Shown piece by piece: positions 1 through 34,091 of a stretch of 34,091 bases of DNA. A program made the translations under genes and the position numbers. The stretch comes from Bacteriovoracaceae bacterium (GTDB lineage: Bacteria > Bdellovibrionota > UBA1018): positions 1 to 34,091 of the forward strand of contig CANMSW010000001.1 in NCBI GenBank assembly GCA_947500275.1, given 5' to 3'. The notes below the pieces were generated by a model, which saw only the letters and a program-made list of their open reading frames with translations, had not been told where the DNA came from and made no database searches. How positions within the stretch are numbered: position 1 is the first letter of the stretch; each line of letters begins with the position of its first letter.

Positions 1-105
1 CTGGGCTGCATGGAGCGCAGGCAAGAGCAACGCTACTTTCGTGGGGTAGCGGGGCTCGAGTTTCTTCATTTGTTCGTAAAACTTTGTCGAAAGTATTTTC
101 GCCAT
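1..105 (-). CDS. nuoE: NADH-quinone oxidoreductase subunit E (24 kDa subunit), first 35 codons only; gene runs off the left edge
   Basis: Hand translation of the reverse strand from ATG at 105 gives MAKILSTKFYEQMKKLEPRYPTKVALLLPALHAAQ. This matches the conserved NuoE N-terminus (..YP....AllPaLh.aQ). A GAGGTG Shine-Dalgarno lies 4 nt upstream. The gene sits 49 nt downstream of nuoD in canonical order. It is absent from the ORF track because it is truncated. Confidence 0.75.
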   Translation of the reverse strand, partial: MAKILSTKFYEQMKKLEPRYPTKVALLLPALHAAQ

Positions 106-154
106 ACTTCACCTCAAAATGCGCCCAAAGTATGCTGGCGCCGTTGCCCTGCTC

Positions 155-1435
155 TTAGCGGTCTAGTTCGCCAGCGATGATGTTCATACTGCCCAAGAGT
201 CCGACCATATCCGCGATCTTCAAGCCGTCAGAAACTGGCGTGAGGGTCTGAAAATGGTAAAACGAGGGCCCACGAATTCTCATGCGGTGGGCGGCCGGAC
301 CGCCCTTGCTCACGATATAGAATCCGAGTTCGCCATTGGGTGCTTCAAAAGTGGTGTAGGCCTCGCCCGGAGGCACCTCGAAGCCGGTCATGAAAAACTT
401 AAAGTGATGGATCAGACCTTCCATCGTATTGTGAACGACGTCCTTTTCAGGAATGCGAACTCGCTTGTCATCTGCCCAGATCGGACCTTTTTTAATTCGA
501 TCACAGCACTGACTGATAATATTTAAGGACTGCCGAATCTCTTCCATTCGAACCAAATAGCGGTCGAACACGTCGCCATTTTGGGCAATCGGTACATCAA
601 ACTCCATGTCCTTATAAAACATCGATGGCTGGTCGCGCCGCAGGTCGTAGTTCAGGCCCGCCGCCCTTACTGCCGGACCCGTGACACTGTAGGCTTGGCA
701 AAGTTTTGCGTCCATAATGCCGACGCCAATCGTACGCTGACACCAAATTTTATTGCCCGTGAGCAAGGCGTCCATCTCGTCGATGACGACCCGGGTGCGC
801 TTTACCCAGTCTTTAACTTGTTTTTCCCAACCCTCAGGCGCGTCGGCCATCAGGCCACCAATACGAGTGTAAGAGGTGGTCAGTCGTGCACCGCAAAGCT
901 TTTCAATCAGCGTGTAGGCTTCTTCCCGCTGGTGGAATCCATAAAGGAAAAAGGAAAACGCACCCAGGTCGACCGCGTTGATACCGACACAAATGAGATG
1001 GTCGATGACTCGTGCAAGTTCGCAACAAATCATCCGAATCCAGACAGCGCGATCGGGAACCTGAACGCCCATGAGCCGCTCGACCGACATGGCATAGGTC
1101 ACATTGTTCACGAGCGCCGAACAGTAGTTCAACCGATCCGTGTAGACCACGAACTGGTGGTAAGTTCGGTTTTCACCCAGCTTTTCTTTGGCACGATGGG
1201 TGTAACCAAATTCACAGTACGACTTTTCAATCGTTTCACCGTTAATCTTAGCCACCATTCGAAGCGCACCGTGCATCGCTGGGTGCGTTGGACCAATATT
1301 CACGATCACTCGCGAATCACCCCAGAGATCGTCCGGGTCATGGTCCACTGAGTAGTGTCCACCTTGCGGTAAACCCAGGTCGGGGAGTCGTTCGTTTTTC
1401 ATGATGTTCTCGGAGGTCTTCTGGTCGATCGACAT
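155..1435 (-). CDS. nuoD: NADH-quinone oxidoreductase subunit D (49 kDa), canonical copy
   Basis: 426 aa. Carries GPTHPAMHGALRM (canonical HPxxHG loop), TDRLNYCS (quinone-site Tyr present) and the C-terminal NIIAGELDR. Order is nuoC-nuoD-nuoE. Confidence 0.95.
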   Translation of the reverse strand: MSIDQKTSENIMKNERLPDLGLPQGGHYSVDHDPDDLWGDSRVIVNIGPTHPAMHGALRMVAKINGETIEKSYCEFGYTHRAKEKLGENRTYHQFVVYTDRLNYCSALVNNVTYAMSVERLMGVQVPDRAVWIRMICCELARVIDHLICVGINAVDLGAFSFFLYGFHQREEAYTLIEKLCGARLTTSYTRIGGLMADAPEGWEKQVKDWVKRTRVVIDEMDALLTGNKIWCQRTIGVGIMDAKLCQAYSVTGPAVRAAGLNYDLRRDQPSMFYKDMEFDVPIAQNGDVFDRYLVRMEEIRQSLNIISQCCDRIKKGPIWADDKRVRIPEKDVVHNTMEGLIHHFKFFMTGFEVPPGEAYTTFEAPNGELGFYIVSKGGPAAHRMRIRGPSFYHFQTLTPVSDGLKIADMVGLLGSMNIIAGELDR

Positions 1436-1487
1436 TTACGCTAGCTCCGTGGTTCCAAAATGCGCTCTTAAAGGTTGAAAATCCTGT

Positions 1488-2057
1488 TTAATAATTGAGG
1501 AGCGATGGATCGATCGCCTCAGGGGTCGGGAAAATTTGATATCCGCGAAGAGGATAGTCCTTACGCAATGGATGTCCTTCCCAGCGAACGTCCATAAGAA
1601 TGCGACGAAGATCCGGGTGGCCCTCAAAGCGAACCCCGAACATGTCCCAAACTTCACGCTCAGCCCAGTTCGCGGCGGGCCAAAGACTGATCGCCGTGGG
1701 AACTGCATTTTCCTCATCCGTCCTTACCTTCACCCGAACACGTGACATCGATTTGCGTGAGAGCAGGTTGTAAACAACGTGAAATCGTGGTGCCGACTCC
1801 TCGTCGGTTGCGGTCAAATCAGCGAGAAAGCCGTATTCAAACCCTGCATCGTTTTTCATGAAACCAAGCACATCGATAATTCGGGCTGCTTGGACGAAAA
1901 TGATCGGGACATCAGTGTTCGCTTCTTTTGGAAACAAAACCTCTTCAATGGCGTCGCCAAACTTTTCCTTTAAGGTTTGAACTTGCTTCTTCCAGAGCTC
2001 ACCAAACTTTTCGAGTTGATCGCCATAGATGGTAGGAACGGGTGTGTTAATATCCAT
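1488..2057 (-). CDS. nuoC: NADH-quinone oxidoreductase subunit C (30 kDa), canonical copy
   Basis: 189 aa. Contains AEREVWDMFGVRFEGHPDLRRIL...HPLRKDYP, the typical 30 kDa subunit signature. Lies between nuoB and nuoD. Confidence 0.93.
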   Translation of the reverse strand: MDINTPVPTIYGDQLEKFGELWKKQVQTLKEKFGDAIEEVLFPKEANTDVPIIFVQAARIIDVLGFMKNDAGFEYGFLADLTATDEESAPRFHVVYNLLSRKSMSRVRVKVRTDEENAVPTAISLWPAANWAEREVWDMFGVRFEGHPDLRRILMDVRWEGHPLRKDYPLRGYQIFPTPEAIDPSLLNY

Positions 2058-2123
2058 TTTTTCCGACTCTCTTGTTCTGGTCTTTCCGGGTAATTGATCT
2101 CTTCGCGAAAAAAAGACTCTGTA

Positions 2124-2639
2124 CTAGGTAATCGACTTCAGAGTTCCTGCGCGGGATTGCCGCTCGCGGCGTTGGGCTACAGTTTCACCTTTTTGAATCT
2201 GCTCCTGAAGACGGATCAAAGAGTGCAAAACGCCCTCAGGCGCTGGAGGACAGCCGGGAACGTAGACATCAACAGGGATGACCGTATCAATCCCTTGAGT
2301 GACGCTATAAACATTGAAGATTCCGCCAGACGAGGCGCACGCACCAAATGACATGACCCACTTTGGTTCACTCATCTGATCATAAACCGTCTTCAAGACC
2401 GGAGCCATCTTGGCGTTAATGATCCCCGCGACAATCAGTAAGTCCGCTTGCCGGGGCGAAAAGCGAATGGCCTCGGCACCAAATCGAGCCATGTCGTAGT
2501 CAGAGCAAAGTGTGGCCATCATCTCGATTCCACAGCAGCTCGTCCCAAACGGAAGAGGAAACAAAGAGTGCTTACGTGCCCAATTTACGACCGCGTCTAC
2601 ACGAGTGGTGAAATATGCTGCTGACCCGTCTTTGCTCAT
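2124..2639 (-). CDS. nuoB: NADH-quinone oxidoreductase subunit B (20 kDa, N2 cluster), canonical copy
   Basis: 171 aa. Contains GTSCCGIEMM, SPRQADLLIVAG, GACASSGG and PGCPPAPE, so all four N2 Cys positions are present. Confidence 0.95.
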   Translation of the reverse strand: MSKDGSAAYFTTRVDAVVNWARKHSLFPLPFGTSCCGIEMMATLCSDYDMARFGAEAIRFSPRQADLLIVAGIINAKMAPVLKTVYDQMSEPKWVMSFGACASSGGIFNVYSVTQGIDTVIPVDVYVPGCPPAPEGVLHSLIRLQEQIQKGETVAQRRERQSRAGTLKSIT

Positions 2640-2685
2640 GTTCTTGCTCCTGCGTGTTGAATCTGAAGTTGGGACTCAGTGACGA

Positions 2686-3045
2686 TCACTCCCACTCCAG
2701 CGCGCCCTTCCGAAGAATGTACCAATAGCCAACAAGAAGGATCGCCGTGAAGACGACCATCTCGACCAAAATGAAAGAGTTTATAGTGAGGAACTTTCTG
2801 TAAACAACGGCCCAGGGGTAAAAGAAGAGAACCTCAACATCGAAAAGAAGAAAAAGGATCGCGACCAAATAGAACCGCACCGAGAATCTCTGGCGCGCGT
2901 CTCCGAGCGGAGGAACCCCGCACTCGAACGGCTGATCCTTCAGCGCATGCTTAATTCGCGGCCCAAGAAGGTGTGTAATCACAAGAACCGCGGCAGCGAC
3001 TAACACGCCCACTGCCATTAGCATCAAGACTGGAATATAGCTCAT
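2686..3045 (-). CDS. nuoA: NADH-quinone oxidoreductase subunit A, canonical copy
   Basis: 119 aa, three TM segments. Contains PFECG and RFSVRFYLVAILFLLFDVEVLFFYPWA; the conserved Asp/Glu of the FDVE motif are present. AGGATGG RBS upstream. Confidence 0.93.
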   Translation of the reverse strand: MSYIPVLMLMAVGVLVAAAVLVITHLLGPRIKHALKDQPFECGVPPLGDARQRFSVRFYLVAILFLLFDVEVLFFYPWAVVYRKFLTINSFILVEMVVFTAILLVGYWYILRKGALEWE

Positions 3046-3237
3046 AGACTAACCATCCTCTGATGTTCGCGCCTGAAGACAACCTCAAGCTCCCTAAAAA
3101 CACACCGAGAGTGACTGAATGAAGACCCACACTCCTCAGTCGCAACGCGAACTTAAGAGCGCAAGCCTCAATCACAACCTCTCGATTAGAGCTTTCGCTC
3201 TCAAGAGTACACGAGGAGCTTAAAACATTTGTAGGCT

Positions 3238-3267
3238 TTTATAGCGATGCGGCGTGTCCTAGGCCAA
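3238..3267 (-). promoter_or_regulatory. Candidate sigma70-type promoter for the canonical nuoA-B-C-D-E... operon
   Basis: The reverse strand reads TTGGCC-18 nt-TATAAA, just downstream of the preceding terminator and about 190 nt upstream of the nuoA start. This is a by-eye consensus match only. Confidence 0.25.
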
Positions 3268-3270
3268 GTG

Positions 3271-3300
3271 AAAAACGGGGGCCTCCTCTGTCGGGCCCCC
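3271..3300 (-). terminator. Rho-independent terminator ending the 11-gene nuo-like operon
   Basis: Reverse-strand RNA is GGGGGCC-(10 nt loop)-GGCCCCC followed by GUUUUU. It starts 10 nt after the nuoN-like stop at 3310. Confidence 0.7.
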
Positions 3301-3309
3301 ATAAAAGTG

Positions 3310-4833
3310 TCAGGGAAACATCAGTCCCTGGGTTGCGCGCTCAAGGAGGCGGAAAAGTGCGTCCGAAAAAATGGCCGCCGTGATCAGAGGAAAAAGAAAG
3401 AGCCCCATGAAGAGCCGCTGCCCGCGGACCCGTGCGGGGGTGGGTAGCCAAACTCGCTCATCGACCAACGGTGATCCCGGCGCAACAGTCTGGGTTGCAA
3501 ACCCACCCATCAAACTGAAGATCAATCTTCCAGCGGCTAGGGTGTTCAGCGCTATCGCAGCGACCCCGGCCGCGGCGAGCCCGTACCACTCGTGATCCAC
3601 TGCCGATCCCAAAAGGGCAAACTTGCCGACAAAGCCTGGCATGGGGGGAAGTCCGATGAGTGCGCAGAGACAAAGCACGAGGGCGATGCTTTCCGGTACG
3701 TTCGCTTGAAACGCTCCCCGCAGCCGATTGAGCGCATCCGAGCCCAGACGATCTACAAAAATCTGGAGAACGAATAGTGCCCCCATGAGGCCAACAAGGC
3801 TTACAAAAAATGAGTAGAGAACCGCAGAGAGGCCCTCCTGATCGAGCACAAGAATTCCTAAAAGACTAAACCCCGCTTCGGTGAGCGCAAGAGTCGCGAT
3901 CATTCGGCGTCCTGAGGTCTGCCCCAGTGCGAGCACGGGGCCAATCAAGAGACTAAACGCCACCAGCACGGCCATCGGTCCTGTCCAGTCGAACTGTCCA
4001 AGGATGGTCCAATGCCGAGCTGGGCCAGCCGAATCCATTTCAACGGTACCGAAAACCTGGGTTAATACGCGTATCCATGCGACCAATCCGCCTGCACGCG
4101 TCGCTACGGAAATGAAAGATGAAGAGGGAGTAGGAGGCCCCTCAAGCGCATCGGCAAACCAAGTATGAAATGGAAATGCGGCTACATAGAAGGACAAGCC
4201 CATCAGCAAAAAAAGCCAGACCATCGCACCCGCCTGAATACTCAAGGGCGCAGCCACCAGGGCTGCGTGAATCTGGTCCAGGCGCGTCGAATGGGTTGCG
4301 CTAAAAAGAAGAGCGATTCCAAATAGCAAGAAAGTTCCAGACACTACCGATAGGACCAGGTACTTCACGGCTGCCTCTGTTGACCGCACTGATCCCGTTC
4401 CGAAGGCCGCCAAGAAGCCACAAGAAACACTCAGAAGCTGCAAGCAGGCCCAAATCAGAAAGAGGTCTGAAGCCGATGAAAGGACTGTCAGCGCCAGTGC
4501 CCCGCCCAAGACAAGAATCTGGAATTCAGGGCGCCGATGTTGAGCAATTTCGTCAGAAAGCTGGGCGGAACCGACCGCGTAGAGTGCCAGCACTATAGCC
4601 AAGACCTTAAAAAAGACTGCGACACCATCTACTTTTACGCTGCCCTGAAACCCCGCAGATATGCCGAAGCGGGCGATAAGAAACACCTGAAGAAGTGCTC
4701 CCACTAGGCCAAAAACAATCGTCAACCAACCGACCCTGATTCGCTCGCCCCGATAGCCGAGCTCCCCCAAGACGGCGCCTACCATCGTGATCAAAATGAA
4801 TACTTCCGGTAATAAAATCAGAAAATCATTCAT
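3310..4833 (-). CDS. nuoN: NuoN-like antiporter-type subunit of the divergent 11-gene complex I-like operon
   Basis: 507 aa polytopic protein. Contains STEAAVKYLVLSVVSGTFLLFG, AFPFHTWFADALEGPPTPSS and GLPPMPGFVGKFALL (ND2/NuoN pattern). It is the last gene of the operon. Confidence 0.85.
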   Translation of the reverse strand: MNDFLILLPEVFILITMVGAVLGELGYRGERIRVGWLTIVFGLVGALLQVFLIARFGISAGFQGSVKVDGVAVFFKVLAIVLALYAVGSAQLSDEIAQHRRPEFQILVLGGALALTVLSSASDLFLIWACLQLLSVSCGFLAAFGTGSVRSTEAAVKYLVLSVVSGTFLLFGIALLFSATHSTRLDQIHAALVAAPLSIQAGAMVWLFLLMGLSFYVAAFPFHTWFADALEGPPTPSSSFISVATRAGGLVAWIRVLTQVFGTVEMDSAGPARHWTILGQFDWTGPMAVLVAFSLLIGPVLALGQTSGRRMIATLALTEAGFSLLGILVLDQEGLSAVLYSFFVSLVGLMGALFVLQIFVDRLGSDALNRLRGAFQANVPESIALVLCLCALIGLPPMPGFVGKFALLGSAVDHEWYGLAAAGVAAIALNTLAAGRLIFSLMGGFATQTVAPGSPLVDERVWLPTPARVRGQRLFMGLFLFPLITAAIFSDALFRLLERATQGLMFP

Positions 4834-4842
4834 AGCTCAGCC

Positions 4843-6429
4843 TCAATTAAACGAAGAAAGCATCGCCAAAACGGTCGGTCTGACTAAATCGAGTAAGGGC
4901 TTCGGATAAACACCAAAGCCGACGAGTGCGATGACAACCGGAATCAAATAAAGCTTCTCCCGGGGACGAAGGTCTTCAAATGCGGCCGTGAGGGCTGTCG
5001 TTTGTCCCAAGAATACACGCCGGTACATGTTGAGGATCGTATAGGTCCCTAGAAGAAGCGCACCCCCAGCCGCAATCACGACGAATGGATGGAAAGAATA
5101 GCCACCAATCACGAGAAGCGCATGAGAGACAAAACCACCCACGCCCGGAACCCCTAAGATTGAGGCCGAAGCGATCGCTGCCACCAATGCTGCCCCCGGT
5201 GCTCCTAGGGCAACTCCACCTAATGTAGAATCTTTCGACTCCGTATCGGCCGTAAAGAGCTCACTTCGGGTTCTCTCTGATATTACTCCAACCAAAAGAC
5301 CAAGGGCGGCCAGCGCCAAGCCCACCACGAGTTGCTGATAAACGGCGCCCACGAAGCCTGCCTGGCTAAGCGAGCCCACGCCCATCAACAAAAGGCCCAG
5401 TTCCCCGAGCGCAACAAACGCGAGCAGCGATCGAAGGCCTCTTTGTGCAACTGCGCACACACCACCGACCAACAAATTAACAACCCCGACCACAACGACT
5501 GCTGAGGCCACCTTGCCCAAGGTTTCTGGAAATAACTGAGTCGAGAGCCGCATAAAAATAGAAGGAGCAACGGCGAGCACAGTAACCACCGATGCGACCA
5601 AAACAGTGGCCGGCGCCTCTACGGCAACCTTAGTGAACCATCCATGAAAGGGCCATATCGGAGCGCGTAATATAAGTCCGCTGGTCATCAGAAAAAACGC
5701 TAAATCAGAAGTGCTCACATTGTAGCCAAGAATCTCAAACCCGGCACCACGGATCCCCCCCTGAGCGAGCAAACGAAGCGAGAACGTGTTCGGTTCAGCT
5801 GAATAATAGACAACGAGAAGCGCGCCGAAAAAAAGCGCGTTTCCAAGGGCAGCCGTAACGATACTCCTAAAGGCGGCTGACTCCCGATCTGCGCCACCCC
5901 AAATCCCGATAAGAAAATAGAAGGGCAGAGCGGACATCGACCAAAAAAAGAAAAGAAGAAACAGATCTTGGGCGCAAACGGCACCAAGCAAGGATGCCTG
6001 TAAAATGAGGAGGAGTCCGTGAATTCCGCGCCTTCCAGCGCCTCGGGTCCATTCGGCAGCGATCAAGAGCGGAAAAACCAGAGAAATCAGAATCACGACA
6101 GGGGCGCTCAGACCATCTAGCCCAAGTTCATAACTAATCGCATAGGAACCAATCCAGGGTAAAGACTCGACAATCTGGGGTTCGGCAACCTTAGGATGCA
6201 TCGACGCCACAAGGACTACACCGCAGATTGCGCTCGCTAAACTTGCACTCAGGGCGGCCCAACTCGCTGACCCCTCTCCTAATCGACTTGGCTTAGCAGA
6301 AACATCAGCGCTGGGGCTGTTCGTCTCTCCATCTCGACTCGAGGCGGGAACTTGGCCTCCAATCACGGTCTGAAGAATAGCGCCCAAAACGGGCGTTGCG
6401 AGCATAAATGTGATGAGATGCTGAACCAA
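4843..6429 (-). CDS. nuoM: NuoM-like antiporter-type subunit (divergent)
   Basis: 528 aa. Contains LGLDGLSAPVVIL, FFFWSMSALPFYFLIGIWGG and WPFHGWFTKVAVEAPAT (ND4/NuoM pattern). TTG start preceded by GGAGGTG. Confidence 0.85.
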   Translation of the reverse strand: MVQHLITFMLATPVLGAILQTVIGGQVPASSRDGETNSPSADVSAKPSRLGEGSASWAALSASLASAICGVVLVASMHPKVAEPQIVESLPWIGSYAISYELGLDGLSAPVVILISLVFPLLIAAEWTRGAGRRGIHGLLLILQASLLGAVCAQDLFLLFFFWSMSALPFYFLIGIWGGADRESAAFRSIVTAALGNALFFGALLVVYYSAEPNTFSLRLLAQGGIRGAGFEILGYNVSTSDLAFFLMTSGLILRAPIWPFHGWFTKVAVEAPATVLVASVVTVLAVAPSIFMRLSTQLFPETLGKVASAVVVVGVVNLLVGGVCAVAQRGLRSLLAFVALGELGLLLMGVGSLSQAGFVGAVYQQLVVGLALAALGLLVGVISERTRSELFTADTESKDSTLGGVALGAPGAALVAAIASASILGVPGVGGFVSHALLVIGGYSFHPFVVIAAGGALLLGTYTILNMYRRVFLGQTTALTAAFEDLRPREKLYLIPVVIALVGFGVYPKPLLDLVRPTVLAMLSSFN

Positions 6430-6481
6430 GGACCACCTCCACGACTAAAGGCACTCAGGCCTCCAGTTCAGGGCATAAGAG

Positions 6482-8425
6482 CTATTGTTGACTTACCAAG
6501 AAATGTATCAGCAGAGATATTCCTGCGCCAATTGCGAACGTCACGTACCATTGAAGATTCCCAGTGTGAGCAGACTGTACTGCCCCCGTAGCAGCGGTCG
6601 ATAGCGCGTAAGCAACTCGTGCGATCAGATTACTCAACGCACGATCTACCTTCCCAAAAGCGCGCCCAGCAGACTGCACACCGCGGTTTAAAACATAAGG
6701 CGCCCAAGTGTTTGAAAACTTTTCATCAATCCAGGTTTGCAGGTGCCGTCCTACAAACCTAAATGCGTCGGCGAGACCCGCGAATGCTCTCTCCGTTCCG
6801 TACCCGCCCGAGACAAAGGCCGAGAGCCGTGGCGCGTAGGCCACAAACTTGCGAAACGGGCCAATACCTGATGCCCCATTCCACCAAGCGATCAAGATGG
6901 AGGTCAACAAAAGCGCGAAGTGTACACCTATGACGAGAGTGTTGACGCTGTCGCCGCGACCGTTAGGGGAAATCCGCTCGAGCACCGAGCCCAGCACTCG
7001 GTCAGAGAAAATACTTGCGTCAAGACCGGTGAGTGTTCCGTTCCAAAAAACCCCAAACCCAACGAAAATTACTAAAACAGGAATTGATAACCAGCGCCCC
7101 TGAATAAAACTTTTTTCGCTCTCATGCTTAAAGGCGGTTCCCAGTTGCCAGGCTACCCGAGCGCCACATGCGGAAACGAGAAAGCTGCACAAAAGAACGA
7201 CCGCCGCGCGAGCGGGCGACTGTTGCATAGATTCAGCATAAAGGGCCACAAACCCTCCTGCGGAAGCAAAAAGAAGTCCGCCGGCCGAAGAAAACGCCCC
7301 AAGCAGAGCCACCGAAAGTAACCAATTCGAACCATTTTTAGTGCTTTTCGATGACTTTTCGATCGCGCAGTCCACCTTTTTTGCAGCGCCGTCGGCCAAG
7401 AGGGCCCACCCTAAACTTACGGTCACCGCAGTCAAACAGATTGGAACTGCTACATGGGCGCCGACAAAACCCAAAGATGCAAAGGATACCATTCCAATGG
7501 CTGAGAGCCAGAGAGACGCCGCGTTCATCCAGTTGTTTTGAAAGAAACTTGAAGTGGCCGCTAGAATCGCTGCCAAAGAGCCAATCCAACCCAAGGCTGT
7601 CTCTAGTCCTGCAGCGCGGATGAGCGACTCGTTCCTGATGAGCGCTCCCAGTGAAACCCAAAGCGGTGCAGCCTGTGCTATATAAATCCGCGTTAGCGGT
7701 CCCGAGGGGGCATGCCGAGTGAGTCGACCCAAGAGCGGGAACGGTTGAGCAAAAACGAAGATTCCCGCGAGCAACAGAATAGGACCTAAACCTTTGGCTG
7801 CGACGGCCGGAGTCAGGCTTTGAATGTGCGTGATTGCGCCTGCGCCCAGTACTGCAAGCAGAATCGCGCTAATTCTCTCAATACCAAATGACATCATGAA
7901 TTCAGCGCCTTCAGGGTCCCGCCAGTGACCACCAAGTGCTATGACTCCACCGAGTGCAGCAAAGACCATCCCTAAAAAGGATGCCCACGGCGTGATTCCC
8001 GACCATGCTAGGACCGAACCCATGAGTGAAAAGCCTATTGCTGATGCAAACCTTCCTACCCCAGTCCACCTCTGCCTTGCCCAAACGTAGACCTGTAGTA
8101 GGACTGCAAGCGTAGCCGCTGCAATTCCCGACGACACCCCAAGGACGTCGACACTCATTCCAAACCGAATCGCAAGACCCTGTCTTCGAGGTAAGATCCA
8201 TCCCGATATCCAGTCAAAAGAGGATTGATCCTCGAGACTGAGATCATAGCCCAACCAACCCAAAAGGACGAGCAGCCCTACGCTGGCAATTAGGACCGGC
8301 ACACTCGCTAGTGTCGGGATTCTTCTTCCGAAGAAAAACGCGAGCAGGCTTGCGAAACCCAAAAAGAGTATTCCGAGAGCGAGCGGTTCGGGAGAATGCA
8401 GGAGTGGACTAAGATCACTTTTCAT
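6482..8425 (-). CDS. nuoL: NuoL-like antiporter-type subunit (highly divergent) with C-terminal lateral-helix region
   Basis: 647 aa. Contains RWTGVGRFASAIGF (compare WEGVGLCSYLLIGF) and AQPFPLLGRL (compare AQxPLHxWL). A long amphipathic C-terminal stretch ends in SAHTGNLQWYVTFAIGAG, which resembles the NuoL HL helix and last TM. It lies between nuoK-like and nuoM-like. Confidence 0.75.
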   Translation of the reverse strand: MKSDLSPLLHSPEPLALGILFLGFASLLAFFFGRRIPTLASVPVLIASVGLLVLLGWLGYDLSLEDQSSFDWISGWILPRRQGLAIRFGMSVDVLGVSSGIAAATLAVLLQVYVWARQRWTGVGRFASAIGFSLMGSVLAWSGITPWASFLGMVFAALGGVIALGGHWRDPEGAEFMMSFGIERISAILLAVLGAGAITHIQSLTPAVAAKGLGPILLLAGIFVFAQPFPLLGRLTRHAPSGPLTRIYIAQAAPLWVSLGALIRNESLIRAAGLETALGWIGSLAAILAATSSFFQNNWMNAASLWLSAIGMVSFASLGFVGAHVAVPICLTAVTVSLGWALLADGAAKKVDCAIEKSSKSTKNGSNWLLSVALLGAFSSAGGLLFASAGGFVALYAESMQQSPARAAVVLLCSFLVSACGARVAWQLGTAFKHESEKSFIQGRWLSIPVLVIFVGFGVFWNGTLTGLDASIFSDRVLGSVLERISPNGRGDSVNTLVIGVHFALLLTSILIAWWNGASGIGPFRKFVAYAPRLSAFVSGGYGTERAFAGLADAFRFVGRHLQTWIDEKFSNTWAPYVLNRGVQSAGRAFGKVDRALSNLIARVAYALSTAATGAVQSAHTGNLQWYVTFAIGAGISLLIHFLVSQQ

Positions 8426-8432
8426 AGGCGCT

Positions 8433-8732
8433 CTAGTTTTTCAGGTTTTCAATTTCACTTAAATCTACATTGCCGCGCAGATAAAAGAGCCGCGTGGAAA
8501 GCCCAAGTCCGATTCCAAATTGCGCTAAACCGGCTAATAAAATCACTACTGCGTAGGCCTCTCCTGATGAGACAGGGAAGCTGTCAGAGCCAATACCGGA
8601 AACCAAAAAGGCTAATGCGGCAGACAGACTGAGAAGCTGTATTCCTACCAGAAGCCTCAGTACGCCTGCGCGAAGCAGAACGCAAAGGAGTCCCGAGACA
8701 GCGAGCATCGCTACAGGCATATAATAAATCAT
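8433..8732 (-). CDS. nuoK: NuoK-like subunit (divergent)
   Basis: 99 aa, three TM segments. It aligns along its whole length with E. coli NuoK (LLVGIQLLSLSAALAFLVSG / VVILLAGLAQFGIGLGL). ATGA overlap with the upstream nuoJ-like gene. Confidence 0.85.
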   Translation of the reverse strand: MIYYMPVAMLAVSGLLCVLLRAGVLRLLVGIQLLSLSAALAFLVSGIGSDSFPVSSGEAYAVVILLAGLAQFGIGLGLSTRLFYLRGNVDLSEIENLKN

Positions 8733-9301
8733 GATTCCGACACCCCACCCTGAGCGGCGGCCCGTTTAAGAACCCTGGGTCTCGATATTGCTCCAACGCC
8801 AACTATAGTGAGAAAGGTGCCTACCCCCACCATGAGAAGCGCAAGCATTGGTCCGTTTGCTAGCGCCTCACCTAAGCGTGCTACGGCAGACGCACCCGAC
8901 TTACCGAGGGTGCCCTCCGCTCCATGTTTCTGTAAGCCCAGGCCGTTCACACCTAGCAAGAAAGTCCAACCCAGGGCGACGCTCACCAAGAGGCCACCCA
9001 CCGGGAGAAACGCTGCCAACTTCCCCCTCGGATGGGCAGCCCGTGCCCGTCGCGAGGACGCGCCCTCCGATGGGTCCAGGATTTCCCCAAAGGTCGAACC
9101 ATAGGCCAAAAAAGCGACAGTACTTGAAGATCCCAACACCCAAACGAGGAGTGTTATAAACTCAGCTCCGAAGTGGAGAGCAATACATCCGAAGAGGAGG
9201 TTCACACACCACAGCGCAAGCACGGCACTCGTAAAACTTCTCCCAAGCGCTGCGAACATGCTTGCGACTCCCAGTAAAGCCGAGAGCACCCAAATCATCA
9301 T
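8729..9301 (-). CDS. nuoJ: NuoJ-like subunit (divergent)
   Basis: 190 aa membrane protein. Contains HFGAEFITLLVWVLG (compare GAxFLAxxQxxVYxGA) and a C-terminal GPMLALLMVGVG. Position between nuoI-like and nuoK-like, with ATGA overlaps on both sides. Confidence 0.7.
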   Translation of the reverse strand: MMIWVLSALLGVASMFAALGRSFTSAVLALWCVNLLFGCIALHFGAEFITLLVWVLGSSSTVAFLAYGSTFGEILDPSEGASSRRARAAHPRGKLAAFLPVGGLLVSVALGWTFLLGVNGLGLQKHGAEGTLGKSGASAVARLGEALANGPMLALLMVGVGTFLTIVGVGAISRPRVLKRAAAQGGVSES

Positions 9302-9948
9302 AATTCTCCCTTTATTTTTTGGCTCTCGGTAGAAGACCCCTGTTCACTTCTATCTGAAAGTTCAGAAAGAGAGAAAACCGGAGCACCCTGAGTATCGCGC
9401 TGTACCTTCTCCCACCGACTCTTCTGCTCGGCTGTGATTCTGCCGCGACCAAAACTGGCCGACATATCGGCGAGATCATAGACAGCCCGCTCATAGGCTT
9501 TAGTGTGGACGAGTGAAGTCGGAATACAAGACTCCACACAGAGTCCGCAGAAGGTGCAACTTGAGAAATCAATATCGAAAACTGATACCCAAGCCTTCTG
9601 GGAGTCCGGGACTTGAACTGTTTCCACCGTGATACATTTCACGGGGCAAACTTTCTCGCAGTCTCTGCACCCCGTGCACCGCTCAATATCATTAAAGAGT
9701 AAACCACGAACCCTTGCCGGAAGATCGTTCTCGGTCCGTGATGAAATGGGATCTGGATATTGCTCAGTCACTTCTTTTCGGAGGTCCGCAGCATTCCCCC
9801 CGCGCAAGTAAGGGAGCGACGCGCGAAGTGCGTTCGAAAGGCTCGCAAGAGCGTCGCGCAAAGATTTGAATGAAGCGATCAAATCTTGTGTCAACCCACT
9901 GGAAAAAGACGGAGCAACAAGGTCTCTCTCTTCACCGCTCATACTCAT
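9298..9948 (-). CDS. nuoI: NuoI-like 2x[4Fe-4S] ferredoxin subunit (divergent, with N- and C-terminal extensions)
   Basis: Contains CTGCRDCEKVCP and CTFCGLCVESCIP. I chose the start at MSMSGEE (ATG at 9948) because it forms an ATGA overlap with the nuoH-like stop and has GGAGGA upstream. The ORF track extends to 10023. Confidence 0.85.
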   Translation of the reverse strand: MSMSGEERDLVAPSFSSGLTQDLIASFKSLRDALASLSNALRASLPYLRGGNAADLRKEVTEQYPDPISSRTENDLPARVRGLLFNDIERCTGCRDCEKVCPVKCITVETVQVPDSQKAWVSVFDIDFSSCTFCGLCVESCIPTSLVHTKAYERAVYDLADMSASFGRGRITAEQKSRWEKVQRDTQGAPVFSLSELSDRSEQGSSTESQKIKGEL

Positions 9949-10982
9949 GGAGAAATTCCTCCTGCCTTCAAAAGGGCGGAACCCATCAGACAAACGAGAG
10001 AGATCGGGCCGAGTGCGCGCCAAGAGAAATCAGCAACTTGATCAAACCGAATTCTCGGCATCACACGCCCAACTACGCCCAAAACCATCATGAGTGACAG
10101 CGTTTTAAGACCTACGAGGAAAACTTGAATCGCCTGATATGCAAAGGTATTTGCGGCGCCCTCACCTAGAACAGCCACTAAAACAGAGCTTAAGAACCCA
10201 GGAAGCGCCCAGCCACCCATGAATAGCCCTACCGTAAGAACACACCAAACAAGCACACCGTAAAACTTGATGATCACGGACAAAGAGGAGCGCCTCCCCG
10301 AGAACAGTGTGCCAAGTCCACCTCGAAGATCAGGGCCAGACGCCGTGCTATCAAAAGGGGGTAACGAGAGGATTACCATTCCTGATGCTAGAAAAATAAG
10401 AAATGAAACAAACAGAAATGGCTCCCTGAACATTAGCCAAGTACCCATGCTTGAGTCATGCGGGCTTAAAAGGTTCGACCACTGAAACCCTCCGGCGGAG
10501 AGTCCCACCGATATTAGCGAAATCATCGCTGGCAGAAAGCCTGATATCGCTTGAAATGCCGAGCGAAGCCCGGCAAGCCAACCTGTAAACTCGCGACTGT
10601 TCACACCCAGGAGGAGGCTACAAACAGAAACCATCAAGATGCACCAGAGTGGCAGGAGAATCGATAATCCTGTAATCGTCATGAGGAGATGCGGTGCAAT
10701 CGGTACTGTTACCATTGCCGCGTGGAGTGCGGCTAACTGCAGGGCCGGCCACAGGGCTAGCTGCGGGGTTTTGAGTTCCGGCGAAACCTTCTGAAGTAAT
10801 TTCAGCTGATCGGCAATCCCCTGAAACAAGCCGAGGGGTCCCACGCGATTCGGGCCAACTCGGGCCTGAAGATCGGCTCCAATTTTTCTCTCGAAGTATG
10901 AGTGCAGAAACCCAACCGGGAGCACAAAACCCAGTTGAAGAATCAAGAGCGACGAGAAGACTTTTGAAAGTGTTTCAATCAT
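9945..10982 (-). CDS. nuoH: NuoH-like subunit (divergent)
   Basis: Contains FERKIGADLQARVGPNRVGPLGLFQGIADQLKLL, the hallmark ND1/NuoH N-terminal motif. I chose the start at MIETLSK (ATG at 10982, GAGAGG RBS, 13 nt after the nuoD-like stop). The ORF track extends to 11057, inside nuoD2. Confidence 0.88.
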   Translation of the reverse strand: MIETLSKVFSSLLILQLGFVLPVGFLHSYFERKIGADLQARVGPNRVGPLGLFQGIADQLKLLQKVSPELKTPQLALWPALQLAALHAAMVTVPIAPHLLMTITGLSILLPLWCILMVSVCSLLLGVNSREFTGWLAGLRSAFQAISGFLPAMISLISVGLSAGGFQWSNLLSPHDSSMGTWLMFREPFLFVSFLIFLASGMVILSLPPFDSTASGPDLRGGLGTLFSGRRSSLSVIIKFYGVLVWCVLTVGLFMGGWALPGFLSSVLVAVLGEGAANTFAYQAIQVFLVGLKTLSLMMVLGVVGRVMPRIRFDQVADFSWRALGPISLVCLMGSALLKAGGISP

Positions 10983-10995
10983 TCTAGCCTCTCGA

Positions 10996-12138
10996 TCATC
11001 GGTCGATTTCCGCCAAGTTGAGGTCAAGGCTCGCCAGGACCAATGGAATATCCTCAAGTTGGCAGCCAGGTATGATCTCGGGTAACAGATCCAGCGGCGC
11101 CCGAGACGGCACTCTAAAGTGGACTCGTGATGGCCGCTCGCCTCCGGCGGATAAGACGTGACAGGTCAGTAAGCCCCGGGAGCTTTCCACTCGGGAGAAC
11201 CCTTCTCCGATCGGAATCTTAAATTTCTCATCTGCCTTCAAGCCGAGGGCGCTTCCGGTCGGCATGATTTCTGAGCACTGGCGTATAATATCCATCGATT
11301 GAACAATCTCTCGAATGCGAATCATGTATCGCCCATGACAATCGCCTTCGCGCTCTTCTCCCATCACCACATCAAAATCTAACTTCGAATAGGCAGCATG
11401 GGGCGCCCATCGTCGCGTATCCATGGCAATCCCGCTTGCTCGGGCATTTGGCCCCGAAAGACCAACCCTCTTGGCCGCTTCAGGAGTGATGTTTGCGGTT
11501 GCTCGTGCTCGACCTAAGAATGCCTGATTGTAGCTAAAAAGGTCGTTGTACTCTTTAAACCGGTGGCGCATGACGGCGCAAACTTCAAGCACCCGCTCTA
11601 AAAAGCCGTCGGTCACATCGTGGACTACGCCACCCATCCGGAGGAAATTAAGAGAAAACCGTGCACCTGTGAGTAGCTCGAAAAGATCGACAAACTTTTC
11701 CCGATCTCGCTGGACGTAGTGGAAAAGAGTTTCTGCTCCTACAGTGCGCGCTAAGCGCGCTACAAAGCCCAGATGCGATACCACCCGTGAAAGCTCAGCT
11801 GCTAGCGTTCTTACAAACAGGGCTCTTTCGGAAACCTCGATGCCCGCGAGATCTTCGACTGCCTGACAATAGGCGAGCTCCCCAAAAATGGCCCCCTCTG
11901 GGTCAAGGCGGTCAGATATCAGCACTCCGGCTGTCCAGCCCTCAGATTCAAATACTTTTTCAAGCCCTCGATGGGCAAATCCTGTTTCGGTTCTTGCGGA
12001 AACGACCAGCTCTCCATCGAGTACAAGCTTAAGCTGCATCAAGCCTGGCAAGCCTGGGTGATACGGGCCCATCACCCAGTTGGTCGAATCCGTCTGGAGA
12101 ACTTCCGTTTGAAAAGGCGCAGGGGCCATCGTCATCAT
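10996..12138 (-). CDS. nuoD: NuoD-like 49 kDa subunit, divergent paralogue
   Basis: 380 aa. Contains MGPYHPGLPGLMQLKLVLDGE, TGFAHRGLEKVFE, LTGARFSLNFLRMGGV and the C-terminal LDLNLAEIDR. Confidence 0.88.
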   Translation of the reverse strand: MMTMAPAPFQTEVLQTDSTNWVMGPYHPGLPGLMQLKLVLDGELVVSARTETGFAHRGLEKVFESEGWTAGVLISDRLDPEGAIFGELAYCQAVEDLAGIEVSERALFVRTLAAELSRVVSHLGFVARLARTVGAETLFHYVQRDREKFVDLFELLTGARFSLNFLRMGGVVHDVTDGFLERVLEVCAVMRHRFKEYNDLFSYNQAFLGRARATANITPEAAKRVGLSGPNARASGIAMDTRRWAPHAAYSKLDFDVVMGEEREGDCHGRYMIRIREIVQSMDIIRQCSEIMPTGSALGLKADEKFKIPIGEGFSRVESSRGLLTCHVLSAGGERPSRVHFRVPSRAPLDLLPEIIPGCQLEDIPLVLASLDLNLAEIDR

Positions 12139-12148
12139 TTTCTTGTCC

Positions 12149-12676
12149 TCACTGCTGCTCGGCCTTTTCGGTCGAAGAACCCAGTCGCCTCATGGGGAAG
12201 CCAAAATGATCGTGATCATGATCATGATCGAGTGAAAAGTCAGATCCAAAGTCTGGCCGATTTAAAAACTGGATCCCGAATAAAACTTCTATTTCCAGCT
12301 CGGAGCCGATCGCCGCAGGCCAGAACTGAGCGAGGGAAGGGAGCTCCGTGAGCTCGCCTGTGCCAGTGACCGGCAATACGACTCTCAACCAAAGACTTCG
12401 GCCAAACTGGCTCGTATCAGTCCACTTTGCGGTGACAAGAAGCCCACCTTGAAACTCCATCGCAAAAAGGTCTTCAAAAAATGAAAGACCTAGCTCATTC
12501 GATGACCGACGAAGCTGACTCAGCGCTTCTGAAAATGACTCTCTGCTCACAAAAATCTGAATCGCCCGGTTAGACCCGGTCGCTTCAAATTGGCTAACAT
12601 CTTGGATCGCTAAACCCTTAAAGACTTCGCGTACCCGCGCCGACCAAACTTCATGGGAAGATTTAGGATTCGCCAC
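12149..12676 (-). CDS. nuoC: NuoC-like 30 kDa subunit, divergent paralogue with (HD)4 tract
   Basis: 175 aa, lying between nuoB-like and nuoD-like. There is weak similarity to the NuoC core (compare GSELEIEVLFGIQFLNRPD with AEREVWDMFGVRFEGHPD). The call rests mainly on position. Confidence 0.65.
   Translation of the reverse strand: MANPKSSHEVWSARVREVFKGLAIQDVSQFEATGSNRAIQIFVSRESFSEALSQLRRSSNELGLSFFEDLFAMEFQGGLLVTAKWTDTSQFGRSLWLRVVLPVTGTGELTELPSLAQFWPAAIGSELEIEVLFGIQFLNRPDFGSDFSLDHDHDHDHFGFPMRRLGSSTEKAEQQ
12206..12229 (-). repeat. Hexanucleotide (GATCAT/GATCAC)x4 tract encoding DHDHDHDH in NuoC2; contains four GATC sites
   Basis: The plus strand reads atgatcgtgatcatgatcatgatc. The reverse-strand codons are GAT CAT GAT CAT GAT CAC GAT CAT. 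Confidence 0.9.
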
Positions 12677-13145
12677 GAATCTTCTCCTGAAGGGTGATCA
12701 AGCCGTTCATAATAGCCTCGGGTCTGGGTGGGCAACCAGGCACATGGACATCCACCGGAATGATCCTTCCAACCCCTGAAAGACCTGTGTAGCTCCGATC
12801 CTCTGAAAATAAGCCCCCACAGCTGGCACAACTTCCAAGCGCCATTACGTACTTCGGCGCCAACATTTTTTCGTAAATCTGAAGCAGATGGGGCGCTGAC
12901 TTACGCGTCACTACGCCGCTCACAAGGAGAAGGTCCGCCTGAGAGGGTTCAAGCTGAGGAACACACCCAAACCGCTCGAGATCGTAGCGGCTCCCCAACG
13001 TCTCCATGACCTCATCGGCACAACAACCGGACTGAACGGCGTAATACCAAAGGGACCCAGAGCGAGCCCATTTCATGGCGCTCTCGAGTTTCGACAGAAA
13101 AAAACCACTCTGATTCTCTGATGCTGAAGGTCTGCCTTTATTCAT
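12663..13145 (-). CDS. nuoB: NuoB-like 20 kDa subunit, divergent paralogue (N2 cysteines retained)
   Basis: 160 aa. Contains SGCCADEVM, GSCASCGG and PGCPPRPEAI. ATGA overlap with the nuoA-like gene. Confidence 0.9.
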   Translation of the reverse strand: MNKGRPSASENQSGFFLSKLESAMKWARSGSLWYYAVQSGCCADEVMETLGSRYDLERFGCVPQLEPSQADLLLVSGVVTRKSAPHLLQIYEKMLAPKYVMALGSCASCGGLFSEDRSYTGLSGVGRIIPVDVHVPGCPPRPEAIMNGLITLQEKIRGES

Positions 13146-13651
13146 AAAGACTCCTCCCGGTGATTTTCCTTCTCGGCGCGATAGGTCCGCAACAGGAATA
13201 GGTCGCCCTTTCCTGATCCATGTAGCAATCCAAGTAAGGCGAGCAATGCGATGGACAGGAGCAGAATCAGCGTTCGCGAATTCGTGGCAGCGCCCTCTCC
13301 GACGATCCCTACGCGATAGGCGAGTGGAATTAAAACCATGACCATTCCTAGGAGCAGGTGGGCAAACAGAGTTGTGACGAAAAACCGAGAGTTAAACCTC
13401 CTGCCGAGCAAGGGACTCGTCGTTTCGTCATCTCTCAATACTGGCTGATGCCCTTGGCTTGGCTCGACATGACTGGAGCGCGCCCGATTGCTGCCGCGCC
13501 GGGGCAAGAGCATGGTCCGTGAAATGATATAGAGAACAGCAGGTACAACCAAAGACACTGCTGCAGCAACAAAGAAGGGGAGGTAAGCCTGCCAGCTTGA
13601 CGATATCCCTTCAGTCTGAAATGCCGCTAATATTCCCTGCGCTTCGCTCAT
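13142..13651 (-). CDS. nuoA: NuoA-like membrane subunit, divergent and extended paralogue
   Basis: 169 aa with about three TM segments. It is the first gene of the operon and is translationally coupled to nuoB2. RRFNSRFFVTTLFAHLL aligns with canonical RFSVRFYLVAILFLLF. It carries a long Arg/Ser/Pro-rich loop. Confidence 0.55.
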   Translation of the reverse strand: MSEAQGILAAFQTEGISSSWQAYLPFFVAAAVSLVVPAVLYIISRTMLLPRRGSNRARSSHVEPSQGHQPVLRDDETTSPLLGRRFNSRFFVTTLFAHLLLGMVMVLIPLAYRVGIVGEGAATNSRTLILLLSIALLALLGLLHGSGKGDLFLLRTYRAEKENHREESL

Positions 13652-13847
13652 GATGTGCCCGCGTGTGTTACTGCCGGCATTAGGGGCCGGACTCGTGGCA
13701 TTGCCGGTGCCAGCTCGGTTTTATCGGGCGTCGGTTTAGTCACGAAATTTATTCGTAAATCCGAATTCCAGTTCGAACGAAAAAACTACTGAATGGAAAA
13801 AGGGGTGTCAAGGCAATGGGGGAGCAAGTTATCCTGAGGCCTGAGCC

Positions 13848-16800
13848 ATGAGCGCTACAGCAACAGTCCAAAATCCCTTCGCCCAGTTTATGGCGGCTTG
13901 CCACGCAAGCTTGGAGAGCAGCTTGAGTGGGCGCGCAGGCGCCGGGATCTCGGGGGCTACAGGCATAGCTCGAGCGCTTGTCCTTGCTCGGCTGTTAAGG
14001 TCCGCGAATCAAAAGACCGAGAGCTTCAGGCCCGCGCAGTGGGTCTGTATCTGCCCAAACGACGAGACACTCCAGGATCTGCACAAAGACCTGATCGAGC
14101 TGATCTCAGCTTTTTTTGAACAAAAGGACGCGCCTCGTGTTCTCGCCTTTCCAGATTGGGACGCAAACCCCTACACGACAGCGTCGCCCTCGATTCGTGT
14201 TCGACATGCTCGATTGGCCGCTTTGGCCGCCCTGCTCACCCCAGGGCCTCCGCTTGTCCTTTTGACGACGCCTGAGTCTTTCATCCGGGGCACGATTCCG
14301 TTGCAAGAGTTCAAGTCGCGGGCGATCCACCTGAAGGTGGGGCAGGAGGCTTCAGATCGAGACGAACTTCTCGCGTCCCTCTTCGCCTGCGGATACCTTC
14401 AGTCGGACCCAGTCGAAGATCCTGGTACTTTTGCGTTTCGCGGTGAAATCCTCGACATCTTTCCCCCAGGAAGACTGCGCCCCTTTCGCGTAGAGTTTTT
14501 TGATAACGAAGTTGAACGGATTCGTGAGTTTGACCCCCAAACGCAGAGGACTGAGGGCGGCAAGAGCGAAAGCCTGCGCGGTCTTTCCGAGATCATTCTC
14601 TACCCAGCACGTGAAGTCATTCTCGATGAAAACACGGTTCCTGCTCTTCGTGAAAACTTAAAAGCCCATGCCGACGATCTCGAGATTCCTCGCTCCGTTC
14701 GTGATCCGATTATGGCAGGGATCAGCCCGGCCCTTAACCCGGACCACGCCGACGCCTGGGTCCCTTTCTGCTGGAACAAGACTGAGAGCCTTTTCAATCA
14801 TCTTCAGGGGAATACGCACTTCACAGTCGTTGAACCCGAGGCCTGTATCGAATCCCTTCAAGCCACACGCGCTAGTTATGAAAGCGCATGCAGTCGCGCC
14901 CCCCTTCAAGGTCTAATCCTCCCTCCGCTCGAGAAGCTTTATGCCTTCGAGCCAGATCAGATGGCCCTCCTATCCAAGCGGGCAAACCTTAGCTTGAGAG
15001 GCGCTTCAACCGGGCAGCGATCCGACTCATCTTTTGACCTGGCAGGAGAAACTCCTTTAGTGGTCGCAAACCGACTCAAGGCCGAGGGATCCTCCTCGAG
15101 TAAAAATCTGGTCCGGCATCTCTTAGAGCTCGGCCACAAAGTATATCTTTTCTCACGTGCTGGAACTTCGATCGATCGTCTTGAAAAATATTTGCGTGAC
15201 GGCGAGGCACCCTTTCGCCACGTCTCGAATCCGTTTGATGGCTTACTTGAGGGGGCGGACTCTGGGTCCGGAGTTGCAGAAATTTTCAAGGGCAAGATAA
15301 CTTCCGGTTTTGTATGGAGCGCCGCCAAGGTTGCTATTCTTAGGGACTCCGACGCAACCGGAGCATCTGAAGTCAGCAGAAAGACGCGGGCGGCGCGAGG
15401 CCGAAAGAAAACTCCAGAAGAAGGCGGCCTCAGTGGCGCTAAGAACTGGTCCGAAATCCAGGCGCTAGCAGATCTTTCGACCAACGACGCCGTTGTTCAC
15501 GCAGACCATGGAGTCGGGAGATATCGCGGCCTAACTCGTCTTGCGCTCAACGGCGCACCGAGTGACTTCCTCCAAATCGAATACGAGGCGGGCGATAAAC
15601 TTTATGTTCCGGTCTGGAGGCTCAACGTCATCCAAAAGTACGCCGGCACAGGTGAGTCGGCCCCGTTAGATCGTTTAGGGTCCCAGAACTTTCTGCGCCA
15701 AAAGGATCGCGCGCGAGAATCCGCACAGGCTCTGGCAGTCGACCTCGTACGCCTTTATGCCGAGCGAACTTTGAGGCCGGGTATAGCTTTCGCGCCCCCA
15801 GACGATTCCTTCGAACGCTTTGAACTCGAGTTTCCATTCGACGAGACTCCCGACCAGATGAAGGCTATCGAGGCTGTTCTTGATGACCTTCAAAGCGGCC
15901 GCCCTATGGACCGCCTTGTCTGTGGCGACGTCGGGTATGGAAAAACCGAAGTGGCCATCCGTGCAGCGTTTCATGCGGTAGCGAACGGAAAACAAGTCGG
16001 GGTCTTAGTGCCCACCACACTTCTGGCGACGCAGCATGAGAGCACTTTCAAATCACGACTCAGTGCGAGTGCTATTCATGTCGAGAGCATTACTCGTTTC
16101 AAATCGAGAACTGATCAAAAACGAGTTTTAGAGGAAACCGCCGCCGGAAAGATCGACGTCCTCATTGGCACCCATCGAGTCCTGTCTAAAGACGTCCGTT
16201 TCAAGGATCTAGGACTCGTCATCATCGATGAGGAGCAGCGCTTCGGAGTAGAGCATAAAGAGCTCCTAAAAACGCTTCGGGTGAATACTCATGTCCTTAC
16301 ACTTTCGGCCACACCTATCCCTCGGACGCTTCACTTGGCCCTTTCTGGGCTCCGCGATATCAGCTTAATCAACACTCCTCCGGTCGACCGACTGCCCATT
16401 AAGACGTGGGTTTCGCGAAGAAACGACGAGATGATCGCCACTGCCATCAGAAATGAGCTTGCACGCGGCGGCCAAGTCTTTTTCCTGCATAACCGCGTTC
16501 AGACCATCAAAGAAACAACCGCCCAACTAGCAAGGACCATTCCTGAGGCCCGCTTTGGCATGGCGCACGGACAGATGAGCGAAAGGGACCTTGAGTCTGC
16601 AATGCAGTCATTCCTGAAGAAAGAAAAGGATGTCCTCGTCTGCACGGCGATCATCGAGTCGGGTTTAGATATTCCATCCGCTAATACGATTCTGGTGGAT
16701 CGTGCTGACCACTTCGGCTTGGCCCAGCTCTATCAAATTCGCGGAAGGGTCGGTCGCGGACAGGTTCGTGCGTATGCTTATTTGATGACGCCGGAAGAGG

Positions 16801-17486
16801 CCCCGATCACCGACGACGCGCGTAAACGTCTCGATGTCATTCAGCGATTTATTGAGCTCGGAAGTGGCTTCAGCATTGCTTCTCACGATCTAGAGATGAG
16901 GGGCGGAGGCGACATTCTCGGTCCCGAACAGTCGGGACATATTGCGGCAGTCGGATACGAGCTTTATATGGAGCTCCTTGACGATGAAATTCGTAAGCTT
17001 CGCACCGAGGGAACCTCCCTTAGCAGTGAAGTTTCAAGTGCTCGTGACCCGGAAATAAAGGCTCCTTACCCGGCCTTTCTGCCCGAGGGGTATGTCCCAG
17101 AAGTACACCAAAGACTTGCGCTCTATCGCAGACTTTCTTCTGCAAGAACAGAAGGAGAGCTCCGAGACCTTGAGTCGGAGATGGAAGACCGCTTTGGACC
17201 TATAGGCGCAGAGGCGAAAAACCTTCTTTGGCTCATTCGCGTAAAACTACTTTTAAAAGCCCACGCCGTCGATATTTTGACAGTCGGCGAAGGCCGCGTA
17301 GTTTTGACAGCTGGTCCGGGAAGCCACTTCGATACCGACCGCGTCGTCGCGTTGATTTCCTCGGGATCTGGTGAATATCAGCTTACTCCTGATTCGAGAC
17401 TGATTGCCCGCGCTAATACCACGACCATCCATGAACTCCATTTTGATTTAGAGCGCCTTCTGGAAAAAGTGGCGCGGCGGAATTGA
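13848..17486 (+). CDS. mfd: Transcription-repair coupling factor Mfd
   Basis: 1212 aa. Contains an RNAP-interaction region (YEAGDKLYVPVWRLNVIQKY), FPFDETPDQ, Walker A GDVGYGKTEV, DEEQRFG, LSATPIPRTL and RGRVGRG. Confidence 0.96.
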   Translation: MSATATVQNPFAQFMAACHASLESSLSGRAGAGISGATGIARALVLARLLRSANQKTESFRPAQWVCICPNDETLQDLHKDLIELISAFFEQKDAPRVLAFPDWDANPYTTASPSIRVRHARLAALAALLTPGPPLVLLTTPESFIRGTIPLQEFKSRAIHLKVGQEASDRDELLASLFACGYLQSDPVEDPGTFAFRGEILDIFPPGRLRPFRVEFFDNEVERIREFDPQTQRTEGGKSESLRGLSEIILYPAREVILDENTVPALRENLKAHADDLEIPRSVRDPIMAGISPALNPDHADAWVPFCWNKTESLFNHLQGNTHFTVVEPEACIESLQATRASYESACSRAPLQGLILPPLEKLYAFEPDQMALLSKRANLSLRGASTGQRSDSSFDLAGETPLVVANRLKAEGSSSSKNLVRHLLELGHKVYLFSRAGTSIDRLEKYLRDGEAPFRHVSNPFDGLLEGADSGSGVAEIFKGKITSGFVWSAAKVAILRDSDATGASEVSRKTRAARGRKKTPEEGGLSGAKNWSEIQALADLSTNDAVVHADHGVGRYRGLTRLALNGAPSDFLQIEYEAGDKLYVPVWRLNVIQKYAGTGESAPLDRLGSQNFLRQKDRARESAQALAVDLVRLYAERTLRPGIAFAPPDDSFERFELEFPFDETPDQMKAIEAVLDDLQSGRPMDRLVCGDVGYGKTEVAIRAAFHAVANGKQVGVLVPTTLLATQHESTFKSRLSASAIHVESITRFKSRTDQKRVLEETAAGKIDVLIGTHRVLSKDVRFKDLGLVIIDEEQRFGVEHKELLKTLRVNTHVLTLSATPIPRTLHLALSGLRDISLINTPPVDRLPIKTWVSRRNDEMIATAIRNELARGGQVFFLHNRVQTIKETTAQLARTIPEARFGMAHGQMSERDLESAMQSFLKKEKDVLVCTAIIESGLDIPSANTILVDRADHFGLAQLYQIRGRVGRGQVRAYAYLMTPEEAPITDDARKRLDVIQRFIELGSGFSIASHDLEMRGGGDILGPEQSGHIAAVGYELYMELLDDEIRKLRTEGTSLSSEVSSARDPEIKAPYPAFLPEGYVPEVHQRLALYRRLSSARTEGELRDLESEMEDRFGPIGAEAKNLLWLIRVKLLLKAHAVDILTVGEGRVVLTAGPGSHFDTDRVVALISSGSGEYQLTPDSRLIARANTTTIHELHFDLERLLEKVARRN

Positions 17487-17549
17487 TTGCTTCTTCAGAA
17501 CTTACTTTCCGCGGTTGCCTCTCTGGTGATCCGTGTTACTTTTTATATT

Positions 17550-18422
17550 ATGAAGATCAATCTCAAGCCATTTTGCCTAACGCTCGGTTTCAAAAATACG
17601 GCCATCCTTTTTTCGGCCTCTATTTTGGGAGGCCTGTTGATTGCGCCCGAGCAGCCGGCCAATGCAGCCACCGAGCTTGCGAAAGTTAACCAAACCGTAA
17701 TCACGGTCGAGGACTTCGAGAAGAAGTACAAAGAAAACCTCCGATTCTTTCAGCTAAAGGCGCCGACCAAGCAAGGGGTACTAGACGACCTCATCAAGCG
17801 CGAGCTTGGGATTCAGGAAGCGAAGAAACTCGGCATCGATAAAGACCCGGAAATTATCGATCGGATGAATACCGTCCTTTATCATGCGCTTCTCGAGAAA
17901 CGACTGAACAAAGATTTCGAGAAGATCGTGATCTCTGAGTCCGAAGCCAAAGATTACTATCAGAGGAACCCCGAGATCCGAACGTCCCACATTTTCGTGG
18001 CTCTTCGTCCGGACGCCTCTGCTGATGAACAAAAGAAAGCATTGGCTCGCATGACAGAGATCCGCGACACCCATCTCAAACCTGGAAAAATGAGCTTTGC
18101 TGAAATCGCCCAGCGTTTTTCAGACGGTGTGGCTGCTCCCGTAGGCGGGGATCTCGACTACAACACGCGCGACAAGCTAGACCCGGCCTTTTATGACGCC
18201 GCAGTGAAGCTCAAAACACCTGGTGCGACCAGTGGCATCGTACGCTCACAGTTTGGTTACCATATCATCCGTCTCACGGGTGTGCGCCCGTGGTCAGAAA
18301 CTGACCAAGCTCAAACCAAGCGCCTCGTTTACGACGAGAAGCGCAGCGGGATCTTTGAACAGTACATGGCCGACCTAAGAAAACAGGCCAAAGTTTCTGT
18401 TAACCAAACCGCCCTGAAATAA
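17550..18422 (+). CDS. Secreted parvulin-type peptidyl-prolyl cis-trans isomerase (PrsA/PpiC family)
   Basis: Signal-like N-terminus MKINLKPFCLTLGF...PANA. Parvulin core SHIFV...GGDLDY...FGYHIIRL. I preferred the ATG at 17550 over the TTG at 17487, which immediately follows the mfd stop. Confidence 0.8.
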   Translation: MKINLKPFCLTLGFKNTAILFSASILGGLLIAPEQPANAATELAKVNQTVITVEDFEKKYKENLRFFQLKAPTKQGVLDDLIKRELGIQEAKKLGIDKDPEIIDRMNTVLYHALLEKRLNKDFEKIVISESEAKDYYQRNPEIRTSHIFVALRPDASADEQKKALARMTEIRDTHLKPGKMSFAEIAQRFSDGVAAPVGGDLDYNTRDKLDPAFYDAAVKLKTPGATSGIVRSQFGYHIIRLTGVRPWSETDQAQTKRLVYDEKRSGIFEQYMADLRKQAKVSVNQTALK

Positions 18423-18436
18423 CGCGCCACGGCAAC

Positions 18437-18469
18437 CGACTCGGCAGTGGGGGATCCCTTGCCGAGTCG
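18437..18469 (+). other. Perfect 10-bp inverted repeat (stem-loop) in the PPIase/surA-like spacer
   Basis: CGACTCGGCA-(13 nt)-TGCCGAGTCG. There is no U-tract after it. Confidence 0.6.
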
Positions 18470-18533
18470 ATTCAAGACTATGAATCTTACTGCCGAATTG
18501 CGAGTCTTCTGCGCCTGTGGGAGAACCAAGATC

Positions 18534-19610
18534 ATGCGCGCAACAGCTCAAGTTCAGGCACCTCGTCCCACCTTTCTTTCTCCGTATTTTCGAGTCGCTT
18601 ACTCAGGGCTCGCTGCACTCGGGCTCACTTTACCGAACGCCCTCTTACCGGCGATTGCGGCCGTAAGTGCCCCCATAGCCTCGTCGCCGGTCGTCTTGGA
18701 TCGTTTAGAGGCCACCGTAAATGGCGCTCTTCTTTTAAGGACCGACTTAGAAAGCTTCAGAAAATCTTGGGGGCTTCGCCAACAGCTCGACCCCTTATTC
18801 TCAGGAACTCCGCTCTCCCGACTCGGCCCATCCGCGGGCGACGCTCCGATCACTCAGTATCTTGTCGATGAGCGACTGATTCTCAATCTCTTCCCGGTGA
18901 CCGATTCGGAAGTGGATACAGAAATCAACACGATCCAGTCCAACAACCGGATGGATCGAAAAACTCTTCAGTCGGCATTGATGGAGCAAGGTTTCAAATT
19001 TGCAGATTATTTCGAACTGATCCGCGCAGGAATCGCCAAAAGAAATCTCATCGATCGCGAAATTCGGACAAAAGTCAGCATTTCCGACGATGACGTTAAG
19101 AATCAGTTTTACAATCAGTTTGCTAAAGCCTCCCAGGCTCCGCGCTCATTTCACGTGAAAATTATTACCGTCACCCCTTCTAATTACAAATCAGGCTCCG
19201 CAGCACGCGAAGTGATTGAACGCGCTAAGAGCCAAGTGACTGGAGGAGAGTCCTTCGAAGAGGTGGCGAAGTCGATGAGTGACGACTCGTCCGCCACAAA
19301 CGGGGGTGATCTTGGAGTTCTCACCGAAGACCAGATGTCCCCAGCTATTCGCGACGCTCTCAAGAAACTCAGAATCGGAGAGACCAGCGGGGTTCTAGGA
19401 GATCAGAAAAGTAGACTCTTCCTGTTGAAGCTTGTTGATATTGCTTCCTCAGAAACTGAGCGCTACAAGCAGATGAAGGAAGAAATCAGGAATCAATTGG
19501 CAGCATCTGAATATCAGAGACAAATTCAACTCTGGCTTGATCGCCAGCGACAGACGGCCTCCATCCATCTCCATGGCGAAAAATCAGAAAAAGAAGGCGC
19601 CCGCCAGTGA
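18534..19610 (+). CDS. surA: SurA-like periplasmic chaperone / parvulin PPIase
   Basis: Contains a SurA-N-like segment (LDRLEATVNGALLLRTDLESF) and a parvulin domain (FHVKIITV...NGGDLGVL). It sits immediately upstream of pdxA, as in the classic surA-pdxA arrangement. The start is uncertain: GTG 18447, ATG 18480 or ATG 18534. I chose 18534 because it lies past the hairpin and has a GGGAGA RBS. Confidence 0.75.
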   Translation: MRATAQVQAPRPTFLSPYFRVAYSGLAALGLTLPNALLPAIAAVSAPIASSPVVLDRLEATVNGALLLRTDLESFRKSWGLRQQLDPLFSGTPLSRLGPSAGDAPITQYLVDERLILNLFPVTDSEVDTEINTIQSNNRMDRKTLQSALMEQGFKFADYFELIRAGIAKRNLIDREIRTKVSISDDDVKNQFYNQFAKASQAPRSFHVKIITVTPSNYKSGSAAREVIERAKSQVTGGESFEEVAKSMSDDSSATNGGDLGVLTEDQMSPAIRDALKKLRIGETSGVLGDQKSRLFLLKLVDIASSETERYKQMKEEIRNQLAASEYQRQIQLWLDRQRQTASIHLHGEKSEKEGARQ

Positions 19611-20710
19611 GCGGGGTCATTCTCCTTACTCCGGGTGATCCGAGAGGAATAGGACCCGAAATTACTCTCAAAGCACTCAAGGCCCAAACGGCATCGGTTG
19701 GGCAGTTTACCATCGTCGTGATGGGTGCCGAAGCTCCATTCAAAAAACTGCGTGCGCAGTATGAACGCGTCACCGTGGATGACCTCCCCGAAATCGTCCG
19801 GTCGCGCCACCGCGTCCGGAGTACGAATCGATTTCTGTTGGTTCCTGCCCCTGTCGCAGTTCCCAAAGTGACACCCTTTAAGAATTCGCCCTGGCAGAAA
19901 CCAAAGAAATCCGTCCTCGGACCCTCCGCAAGCCTCGGCGGGTTCCAAGCGGGTTGGTCGGTCGAACTCGCCACTCGCCTCGTTCTCAGCGGAGTTGCCT
20001 CCGCACTCGTCACGGGCCCCATCCACAAGGAGCGGCTCCAAGCGGGCGGTTATCCATTTTCTGGCCACACGGATCTACTCGGGCACCTCTCGGGTGTGAA
20101 AACCAACACTATGATGCTCGCGAACGAAATTCTAAGGGTCGCGCTCGTCACGGTCCACACTGCCTTAGCGAACGTCCCAGGCCTCCTTTCCGAAAAAGAA
20201 ATCTTGCGAACGATTGAGCACACGACCCGCGGGCTGCAAGACCGCTGGGGAATTCGCCGCCCTAAAATCGCTATCACGGCCCTCAATCCTCATGCGGGGG
20301 AGGGTGGCCTCTTCGGGTCAGAGGAACAAAAAATCATCACCCCAGCGATAGAGAAGGCTCGAAAACTATTCCATGCAGAACTATCCGGACCGCATCCGGC
20401 TGACACGGTCTTCGCCCAGCAGCTGCAAAAAAAGAAATCTGCTCGTTGGGACGCTGTGATTTGTATGTACCACGACCAAGGGTTAATCCCGGTCAAGCTT
20501 CTTGATTTCCCGAAAACCGTGAATGTAACTTTAGGAATTCCGATGATCAGAACTTCCGTCGATCACGGGACAGCCTTTGATATTGTTGGAAAGAATAAAG
20601 CGGATCCCTCTAGCCTCATTTCAGCCATCAAAATGGCTGAGCAGATGGCCCGTCGACAAAAGAAGAAACCAGCATCTATTAACGAAAAAACGATAAAGAG
20701 CTTCAAATGA
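19607..20710 (+). CDS. pdxA: 4-hydroxythreonine-4-phosphate dehydrogenase
   Basis: Contains TPGDPRGIGPEI, TGPIHK, SGHTD, LNPHAGEGG, MYHDQGL and IRTSVDHGTAFD. GTGA overlap with the surA-like stop. Confidence 0.93.
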   Translation: MSGVILLTPGDPRGIGPEITLKALKAQTASVGQFTIVVMGAEAPFKKLRAQYERVTVDDLPEIVRSRHRVRSTNRFLLVPAPVAVPKVTPFKNSPWQKPKKSVLGPSASLGGFQAGWSVELATRLVLSGVASALVTGPIHKERLQAGGYPFSGHTDLLGHLSGVKTNTMMLANEILRVALVTVHTALANVPGLLSEKEILRTIEHTTRGLQDRWGIRRPKIAITALNPHAGEGGLFGSEEQKIITPAIEKARKLFHAELSGPHPADTVFAQQLQKKKSARWDAVICMYHDQGLIPVKLLDFPKTVNVTLGIPMIRTSVDHGTAFDIVGKNKADPSSLISAIKMAEQMARRQKKKPASINEKTIKSFK

Positions 20711-22164
20711 TATTAAAACCATCGATCATCAATACTCAGATTTTTCGCGAATACGACATCCGCGGGATCGCGGAAAGAGACCTTTCAGCAGAGTTCGCAC
20801 GTTATTTGGGACTCACTTATGCGGAATTTCTTCGAGATCGCTGCGCAGCAACTCTTTCAAAGAAGGCTGGAAACCCTCTCGTTGCCGTCGGTCGCGACTG
20901 CCGCCTGAGCGGAGAAGAATACGCCGAAGCTCTAATCAGCGGACTACGTGCAGGCGGCCTCGACGTCGTCCGAATTGGGGTTTGTCCAACGCCGTTGACC
21001 TATTTCAGCGTCTTCCACTTGAACCTTGACGGGGCAATCATGGTGACGGGATCTCATAATCCCGCCAACTACAACGGCTTTAAAATTTGCGCCGGGAAAG
21101 ACACTCTCCATGGCGCCGATATACAAGACTTGCTCAGAAGAATGGAATCTGGATCTCCGGTCTCTCTTCAAACTCAGTTTGCTCAGGGGTCGATTCAAGA
21201 TCACGCGATTATTCCTGATTACATCCAATACGTCAGCGCGAACGCCGAAAAAGTGAAGAAGGCTAAAATCGTGCTCGATGCTGGAAACGGCACGGCAGGC
21301 ACGGTCGCACCAGAGCTTTTCCGAAAAATGGGGGCCGACGTTGTCGAACTTTACTGCGACCTCGATGGCCGATTCCCCAACCACCACCCGGACCCTACTG
21401 TTCCCGCTAACTTGAAGGCTCTGATTGCGGCGGTGCGCGAGCATAAAGCAGATTTTGGCGTCGCCTTTGATGGCGACTCTGACCGCATTGGTGTTGTAGA
21501 CGAAAACGGAAGAATCCTTTTTGGCGACGAGCTGATGGTTATTCTTTCGCGTGACCTTCTCGCGAGAAAGCCCGGTGCGACGATCATCTCGGAAGTGAAA
21601 TCCAGCCATCGTCTCTATCAAGACATCGCTGCGCGGGGTGGTAAGCCCATCATGTGGAAGACTGGCCACTCCCTCATTAAAAGCAAAATGAAGGAAACTA
21701 AGGCTGAGCTTGCGGGTGAGATGTCAGGGCATATCTTTTTCGCTGATCGGTGGTTTGGTTTCGATGATGCCATCTATGCCGCGACTCGCGTGTATGAGAT
21801 TTATTCGCGTGCTCAGTCCTCATTGTCATCATTGATTCAGGATTTGCCTCCGACTTTCTCCACTCCCGAAATTCGAGTCGAATGTGAAGAGGCGCTTAAG
21901 TTCAAACTCGTCGAGGCGACAAGGCTGCGGCTAGAGTCACTTGATTTTAAACCCAACACCATCGATGGGATCCGCATCGACACCAAAGACGGTTGGGGAC
22001 TGTTACGTGCGTCCAATACGCAGCCAGTTTTGGTCCTTCGATTTGAAGCAACTTCGGAAGGTCGACTTGCCGAACTCAGAACGCTGTTCGAACAAGAACT
22101 TCAATCTGCCGCTCTTGCGATCGGACACCCATCCATCCAAATGGAAGGGACGGCTAGTCATTGA
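20707..22164 (+). CDS. Phosphomannomutase/phosphoglucomutase (alpha-D-phosphohexomutase family)
   Basis: Contains the active-site loop [13 protein letters not shown], the metal loop FDGDSDR and the sugar loop GEMSGH. ATGA overlap with the pdxA stop. Confidence 0.9.
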
Positions 22165-24821
22165 GCAAACAGACAGGCACTCCTTTACAAGAAAAACGGA
22201 GGGGCAAGGCGTCCCCGAAAGGCGCACTCTCGCCGTCTGCGCCTGATGAGGCGATCGTCGTCAAGCGGGCACAGGTCCATAACTTGAAGGATGTCACGAT
22301 ATCTCTTCCGCGCGACAAACTCGTGGTGCTGACGGGTCCTTCTGGGAGCGGGAAGTCTTCCCTCGCATTTGACACGATTTATGCTGAGGGGCAGCGCCGC
22401 TATGTGGAGAGCTTGTCGGCCTATGCTCGCCAGTTTCTTGAGCAGGTGGGTAAACCCGACGTCGAATCCATTGAGGGGCTAAGCCCCACGATCTCCATCG
22501 AACAAAGAACGACGAGCTATAACCCACGATCGACCGTTGGTACCGTCACTGAAGTTTATGATTACTTGCGACTGCTGTTCGCAAGGATCGGTAAGCCCTA
22601 CTGCTATAACTGCGGGAAGTTGATTCAATCGCAGACTCAACAACAGATTATTGATCAGATCTTATCGCTCGAAGAGGGGGCGAAGCTCGGTCTCATGGCG
22701 CCGATCGTCCGCGGGAGAAAAGGGGAGTACCAGAAGGAACTCCTTCAGCTCCGTCAGCGCGGCTTTGTCCGAGTAAGGATTGACGGGGAAACGCTAGACC
22801 TCTCTGACTCCATCTCGCTAGATCGAAATAAGAAACATGATATCGATGTGTATGTGGATCGGATCATTTTGAAGGGTGATCGGCAAACTCTCACAACACG
22901 CGTGACTGAGTCAGTCGAGCTCGCCCTGAAGCTCGCCGATGGACTCCTCGTGCTCGAGCAGCACCTTCTCAATGGGGAATCGCGCGAGACTCTGATGTCA
23001 GAGCGCTTTGCGTGTCCTGATTGCAACATTAGCTATCCGGCTCCAGAGCCTCGAACATTCTCATTCAACAGTCCAATGGGTGCTTGCTCCAAGTGCGACG
23101 GCTTGGGCACGGATCCCTCTTCTCGCGTGGAAGAAGCGGTCGTTCAATCAGACTCGGAATCGCCATCGTTTTACCGTGAAGTCACCCCTGATTCGCACCC
23201 ATGCTCGGACTGCTCAGGGGCGCGCCTAAGAAAAGAAAGCCTTCACATCCGCGTGTATGATCGGAATATTTCTGATCTCGGTCGGCTTTCTATATCGGAA
23301 CTGAGAGATTACTTTTCGTCCTTGAAGCTCAGTGAGCGTGAGAGCCTGATCGCAAGTCGAATCTTAAAGGAGATCATCGAGCGCCTGTCCTTCTTGATCG
23401 ACGTCGGCGTCCACTATCTATCACTCGGGCGCCCGGCTCAGACGCTTTCTGGCGGTGAAGCTCAGCGTATTCGCCTGGCCACTCAAATCGGATCCTCTCT
23501 AGTCGGAGTCATTTACGTCCTCGACGAGCCAAGCATTGGGCTTCATCAACGCGATAATGAGCGGCTCATCAAAACGCTGCTCCGCCTGCGGGACCTCGGT
23601 AATACCGTTCTTGTCGTCGAACACGATCGGGACACAATGGAGAATGCGGACCATATTGTTGACCTCGGACCTGGTGCAGGAACAAAGGGTGGGGAAGTCG
23701 TCGCCGAGGGGACCTTGGCGGAAATCCTCCGTGCGCGGGATAGCCTCACCGGAAAATACCTCCGAGGGGAATTGGAAATTTCCGTGCCGGCATCCCGTCG
23801 TCCTTGGTCTGCTGATCGGACGCTTAAAGTCATCGATGCGCACGCTAACAATCTAAAGTCGGTGACTGTCGACTTCCCGCTAGGAACTTTTATCTGCGTC
23901 ACGGGCGTTTCCGGAAGCGGTAAAAGTACCCTCGTATTGGACACTCTTTATCGGGGTCTACTCTCACACCTTTATAAGGTCGAAGTCGGTCCTTTAGGCG
24001 CAAAATCCATCGCGGGTCTCGATCATGTCGACAAAGTAATCGACATCGACCAGAGCCCGATAGGAAAGACTCCTCGCTCGAACCCAGCCACATATACGGG
24101 CATTTTCACTTTGATTCGTGATCTCTTTGCAAGCTTGCCCGAGAGCAAGGTGAGGGGGTTCACCCCAGGTCGCTATTCTTTCAACGTCAAGGGCGGAAGA
24201 TGCGAGGCCTGTGAAGGGGATGGTCTAACCCGTATCGAGATGCACTTTCTTCCCGACGTCTTCGTTCAGTGTGAAGCCTGCTCAGGACGCCGGTACAATC
24301 GCGACACCTTGGAGATTAAGTATAAAGGCAAGAGCATCGCAGACGTTTTAGAAATGTCCTCCGAGGACGCTCTCGAGTTTTTCGATGCGATTCCTTCAAT
24401 CAAAGCAAAACTCAAAGTCATGAACGAGGTCGGGCTCGGCTATGTTCGGCTCGGACAAAGCGCAACGACCCTTTCAGGAGGCGAGGCACAACGAATCAAG
24501 CTCGCAAAAGAGTTGTCTAGGAGAAGCACCGGCCGAACGGTCTACATCCTCGACGAGCCCTCCACAGGGCTTCATTTCGACGACGTCAGGAAGCTAGTGC
24601 AAATCCTTCAGTCACTCGTTGACCAAGGAAATACCGTCATCGTGATCGAGCACAATCTTGATATCATCAAGGTTGCAGACCACATCATCGATATTGGGCC
24701 AGAAGGCGGCAAAGCTGGGGGAACGGTCGTAGCCTCTGGATCGCCCGAAGAAATCGTTTCTCACCCGGCCAGCCATACCGGAAGATTTCTGAAACCTTAC
24801 CTTACGCGAAGAGCTCTCTAG
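22161..24821 (+). CDS. uvrA: Excinuclease ABC subunit A (atypically short, with N-terminal basic extension)
   Basis: 886 aa. Contains two Walker A motifs ([18 protein letters not shown]), two LSGGEAQRI signatures and the C-terminal zinc finger CEACEGDG...[12 protein letters not shown] start overlaps the upstream stop (TTGA). Confidence 0.95.
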
Positions 24822-24835
24822 GCCCTTCGGCACAT

Positions 24836-24870
24836 AAAAAAAGCCCCGAGCTGATCTCTCAGCCCGGGGC
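24836..24870 (-). terminator. Rho-independent terminator after atpE (hairpin shared with convergent uvrA)
   Basis: Reverse-strand RNA is GCCCCGGGCUGA-gaga-UCAGCUCGGGGC, a 12-bp stem including one G-U pair, followed by UUUUUUU. On the plus strand the same hairpin has an A/C mismatch and no U-tract. Confidence 0.8.
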
Positions 24871-24893
24871 CCAAACTAACAAACAACCTAAAA

Positions 24894-25217
24894 TTAGGTG
24901 TTCGTGATTTTCAAGAATGCGATGACGAATGCCAAGAGAACAAGGGATTCGATCAGAGCGAGAGAAATGATCATTGGAGTGAAGAGTTTGTCCCCAGCTG
25001 CTGGGTTACGAGCAATCCCTTCGAGAGCTGCGGAAGCTGCTTTGCCTTGTGCCGAAGCTCCGCCGAAAACTGCCAAGCCGATTGCGATTGCAGCTGCAAT
25101 TGCACCGTAGCCGCCGCCGGTTGAAGTGGTCGCAGCAGCGACGCCTTCTTCAGCGAAAGCTACAGAGGACAGAGCTACAAAGCCCAAAACTGCCGACATC
25201 AAAATTTTACGAATCAT
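24894..25217 (-). CDS. atpE: F-type ATP synthase Fo subunit c, with N-terminal signal-like extension
   Basis: 107 aa. The core is GLAVFGGASAQGKAASAALEGIARNPAAGDKLFTPMIISLALIESLVLLAFVIAF, a helix-RNP loop-helix with the carboxylate Glu. Confidence 0.92.
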   Translation of the reverse strand: MIRKILMSAVLGFVALSSVAFAEEGVAAATTSTGGGYGAIAAAIAIGLAVFGGASAQGKAASAALEGIARNPAAGDKLFTPMIISLALIESLVLLAFVIAFLKITNT

Positions 25218-25248
25218 GGATTCTTCCTTTCCTTTCTTCTTTCACTAC

Positions 25249-25971
25249 TTAGTGGTCATGCGCTGTCGCCAGCGAAATGTACACCATGGTCATCATACAA
25301 AACACGAACGCTTGGATCAGGGACACGAAAAGACCCATACCCAAAAATATGACCGGTACCAGTAATGGAACCAAGTCACTAAATACACCCATCACAATAT
25401 GGTCGCCGGTGATATTCCAACGGAGACGAAACGCCAACGAGATCGGGCGAATCAGGTGGGAAATCACTTCAATCGCAAACATCAAAGGGGCAAGCCACCA
25501 CACTGGACCCATGAAATGCTTCAAATATCCAAGTCCGTTCGCGCGCAAGCCTCGGTAGTTATAATAAAGGAATACGAAAGAACTGAGAGCAATCGTGGTG
25601 TTCAAATTATCGGTCGGAGGTAAAAAACCAGGAATGAGACCAAACAAGTTACAACTGAAAATGAAAACGAAAAGGGTTCCGATCAACGGGAAATAGATCG
25701 GAGCATCATGCTTACCGAGAACCTGCTCAACGAGCCCGTATAGCTTCTCCGCCACGATCTCAAAAAAGTTCCGAAACGTAAGTTTAGACTCCGGCACTAA
25801 GGCCTCGTCTATATTTTTCATGCGGCGGTTCAATTGCATTGAAGCAATCGAGGTCAACACGGTCAGGACAACCACAATTCCGGCAGCCATCACGACGTGG
25901 TTAGGCGCGTGATCTAAACCCGGCACAAGAGAGAGCCAATTAAACCCATGCTCACTGTGGTTTGAAGCCAT
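25249..25971 (-). CDS. atpB: F-type ATP synthase Fo subunit a
   Basis: 240 aa. Contains LIRPISLAFRLRWNITGDH (essential Arg motif RLxxNxxxGH) and the C-terminal LIQAFVFCMMTMVYISLA. Confidence 0.93.
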   Translation of the reverse strand: MASNHSEHGFNWLSLVPGLDHAPNHVVMAAGIVVVLTVLTSIASMQLNRRMKNIDEALVPESKLTFRNFFEIVAEKLYGLVEQVLGKHDAPIYFPLIGTLFVFIFSCNLFGLIPGFLPPTDNLNTTIALSSFVFLYYNYRGLRANGLGYLKHFMGPVWWLAPLMFAIEVISHLIRPISLAFRLRWNITGDHIVMGVFSDLVPLLVPVIFLGMGLFVSLIQAFVFCMMTMVYISLATAHDH

Positions 25972-26050
25972 GAAACGAACTCTCCTCGTTTACTCAGTTC
26001 TTTTGTTAGCGCTCTGAACTCACTCGACGAGGTCAAAGGGCCAACTCACT

Positions 26051-26458
26051 TCATCCAGAGGTCTCTGTTTCCCTCCAGATCCTCGAAAATGCTCCGAAGA
26101 CCAGGGGAACTGCGATCCAACCGCTCAGGCCAAGCAGGCTGGAAAAAGCCGTTTCAACAGGCCTCTTCCATAAGAGGATGACCACAGTGAGCAAACTTGC
26201 CCCCTTGATGCACCCCCAATAAATCGCCCGACTTCCAAGCAATCTCTTTTGGATGGGGTCCACTGATGACACAGCCCCAGCAAGGTTGGCAAATAATTTT
26301 CCCAGGCTCAACAGGTTCAAACCGCAGAGAATTGCCATCTGCAGAAAGTCCCCCCTATGGAGTGCGCCCATTCTAAACTCTTGGAGAAGGGCTGCCGGCA
26401 AAAACCACATCCCGAACGCGGCGAGACCCACGAACTGTAGGCGGGATATTTTCTTCAT
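26051..26458 (-). CDS. atpI: Small polytopic membrane protein, probable ATP synthase protein I (AtpI-like)
   Basis: 135 aa with about four TM segments, immediately upstream of atpB. The call rests on position and topology only. Confidence 0.45.
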   Translation of the reverse strand: MKKISRLQFVGLAAFGMWFLPAALLQEFRMGALHRGDFLQMAILCGLNLLSLGKLFANLAGAVSSVDPIQKRLLGSRAIYWGCIKGASLLTVVILLWKRPVETAFSSLLGLSGWIAVPLVFGAFSRIWRETETSG

Positions 26459-26718
26459 TTTAGGTCCCGTTTTTCTTCTGGTTTGATGTTTTTCTTGTCC
26501 GTCCTGGGCTGATCGAATTTTCGACCCAAGATTAAGATTTCACGCAGGGAGACCGCCAAGGCCAAGAAAAGGAGAAGTGCGGTCCAAAGAGCTGACAATC
26601 CGAACTGATTATGGAGAAAATACCCTAGCAACGAGGCCCCCGTCAGGCTCCCGATCAGGATCTGCGAAACCTGGACAAACAACGACCACTGGCGCCGGGC
26701 TTCGGGACCTAGGTTCAT
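26455..26718 (-). CDS. Small two-TM membrane protein, AtpZ / 'ATPase gene 1'-like accessory protein
   Basis: 87 aa with two TM segments and a basic tail. ATGA-type overlaps with both neighbours. The call rests on position and topology only. Confidence 0.4.
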   Translation of the reverse strand: MNLGPEARRQWSLFVQVSQILIGSLTGASLLGYFLHNQFGLSALWTALLLFLALAVSLREILILGRKFDQPRTDKKNIKPEEKRDLK

Positions 26719-27521
26719 CGTCTCCGCCTTGAAATACGTTCTTTAAGTCGAATTCGCCGAATTTGAACCACATTGGGGGTCGGGTAGGTCGATTGAATCG
26801 TCTCAAGAACACTGAGAGCTTGATCGAGCTGGTCGAGTTCCTCCAGAGCCACTGCTATTCCAAAGGTAGCCTCCGGCACCTGGACGCTCTTGGGGTATTT
26901 TTGAGTAAATGCTTCAAAAAGCCTGATCGCTTCGCGGTAAGTCTCTTTTTCCTGGCTCGAAAAACGAGAGCCCGGTCTCTGCTCCCCACGTGTAAGCCAG
27001 ACCATCCCAAGCTGATAAGAAGCTTTCTCGGCCCAAGGAGTTCCAGCGCACTCCTTTTGTATTCTATCGAACACCTCAAGAGCGGAATCAAAAGCCCAAC
27101 CCTGAAAATACGAGTCTGCAATTCTATAGAGGAATTCTGGCACTTCAGGAGCCTGAGGACGAAGGCGGACCAGTTCCTGATAATGCTGAATCGATTCAGA
27201 ATGCTTATCCTGTCGGGTGTAAAGGATTTCTCCTATCTGTTTCCGTGCATCCCAACCCAACCGGGAGTCGCCCTCTTGGTCGACAATGAGCCGGAGCTTC
27301 CGAATCGCTTCGTCATGCTCATTTAGAAAAAGCGTTTGAGTCATGGCGGAACGGAGGAGAGCTCGTCGGCCCAATTCTCCGTCTGGGTCTCTTCGGTTCA
27401 CCCGATCAAACTCGACCACGGCGGCAGCGTAATTCGCTTCGCTCCAAAGCTTCTCTGCCAGCAGATAACGATTCTTTGCCGAGTCGACTGAACAGCCTAC
27501 CCAGAAAAGGGCAAGGGCCAC
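26715..27521 (-). CDS. TPR-repeat lipoprotein (BamD/YbgF-like)
   Basis: 268 aa with a GTG start. Lipobox-like LFWVGC|S at the N-terminus, and repeated TPR-like helical pairs (AEKLWSEANYAAAVVEFDRV..., YRIADSYFQGWAFDSALEVFDRI..., EATFGIAVALEELDQLDQAL...). Confidence 0.55.
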   Translation of the reverse strand: MALALFWVGCSVDSAKNRYLLAEKLWSEANYAAAVVEFDRVNRRDPDGELGRRALLRSAMTQTLFLNEHDEAIRKLRLIVDQEGDSRLGWDARKQIGEILYTRQDKHSESIQHYQELVRLRPQAPEVPEFLYRIADSYFQGWAFDSALEVFDRIQKECAGTPWAEKASYQLGMVWLTRGEQRPGSRFSSQEKETYREAIRLFEAFTQKYPKSVQVPEATFGIAVALEELDQLDQALSVLETIQSTYPTPNVVQIRRIRLKERISRRRR

Positions 27522-27592
27522 CCATGAAAGGGTGACCCTGAGTCTGCCTAATCCTGTGACTTTCCTTTCGGTGTCCCGAAATCTAAACTTGA

Positions 27593-30118
27593 TCAGTGGA
27601 CTGTCTCCCCACTCGAGCCATCCTGAGGGGTCACAACGTCTCCTTCAGTTCCCTCTGCGGCCACGTTACTCTCGGCAAGGTACTCGAACGAAACCACTCG
27701 CTCTCCAGTACCGCTGATATTCATCAAGCGAACTCCCTGAGTGTTTCGACCTTGTTCGGAAATATCTCCTACATGAATTCGAATCATTTGGCCCTTGGTG
27801 GAAACGAGCATGAGGTCGTCCTTAGGAAGCACTTGTCGTGCACCCATGACGTGGCCATTCTTCTCGGTGGTTTTCATCGTAATGATGCCCTTACCACCGC
27901 GGCTCTGATGCCGATAATCGCCAACAGGCGTCCTCTTTCCGTACCCCGATTCGGTAACCGTCAGGATCTCAAACGGCTGCTCTGAGCCTGTTTGAAGAAC
28001 TTCCATCGCTACTACACGATCCCCTTCGTCTAGACTCATTCCGATTACGCCACGCGCGGTCCGCCCCATCGGACGAACATCTGCTTCGCCAAATCGAATC
28101 GACATCCCGTCTTTGGAGCACAGGAAAACATCGTTCGACCCATCGGTCACTTTGGCGCCAACTAGCTCATCGCCTTCATCAATTGAGATCGCAATAATGC
28201 CTGCGTTTCGAACGTTTGAGAATTCTGCGAGCGGCGTCTTCTTAATCACACCGGCCCGAGTGACCATCACGATGTATTCGTTCTCTTTAAATTCGCGAAC
28301 CGGAAGAATCGCCTTAATCTTCTCACCCGACTGGAGTGAAACAAGATTAACAATGGCTTTCCCTTTTGCGACGCGAGTCGCCTCAGGTACTTTGTAAACT
28401 TTAAGCCAATACATCCTGCCCTGATCGGTGAAGCAGAGAAGGAAGCTCAGCGTGTATGTATGGTAGATCGCGGTGACAAAATCTTCGTCACCCGTAGTGA
28501 CGGCACGTATTCCGCGTCCACCGCGTCCCTGACTTCTAAACAAATTAGGGTCAGCGCGTTTAATATACCCAGTGTGCGTGATCGAAACTAAAGCCTCTTC
28601 GTCAGCAATGAGCTCTTCTTCCTCAAACTCATTTAATCCCGACGAGACAATTTCAGTCTTCCTCTTGTCGCCAAAGCGCTCACGGATTTCGAGCAGTTCT
28701 TTCTTGATCACTTCGTATACCAGTCCCTCACTGCCCAGGATCCGCTTTAGCTCTTCAATCAAGGCGAGCACCTGCCGGTATTCGTCTAGGATTTTATCTC
28801 GCTCAAGTCCGGTCAAGCGCTGAAGACGCATATCTAAAATCGCTTGGGCCTGAATCTCAGAGAAGCTGAATCGCGTCATCAATCCTTCGCGCGCCTCATC
28901 CGGTCCTTTGGCGGACTTAATGAGGGCGATGACTTCGTCAATATTCTCAACTGCGCGCTTCAAGCCTTCCAAGATATGGGCCCGCGCTTCGGCTTTCTTC
29001 AGGTCAAAGATTGTTCTGCGAACAACGACATCCTTACGATGTTCGATGAAGGCCCAAATCATGTCTCGGAGATTAAAAGTTTTAGGCTGATTTTGGTGAA
29101 TAGCGAGTAAGTTTATACTGAAGTTATCTTGTAACTGCGTCAGCTTATAGAGCCGATTCAAGATGACGTTTGAGTTTTCGCCCTTCTTGATTTCGACAAC
29201 GATTCGCATACCGGTTCGGTCAGACTCATCGCGAAGATCAGAAATTCCTTCGAGTTTCTTCTCTTTAACCAGATCGGCGATCTTCTCAATCAGTCTTGCC
29301 TTGTTCACTTGATAGGGAATTTCAGTGACAATGATCCGCTCGCGATCACCTTTCCATGTTTCGATCTCGGCACGGGCCCGCATCGTAACAGACCCACGGC
29401 CGGTACGGTAAGCTTCGCGGAGCCCTGAACCTCCAAACATCGTAGCGCCAGTCGGAAAATCCGGCCCTTTCACAAATTGTAGAAGCGCATCGGTTTCGAG
29501 AGCCGGATTATCAATCAGAGCGGTGGTTGCGTCGATCACTTCTGTTAGATTATGAGGCGGAATACTTGTGGCCATGCCAACTGCGATCCCCGCTGAACCG
29601 TTAATGAGCAGATTGGGGATTCTCGTCGGAAGAACGGTCGGTTCGGTCAAGCTATCGTCGTAATTGGGGCCGAAATCGACGGTTTCTTTATCTAAGTCGG
29701 CGAGAAGCTCATCGGTGATCTTTTCCATGCGAACTTCTGTATATCGCATTGCAGCGGGGGAGTCCCCGTCGATCGACCCGAAGTTTCCCTGTCCGTCGAT
29801 CAGGGTATATCGAAGCGAAAAGTCCTGAGCCATTCGAACCATCGTGTCGTAAACGGCGCTGTCACCATGCGGGTGGTATTTACCGATAACATCCCCGACA
29901 ACACGGGCGGACTTTTTGTAAGCCTTACCGAACGTATTTCCTAAATCATACATCGCGTAGAGAACACGTCGATGAACCGGTTTAAGACCATCCCGCACAT
30001 CGGGGAGGGCACGCCCTACGATCACGCTCATTGCATAATCGAGGTAGGCTCCACGCATCTCGTCTTCAATATTGACTACAACAACACTCTTATCGTGACC
30101 GGTTGCTATCTCGCTCAT
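27593..30118 (-). CDS. gyrA: DNA gyrase subunit A
   Basis: 841 aa. Contains KPVHRRVLY, the QRDR motif [10 protein letters not shown], the catalytic-Tyr motif [10 protein letters not shown], and a C-terminal beta-pinwheel region with an acidic tail. Confidence 0.97.
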
Positions 30119-30155
30119 CAGTCGATTTCCCTTTATGACCGGTTAAAAAAATTGA

Positions 30156-31169
30156 TCACCATTTGAAGATTGCCGATGCCCACGTAAACCCGCTTCCAAA
30201 CGCAGCCATCGCCACGGTCATACCTGGTTTTAACTTTCCAGCGCGGATGGCCTCGTCCATTCCGATCGGCAATGTGGCGGCCGTCGTATTTCCAAATCGC
30301 TCAATGGTGTTAAAAACTTTCTCTTCTGGAATTTCTAATTGTTTAGCCACCATCTCATTGATGCGAAGGTTGGCTTGGTGGAAGAGGAATAAATCGATGT
30401 CTTCGATTTTGAGTGAGTTCTTATTTAAGGCCTCGTGAATCGCTTCAGGCATTCTCCGAACAGCATGCATGAATACGGTTTTCCCGTTCATTTTCGGATA
30501 ATGTCCGCCTTCCGCCAAAATTTCCGCAGACAACCGAGGTCCATCATTCGCTTGCGTCGGTGCTTCAATCCAAAGTTCCTTAGCGAACGCTCCGTCCGCG
30601 TGAAGGTGAGTGGAAAGGATATGAGGACCGGACAAGTCAGAAGTAGCCCCTATTACTACAGCCCCGGCTCCATCCCCGAAAAGAACAGCAACATCTCGAC
30701 CGCGCGTCGTTTTATCGAGACCCTTTGAGTGAATCTCAGATCCCACCAGAAGAACCTTTTTTGCCATCCCGCCACGGATGAACTGGTCAGCGATCGAAAG
30801 ACCGTAGACGAAACCACTGCATTGCTGCCTGATATCGATCGCGGGACATCCAGAAATGCCAAGCTTAGCTTGTAGAAAACACGCTGATCCCGGGAAATCA
30901 TGATCAGGACTCAAAGTTGCAAAAAGGATCATATCGATCTCTTCTTTGACCACCCCAGCCGCCGCCATTGCCTTTTTTGCGGCCTCAAGTGCGAGATCTG
31001 ACGTTGATGTCGTTCCCTCGACCCAGTGACGCTGCCTAATGCCCGTTCGTTGATGGATCCACTCATCCGAAGTATCCATCAACTTTTGCAGATCGTCGTT
31101 CTTCCAAACTCGAGGTGGAACGTAGGAACCAACACCTAAAATTTTTGACCGAACTTCCTGATGCGTCAT
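30156..31169 (-). CDS. fabH: Beta-ketoacyl-ACP synthase III family protein (FabH-like)
   Basis: 337 aa from MTHQEV (ATG at 31169). The track ORF extends to a TTG at 31229, inside gyrB. The Cys-His-Asn triad motifs are QQCSGFVYGL, FHQANLRI and FGNTTAATLP, with C-terminal AFGSGFTWASAIFKW. Confidence 0.85.
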   Translation of the reverse strand: MTHQEVRSKILGVGSYVPPRVWKNDDLQKLMDTSDEWIHQRTGIRQRHWVEGTTSTSDLALEAAKKAMAAAGVVKEEIDMILFATLSPDHDFPGSACFLQAKLGISGCPAIDIRQQCSGFVYGLSIADQFIRGGMAKKVLLVGSEIHSKGLDKTTRGRDVAVLFGDGAGAVVIGATSDLSGPHILSTHLHADGAFAKELWIEAPTQANDGPRLSAEILAEGGHYPKMNGKTVFMHAVRRMPEAIHEALNKNSLKIEDIDLFLFHQANLRINEMVAKQLEIPEEKVFNTIERFGNTTAATLPIGMDEAIRAGKLKPGMTVAMAAFGSGFTWASAIFKW

Positions 31170-31188
31170 AAATTTTTCTCCGTAAAAA

Positions 31189-33654
<2,466 letters not shown>

Positions 33655-33728
33655 TCAATTTGAAAAATACGATTTCGACATCTCTTTATTGAACGATCAA
33701 AAATTATTTATAGCACTATCGCTCAAAA

Positions 33729-34091
33729 TCATTTCGAATCATCGAAACTAATTGGCCGACATTGCCCCCCAGCAACTTCAAATTTTTTTCCTGCAGCTAC
33801 TTTTTGATCAGTCGTAGTCACAAAAACTTGAAGCCCTGATTCAGCAAGAAAACGGAGAAGAAAATTCCTTCTCTCCTCATCAAGCTCCGAAGAAAAATCA
33901 TCCAAAAGAAAGAGCGGTCGATGACCGCACCGATCATGGAACTGATTTACCTCAGATATCTTAAACGCAAGTAAAGCCGATCTCACTTCTCCTTGGGACA
34001 CATGCGACTGCATTGACTGTCCACCCAAGGTGAACTGCCAATCGTCTCGATGAGGACCCACCATCGAGGACCTATTCCTTAGTTCAAGTCC
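33729..34091 (-). CDS. recF: DNA replication/repair protein RecF, C-terminal part; ORF is open to the right edge
   Basis: Contains GPHRDDWQF, SQGEVRSALLAFK and the Walker B motif PLFLLDDFSSELD. The frame has no stop between 34064 and 34091 (GLELRNRSS precedes the listed Met). Classic recF-gyrB order. Confidence 0.88.
   Translation of the reverse strand, partial: GLELRNRSSMVGPHRDDWQFTLGGQSMQSHVSQGEVRSALLAFKISEVNQFHDRCGHRPLFLLDDFSSELDEERRNFLLRFLAESGLQVFVTTTDQKVAAGKKFEVAGGQCRPISFDDSK

Follow-up and report, generated by a model that had tools for sequence, protein, structure and literature searches.

Organization of the locus

The analysed window, a stretch of 34,091 nt from a Bacteriovoracaceae bacterium (contig CANMSW010000001.1, positions 1–34,091), carries eleven uninterrupted open reading frames on its minus strand between positions 3310 and 13651, in the order A-B-C-D-H-I-J-K-L-M-N (second cluster; products A2 to N2). 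Genes for E, F and G are absent from it, the 13 nt between the D2 stop and the H2 start being too small for them. ATGA overlaps were read at all four of the junctions A2/B2, H2/I2, I2/J2 and J2/K2; the remaining junctions measure −14, 10, 13, 7, 52 (before M2) and 9 nt, and Shine–Dalgarno-like motifs lie upstream of most starts. A2 is separated by a divergent intergenic region (13652–13847), the presumed location of the promoter, from mfd (13848–17486, plus strand, assigned by domain matches); this region gave no match to a sigma-70 consensus, and the mfd/A2 neighbourhood recurs in relatives. Downstream of N2, a spacer of 264 nt (3046–3309) leads to the canonical genes nuoA (2686–3045), nuoB (2124–2639), nuoC (1488–2057) and nuoD (D1; 155–1435), all on the minus strand with strong Pfam matches, and to the start of the canonical nuoE (1–105, minus strand, translation MAKILSTKFYEQMKKLEPRYPTKVALLLPALHAAQ), which leaves the window; NuoE follows D in relatives. 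The initial annotation, which had described an extra cluster of eleven genes, lacking E/F/G and immediately preceding a canonical nuo operon, with the four overlaps, the 52-nt gap and the spacer, was confirmed in these observations by reading frames and family assignments.

Searches against Pfam and NCBIfam assigned B2, C2, D2, H2, I2, K2, M2 and N2 to the corresponding complex I families. No useful match was obtained there for A2, J2 and L2, and profile–profile comparison (hhalign) identified these as NuoA (95% probability, E 2e-8), NuoJ (94%) and NuoL (92%, 547 columns). Residue losses were counted over 24–34 members of the second-cluster family, all of which come from MAGs or metagenomes.

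Subunits of the connecting arm

B2 (12663–13145, minus strand, 160 aa) matches PF01058 with 94 bits and the NuoB subfamily with 190 bits (cut-off 116), and all cysteines of cluster N2 are present (C41, C42, C106 and C138; conserved in 26–27 of 27 family members). I2 (9298–9948, minus strand, 216 aa) scores 72 bits against the NuoI subfamily, under the cut-off of 113 bits, has a conserved C-terminal extension and contains the eight cysteines of two [4Fe-4S] clusters (C91, 94, 97, 101, 131, 134, 137 and 141), which show at least 85% conservation and persist in reduced lineages as well. Judged from these sequences, the predicted ligands for clusters N2, N6a and N6b are retained in the second-cluster family; their conservation could serve structure alone. 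C2 (12149–12676, minus strand, 175 aa; PF00329, 33 bits) is a weak NuoC homologue with a His/Asp low-complexity insert and a dN/dS of 0.17, and has conserved core residues in common with canonical NuoC.

D2 (10996–12138, minus strand, 380 aa) is a short-form NuoD homologue (PF00346, 233 bits) that scores 339 bits against the NuoD equivalog, under the cut-off of 360 bits. With residue numbering set by alignment to 2fug_4, the Thermus sites His38, Tyr87 and Asp139 are occupied by Pro31 (Pro in 30 of 33 family members), Pro80 (Pro in 31 of 34) and Thr132 (Ala, Ser or Thr in the family). According to an AF2 model (pLDDT 84.9), for which Foldseek returned 49-kDa/NdhH chains at TM scores of 0.87–0.93, D2 retains the NuoD fold.

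Subunits of the membrane arm

Among the E-channel subunits, A2 (13142–13651, minus strand, 169 aa) is a divergent NuoA homologue that reached only E 0.028 against the NCBIfam NuoA model; the PFECG loop is gone, and the Asp and Glu of TM2 are replaced family-wide by Ile/Val and Leu/Met (window residues G102 and V104). H2 (9945–10982, minus strand, 345 aa; PF00146, 157 bits) contains the N-terminal ERK...GPNR motif of NuoH; the acidic residues of its TM5-6 loop and of the E-channel are mostly changed to Leu, Ile, His or Arg, a single loop Glu remaining, as Asp. In J2 (8729–9301, minus strand, 190 aa), a divergent NuoJ homologue with zero Pfam or NCBIfam matches, Ser takes the place of the TM3 Tyr. 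K2 (8433–8732, minus strand, 99 aa; PF00420, 36.5 bits) is a NuoK homologue with Gln32 at the site of E. coli Glu36 and Gln71 at that of Glu72 (Gln in 27 and 24 of 28 family members, respectively) and a dN/dS of 0.008–0.014. All three coupling loops, namely NuoD beta1-beta2, NuoA TM1-2 and NuoH TM5-6, are altered.

Of the antiporter-like subunits, L2 (6482–8425, minus strand, 647 aa) has the NuoL fold but lacks a recognizable antiporter signature and gave no Pfam match. An AlphaFold model (pLDDT 89.7) retrieved exclusively NuoL/ND5/NdhF chains among the Foldseek top 50, and the lateral helix (residues 544–620) and the last TM helix are present. None of the canonical Glu/Lys/His/Asp relay residues is left. 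L2 forms a closed family of 155 representatives; its conservation is almost limited to the lateral helix and to sites occupied by Gly, Trp or Pro, D93 and R264 being the only conserved charges. M2 (4843–6429, minus strand, 528 aa, TTG start) is a NuoM homologue, its 296 bits against the NDH_I_M subfamily lying over the cut-off, and has a dN/dS of 0.019. Its TM5 Glu is replaced by Ser164 (Ala, Gly, Ser or Thr in the family), the TM7 Lys by Arg255 (Arg in 28 of 28), the TM8 Lys by Ala286 in the window (Pro in 26 of 28), the SHMG His by Glu343 and the TM12 Glu by His436 (His in 21 of 28); this mapping was upheld by an independent alignment to 8qby_M. N2 (3310–4833, minus strand, 507 aa; PF00361, 125 bits), at the NuoN position, has Gln132 for the TM5 Glu (family Gln or Leu), Tyr216 in the window for the TM7 Lys (Gln in 22 of 28) and Arg246 for the TM8 Lys (Arg in 28 of 28), retains the TM12 Lys404 and shares with M2 a Glu at the SHMG position. 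Invariant family-specific charges have been gained in N2 (E10, E24, E30 and R33), M2 (E126, E183 and K510), J2 (R24, E47 and E73), K2 (R81) and H2 (D37).

Conservation in relatives and linkage to the canonical operon

A survey of related genomes found the tandem of second cluster and canonical nuo in about 30 loci of uncultivated Bdellovibrionota, and neither frameshifts nor stops occur in these loci, which span about 50% protein divergence. At a dS of about 0.4, dN/dS is about 0.014–0.17 across all eleven second-cluster genes and 0.045–0.10 for canonical A–D; all eleven are under purifying selection, and K2, I2 and M2 are under very strong constraint (0.008–0.02). The second cluster evolves at about double the rate of the canonical copy (identity across relatives 48–67% for D2 versus 77–86% for D1). 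Five relatives carry a downstream operon that extends from nuoA to nuoN in the order A-B-C-D-E-F-G-H-I-J-K-L-M-N, the locus ending within N; hence neither cluster complements the other, as would be the case if the canonical operon lacked H–N.

In relatives, the median gap between N2 and nuoA is about 34 nt (mostly 27–40 nt, 6 nt at one locus). Because it is so short, the two clusters are probably co-transcribed in most relatives, which suggests a single operon of 25 genes. In the window, a GC-rich hairpin (GGGGGCC...GGCCCCC) followed by GUUUUU lies after N2 (3271–3300, minus strand; −18.6 kcal/mol, with a modest z of −1.85), and co-transcription may fail where this element and the 264-nt spacer (3046–3309), in which no sigma-70-like promoter was found, separate the clusters. 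The hairpin had been annotated as the terminator of the second cluster. It does exist and is a possible terminator or attenuator, but it is lineage-specific and was not called by a consensus terminator scan, its predicted loop exceeding the limit of the scan, and most relatives have the short gap instead. The independence of the two clusters is accordingly doubtful, and co-transcription is probably the rule.

Interpretation of the second cluster

It is uncommon for a complex I look-alike to be strongly conserved and yet to have its quinone-binding and almost all of its proton-pumping residues replaced, and no published description of a charge-stripped complex I paralogue was found. The canonical paralogues of the same genomes keep the residues that are replaced in the second cluster, as do an ordinary 11-gene cluster (L101), the solved NDH-1 (NdhH) and Thermus Nqo4. 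No characterized 11-subunit clade among these shares the substitutions, in line with the initial annotation. Its interpretation is partly supported overall: a separate machine without an encoded input module agrees with the absence of E/F/G and understates the change, as the loss extends to the quinone ligands and to almost all of the charge relay.

With moderate confidence, the second cluster is taken to specify an assembled complex I derivative that performs neither quinone reduction at the canonical site nor canonical proton pumping and acts as an electron carrier or structural partner. Such a derivative would originate from an 11-subunit complex I without NuoEFG, and the cluster would encode a complete L-shaped, complex I-like membrane complex, its whole architecture kept, including the lateral helix of NuoL. 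A three-cluster iron–sulfur wire (N6a, N6b and N2) would persist in NuoI and NuoB. The derived residue state is itself conserved at the quinone head-group ligands of D2, at most E-channel carboxylates and in nearly all of the antiporter relay. Quinone could presumably not be reduced at the canonical site, redox energy could presumably not drive proton pumping by the canonical mechanism, and the membrane arm would most likely be a passive anchor of conserved shape. In most relatives the cluster would share one transcript with genuine complex I, and because of this a role in electron transfer or as a partner appears most likely. In the first case, electrons would pass without energy conservation from a soluble donor or a shared NuoEFG module to an acceptor other than canonically bound quinone; in the second, the product would be a structural partner of complex I.

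A strict version, in which a pure pseudo-enzyme transfers no electrons and is a putative structural or assembly partner of canonical complex I (a scaffold, say, or an aid to supercomplex formation or membrane organization), with Fe–S clusters needed only for folding, is regarded as rather unlikely. It would fit the absence of a canonical input module and of a canonical output site, the very short distance to the canonical operon in most relatives, the conservation of little beyond Gly, Trp, Pro and the lateral helix in L2, and the fixation of Pro at former ligand positions of D2. However, all 12 cluster cysteines are conserved even where other subunits shrink, K2, I2 and M2 are very strongly constrained, and the numerous newly fixed charges suggest a role beyond scaffolding. 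This reading overlaps with the structural-partner branch of the derivative proposed above.

Those new charges could alternatively form a network for ion translocation, driven by redox chemistry at a remodelled NuoB/D/H pocket on a non-quinone or differently bound substrate. MBS/Mbx, which have a NuoD homologue with a new catalytic site, provide a precedent, and the invariant charges in N2, M2, J2, K2 and H2, the retained TM12 Lys of N2, the new Glu that M2 and N2 share at the SHMG site, and replacement by fixed Arg or Gln rather than at random would fit such a converter. It is nevertheless considered improbable: L2, with D93 and R264 as its only conserved charges, lacks a conserved polar axis, Arg and Gln do not shuttle protons by protonation change, and the coupling loops of NuoD, NuoA and NuoH have all changed.

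An ordinary second isozyme, i.e. a proton-pumping quinone oxidoreductase of the 11-subunit type with ferredoxin or an unknown donor, comparable to NDH-1, Fpo or the Nuo11 of Chlorobi, Bacteroides and Desulfitobacterium, is very doubtful. It would account for the eleven subunits in exact order without E/F/G, the intact Fe–S ligands, and the affinities of D2, which among solved NuoD relatives stands nearest to NdhH and Nqo4 and which matches L101 (38% identity, 265 bits) better than the canonical D1 of the same genome (29%, 184 bits). However, L101, NdhH and Nqo4 retain the hallmarks that the second cluster has replaced (His38, Tyr87, Asp139, both NuoK Glu, most acidic residues of NuoH, NuoA and NuoJ, and the TM5 Glu, TM7 Lys and TM8 Lys in M, N and L), and the Pfam families of L2, J2 and A2 no longer recognize these proteins.

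A relic in decay, left from an ancestral enzyme of 11 subunits that was redundant beside the 14-subunit complex I, would be compatible with the faster evolution, the missing catalytic residues and the shrunken variants of some lineages, but is highly improbable and largely refuted by the selection test, in which dN/dS was comparable to that of canonical genes, as well as by the intact reading frames, the invariance of the derived residues themselves and the preserved ATGA overlaps and Shine–Dalgarno-like motifs. In the shrunken lineages, D2 has 311–351 aa, L2 has 487–544 aa and neither A2 nor C2 was called, a hint that these lineages may be changing the complex or can do without it.

Layout of the eleven-gene cluster

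In the ORF listing of the window, cluster 2 (the complex I-like gene set on the minus strand) consisted of eleven uninterrupted ORFs running from 13651 to 3310. The initial annotation had read these as A-B-C-D-H-I-J-K-L-M-N in complex I order, and this order was borne out by the ORFs and by the homology of their products. All four ATGA start/stop overlaps reported there (A2/B2, H2/I2, I2/J2 and J2/K2) were seen in the sequence; the other junctions comprised one 14-nt overlap, gaps of 7–13 nt and one 52-nt gap before M2, with Shine-Dalgarno-like motifs ahead of most starts. The D2 stop and the H2 start are separated by 13 nt, so that nothing stands where nuoE, nuoF and nuoG would be, as had been claimed, and no E, F or G gene was found in cluster 2 in any of ~30 related loci. 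N2 is followed by a GC-rich hairpin and then a U-run at 3271–3300 (fold −18.6 kcal/mol), so the elements of the terminator previously assigned to the cluster are present, but the z-score is modest (−1.85) and a consensus terminator scan did not list the hairpin. A promoter scan of the window gave no consensus sigma-70 match in either intergenic region. After a spacer of 264 nt follow the canonical nuoA, nuoB, nuoC and nuoD and the first 35 codons of nuoE; upstream of cluster 2 lie mfd, which is divergently transcribed, and then two SurA-like genes, pdxA and a phosphoglucomutase gene.

Some local features were recorded in addition. C2 (window 12149–12676) carries a His/Asp-rich low-complexity insert, LDHDHDHDHFG, near its C-terminus, and the canonical NuoL of L065, one of the loci retrieved (16843–18846), carries another (HDDHGHGHHDDDHGHGHGHGG); both inserts are missing or different in relatives. 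Further along the window, positions 24894–27521 (minus strand) hold an F-type ATPase membrane-sector set composed of atpE (c subunit), atpB (a subunit), a 135-aa ORF without a Pfam match and an AtpI-like gene, with a TPR lipoprotein-like gene directly upstream on the minus strand and the remaining atp genes not adjacent. Positions 27593–34064 (minus strand) hold gyrB, fabH and gyrA in this order with a C-terminal fragment of recF upstream; there is a 41-nt overlap between the longest fabH ORF, which starts at TTG, and the end of gyrB, and G+C drops from ~0.52 to 0.44 over 31–34 kb.

Identity of the eleven products

B2, C2, D2, H2, I2, K2, M2 and N2 matched the corresponding complex I families in Pfam/NCBIfam, all eight below the NCBI equivalog cut-offs (e.g. 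D2 with 339 bits against a cut-off of 360). For A2, J2 and L2 (647 aa) no useful Pfam/NCBIfam match was obtained even at E = 10; profile–profile comparison with the canonical paralogues of relatives as targets assigned A2 to NuoA (95%), J2 to NuoJ (94%) and L2 to NuoL (92%, E 6e-7, 547 columns). L2 was modelled with AlphaFold2 on 77 sequences of the family; the model (pLDDT 89.7, pTM 0.86) contains a 77-residue helix (544–620) followed by a terminal TM helix (624–646), so that the long lateral helix and C-terminal anchoring TM helix typical of NuoL are predicted for L2, and the 50 best PDB matches of the model in Foldseek were all NuoL, ND5 or NdhF chains (E down to 9e-14, TM 0.63–0.77, 11–18% identity). 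The model of D2 reached pLDDT 84.9 and fits 49-kDa, NuoD and NdhH chains with TM 0.87–0.93. On the basis of the family matches, the profile–profile results and the two models, the reading of the products as A-B-C-D-H-I-J-K-L-M-N complex I homologues is correct.

Residues kept and residues replaced

Catalytic and coupling positions were compared in an alignment of 24–34 family members (cluster 2 homologues from ~30 loci of uncultivated Bdellovibrionota) and canonical paralogues from the same genomes, and key mappings were checked on the solved structures of Thermus Nqo4 (2fug_4) and Paracoccus Nqo13 (8qby_M). The Fe-S cluster ligands are kept: all four Cys of the N2 cluster in NuoB, including the tandem pair, are present in 26–27 of 27 sequences (C41/C42/C106/C138 in B2). 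All eight NuoI Cys are conserved in I2, even in lineages with a shrunken cluster. Also kept are the N-terminal ERK...GPNR motif and the PR.R.DQ motif of NuoH, the GF.HRG.EK and C-terminal E.DR motifs of NuoD, and the QTG..Q.Y motif at the end of the NuoL lateral helix (QTG in 26/28).

The quinone ligands of NuoD are replaced. His38 (Thermus numbering) is Pro in 30/33 sequences (Pro31 in the window) and Tyr87 is Pro in 31/34 (Pro80), both prolines being invariant in a 30-sequence D2 alignment; Asp139, which falls in the motif LLDLGA in the alignment to 2fug_4, is Ala, Ser or Thr (Thr132). In NuoK, Glu36 and Glu72 (E. coli numbering) have become Gln in 27/28 and 24/28 sequences (Gln32 and Gln71). 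The acidic residues of the NuoH TM5–6 loop and E-channel are mostly Leu, Ile, His or Arg, one loop Glu being kept as Asp; the PFECG loop of NuoA is gone, its TM2 Asp and Glu are Ile and Leu, and the TM3 Tyr of NuoJ is Ser. In M2 the TM5 Glu is replaced by Ala, Gly, Ser or Thr (S164 in the window), the TM7 Lys by Arg in 28/28 (R255), the TM8 Lys by Pro in 26/28 (A286 in the window) and the TM12 Glu by His in 21/28 (H436). In N2 the TM5 Glu is Gln or Leu (Q132), the TM7 Lys is Gln in 22/28 (Y216 in the window) and the TM8 Lys is Arg in all 28 (R246), with the TM12 Lys kept in 23/28 (K404). L2 has lost every canonical Glu, Lys, His and Asp without consistent replacement. Invariant charges gained in the family are E10, E24, E30 and R33 in N2, E126, E183 and K510 in M2, R24, E47 and E73 in J2, R81 in K2 and D37 in H2.

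Canonical paralogues in the same genomes served as a control and have all of these residues. Cyanobacterial NdhH (6hum_H) and Thermus Nqo4 keep His38 and Tyr87, and L101, an ordinary 11-gene complex I-like metagenome cluster, has the two NuoK Glu, the ECG loop and Asp/Glu of NuoA and the loop glutamates of NuoH in addition to His38, Tyr87 and Asp139. The suspicion that cluster 2 does not match its 11-subunit relatives thus held, NdhH, Nqo4 and L101 retaining residues that cluster 2 has replaced.

Selection and evolutionary rate

dN/dS was calculated by NG86 for the locus pair L074/L077 (dS ~0.35–0.5). Values were 0.014 for K2, 0.015 for I2, 0.019 for M2, 0.040 for H2, 0.041 for D2, 0.049 for N2, 0.050 for B2, 0.105 for L2, 0.13 for J2, 0.16 for A2 and 0.17 for C2, with 0.045–0.099 for canonical A–D; a second locus pair gave the same picture. 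Cluster 2 is clearly maintained by purifying selection, and these data largely rule out its decay. D2 is 48–67% identical across relatives in which D1, the canonical NuoD copy, is 77–86% identical, and cluster 2 evolves about twice as fast as the canonical copy.

Some relatives have a shrunken cluster 2 (L066 1–8378, L105 1–8262 and the contig of the protein match P0161), with D2 of 311–351 aa, H2 of 259–325, L2 of 487–544 and M2 of 394–467 without a Pfam match; on one such contig A2 and C2 were not called and B2 has only 122 aa. The variants in L066 and L105 retain the eight NuoI Cys and the Pro at the His38 position. Relative to the window, the canonical D1 of L066 is 82% identical and its D2 only 35%, so that cluster 2 evolves much faster in this lineage.

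Distribution and the neighbouring canonical operon

More than 500 D2 relatives were found at 90% clustering, and the best 120 of these, the window's own sequence aside, are 50–67% identical. Their named sources are Bdellovibrionota MAGs (Oligoflexia, Bdellovibrionales, Bdellovibrio sp. and strain FG-1), FG-1 being a MAG of the uncultivated GTDB class UBA1018 (PMC13200544); the family sample consists of MAGs and metagenomes throughout, and its taxonomy is taken from few source names and this one paper. One D2 homologue lies in a MAG labelled Methylotenera, probably on a mis-binned contig. In an exhaustive phmmer search of 1.84 billion proteins, L2 recovered a small, closed family of 155 representatives at E ≤ 1e-3 and reached no ordinary NuoL; a word-indexed homologue search with L2 recovered a fragment of L2 itself and nothing else.

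The tandem arrangement of the two clusters recurred when relatives were surveyed by contig look-ups and one metagenome scan: ~30 independent loci share the layout of divergent mfd, then A2 to N2, then canonical nuoA-B-C-D. In five of five look-ups from canonical NuoD, cluster 2 lay directly upstream of an operon running from nuoA to a nuoN that is truncated where the locus stops. Mutual complementation of the two clusters, with a canonical operon devoid of H–N, is ruled out by these five relatives, from which completeness is taken, since the window's own canonical F–N lie outside it. The gap between N2 and nuoA is 27–40 nt in most loci and 6 nt in L094, with the exceptions of the window (264 nt) and L059 (196 nt). 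Such short gaps suggest that the usual state is probably a single 25-gene transcription unit.

In three loci the canonical NuoG is short, at 470–477 aa (L065 12985–14418, L066 13030–14442 and L105 13033–14457), with N-terminal Fe-S domains present and a weak or faint match to the molybdopterin domain. A scan of the genome collection with D2 alone returned only distant NuoD-like genes and no close relatives, the patterns being too specific. Its yield (L010–L055, e.g. L023 and L010) consisted mostly of four-gene clusters of NuoB-, NuoL-, NuoM- and NuoD-like genes, ordered B-L-M-D in Acidimicrobiia and L-D-B-L/M in Rhodanobacteraceae and relatives, as well as H-D-I-B clusters in Thermococcus and Armatimonadota; these are probably group-4-hydrogenase or Ehr-type complexes.

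Descent of cluster 2

The closest D2 relative found outside the family is the 380-aa D subunit of L101 (metagenome contig Ga0255052_10004479), with 38% identity and 265 bits. The L101 cluster (1573–9320) has the order A-B-C-D-H-I-J-K-L-M... and its canonical residues are complete. D1 and D2 of the window share 29% identity (184 bits), and within one genome cluster 2 and the canonical copy are 29% identical in D, 28% in M, 25% in H and 43–46% in B, with no BLAST match between the two copies of J, K or L. As D2 is closer to the unrelated L101 than to D1, a recent duplication of the operon next to it is ruled out as the origin of cluster 2. Among solved relatives of D2, NdhH scored best (225 bits); NdhH and Nqo4 ranked above MBS/Mbx (193 bits) and Mbh (150 bits), and the lower scores exclude an MBS identity of D2. 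A NiFe hydrogenase is likewise ruled out, D2 having no Cys pairs but DRLDPEGA at the position of the N-terminal motif and LDLNLAEIDR at the C-terminus.

In an NJ tree, D2 formed its own long branch outside a clade of Nqo4, NdhH, L101, betaproteobacterial NuoD and Bdellovibrionota D1; the tree is rough and gives coarse placement only, as long-branch effects are possible and the bootstraps, for which clades were compared on arbitrarily rooted trees, are unreliable. By its sequences, cluster 2 seems to have arisen from an enzyme of the 11-subunit type, through rewriting that happened once and was followed by conservation.

Comparison with known complexes

Like the 11-subunit enzymes (Nuo11 of Chlorobi, Bacteroides and Desulfitobacterium; NDH-1; Fpo), cluster 2 encodes the same 11 subunits without NuoEFG in the same gene order, and shares with them a short-form NuoD (D2 380 aa), a tandem-Cys N2 cluster, two NuoI clusters and a NuoL with lateral helix. 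Those enzymes keep the quinone ligands, the NuoK Glu, the NuoH and NuoA acids and the Lys/Glu relay, as seen in NdhH, Nqo4 and L101, whereas in cluster 2 such residues are replaced except for the NuoH loop Glu (as Asp) and the TM12 Lys of N2. An ordinary Nuo11 or NDH-1-type enzyme is ruled out by these residues. Accessory genes for donor docking (NdhS/O/V, FpoF) were absent from the locus, the interval from mfd to nuoA consisting of the 11 genes alone; such genes could be located at another place in the genome.

The canonical 14-subunit complex I is homologous to cluster 2 subunit for subunit, adjacent to it, of common architecture and probably co-transcribed with it, but cluster 2 is without the N-module (NuoE/F/G) and its catalytic and coupling residues are replaced. 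Judged by the features that define complex I, the Fe-S cluster ligands and, in the predicted model, the NuoL lateral helix are present in cluster 2; the N-module, the quinone ligands, the E-channel carboxylates and the antiporter relay residues are absent.

Mbh and MBS/Mbx of Thermococcales (PDB 6cfw and 6u8y) resemble cluster 2 in being complex I relatives whose NuoD homologue uses a non-quinone site, and their short-form D aligns end to end with D2. They have Mrp-type membrane modules with intact ionisable residues, and differ from cluster 2 in having no NuoA-J-K-L-M-N arrangement. The closest concept known to us is Ehr. Ehr complexes are membrane complexes of unknown substrate, encoded by small gene sets of the group-4 hydrogenase kind that are not known to include NuoA or NuoJ or to follow the complex I gene order; reportedly (Marreiros et al. 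2013) their NuoD-like subunit has neither NiFe cysteines nor quinone-binding residues. D2 is also devoid of both sets of ligands. Cluster 2 differs in comprising a full complex I set from A to N, including A and J, and in the rough NJ tree D2 adjoins the quinone-reducing complex I NuoD and not the sampled group-4-type sequences.

Full-text literature searches found no description of cluster 2. Split or multiple nuo clusters are described for cultured Bdellovibrio-like organisms (PMC4758237, PMC13147790). From its sequence, then, cluster 2 is a member of the complex I family by descent and architecture that has given up the functional hallmarks of complex I and of the known 11-subunit enzymes.

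Interpretation

In complex I, the quinone head group beside N2 receives its ligands and its protons from His38 and Tyr87, the E-channel carboxylates relay the signal into the membrane arm, and a Lys/Glu/His relay in the antiporter-like subunits performs proton translocation; Arg and Gln have a constant protonation state in the physiological range. With a Pro/Pro pair in place of the ligands, Gln/Gln in NuoK, an L2 that is non-polar, and Arg, Gln and Pro in M2 and N2, the cluster 2 product would be capable of neither the canonical reaction nor the canonical coupling. Because the twelve cluster Cys, the folds and the lateral helix are kept under strong selection, we read the product as probably an assembled relative of complex I in which the Fe-S part is a stub and the membrane arm is passive. 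It could carry out non-energy-conserving electron transfer, with input from a soluble donor or a shared NuoEFG and an unassigned acceptor, or could be a structural or regulatory partner of complex I. One of these two roles is most likely, since cluster 2 normally appears to be on the same transcript as complex I. Assembly, co-transcription, the absence of pumping and the role are each points that we infer. A rewired ion pump is possible, and the charges newly fixed in the family would speak for it.

Taken together, cluster 2 may represent a natural 'charge-neutralised' complex I that a large uncultivated lineage of Bdellovibrionota keeps under strong selection within its complex I operon, L-shaped and with a live Fe-S wire, without the canonical quinone site or proton relay and with a new job, either new redox chemistry at a remodelled NuoB/D/H pocket with rewired coupling or a new class of respiratory pseudo-complex that partners and modulates complex I; we hold this reading tentatively and would place it just under an even chance. 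If real, this would be the first case in nature of a whole complex I retained as a machine with its entire coupling machinery rewritten. How coupling works in complex I remains under debate, with arguments drawn from point mutants of NuoK Glu36/Glu72, of the Lys and Glu of NuoM, NuoN and NuoL and of NuoD His38/Tyr87. The family amounts to a natural experiment in which nearly all of the debated positions are neutralised together and in a conserved manner (Glu to Gln, Lys to Arg or Gln, His/Tyr to Pro), with all 11 subunits, the Fe-S clusters and the lateral helix held for a long time under strong purifying selection beside a normal complex I. Conservation of the 11 subunits despite the neutralised positions would imply that selection can act on the complex I architecture for a function other than quinone-coupled proton pumping, candidates being non-conserving electron transfer, new chemistry and a structural or regulatory partnership. 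Structural and biophysical work could also use the family as a 'dead pump' scaffold for comparison.

Automatic annotation currently labels cluster 2 genes either as hypothetical proteins or as subunits of an ordinary NADH-quinone oxidoreductase, and metabolic reconstructions from the MAGs that carry them may therefore over-count proton-pumping capacity. The family is poorly annotated in public records: the ENA gene call cuts A2 (13142–13651) to 65 aa, and the L2 fragment carries the label 'predicted small secreted protein'.

Follow-up and report, generated by a model that had tools for sequence, protein, structure and literature searches.

A conserved second nuoABCDHIJKLMN operon in Bdellovibrionota probably encodes a non-pumping derivative of the 11-subunit complex I lineage

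The window analysed here was the whole stretch of 34,091 nt from a Bacteriovoracaceae bacterium (contig CANMSW010000001.1, positions 1 to 34,091). It carries an operon of eleven genes in the order nuoABCDHIJKLMN (3310-13651, minus strand), hereafter Nuo2, in which nuoEFG are absent. Nuo2 is flanked by mfd on one side and by the first genes of an ordinary nuo operon on the other. The features were as follows:

155-3045, minus strand: first genes of the ordinary nuo operon (nuoA 2686-3045, nuoB 2124-2639, nuoC 1488-2057, nuoD 155-1435; Pfam 93-349 bits)
3271-3300, minus strand: terminator-like hairpin (GGGGGCC-N10-GGCCCCC, then G + TTTTT), 10 nt past the nuoN2 stop codon; read by eye, its loop of more than 8 nt being beyond the limit of the automated scan
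3310-4833, minus strand: nuoN2, 507 aa
4843-6429, minus strand: nuoM2, 528 aa
6482-8425, minus strand: nuoL2, 647 aa (profile and AF2 model)
8433-8732, minus strand: nuoK2, 99 aa
8729-9301, minus strand: nuoJ2, 190 aa (hhalign match)
9298-9948, minus strand: nuoI2, 216 aa by the gene-caller start; longest ORF to 10023
9945-10982, minus strand: nuoH2, 345 aa by the gene-caller start; longest ORF to 11057; PF00146, 157 bits
10996-12138, minus strand: nuoD2, 380 aa
12149-12676, minus strand: nuoC2, 175 aa, strongly divergent; PF00329, 33 bits only
12663-13145, minus strand: nuoB2, 160 aa; PF01058, 94 bits
13142-13651, minus strand: nuoA2, 169 aa
13848-17486, plus strand: mfd, divergent to Nuo2; upstream boundary of the cluster and the same neighbour in all relatives

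All 11 Nuo2 frames of the window were open throughout, and the ordinary nuoABCD carried all the canonical residues. In relatives the ordinary operon goes on with nuoE, F, G, H, I, J, K and L. All relatives recovered (seven operons with DNA and two gene tables) had a complete Nuo2 operon with conserved synteny. We found no published description of Nuo2.

Eight Nuo2 operons from Bdellovibrionota MAGs were compared with 13 outgroup operons lacking the N-module, with seven canonical operons from the same genomes and with E. coli. The Nuo2 operons were MAG-derived without exception, and no cultured carrier was identified. Motifs were checked in MAFFT alignments against E. coli numbering and, independently, by aligning single pairs with HMMER to solved structures, namely P. 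denitrificans Nqo13 for NuoM2, T. thermophilus Nqo4 for NuoD2 and NdhB of 6hum for NuoN2. Family-wide residue states were obtained from 121 NuoM2 and 80 NuoL2 sequences.

NuoA2 had no Pfam or NCBIfam match and was recognised by profile-profile comparison with canonical NuoA (Prob 97.7%). NuoJ2 of the window, for which no Pfam match was found, was recovered by hhalign (Prob 98.7%), as was NuoC2 (Prob 99.7%), which bears a (DH)4 insert in the window. NuoL2 gave no match in Pfam, NCBIfam or a single-sequence PDB search; hhalign recognised it with Prob 98.6% and E = 8e-16, and its 80-sequence profile matched NdhF in the PDB (E = 4e-16). The AF2 model of NuoL2 (pLDDT 90.3) showed a 77-residue helix (544-620) followed by a TM helix (624-646), and its best 49 Foldseek matches were all NuoL, ND5 or NdhF, with a TM score of ~0.7 to E. 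coli NuoL. As modelled, NuoL2 has the full NuoL fold, including the lateral helix and the C-terminal anchor.

NUO11-type enzymes, encoded by nuoABCDHIJKLMN without nuoEFG, occur in Chlorobi, Ignavibacteria, Elusimicrobia and Desulfitobacterium hafniense (PMC11238625; PMC3144371). Nuo2 matches their set of 11 genes and its order, was nearest to these enzymes by score and by tree, and shares with them the Fe-S ligands, a short NuoD without the ~24-residue insert and a long-tailed NuoI, the C-terminal tail of NuoI2 being of the NUO11 type. In the NJ tree, Nuo2 sat on a long stem branch, was monophyletic in 100/100 and grouped with NUO11-type operons in 99/100. Judged from this tree, Nuo2 has its ancestry in the 11-subunit lineage without the N-module and did not arise by copying of the adjacent operon. 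A recent duplication of the neighbouring canonical operon was also considered and was excluded by the tree, in which Nuo2 joined its own Nuo1 in 0/100.

The loss of functional residues described below, and a nonsynonymous divergence 1.5-2.5 times that of the canonical operon in the same genomes, would be expected of a decaying duplicate in which pseudogenisation is under way. However, translation of six operons revealed no internal stops, the relatives showed neither stops nor frameshifts, and all 11 frames were also present in two further operons; the uninterrupted frames first remarked upon in the window were thus seen in 8 operons overall. Synonymous sites were saturated (pS 0.72-0.9) while pN was 0.13-0.42, giving pN/pS of ~0.2-0.5, and the residues that replaced the lost ones were themselves conserved. 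The family comprised at least 121 NuoM2 and at least 155 NuoL2 sequence clusters, most of them full length. Saturated pS with low pN, together with the many clusters, indicated that the Nuo2 genes are not decaying; with the tree also speaking against recent duplication, decay is effectively refuted. The conserved operon, saturated synonymous sites and conserved replacements agree with the first-pass annotation, which had read the substitutions as a change of function and not as random decay.

In the membrane arm, the classical proton-path residues were nearly all invariant in the comparators and were replaced in Nuo2 (eight operons against the 13, the seven and E. coli). The replaced set included both NuoK Glu, NuoN E133, K217 and K247, NuoM E144, K234, K265 and E407, and nine NuoL positions; only NuoN K395, NuoH D213 and NuoJ E142 (7/8) survived among the classical residues. 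Most of the substitutions reported earlier from local motifs were reproduced by alignment. They are not a matter of chance, the positions concerned being 100% conserved in the 13 outgroup operons, the seven canonical operons and E. coli but replaced in 8/8 Nuo2 operons. In NuoK2, VGIQLL and GLAQFGIGL correspond to E36->Q (8/8 operons) and E72->Q (6/8). In NuoN2, ACLQLLS represents E133->Q and GLSFYVAAFPFH K217->Y, and GFVGKF retains K395, in alignments to both E. coli and NdhB; K247->R (8/8 operons) had been overlooked. Alignments of NuoM2 to Nqo13 and E. coli likewise upheld FFWSMS as E144->S, LILRAPIWPFHGW as K234->R and GFVSHALL as E407->H, and added K265->Ala, H322->Glu and H348->Val in the window. 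Family-wide, K234->R was found in 121/121 and K265->P in 114/121 NuoM2 sequences, and the TM5 and TM8 positions were occupied by Ala, Gly or Pro (n = 121).

Two earlier assignments stood only in part. In NuoL2, IFVFAQPFPLL does carry K229->F (Gln in 51/80 NuoL2 sequences), but RWTGVGRFAS is not the E144 site: it aligns to E. coli ~110-119, and its Arg is the conserved R115. The true TM5 site is V154 in SFLGMVFAALG, so that the E144 Glu is absent anyway. In NuoJ2 of the window, Leu does occupy the E142 position, but the Glu was present in 7/7 orthologues, making its loss lineage-specific; Y59->Gly was also found in NuoJ2. Over 80 sequences, aligned at 15-30% identity, NuoL2 had essentially no ionisable residue at the canonical channel positions. 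The Glu/Lys relay of NuoN, NuoM and NuoL was replaced in two ways. Some positions have small or hydrophobic residues, and others have polar residues that do not titrate or residues of fixed charge, namely Gln, Arg and, where TM10 normally has His, Glu.

It had been foreseen that the Glu and Lys residues might merely have shifted by a helical turn. This was not the case: within +/-5 alignment columns of the lost TM-axis positions, the only ionisable residues were variable basic ones at +2 of NuoL K399 and, upstream of NuoL D178, a Glu/Arg pair at the surface. The same interval was clear at the E-channel positions NuoH E157 and NuoA D79/E81. NuoH2 has lost E157, R209, E216, E218 and E228, with E220->D and E241->R and with D213 kept, so that the E-channel Glu and the TM5-6 loop carboxylates are gone; conserved Asp, His and Arg remain in the remodelled TM5-6 loop near the lost Glu residues. 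In NuoA2, D79, E81 and E102 were lost, and a variable insert stands in place of the FECG loop. The 13 NUO11 outgroups, in contrast, kept all Q-site, E-channel and antiporter residues, the only departures being Asn at NuoN K247 in two operons and a degree of variability at NuoA D79/E102, whereas nearly all of these were lost in Nuo2.

These data bear on whether Nuo2 could still be an energy-converting ion translocator, either coupled to a different ion or to an anion, or moving protons along a path of Arg, His, Glu, Gln and water. The replacements were conserved and polar rather than random (Gln in NuoK2; Gln, Gln, Arg and Lys in NuoN2; Arg, His, Glu and His in NuoM2), NuoM2 was as conserved as NuoD2 and NuoI2 (58-60% identity), and the entire arm including the lateral helix was retained. 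The polar or charged residues left on the axis were R255, E343, H262 and H436 of NuoM2 and R246 and Lys414 (the E. coli K395 position) of NuoN2, from which a non-classical ion path is conceivable. However, the E-channel joining the redox site to the arm was fully neutralised and the NuoH loop carboxylates were lost, NuoM2 has Ala, Gly or Pro at TM5 and TM8, and NuoL2, the most distal subunit, besides its empty channel evolves fastest and is under the weakest constraint. In addition, Arg and Gln, by general chemistry, do not shuttle protons at physiological pH. We therefore consider an ion-translocating Nuo2 improbable.

The proton-path positions known from the literature were hit harder than their surroundings: 2/27 were kept, compared with 40/88 of the other conserved ionisable positions in the same subunits (Fisher p = 2e-4). 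Conserved ionisable columns were kept at ~4/33 in NuoL2, 10/28 in NuoM2 and 1/4 in NuoK2. Over the whole membrane arm, however, conserved columns were kept at similar rates whether they were ionisable (37%) or not (31%; p = 0.27), and the loss could thus largely reflect general relaxation rather than targeted silencing.

The peripheral arm presented a different pattern at its redox centres. All four cysteine ligands of cluster N2 in NuoB2 (C63, C64, C129, C158) were kept in 8/8 operons, and NuoI2 had two complete 4Fe-4S motifs with all 8 cysteines (six operons of the first set), so the 12 cysteines that ligate N6a, N6b and N2 are intact. NuoB2 kept 10/12 conserved ionisable columns and NuoD2, whose scaffold was well conserved, 36/40. 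The quinone head-group ligands of NuoD2 were replaced in 8/8 operons (His->Pro, Tyr->Pro, Asp->Ala/Ser/Thr; H38->P and Y87->P against T. thermophilus Nqo4), and NiFe cysteines were absent. New invariant residues, the Tyr of GP(Y)H, the Glu of LDPE and the Glu of FGE, fall exactly in the former active-site loops. The first-pass annotation had noted neither the loss of the quinone ligands and of the NuoH and NuoA E-channel nor the retained Fe-S ligands, so the changes go further than first described.

The loss of catalytic ligands and of all pump residues, the relaxed membrane-arm constraint and the strict adjacency to the canonical nuo operon in all relatives could also suit a catalytically silent paralogue, serving as scaffold, membrane organiser or assembly partner of canonical complex I or other respiratory complexes, with Fe-S clusters kept for folding only. 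Against such a role, the retention of 12/12 Fe-S cysteines and 36/40 ionisable NuoD positions at saturated divergence goes beyond the usual folding need, the new invariant loop residues suggest a pocket in use, and 11 genes over ~10 kb would be costly. A silent paralogue is thus unlikely.

Compared with the canonical 14-subunit complex I of E. coli, T. thermophilus and P. denitrificans, Nuo2 has the homologous core, the NuoL fold with its lateral helix, the tandem cysteines of N2 and adjacent encoding, but it lacks the N-module, the Tyr/His quinone ligands, the E-channel carboxylates and the Lys/Glu relay, and belongs to another clade than its neighbour. By these residues, Nuo2 is a conserved machine predicted to be unable to work as complex I does. 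It is probably a selectively maintained NUO11-branch derivative with 11 subunits, in which a redox-driven proton pump has become a membrane complex that does not pump. The best reading, which we hold to be fairly likely, is an assembled and redox-active but non-pumping complex with a rebuilt pocket. Nuo2 would assemble as an L-shaped particle, in which NuoI2 would receive electrons from the kind of donor that serves the other enzymes with 11 subunits (presumably ferredoxin, or else a redox protein that docks there). They would pass to N2 and then to an acceptor in the rebuilt pocket with its new invariant Tyr, Glu and Glu. This pocket might still bind quinone. Having lost the lateral chain of titratable groups, Nuo2 would not couple this redox chemistry to proton translocation, and the membrane arm would act as a locked structural anchor. 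That Nuo2 is consistently encoded next to the canonical nuo operon suggests a role alongside complex I, one possibility being an uncoupled electron-entry or overflow route.

Adjacency could also mean that Nuo2 takes NuoEFG from the neighbouring operon to form a non-pumping, NADH-oxidising isozyme of complex I, a valve at high proton-motive force. The two clusters lie 33-76 nt apart in most relatives, a single nuoEFG set lies downstream, and a 2015 paper (PMC4453560) can be cited in support. However, Nuo2 belongs to an N-module-less lineage, NuoC2 is extremely diverged (3/20 canonical-invariant polar columns kept), and in the window the terminator-like hairpin and a gap of 264 nt precede the canonical operon. 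The missing quinone ligands also make NADH:quinone activity at the classical site unlikely. Such borrowing is, in our view, very improbable.

Energy-converting-hydrogenase-related (Ehr) complexes were reportedly treated by Coppi in 2005 and by Marreiros et al. in 2013. Their large-subunit homologue lacks the NiFe cysteines and is not known to have the quinone ligands, and their clusters are hydrogenase-like with ~6-7 genes. By this description, Nuo2 is similar in its NuoD homologue without NiFe cysteines or quinone ligands, but differs in its full Nuo-ordered set of 11 genes and in that NuoD2 scored best against NuoD and NdhH. Ehr complexes are named in bioRxiv 10.1101/765248. The membrane-bound sulfane reductase MBS likewise lacks a NiFe site in its large subunit, and the proximal Fe-S cluster, not a quinone, was proposed as its place of catalysis (PMC8165549). 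MBS is archaeal and differs from Nuo2 in gene content and order and in its energy-conserving, Mrp-type membrane module with charged residues. NuoD2 aligned end to end with MbsL (193 bits; MBS/Mbx, PDB 6u8y).

Eleven uninterrupted, tightly packed reading frames in the order nuoA-B-C-D-H-I-J-K-L-M-N make up the second nuo cluster (Nuo2, subunits A2 to N2), which adjoins the start of the ordinary, canonical complex I operon.

Features of the locus (window coordinates)
155-3045, minus strand (the same as Nuo2): canonical nuoA-B-C-D, with strong Pfam scores
3271-3300: terminator-like hairpin GGGGGCC-N10-GGCCCCC followed by a T run, 10 nt past the nuoN2 stop, read directly from the sequence
3310-13651, minus strand: Nuo2 cluster
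Upstream of Nuo2, divergent: mfd

Overlaps of 4 nt join A2 to B2, H2 to I2 and J2 to K2. Neither the window nor any relative has nuoE, nuoF or nuoG between nuoD2 and nuoH2, and the gene set and order (nuoABCDHIJKLMN without the N-module) are those of the 11-subunit NUO11-type operons. Pfam matched B2, C2 (weakly, 33 bits), D2, H2, I2, K2, M2 and N2; A2, J2 and L2 had neither a Pfam nor an NCBIfam match. In nuoA2 (13142-13651) a long insert of 20-70 residues, variable and of low complexity, stands in place of the FECG loop between TM1 and TM2, which is normally conserved in NuoA and lines the quinone cavity; one gene caller annotated just 65 aa of nuoA2. A gap of 264 nt (3046-3309), which contains the strong hairpin, separates nuoN2 from canonical nuoA; it measures 195-259 nt in the two closest relatives and 33-76 nt in more distant ones. 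Co-transcription of Nuo2 with the canonical operon may therefore differ between lineages. The remaining genes of the window belong to the core chromosome (recF, gyrB, gyrA, fabH, atpB, atpE, a uvrA-like gene, pgm, pdxA and two surA-like genes). The ATP synthase Fo genes atpB and atpE (24894-26718) lie about 11 kb from the nuo clusters, with an atpI-like gene and a 135-aa ORF of no assigned identity ahead of them. The region, near recF and gyrB, is rich in bioenergetic genes.

NuoL2, queried alone or as a 6-sequence profile in a word-indexed search for homologues, returned only a 99%-identical fragment; its hydrophobic words are uninformative. Against the PDB, neither the single sequence nor the 6-sequence profile gave a match even at E <= 1 to 10, and hhalign to E. 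coli NuoL alone reached only P = 0.009. An exhaustive HMMER search with NuoL2 gathered 155 clusters at 50% identity, most of them 610-680 residues long and co-linear with the query, with no ordinary NuoL among the matches. Profile-profile comparison with 14 canonical NuoL sequences aligned NuoL2 end to end (Prob 98.6%, E = 8e-16, 557 columns), and an 80-sequence NuoL2 profile matched cyanobacterial NdhF at E = 4e-16, C-terminal anchor included. On the 80-sequence alignment AlphaFold (AF2) gave a model with pLDDT 90.3 and pTM 0.87 (pLDDT 45 and unusable when run without the alignment), in which TM7 is discontinuous and a helix of 77 residues (544-620) precedes the last TM helix (624-646). The top 49 Foldseek matches of this model were all NuoL/ND5/NdhF chains, with a TM-score of about 0.7 to E. 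coli NuoL. Profiles and structure together clearly identify NuoL2 as a NuoL, and the model gives it the C-terminal lateral helix and anchor TM of complex I. The identities of A2, J2, C2 and K2 were confirmed by profile-profile comparison (97.7-99.7%).

Residues of the proton path were tabulated in E. coli numbering for 8 Nuo2 operons, 13 NUO11-type operons of other phyla, 7 canonical operons of the same Bdellovibrionota genomes, and E. coli. Across the comparators the tabulated positions were invariant, except NuoN K247 (Asn in two outgroups) and NuoA D79/E102 (variable in several). In Nuo2 every tabulated position was replaced, bar NuoN K395, NuoH D213 and NuoJ E142. The E-channel carboxylates of complex I (NuoH E157, NuoA D79/E81, NuoK E36/E72) are gone, and K395 of NuoN is the sole survivor among the TM5 Glu, TM7 Lys, TM8 Lys and TM12 Lys/Glu of NuoL, NuoM and NuoN. 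NuoH2 has lost E157, R209, E216, E218, E228 and E241, with E220 changed to Asp; among the acidic residues of its TM5-6 loop, D213 alone is retained. Further losses are D79, E81, E102 and the FECG loop in NuoA2, Y59 in NuoJ2, and D178, H254, H334, H338, K342, K399 and D400 in NuoL2.

Replacing residues at membrane-arm positions
NuoK E36: Gln in 8/8 Nuo2 operons
NuoK E72: Gln in 6/8 Nuo2 operons
NuoN E133: Gln in 6/8 Nuo2 operons
NuoN K217: Gln in 7/8 Nuo2 operons
NuoN K247: Arg in 8/8 Nuo2 operons
NuoM E144: Ala, Gly, Ser or Thr in 121/121 NuoM2
NuoM K234: Arg in 121/121 NuoM2
NuoM K265: Pro in 114/121 NuoM2
NuoM H322: Glu in 87/121 and Gln in 28/121 NuoM2
NuoM E407: His in 87/121 NuoM2
NuoL K229: Gln in 51/80 NuoL2

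The replacing residues are themselves conserved. Part of these losses had been proposed in the first-pass annotation from local motifs, which we compared with the E. coli K-12 nuo operon, its key-residue numbering verified, using MAFFT and independent HMMER alignments to solved structures. Both Gln substitutions in NuoK2 (E36, E72) were correctly read, and the alignments bore out E133 to Gln, K217 to Tyr and the retained K395 in the NuoN2 of the window, as well as E144 to Ser, K234 to Arg and E407 to His in its NuoM2; K247 to Arg in NuoN2, K265 to Ala in NuoM2 and the loss of H322 and H348 in NuoM2 had been overlooked. In NuoL2 the residue at K229, given as non-Lys, is Phe. The motif RWTGVGRFAS, taken to carry E144 to Thr, was misplaced, as it matches E. 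coli residues of about 110-119; the true TM5 position is V154 in SFLGMVFAALG, so the conclusion that NuoL2 has no Glu there stands. Loss of the C-terminal Glu of NuoJ2 holds for the window and does not extend to the family, since 7/7 orthologues retain it.

Residue assignments in NuoL2 come from low-identity alignments; the conclusion is nevertheless robust because ionisable residues are absent family-wide, with 0-4 of them per position at nine channel positions among 80 family members. Within five alignment columns on either side of the lost TM-axis positions no ionisable residue was found, except in NuoL, where a Glu/Arg pair lies at the surface upstream of D178 and basic residues occur variably at +2 of K399. 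The surroundings of NuoH E157 and NuoA D79/E81 were equally clear, and the TM5-6 loop of NuoH, itself remodelled, still has conserved Asp, His and Arg close to its lost Glu. A non-classical ion path is one possible reading of the complex, which we regard as rather improbable; along the former axis, changes such as Lys to Arg, His to Glu and Glu to Gln look like fixed salt bridges or hydrogen bonds serving to stabilise buried cavities, not like proton relays. A surgical removal of charge from the membrane arm was only partly upheld, as non-ionisable conserved positions are lost equally often: the membrane subunits kept 31% of the conserved non-ionisable columns versus 37% of the ionisable ones. 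The literature-defined path positions were kept in 2/27 cases versus 40/88 for other conserved ionisable positions (p = 2e-4). The membrane arm has been remodelled wholesale rather than edited surgically, and path positions were still lost preferentially.

In the peripheral arm, the loss of quinone ligands is surgical and lies within well-conserved surroundings. In all 8 operons NuoD2 has Pro in place of the second His of the HPxxHG loop (T. thermophilus Nqo4 H38), Pro in place of the Tyr (Nqo4 Y87, E. coli NuoCD Y273) and Ala, Ser or Thr in place of its partner Asp (Nqo4 D139), so the quinone head-group ligands of complex I are absent; direct alignment with Nqo4 confirmed these changes. NuoD2 otherwise keeps 36/40 conserved ionisable columns and NuoB2 10/12. 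All 12 Fe-S cysteines are kept, namely the four N2 cysteines of NuoB2 including the tandem CC (8/8 operons) and the eight of NuoI2 (6/6 inspected), which is the ligand set of N6a, N6b and N2 in complex I. Nuo2 as a redox-silent scaffold is a reading that would go with the lost head-group ligands; with this cysteine set complete, we consider it unlikely. New invariant residues stand in the former active-site loops of NuoD2 (Tyr in GP(Y)H, Glu in LDPE and Glu in FGE) and point to a changed substrate or binding mode, so that the pocket would have been rebuilt rather than simply destroyed. Its N-terminal loop reads GPYHxxLPG and its C-terminus LASLDLxLAExDR, with no Cys at the ligand positions. 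A hydrogenase or Ech-type enzyme was ruled out, as the NiFe cysteines are missing and NuoD2 scores best with NuoD and NdhH (225 bits to NdhH and Nqo4 versus 150 bits to MbhL).

Two smaller features were seen in this arm. NuoB2 (12663-13145) carries an extra Cys three residues past the third N2 ligand, in GSCASCGG or GACANCGG, in 5/6 operons inspected; a 3-residue insert follows it, and canonical NuoB has Ser at this position. NuoC2 of the window contains an (Asp-His)4 repeat (...SLDHDHDHDHFGFP..., about 12180-12215, minus strand) where the orthologues compared have LPEDW or LPKGW, which might be an insert that binds metal or no more than repeat slippage.

More than 120 homologues of NuoM2 were found at 48-65% identity, and the named carriers are Bdellovibrionota, Bdellovibrionia or Oligoflexia MAGs. 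Loci were recovered from the contigs around seven NuoM2 homologues, the window's own contig being present in two public assemblies. A genome-contig scan, using patterns common to ordinary NuoM, added at least two more Nuo2 operons and the NUO11-type outgroups; it does not define the taxonomic range of Nuo2, which is under-sampled. In all recovered loci mfd is followed by the 11-gene Nuo2 and this, on its own strand, by a complete canonical operon (nuoA-L...). All carriers are MAGs; two of them, FG-1 and JAMPXJ01, are placed in class UBA1018, for which 'Bdellonasia' is another name (PMC13200544).

The first-pass annotation had called for substitution rates across orthologues as a check on purifying selection. 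Since dS was saturated in all pairs and a classical dN/dS could not be computed, we used pN and pS instead. Between Nuo2 operons pS was 0.72-0.9 (saturated) versus a pN of 0.13-0.42, lowest in B2 and highest in L2; canonical genes of the same genome pairs showed nonsynonymous differences of 0.07-0.22. Mean orthologue identity was 31% for L2, 39% for C2 and J2, 46-47% for A2, K2 and N2, 51% for H2 and 58-68% for M2, D2, I2 and B2, and 64-82% for the canonical subunits. Translation of six operons revealed no internal stop, and two further loci (L009 and L010) likewise have all 11 frames. Because pN is well below saturated pS and the frames are intact, Nuo2 is under purifying selection, as the check had been expected to reveal; the constraint is looser than that on complex I, and loosest in the distal part of the arm. 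The same observations speak against a pseudogene or decaying duplicate, and ongoing decay, for which the faster divergence of Nuo2 might be taken, appears extremely improbable.

With regard to origin, the nearest non-Nuo2 relatives of each subunit, among the phmmer matches listed, were NUO11-type operons of Elusimicrobia, Binatia, Calditrichota, Ignavibacteria, Acidobacteriota and Marinimicrobia. In a neighbour-joining tree of concatenated B+D+H+I (1046 columns) Nuo2 was monophyletic in 100/100 replicates and stood on a long stem; it formed a clade with NUO11 in 99/100, and grouped with the Bdellovibrionota canonical operon in 0/100. A short NuoD, without a segment of about 24 residues, and a long-tailed NuoI are common to Nuo2 and the NUO11 clade. 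Placement of Nuo2 within the NUO11 lineage thus appears moderately secure from a distance-based tree with a long branch and from the shared indel. Recent tandem duplication of the neighbouring operon was ruled out by the tree and the NuoD indel. In 'bacterium isolate STL-UBA1' (L043:2382-21262), a MAG that does not carry Nuo2 and whose name does not place it in Bdellovibrionota, a NUO11 operon with all canonical residues intact lies directly upstream of a 14-subunit (NUO14) operon. This locus may resemble the ancestral state of the tandem arrangement, which, given the intact NUO11 operon, may be older than the silencing.

In complex I, the pumping wave starts with quinone reduction and protonation by Tyr and His, and charge then propagates through carboxylates and Lys/Glu pairs. 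Nuo2 keeps the ligands of the Fe-S wire, the NuoD/NuoB scaffold and the full architecture including the lateral helix; it has lost almost all titratable groups at four places, namely the quinone protonation site, the loop of NuoH, the E-channel and the three antiporter relays. Electrons would still be able to reach N2, and the classical chemistry that launches the pump would be impossible. Judged by its residues, Nuo2 is probably a derivative that assembles, remains redox-active, does not pump and functions alongside canonical complex I. Another reading, an isozyme without pumping activity that would take NuoEFG from the adjacent canonical operon, is in our view quite improbable. A further step, to which we give slightly less than even weight, is that an uncultured Bdellovibrionota clade repurposed the whole complex I scaffold, keeping the Fe-S wire, rebuilding the substrate pocket and silencing the pump electrostatically, to yield an enzyme or mechanical device whose function is neither quinone reduction nor proton pumping.

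NUO11-type enzymes are assumed in the literature to have the same energy-coupling engine as complex I. Our 13 outgroups keep the catalytic residues of the Q-module and P-module (with minor variation at NuoN K247 and NuoA D79/E102), whereas 8/8 Nuo2 operons lose them. Ehr, a hydrogenase-related complex, is a small hydrogenase-type gene cluster closest to group-4 hydrogenase subunits; its large subunit lacks NiFe cysteines and is not known to have the quinone ligands. NuoD2 is similar to it in both absences. Nuo2, compared with Ehr by description, has 11 genes in Nuo order. MBS and Ehr, in which the NuoD homologue has no NiFe site, are the nearest conceptual precedents, from which Nuo2 differs in gene content and affinity. 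Surveys have mentioned split or multiple nuo clusters in Bdellovibrio and relatives, with no residue analysis (PMC4758237; PMC13147790), and a full-text literature search found no description of a complex like Nuo2. Nuo2 is a complex I-like enzyme from the 11-subunit lineage, with catalytic and pumping residues replaced clade-wide.

How quinone chemistry is coupled to proton pumping some 200 Å away is still debated and has been studied mainly by single point mutants. In Nuo2 evolution replaced almost the whole implicated set (quinone ligands, NuoH loop, E-channel, three relays) with the 11-subunit architecture and Fe-S chain under selection. If the repurposing reading is true, Nuo2 would be a complex I made 'pump-dead' by nature and tested by evolution, and would form a new functional class in the complex I superfamily. 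A structure or assay of Nuo2 would show the role of the scaffold without the charges, which features are structural and which catalytic, and whether other chemistry is possible on the complex I fold. Automated pipelines label Nuo2 genes as NADH-quinone oxidoreductase subunits, so metabolic reconstructions may count a second proton-pumping complex I, which almost certainly does not exist in Nuo2-carrying Bdellovibrionota.

The canonical operon of the relatives also showed some peculiarities. In five loci (L004-L008, about 17560-19000) canonical NuoG has a short chain of 468-490 aa, in which just a weak remnant is left of the molybdopterin domain. On the 1.68-Mb contig of L004 (13442-15804), canonical nuoB, nuoC, nuoD and nuoF appear split into several short called genes, which may reflect frameshifts or long-read assembly errors; the Nuo2 genes upstream of them are intact.

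Follow-up and report, generated by a model that had tools for sequence, protein, structure and literature searches.

An 11-Gene Complex I Paralogue of Bdellovibrionota Retains Its Fe-S Cluster Ligands and Lacks Quinone-Headgroup Ligands and Most Proton-Path Residues

There is still debate on how coupling in complex I proceeds from the chemistry at quinone via the E-channel to the antiporter axis. Mutagenesis of the enzymes from E. coli, Yarrowia, and Paracoccus has revealed single substitutions that cripple activity at E144 and K234 of NuoM, E144 and K229 of NuoL, K217 of NuoN, E36 and E72 of NuoK, E157 of NuoH, and Tyr87 and His38 of the 49-kDa subunit. Complex I-like enzymes with 11 subunits (NUO11), which include the cyanobacterial and chloroplast NDH-1 and the Chlorobi, Bacteroidota, and Desulfitobacterium types, are quinone-reducing pumps. 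Mbx/MBS and Fpo convert energy and have functional ion-translocating modules; their substrates are polysulfide and methanophenazine, respectively. The Ehr complexes, which carry Mrp-type antiporter subunits, have been described as related to the group 4 hydrogenases, and ion translocation is presumed for them. Natural replacement of quinone ligands has been described as well. The NuoD proteins of Nautiliales, Desulfurobacteriales, and Sulfolobus lack H38, Y87, and D139, and their quinone reactivity was doubted for that group by Degli Esposti (2016, PMC4758237); loss of pump residues is not reported for them there. FpoD retains Tyr87 and lacks His38 and Asp139 (PMC4758237).

The window analyzed here is a stretch of 34,091 nucleotides from a Bacteriovoracaceae bacterium (Bdellovibrionota; contig CANMSW010000001.1). 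It includes the start of a canonical nuo operon and a second set of 11 complex I-like genes, A2 B2 C2 D2 H2 I2 J2 K2 L2 M2 N2, in which NuoEFG is absent (Table 1). This set is designated as Nuo2, and the canonical subunits are marked with 1 where the two need to be distinguished. All 11 Nuo2 subunits were recognized as complex I homologues when the results of Pfam, phmmer, and hhalign were combined.

Table 1. Positions of the Nuo2 genes and of the adjoining canonical nuo genes in the window, with the evidence for their assignment.
Feature	Coordinates	Strand	Evidence and remarks
nuoA2 (ND3-like)	13142..13651	-	hhalign against canonical NuoA, 98.6% probability; no Pfam/NCBIfam match
nuoB2	12663..13145	-	Pfam Oxidored_q6; above the NCBIfam NuoB subfamily cut-off
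nuoC2 (30-kDa-like)	12149..12676	-	Pfam Complex1_30kDa, E 8.7e-8
nuoD2 (49-kDa fold, 380 aa)	10996..12138	-	Pfam Complex1_49kDa, E 5.9e-69
nuoH2 (ND1-like)	9945..10982	-	Pfam NADHdh; probable ATG start at 10982
nuoI2	9298..9948	-	Pfam Fer4 families
nuoJ2 (ND6-like)	8729..9301	-	hhalign, 98.6% probability; Oxidored_q3 matched by orthologues, not by the window copy
nuoK2 (ND4L-like)	8433..8732	-	Pfam Oxidored_q2
nuoL2	6482..8425	-	hhalign against NuoL, 98.8%, E 6.8e-17; no Pfam/NCBIfam match
nuoM2	4843..6429	-	Pfam Proton_antipo_M
nuoN2	3310..4833	-	Pfam Proton_antipo_M
Canonical nuo operon start	155..3045	-	nuoA 2686-3045, nuoB 2124-2639, nuoC 1488-2057, nuoD 155-1435

The Nuo2 family is conserved in Bdellovibrionota. 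The gene order A B C D H I J K L M N was found in every Nuo2 locus looked at, and in the Bdellovibrionota loci the canonical 14-gene nuo operon is always located directly downstream in the same orientation. Every locus long enough to display it has the layout mfd / Nuo2 / canonical nuoA-N. Related loci show the canonical operon continuing beyond the window with nuoE through nuoL and further. The distribution of the family over several phyla was considered and rejected, because the divergent members on adequate contigs share the Bdellovibrionota synteny: mfd-surA-pdxA-pgm was observed in all four divergent representatives on such contigs (P0122, P0123, P0131, and P0145), while two more lie on contigs too short to judge. 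The matches from the profile search were all metagenome-assembled genomes (MAGs), with no cultured host among them, and a word-index search for NuoL2 homologues returned a single fragment only. No FNR/CRP-like box was recognized upstream of nuoA2 in 17 loci. The nuoC2 gene of the window contains a (DH)4 insertion at 12206-12229, and its orthologues do not have this run.

Two recent origins of Nuo2 gained no support. Horizontal transfer left no compositional signal, the GC content being flat at 0.52-0.54 over the cluster and its flanks. A recent tandem duplication of the adjoining operon is not supported either, since none of the Nuo2 subunits is nearer to its local canonical counterpart than to that of E. 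coli. In a neighbor-joining (NJ) tree, which is a simple distance tree with long branches, D2 is not sister to D1, and is placed inside the NuoD radiation apart from the NiFe-type clade.

The first-pass annotation of the window, made by eye, had claimed that NuoD2 lacks both canonical ligands of the quinone headgroup, and its alignment register proved right. In a phmmer search against PDB (E 1.6e-65), GPQHPSTHG of Thermus thermophilus Nqo4 (2fug_4) is aligned to GPYHPGLPG of NuoD2, and RMDY to RLDP; thus His38 corresponds to Pro31 (codon at 12046-12048) and Tyr87 to Pro80 (11899-11901). When NuoD2 was aligned by MAFFT with 26 canonical NuoD sequences in addition to E. coli NuoCD, the register was the same as with phmmer, and a third loss became apparent at Asp139, which corresponds to Thr132 (11743-11745). 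Misalignment by eye is rejected, as four independent alignments give one register. The accompanying statement that NiFe-binding cysteines are absent also holds: no RxCGxC, DPCxxC, or CxxC motif is present in the NuoD2 sequence. The neighboring canonical NuoD retains both motifs, GPTHPAMHG and DRLNYCS, as had been noted.

The AlphaFold2 model of NuoD2 (pLDDT 87.4) shows TM-scores of 0.87-0.89 to the 49-kDa subunits of complex I in Foldseek, and of the solved structures, D2 matches NdhH and Nqo4 best. D2 scores below the NCBIfam NuoD equivalog cut-offs (339 bits vs. 360 for NF004739, and 312 vs. 459 for TIGR01962), whereas canonical D1 passes both. H2 and N2 also score under NCBIfam equivalog or subfamily cut-offs.

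Relatives were compared for conservation of the two prolines. Among the closest database relatives (50-67% identity), Pro is present at position 31 in 119/120 and at position 80 in 117/120. Among the representatives of deep D2 clusters (n = 33, 33-54% identity), it is only the majority residue (20/33 and 19/33, respectively). Across the deep family, P, V, L, M, I, S, and Q are observed at position 31 and P, S, G, Y, A, and T at position 80. In this deep set the two columns vary like average sites, with entropies in the 37th-68th percentile. The Pro/Pro pattern is therefore fixed inside one clade, while the loss of His38 and Asp139 spans the whole family. No new invariant pocket residue was found across the deep D2 family, and D2 contains no cluster of Cys or His or any other new ligand set. 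The average constraint, together with the lack of a new pocket residue, suggests that the site was lost and not that it acquired new chemistry.

It was considered whether Nuo2 could be an uncoupled quinone reductase, in which a re-wired site composed of Tyr26, His27, and Glu81, or a shallower site, would support a large non-pumping bypass similar to NDH-2. These three residues of D2 are each conserved in 117/121 sequences of the close clade, the equivalent of Asp401 is retained, and Yarrowia and E. coli enzymes mutated at Tyr87 are still active with short-chain quinones (PMC4758237). However, Tyr26 and His27 are not kept in the deep family (67th-68th percentile of entropy), the cavity-lining motif SLWP..FG is altered to SLWYYAVQ in NuoB2, and E216-E228 in the TM5-6 loop of NuoH are aligned to gaps in two deep lineages, L085 and L089. 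Such a reductase is improbable.

Beyond the claims of the first-pass annotation, the entire proton path was found to be neutralized as well. The losses were identified with MAFFT against 24-45 canonical sequences per subunit, were upheld by profile-profile alignment (hhalign) and by pairwise alignments to solved structures, and recur in four deep lineages. In the L090 lineage, the pump residues are gone, yet Tyr87 persists. As an internal control, the canonical paralogues from the same genomes have every tested key residue. NuoH2 keeps the contacts with the peripheral arm (R37, D63, K66, K70, R291, R293, and D295) and has lost Y156, E157, R209, E216, E218, E228, E241, and R286 of the E-channel and the TM5-6 loop; these losses were repeated in a separate pairwise alignment to NdhA. 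In NuoA2, Leu and Met occupy the positions of D79 and E81 (E. coli numbering), and in TM3 of NuoJ2, Y59 and G61 are replaced. NuoK2 has E36Q and E72Q, with which the hhalign pairing agrees, and Gln is found at both sites in 14/15 orthologues.

The Lys/Glu/His axis of the antiporter-like subunits L2, M2, and N2 is nearly all gone, with K395 of NuoN and a few scattered positions remaining. NuoL2 is full-length and extends over the C-terminal lateral-helix region (hhalign spans residues 73-642 vs. 64-609), and its E144, D178, K229, H254, K399, and D400 are all replaced by non-ionizable residues. In NuoM2, the replacements are E144 to Ser, K234 to Arg, K265 to Ala, H322 to Glu, and E407 to His, as is also seen in the pairwise alignment to Paracoccus Nqo13. 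NuoN2 has Gln for E133, Tyr for K217 (where most orthologues have Gln), and Arg for K247, and keeps K395, as is also seen against NdhB. NuoM2 holds alternative charged residues, Arg255, Glu343, and His436, and a non-standard ion path may run through this subunit.

The loss of the quinone ligands and the near-total loss of the proton path indicate that Nuo2 is not an ordinary respiratory pump. Because mutagenesis of the same residues is crippling in the model enzymes, we infer from the sequences that Nuo2 neither reduces quinone canonically nor pumps protons by the known mechanism. The first-pass annotation had implied that Nuo2 is an otherwise normal, energy-converting relative of complex I, with a pocket re-tooled to serve a new acceptor other than quinone. 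The combination of an intact Fe-S wire with missing quinone ligands would fit such an enzyme, as would the Pro/Pro pattern and the D-P-E motif of D2, both fixed in the close clade, and Mbx/MBS and Fpo are precedents for a change of substrate (cf. PMC4758237). However, the coupling and pumping machinery is stripped, and energy conversion by the known route is excluded for Nuo2 because almost every residue of the E-channel and the antiporter axis is lost. Nor does the pocket itself appear re-tooled, as positions 31 and 80 are variable across the deep family and only averagely constrained, and neither a new invariant residue nor a new ligand set has taken over. This interpretation is quite unlikely, slightly more so than the re-wired quinone reductase.

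These losses could also be those of a decaying duplicate, a pseudogenized copy in the course of being lost. Catalytic residues are missing wholesale, L2, A2, and J2 of the window are beyond recognition by Pfam and NCBIfam, and the evolutionary rates of D2, A2, and L2 are 2-3 times those of the canonical paralogues. On the other side, the dN/dS over all 11 Nuo2 genes is 0.02-0.30, similar to that of the canonical genes, which argues against gene decay. For nuoD2 it is 0.03-0.05, which shows that this gene is not decaying, and for nuoM2 it is 0.02-0.04. None of the 11 ORFs is disrupted in any locus examined, the gene order is common to hundreds of database relatives, and many of the replacements are themselves conserved (K to R, E to Q, and Pro/Pro). 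The translational coupling between nuoH2 and nuoI2, in which the start of nuoI2 overlaps the stop codon of nuoH2 (ATGA), is also preserved. Decay is extremely unlikely.

The evolutionary rates differ among the subunits. NuoL2 is the fastest-evolving subunit, and NuoM2 is the best-conserved membrane subunit. The dN of B2 was 0.05, 0.24, and 0.23 for three genome pairs, which is close to the 0.05, 0.19, and 0.17 of canonical B1.

The Fe-S chain, which the first-pass annotation had described as intact, is indeed retained in all members examined. In NuoB2, the ligands of the N2 [4Fe-4S] cluster are C41, C42, C106, and C138, corresponding to C63, C64, C129, and C158 of E. coli, and they are kept in 14/14 close orthologues and 4/4 deep ones. 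NuoI2 has two CxxCxxCxxxC motifs, CTGCRDCEKVC and CTFCGLCVESC, which contain the ligands of N6a and N6b, and no examined member of the family lacks any of these eight cysteines. All 12 Cys residues for N2, N6a, and N6b are thus invariant to ~35% identity, including the unusual tandem-Cys ligation of N2. Fe-S ligands can persist for folding alone, as exemplified by the off-pathway cluster N7 of E. coli NuoG, and therefore intact cysteines are no proof of electron flow.

The best explanation, to which we assign a probability of roughly 45%, is that Nuo2 functions as a membrane-anchored, non-electrogenic Fe-S electron relay without a canonical quinone site or pumping. Nuo2 would still assemble as an L-shaped complex. 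NuoI2 would receive electrons from either the co-encoded NuoEFG module or a ferredoxin-type donor. Transfer would proceed via N6a and N6b to N2, from which a loosely bound lipophilic acceptor would take up the electrons with no energy coupling. The former headgroup pocket would then be a relic, and not a newly specialized catalytic site. The Nuo2 cluster itself contains no donor gene, which counts against a relay.

A structural or regulatory pseudo-enzyme without turnover of its own is a weaker possibility than the relay and is rather unlikely, although it is far more plausible than the re-wired and re-tooled sites. Nuo2 would be a scaffold, an assembly platform, a supercomplex partner of canonical complex I, or a redox sensor, and the Fe-S clusters would be retained only because the NuoB- and NuoI-type folds need them. 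This is consistent with the strict linkage of Nuo2 to the canonical nuo operon, with the average constraint on the ligand positions and the lack of a new catalytic residue in the deep family, and with the dismantling of the three coupling loops and the entire hydrophilic axis; moreover, M2, the membrane subunit under the strongest conservation, has no redox cofactor. It is less easily reconciled with B2, the carrier of N2, which is as slow-evolving as canonical B1, or with the invariance of the 12 cysteines down to the tandem-Cys ligation. The maintenance of 11 genes (~10 kb) at a dN/dS near 0.05 would also be costly for a pure scaffold.

In a broader formulation, Nuo2 might be a natural, phylum-wide decoupled complex I with another job, such as a redox sensor or regulator, an obligate hetero-supercomplex partner of the canonical enzyme, or a reductase of a non-quinone lipophilic substrate. 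This is a tentative proposal, held with less confidence than the relay and a little more than the pseudo-enzyme. If it is true, Nuo2 is a ready-made natural mutant that sorts the residues for assembly from those for catalysis and coupling.

Nuo2 can be regarded as a natural experiment in which almost all residues implicated in coupling are gone, while purifying selection has maintained the fold together with the subunit set and the Fe-S wire. It indicates that the hydrophilic axis is dispensable for persistence of the architecture, and it separates residues required for assembly from those required for catalysis. The family implies a complex I-type assembly with a function so far undescribed. 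D2 is publicly annotated as "NADH-quinone oxidoreductase subunit D", and metabolic reconstructions may consequently count two respiratory complex I enzymes where only one can work as such. Such a miscount would concern these Bdellovibrionota, which are largely uncultured and to which the magnetotactic class UBA1018 belongs.

No earlier description of Nuo2 was found in the literature searched, which included few of the papers in subscription journals. The "nuoAHJKLMN" cluster reported from cultured predators (PMC13147790) was considered as a candidate, but it is probably not Nuo2 and seems to represent a canonical operon that is split, with the membrane half in this cluster.

Compared with known systems, Nuo2 is distinguished from the group 4 membrane-bound [NiFe] hydrogenases by the absence of the RxCGxC and DPCxxC cysteines from D2. 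The Ehr complexes resemble Nuo2 in having a large subunit with neither NiFe cysteines nor quinone ligands and in keeping the Fe-S small subunit. In contrast to the Ehr complexes as described, Nuo2 has the complete gene set and order of complex I, and its antiporter-like subunits are without their ionizable residues. In the NJ tree, a simple distance tree built without curated Ehr references, D2 groups with NuoD and not with the NiFe-type sequences.

The NuoD proteins of Nautiliales, Desulfurobacteriales, and Sulfolobus are similar to D2 in being encoded in a Nuo-type operon and having natural replacements at all three ligand positions. They have vestigial NiFe cysteines at positions 86 and 403, which were read as ancestral (PMC4758237), whereas Nuo2 has no vestigial cysteines and is accompanied by a canonical operon next door. 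Mbx/MBS and Fpo share with Nuo2 the modular architecture and an altered catalytic pocket beside the proximal cluster, and the deep Nuo2 member P0145 has the FpoD pattern at the three ligand positions. The NUO11 enzymes have the same 11 core subunits in the same order without NuoEFG, and the ligands of N2, N6a, and N6b are present in them as in Nuo2. Unlike Nuo2, they keep His38, Tyr87, and Asp139 and the full proton path.

The second complex I cluster in the window (Nuo2, subunits suffixed "2") lies directly before the start of a canonical nuo operon (subunits suffixed "1"). No matches for A2, J2 and L2 were obtained in Pfam or NCBIfam, and NCBIfam thresholds reject D2, H2 and N2 as equivalogs. 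Profile-profile comparison identified A2, J2 and L2 as NuoA, NuoJ and NuoL with 98.6–98.8% probability. The L2 alignment pairs residues 73–642 with residues 64–609 of E. coli NuoL, including the C-terminal lateral-helix region, so that NuoL2 counts as a full-length NuoL homologue. The divergence of NuoL2 is also seen in a word-indexed search of 5.8 billion proteins, which returned only one fragment of the same protein. The nuoI2 reading frame as listed begins too far upstream; translation probably starts at the ATG at 9948, preceded by GGAGGA and overlapping the nuoH2 stop codon in an ATGA that joins the two genes. NuoI2 (216 aa, against 150–192 aa in called orthologues) has a Ser/Glu/Gln-rich C-terminal tail. 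The (Asp-His)4 run of NuoC2, not seen in any of the 14 orthologues checked, may represent either an insertion that binds metal or the expansion of a simple repeat. The N-terminal low-complexity stretch of NuoM2, …ASSRDGETNSPSADVSAKPSRLGEGS…, has no counterpart in solved NuoM structures, and alignments to these structures start after it.

In every sufficiently long related locus, the gene order is divergent mfd, Nuo2, and then nuoA1, B1, C1, D1, E, F, G, H, I, J, K, L and onward. The mfd-surA-pdxA-pgm neighbourhood recurs around four divergent members of the family whose contigs are long, and the mfd-to-uvrA part of the window is syntenic with related Bdellovibrionota loci. GC content is uniform over the Nuo2 region. 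The loci carry the coarse organism labels Bdellovibrionota, Bdellovibrionia, Bacteriovoracaceae or "Oligoflexia" MAGs, and FG-1 and FG-2 of the class UBA1018 are among the carriers (PMC13200544). In two related loci (L012 and L015), just 4–16 bp lie between the stop-to-stop reading frames of nuoN2 and nuoA. This differs from the gap in the window, and co-transcription of Nuo2 with the canonical cluster may therefore depend on lineage. In related genomes, the canonical nuoG 3' of Nuo2 encodes an unusually short protein of 474 aa (E. coli, 908 aa), which seems to be without most of the C-terminal molybdopterin-like domain.

Features of the Nuo2 region and related loci, with canonically conserved columns kept in each subunit (T. 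thermophilus Nqo4 numbering for D2, E. coli numbering for pump residues)
Feature	Position	Strand	Columns kept	Remarks
Nuo2 cluster (A2 B2 C2 D2 H2 I2 J2 K2 L2 M2 N2)	13651 down to 3310	minus		Pfam and profile comparison
Canonical nuoA-B-C-D start	3045 down to 155	minus		directly after nuoN2
Canonical NuoD (D1)	155–1435
A2			7/26	D79, E81 to hydrophobic
B2			34/40	every N2 ligand retained
NuoC2 loop, residues 150–157	12206–12229	minus		(Asp-His)4 run, DHDHDHDH
nuoD2	10996–12138	minus	49/61	380 aa; Complex1_49kDa, Pfam E 5.9e-69; losses include H38, Y87, D139
H2			38/78	lost: Y156, E157, R209, E216, E218, E228, E241, R286
NuoI2 as listed	9298–10023	minus
J2			8/24	Y59, G61 lost
K2			5/22	E36 and E72 both to Gln in 14/15 sequences
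NuoL2	6482–8425	minus	5/98	E144, D178, K229, H254, K399, D400, all to non-ionisable
NuoM2	4843–6429	minus	44/97	low-complexity residues ~27–55; E144 to G/S/A; K234 to R (19/19); K265 to P/A; H322 to E; E407 to H
N2			33/78	E133 to Q/L; K217 to Q/Y; K247 to R; K395 kept
nuoN2-nuoA gap	3046–3309			264 bp
Hairpin	3311–3330			weak, terminator-like
Housekeeping region	13848–34064			mfd, two tandem SurA-like PPIases, pdxA, phosphoglucomutase, uvrA, atpE, atpB, AtpI/Z-like gene, TPR lipoprotein, gyrA, fabH, gyrB, recF fragment
Short canonical nuoG	L013 16927–18351			equivalent positions in L012, L015, L020
P0145	L090 10001–11131			deep-branching Nuo2 member
P0173	L091 128–1228			366-aa NuoD-like group

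The first-pass annotation had read two quinone ligands of D2, His38 and Tyr87, as replaced by Pro, and this register was confirmed. With phmmer against PDB (E 1.6e-65), GPQHPSTHG of T. thermophilus Nqo4 pairs with GPYHPGLPG and RMDY with RLDP, placing Pro31 at the His38 position and Pro80 at the Tyr87 position. MAFFT alignment with 27 canonical NuoD sequences (E. coli NuoCD and 26 others) agrees, and puts Thr132 at the position of Asp139, the partner of His38. D2 contains six cysteines, yet a motif scan of it found no RxCGxC, DPCxxC or CxxC, in agreement with the reported lack of hydrogenase-type cysteines. The neighbouring NuoD is canonical, as annotated, by sequence, alignment and NCBIfam score. 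A confident AlphaFold2 model of D2 built on 49 relatives (pLDDT 87.4, pTM 0.88) matches the 49-kDa subunits of complex I when superposed (TM-scores 0.87–0.89).

Among the 120 closest database proteins (50–67% identity), Pro occupies position 31 in 119 and position 80 in 117. The family extends to about 45 more 50%-identity clusters (33–54% identity) among 1.84 billion cluster representatives, and all of them lack His38 and Asp139. In these deep relatives, Pro has only a majority at the two positions (20/33 and 19/33, respectively), and the former ligand columns show ordinary variability (37th–68th entropy percentile). No new invariant pocket residue was found in the deep family. The Pro/Pro pattern, whose conservation in orthologues had been left to be checked, thus holds in the close clade but not in the deep family; the counts indicate that the loss of the quinone-ligand site is family-wide, with Pro/Pro fixed within one clade. 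A few deep members retain Tyr87, such as P0145, which shows the pattern H-V-Y-T and has already lost the pump residues. This combination points tentatively to an earlier loss of the proton path than of the last quinone ligand. A separate group of NuoD-like proteins (P0173, P0204, P0228 and P0251), seen on very short contigs only, lacks His38, has Tyr or Phe at position 87, and shows a faint NiFeSe_Hases match.

For each subunit, 13–19 Nuo2 orthologues (6 for NuoC) were aligned with 22–45 canonical sequences including E. coli, and columns at least 85–90% conserved in canonical enzymes were scored for retention. The Fe-S ligands are kept as first annotated: all N2 and N6a/N6b cysteines are present, namely the equivalents of E. 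coli C63, C64, C129 and C158 in NuoB2 and 8/8 cysteines in NuoI2. H2 retains the peripheral-arm contacts R37, D63, K66, K70, R291, R293 and D295. Four deep lineages show identical residue losses, yet 12/12 Fe-S cysteines are present. The lost-residue calls were reproduced by hhalign and by phmmer pairwise alignments to NdhA, Paracoccus Nqo13 and NdhB, and, as an internal control, every residue lost in Nuo2 is present in the canonical paralogues of the Nuo2-bearing genomes.

These results show Nuo2 to be a conserved paralogue of complex I that retains the full set of subunits and the Fe-S ligands and is without the canonical quinone site, E-channel and antiporter axis. In mutagenesis studies, complex I of E. 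coli, Yarrowia or Paracoccus is crippled by single substitutions at many of these positions, from which we infer that Nuo2 is unable to act as a canonical proton pump that reduces quinone. The first-pass annotation had considered the pocket still wired to Fe-S clusters but without the known quinone chemistry. The model that this implies, a re-tooled, energy-converting enzyme with a new acceptor, is unlikely: the pump is lost, and no newly constrained chemistry is seen in the pocket.

Decay of the Nuo2 genes was ruled out, as dN/dS is 0.02–0.30 for all 11 genes in two closely related genome pairs (0.03–0.05 for D2, 0.09–0.10 for L2, and 0.02–0.04 for M2), resembling the values of the canonical A1–D1 genes. 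At larger distances, nonsynonymous change builds up 2–3 times faster in D2, A2 and L2 than in the corresponding canonical subunits, and B2 is about as slow as B1. The preferred reading, to which we assign a probability of roughly 45%, is that Nuo2 is a membrane-anchored Fe-S relay. Electrons would enter at NuoI2, from co-encoded NuoEFG or a ferredoxin, and would pass non-electrogenically to a loosely bound lipophilic acceptor. The main rival, a structural or regulatory pseudo-enzyme partnering the adjacent canonical complex, is considered somewhat less likely.

In a distance tree (simple NJ), the Nuo2 D family is a single clade with a long branch that falls within the NuoD radiation, apart from group 4 hydrogenases and not sister to the local D1; pairwise identities gave no pointer to the origin of Nuo2. 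No published description of the cluster was found in a literature search that covered mainly papers outside subscription journals. In formal terms, the nearest relatives are the 11-subunit NDH-1, or "NUO11", enzymes. In concept, Nuo2 is closest to the Ehr complexes and to the NuoD proteins of Nautiliales, Desulfurobacteriales and Sulfolobus, in which H38, Y87 and D139 are likewise absent (PMC4758237). Unlike all of these, Nuo2 has no vestigial NiFe cysteines, stands in tandem with a normal operon, and alone joins a complete set of nuo genes to a proton path that has been lost wholesale.
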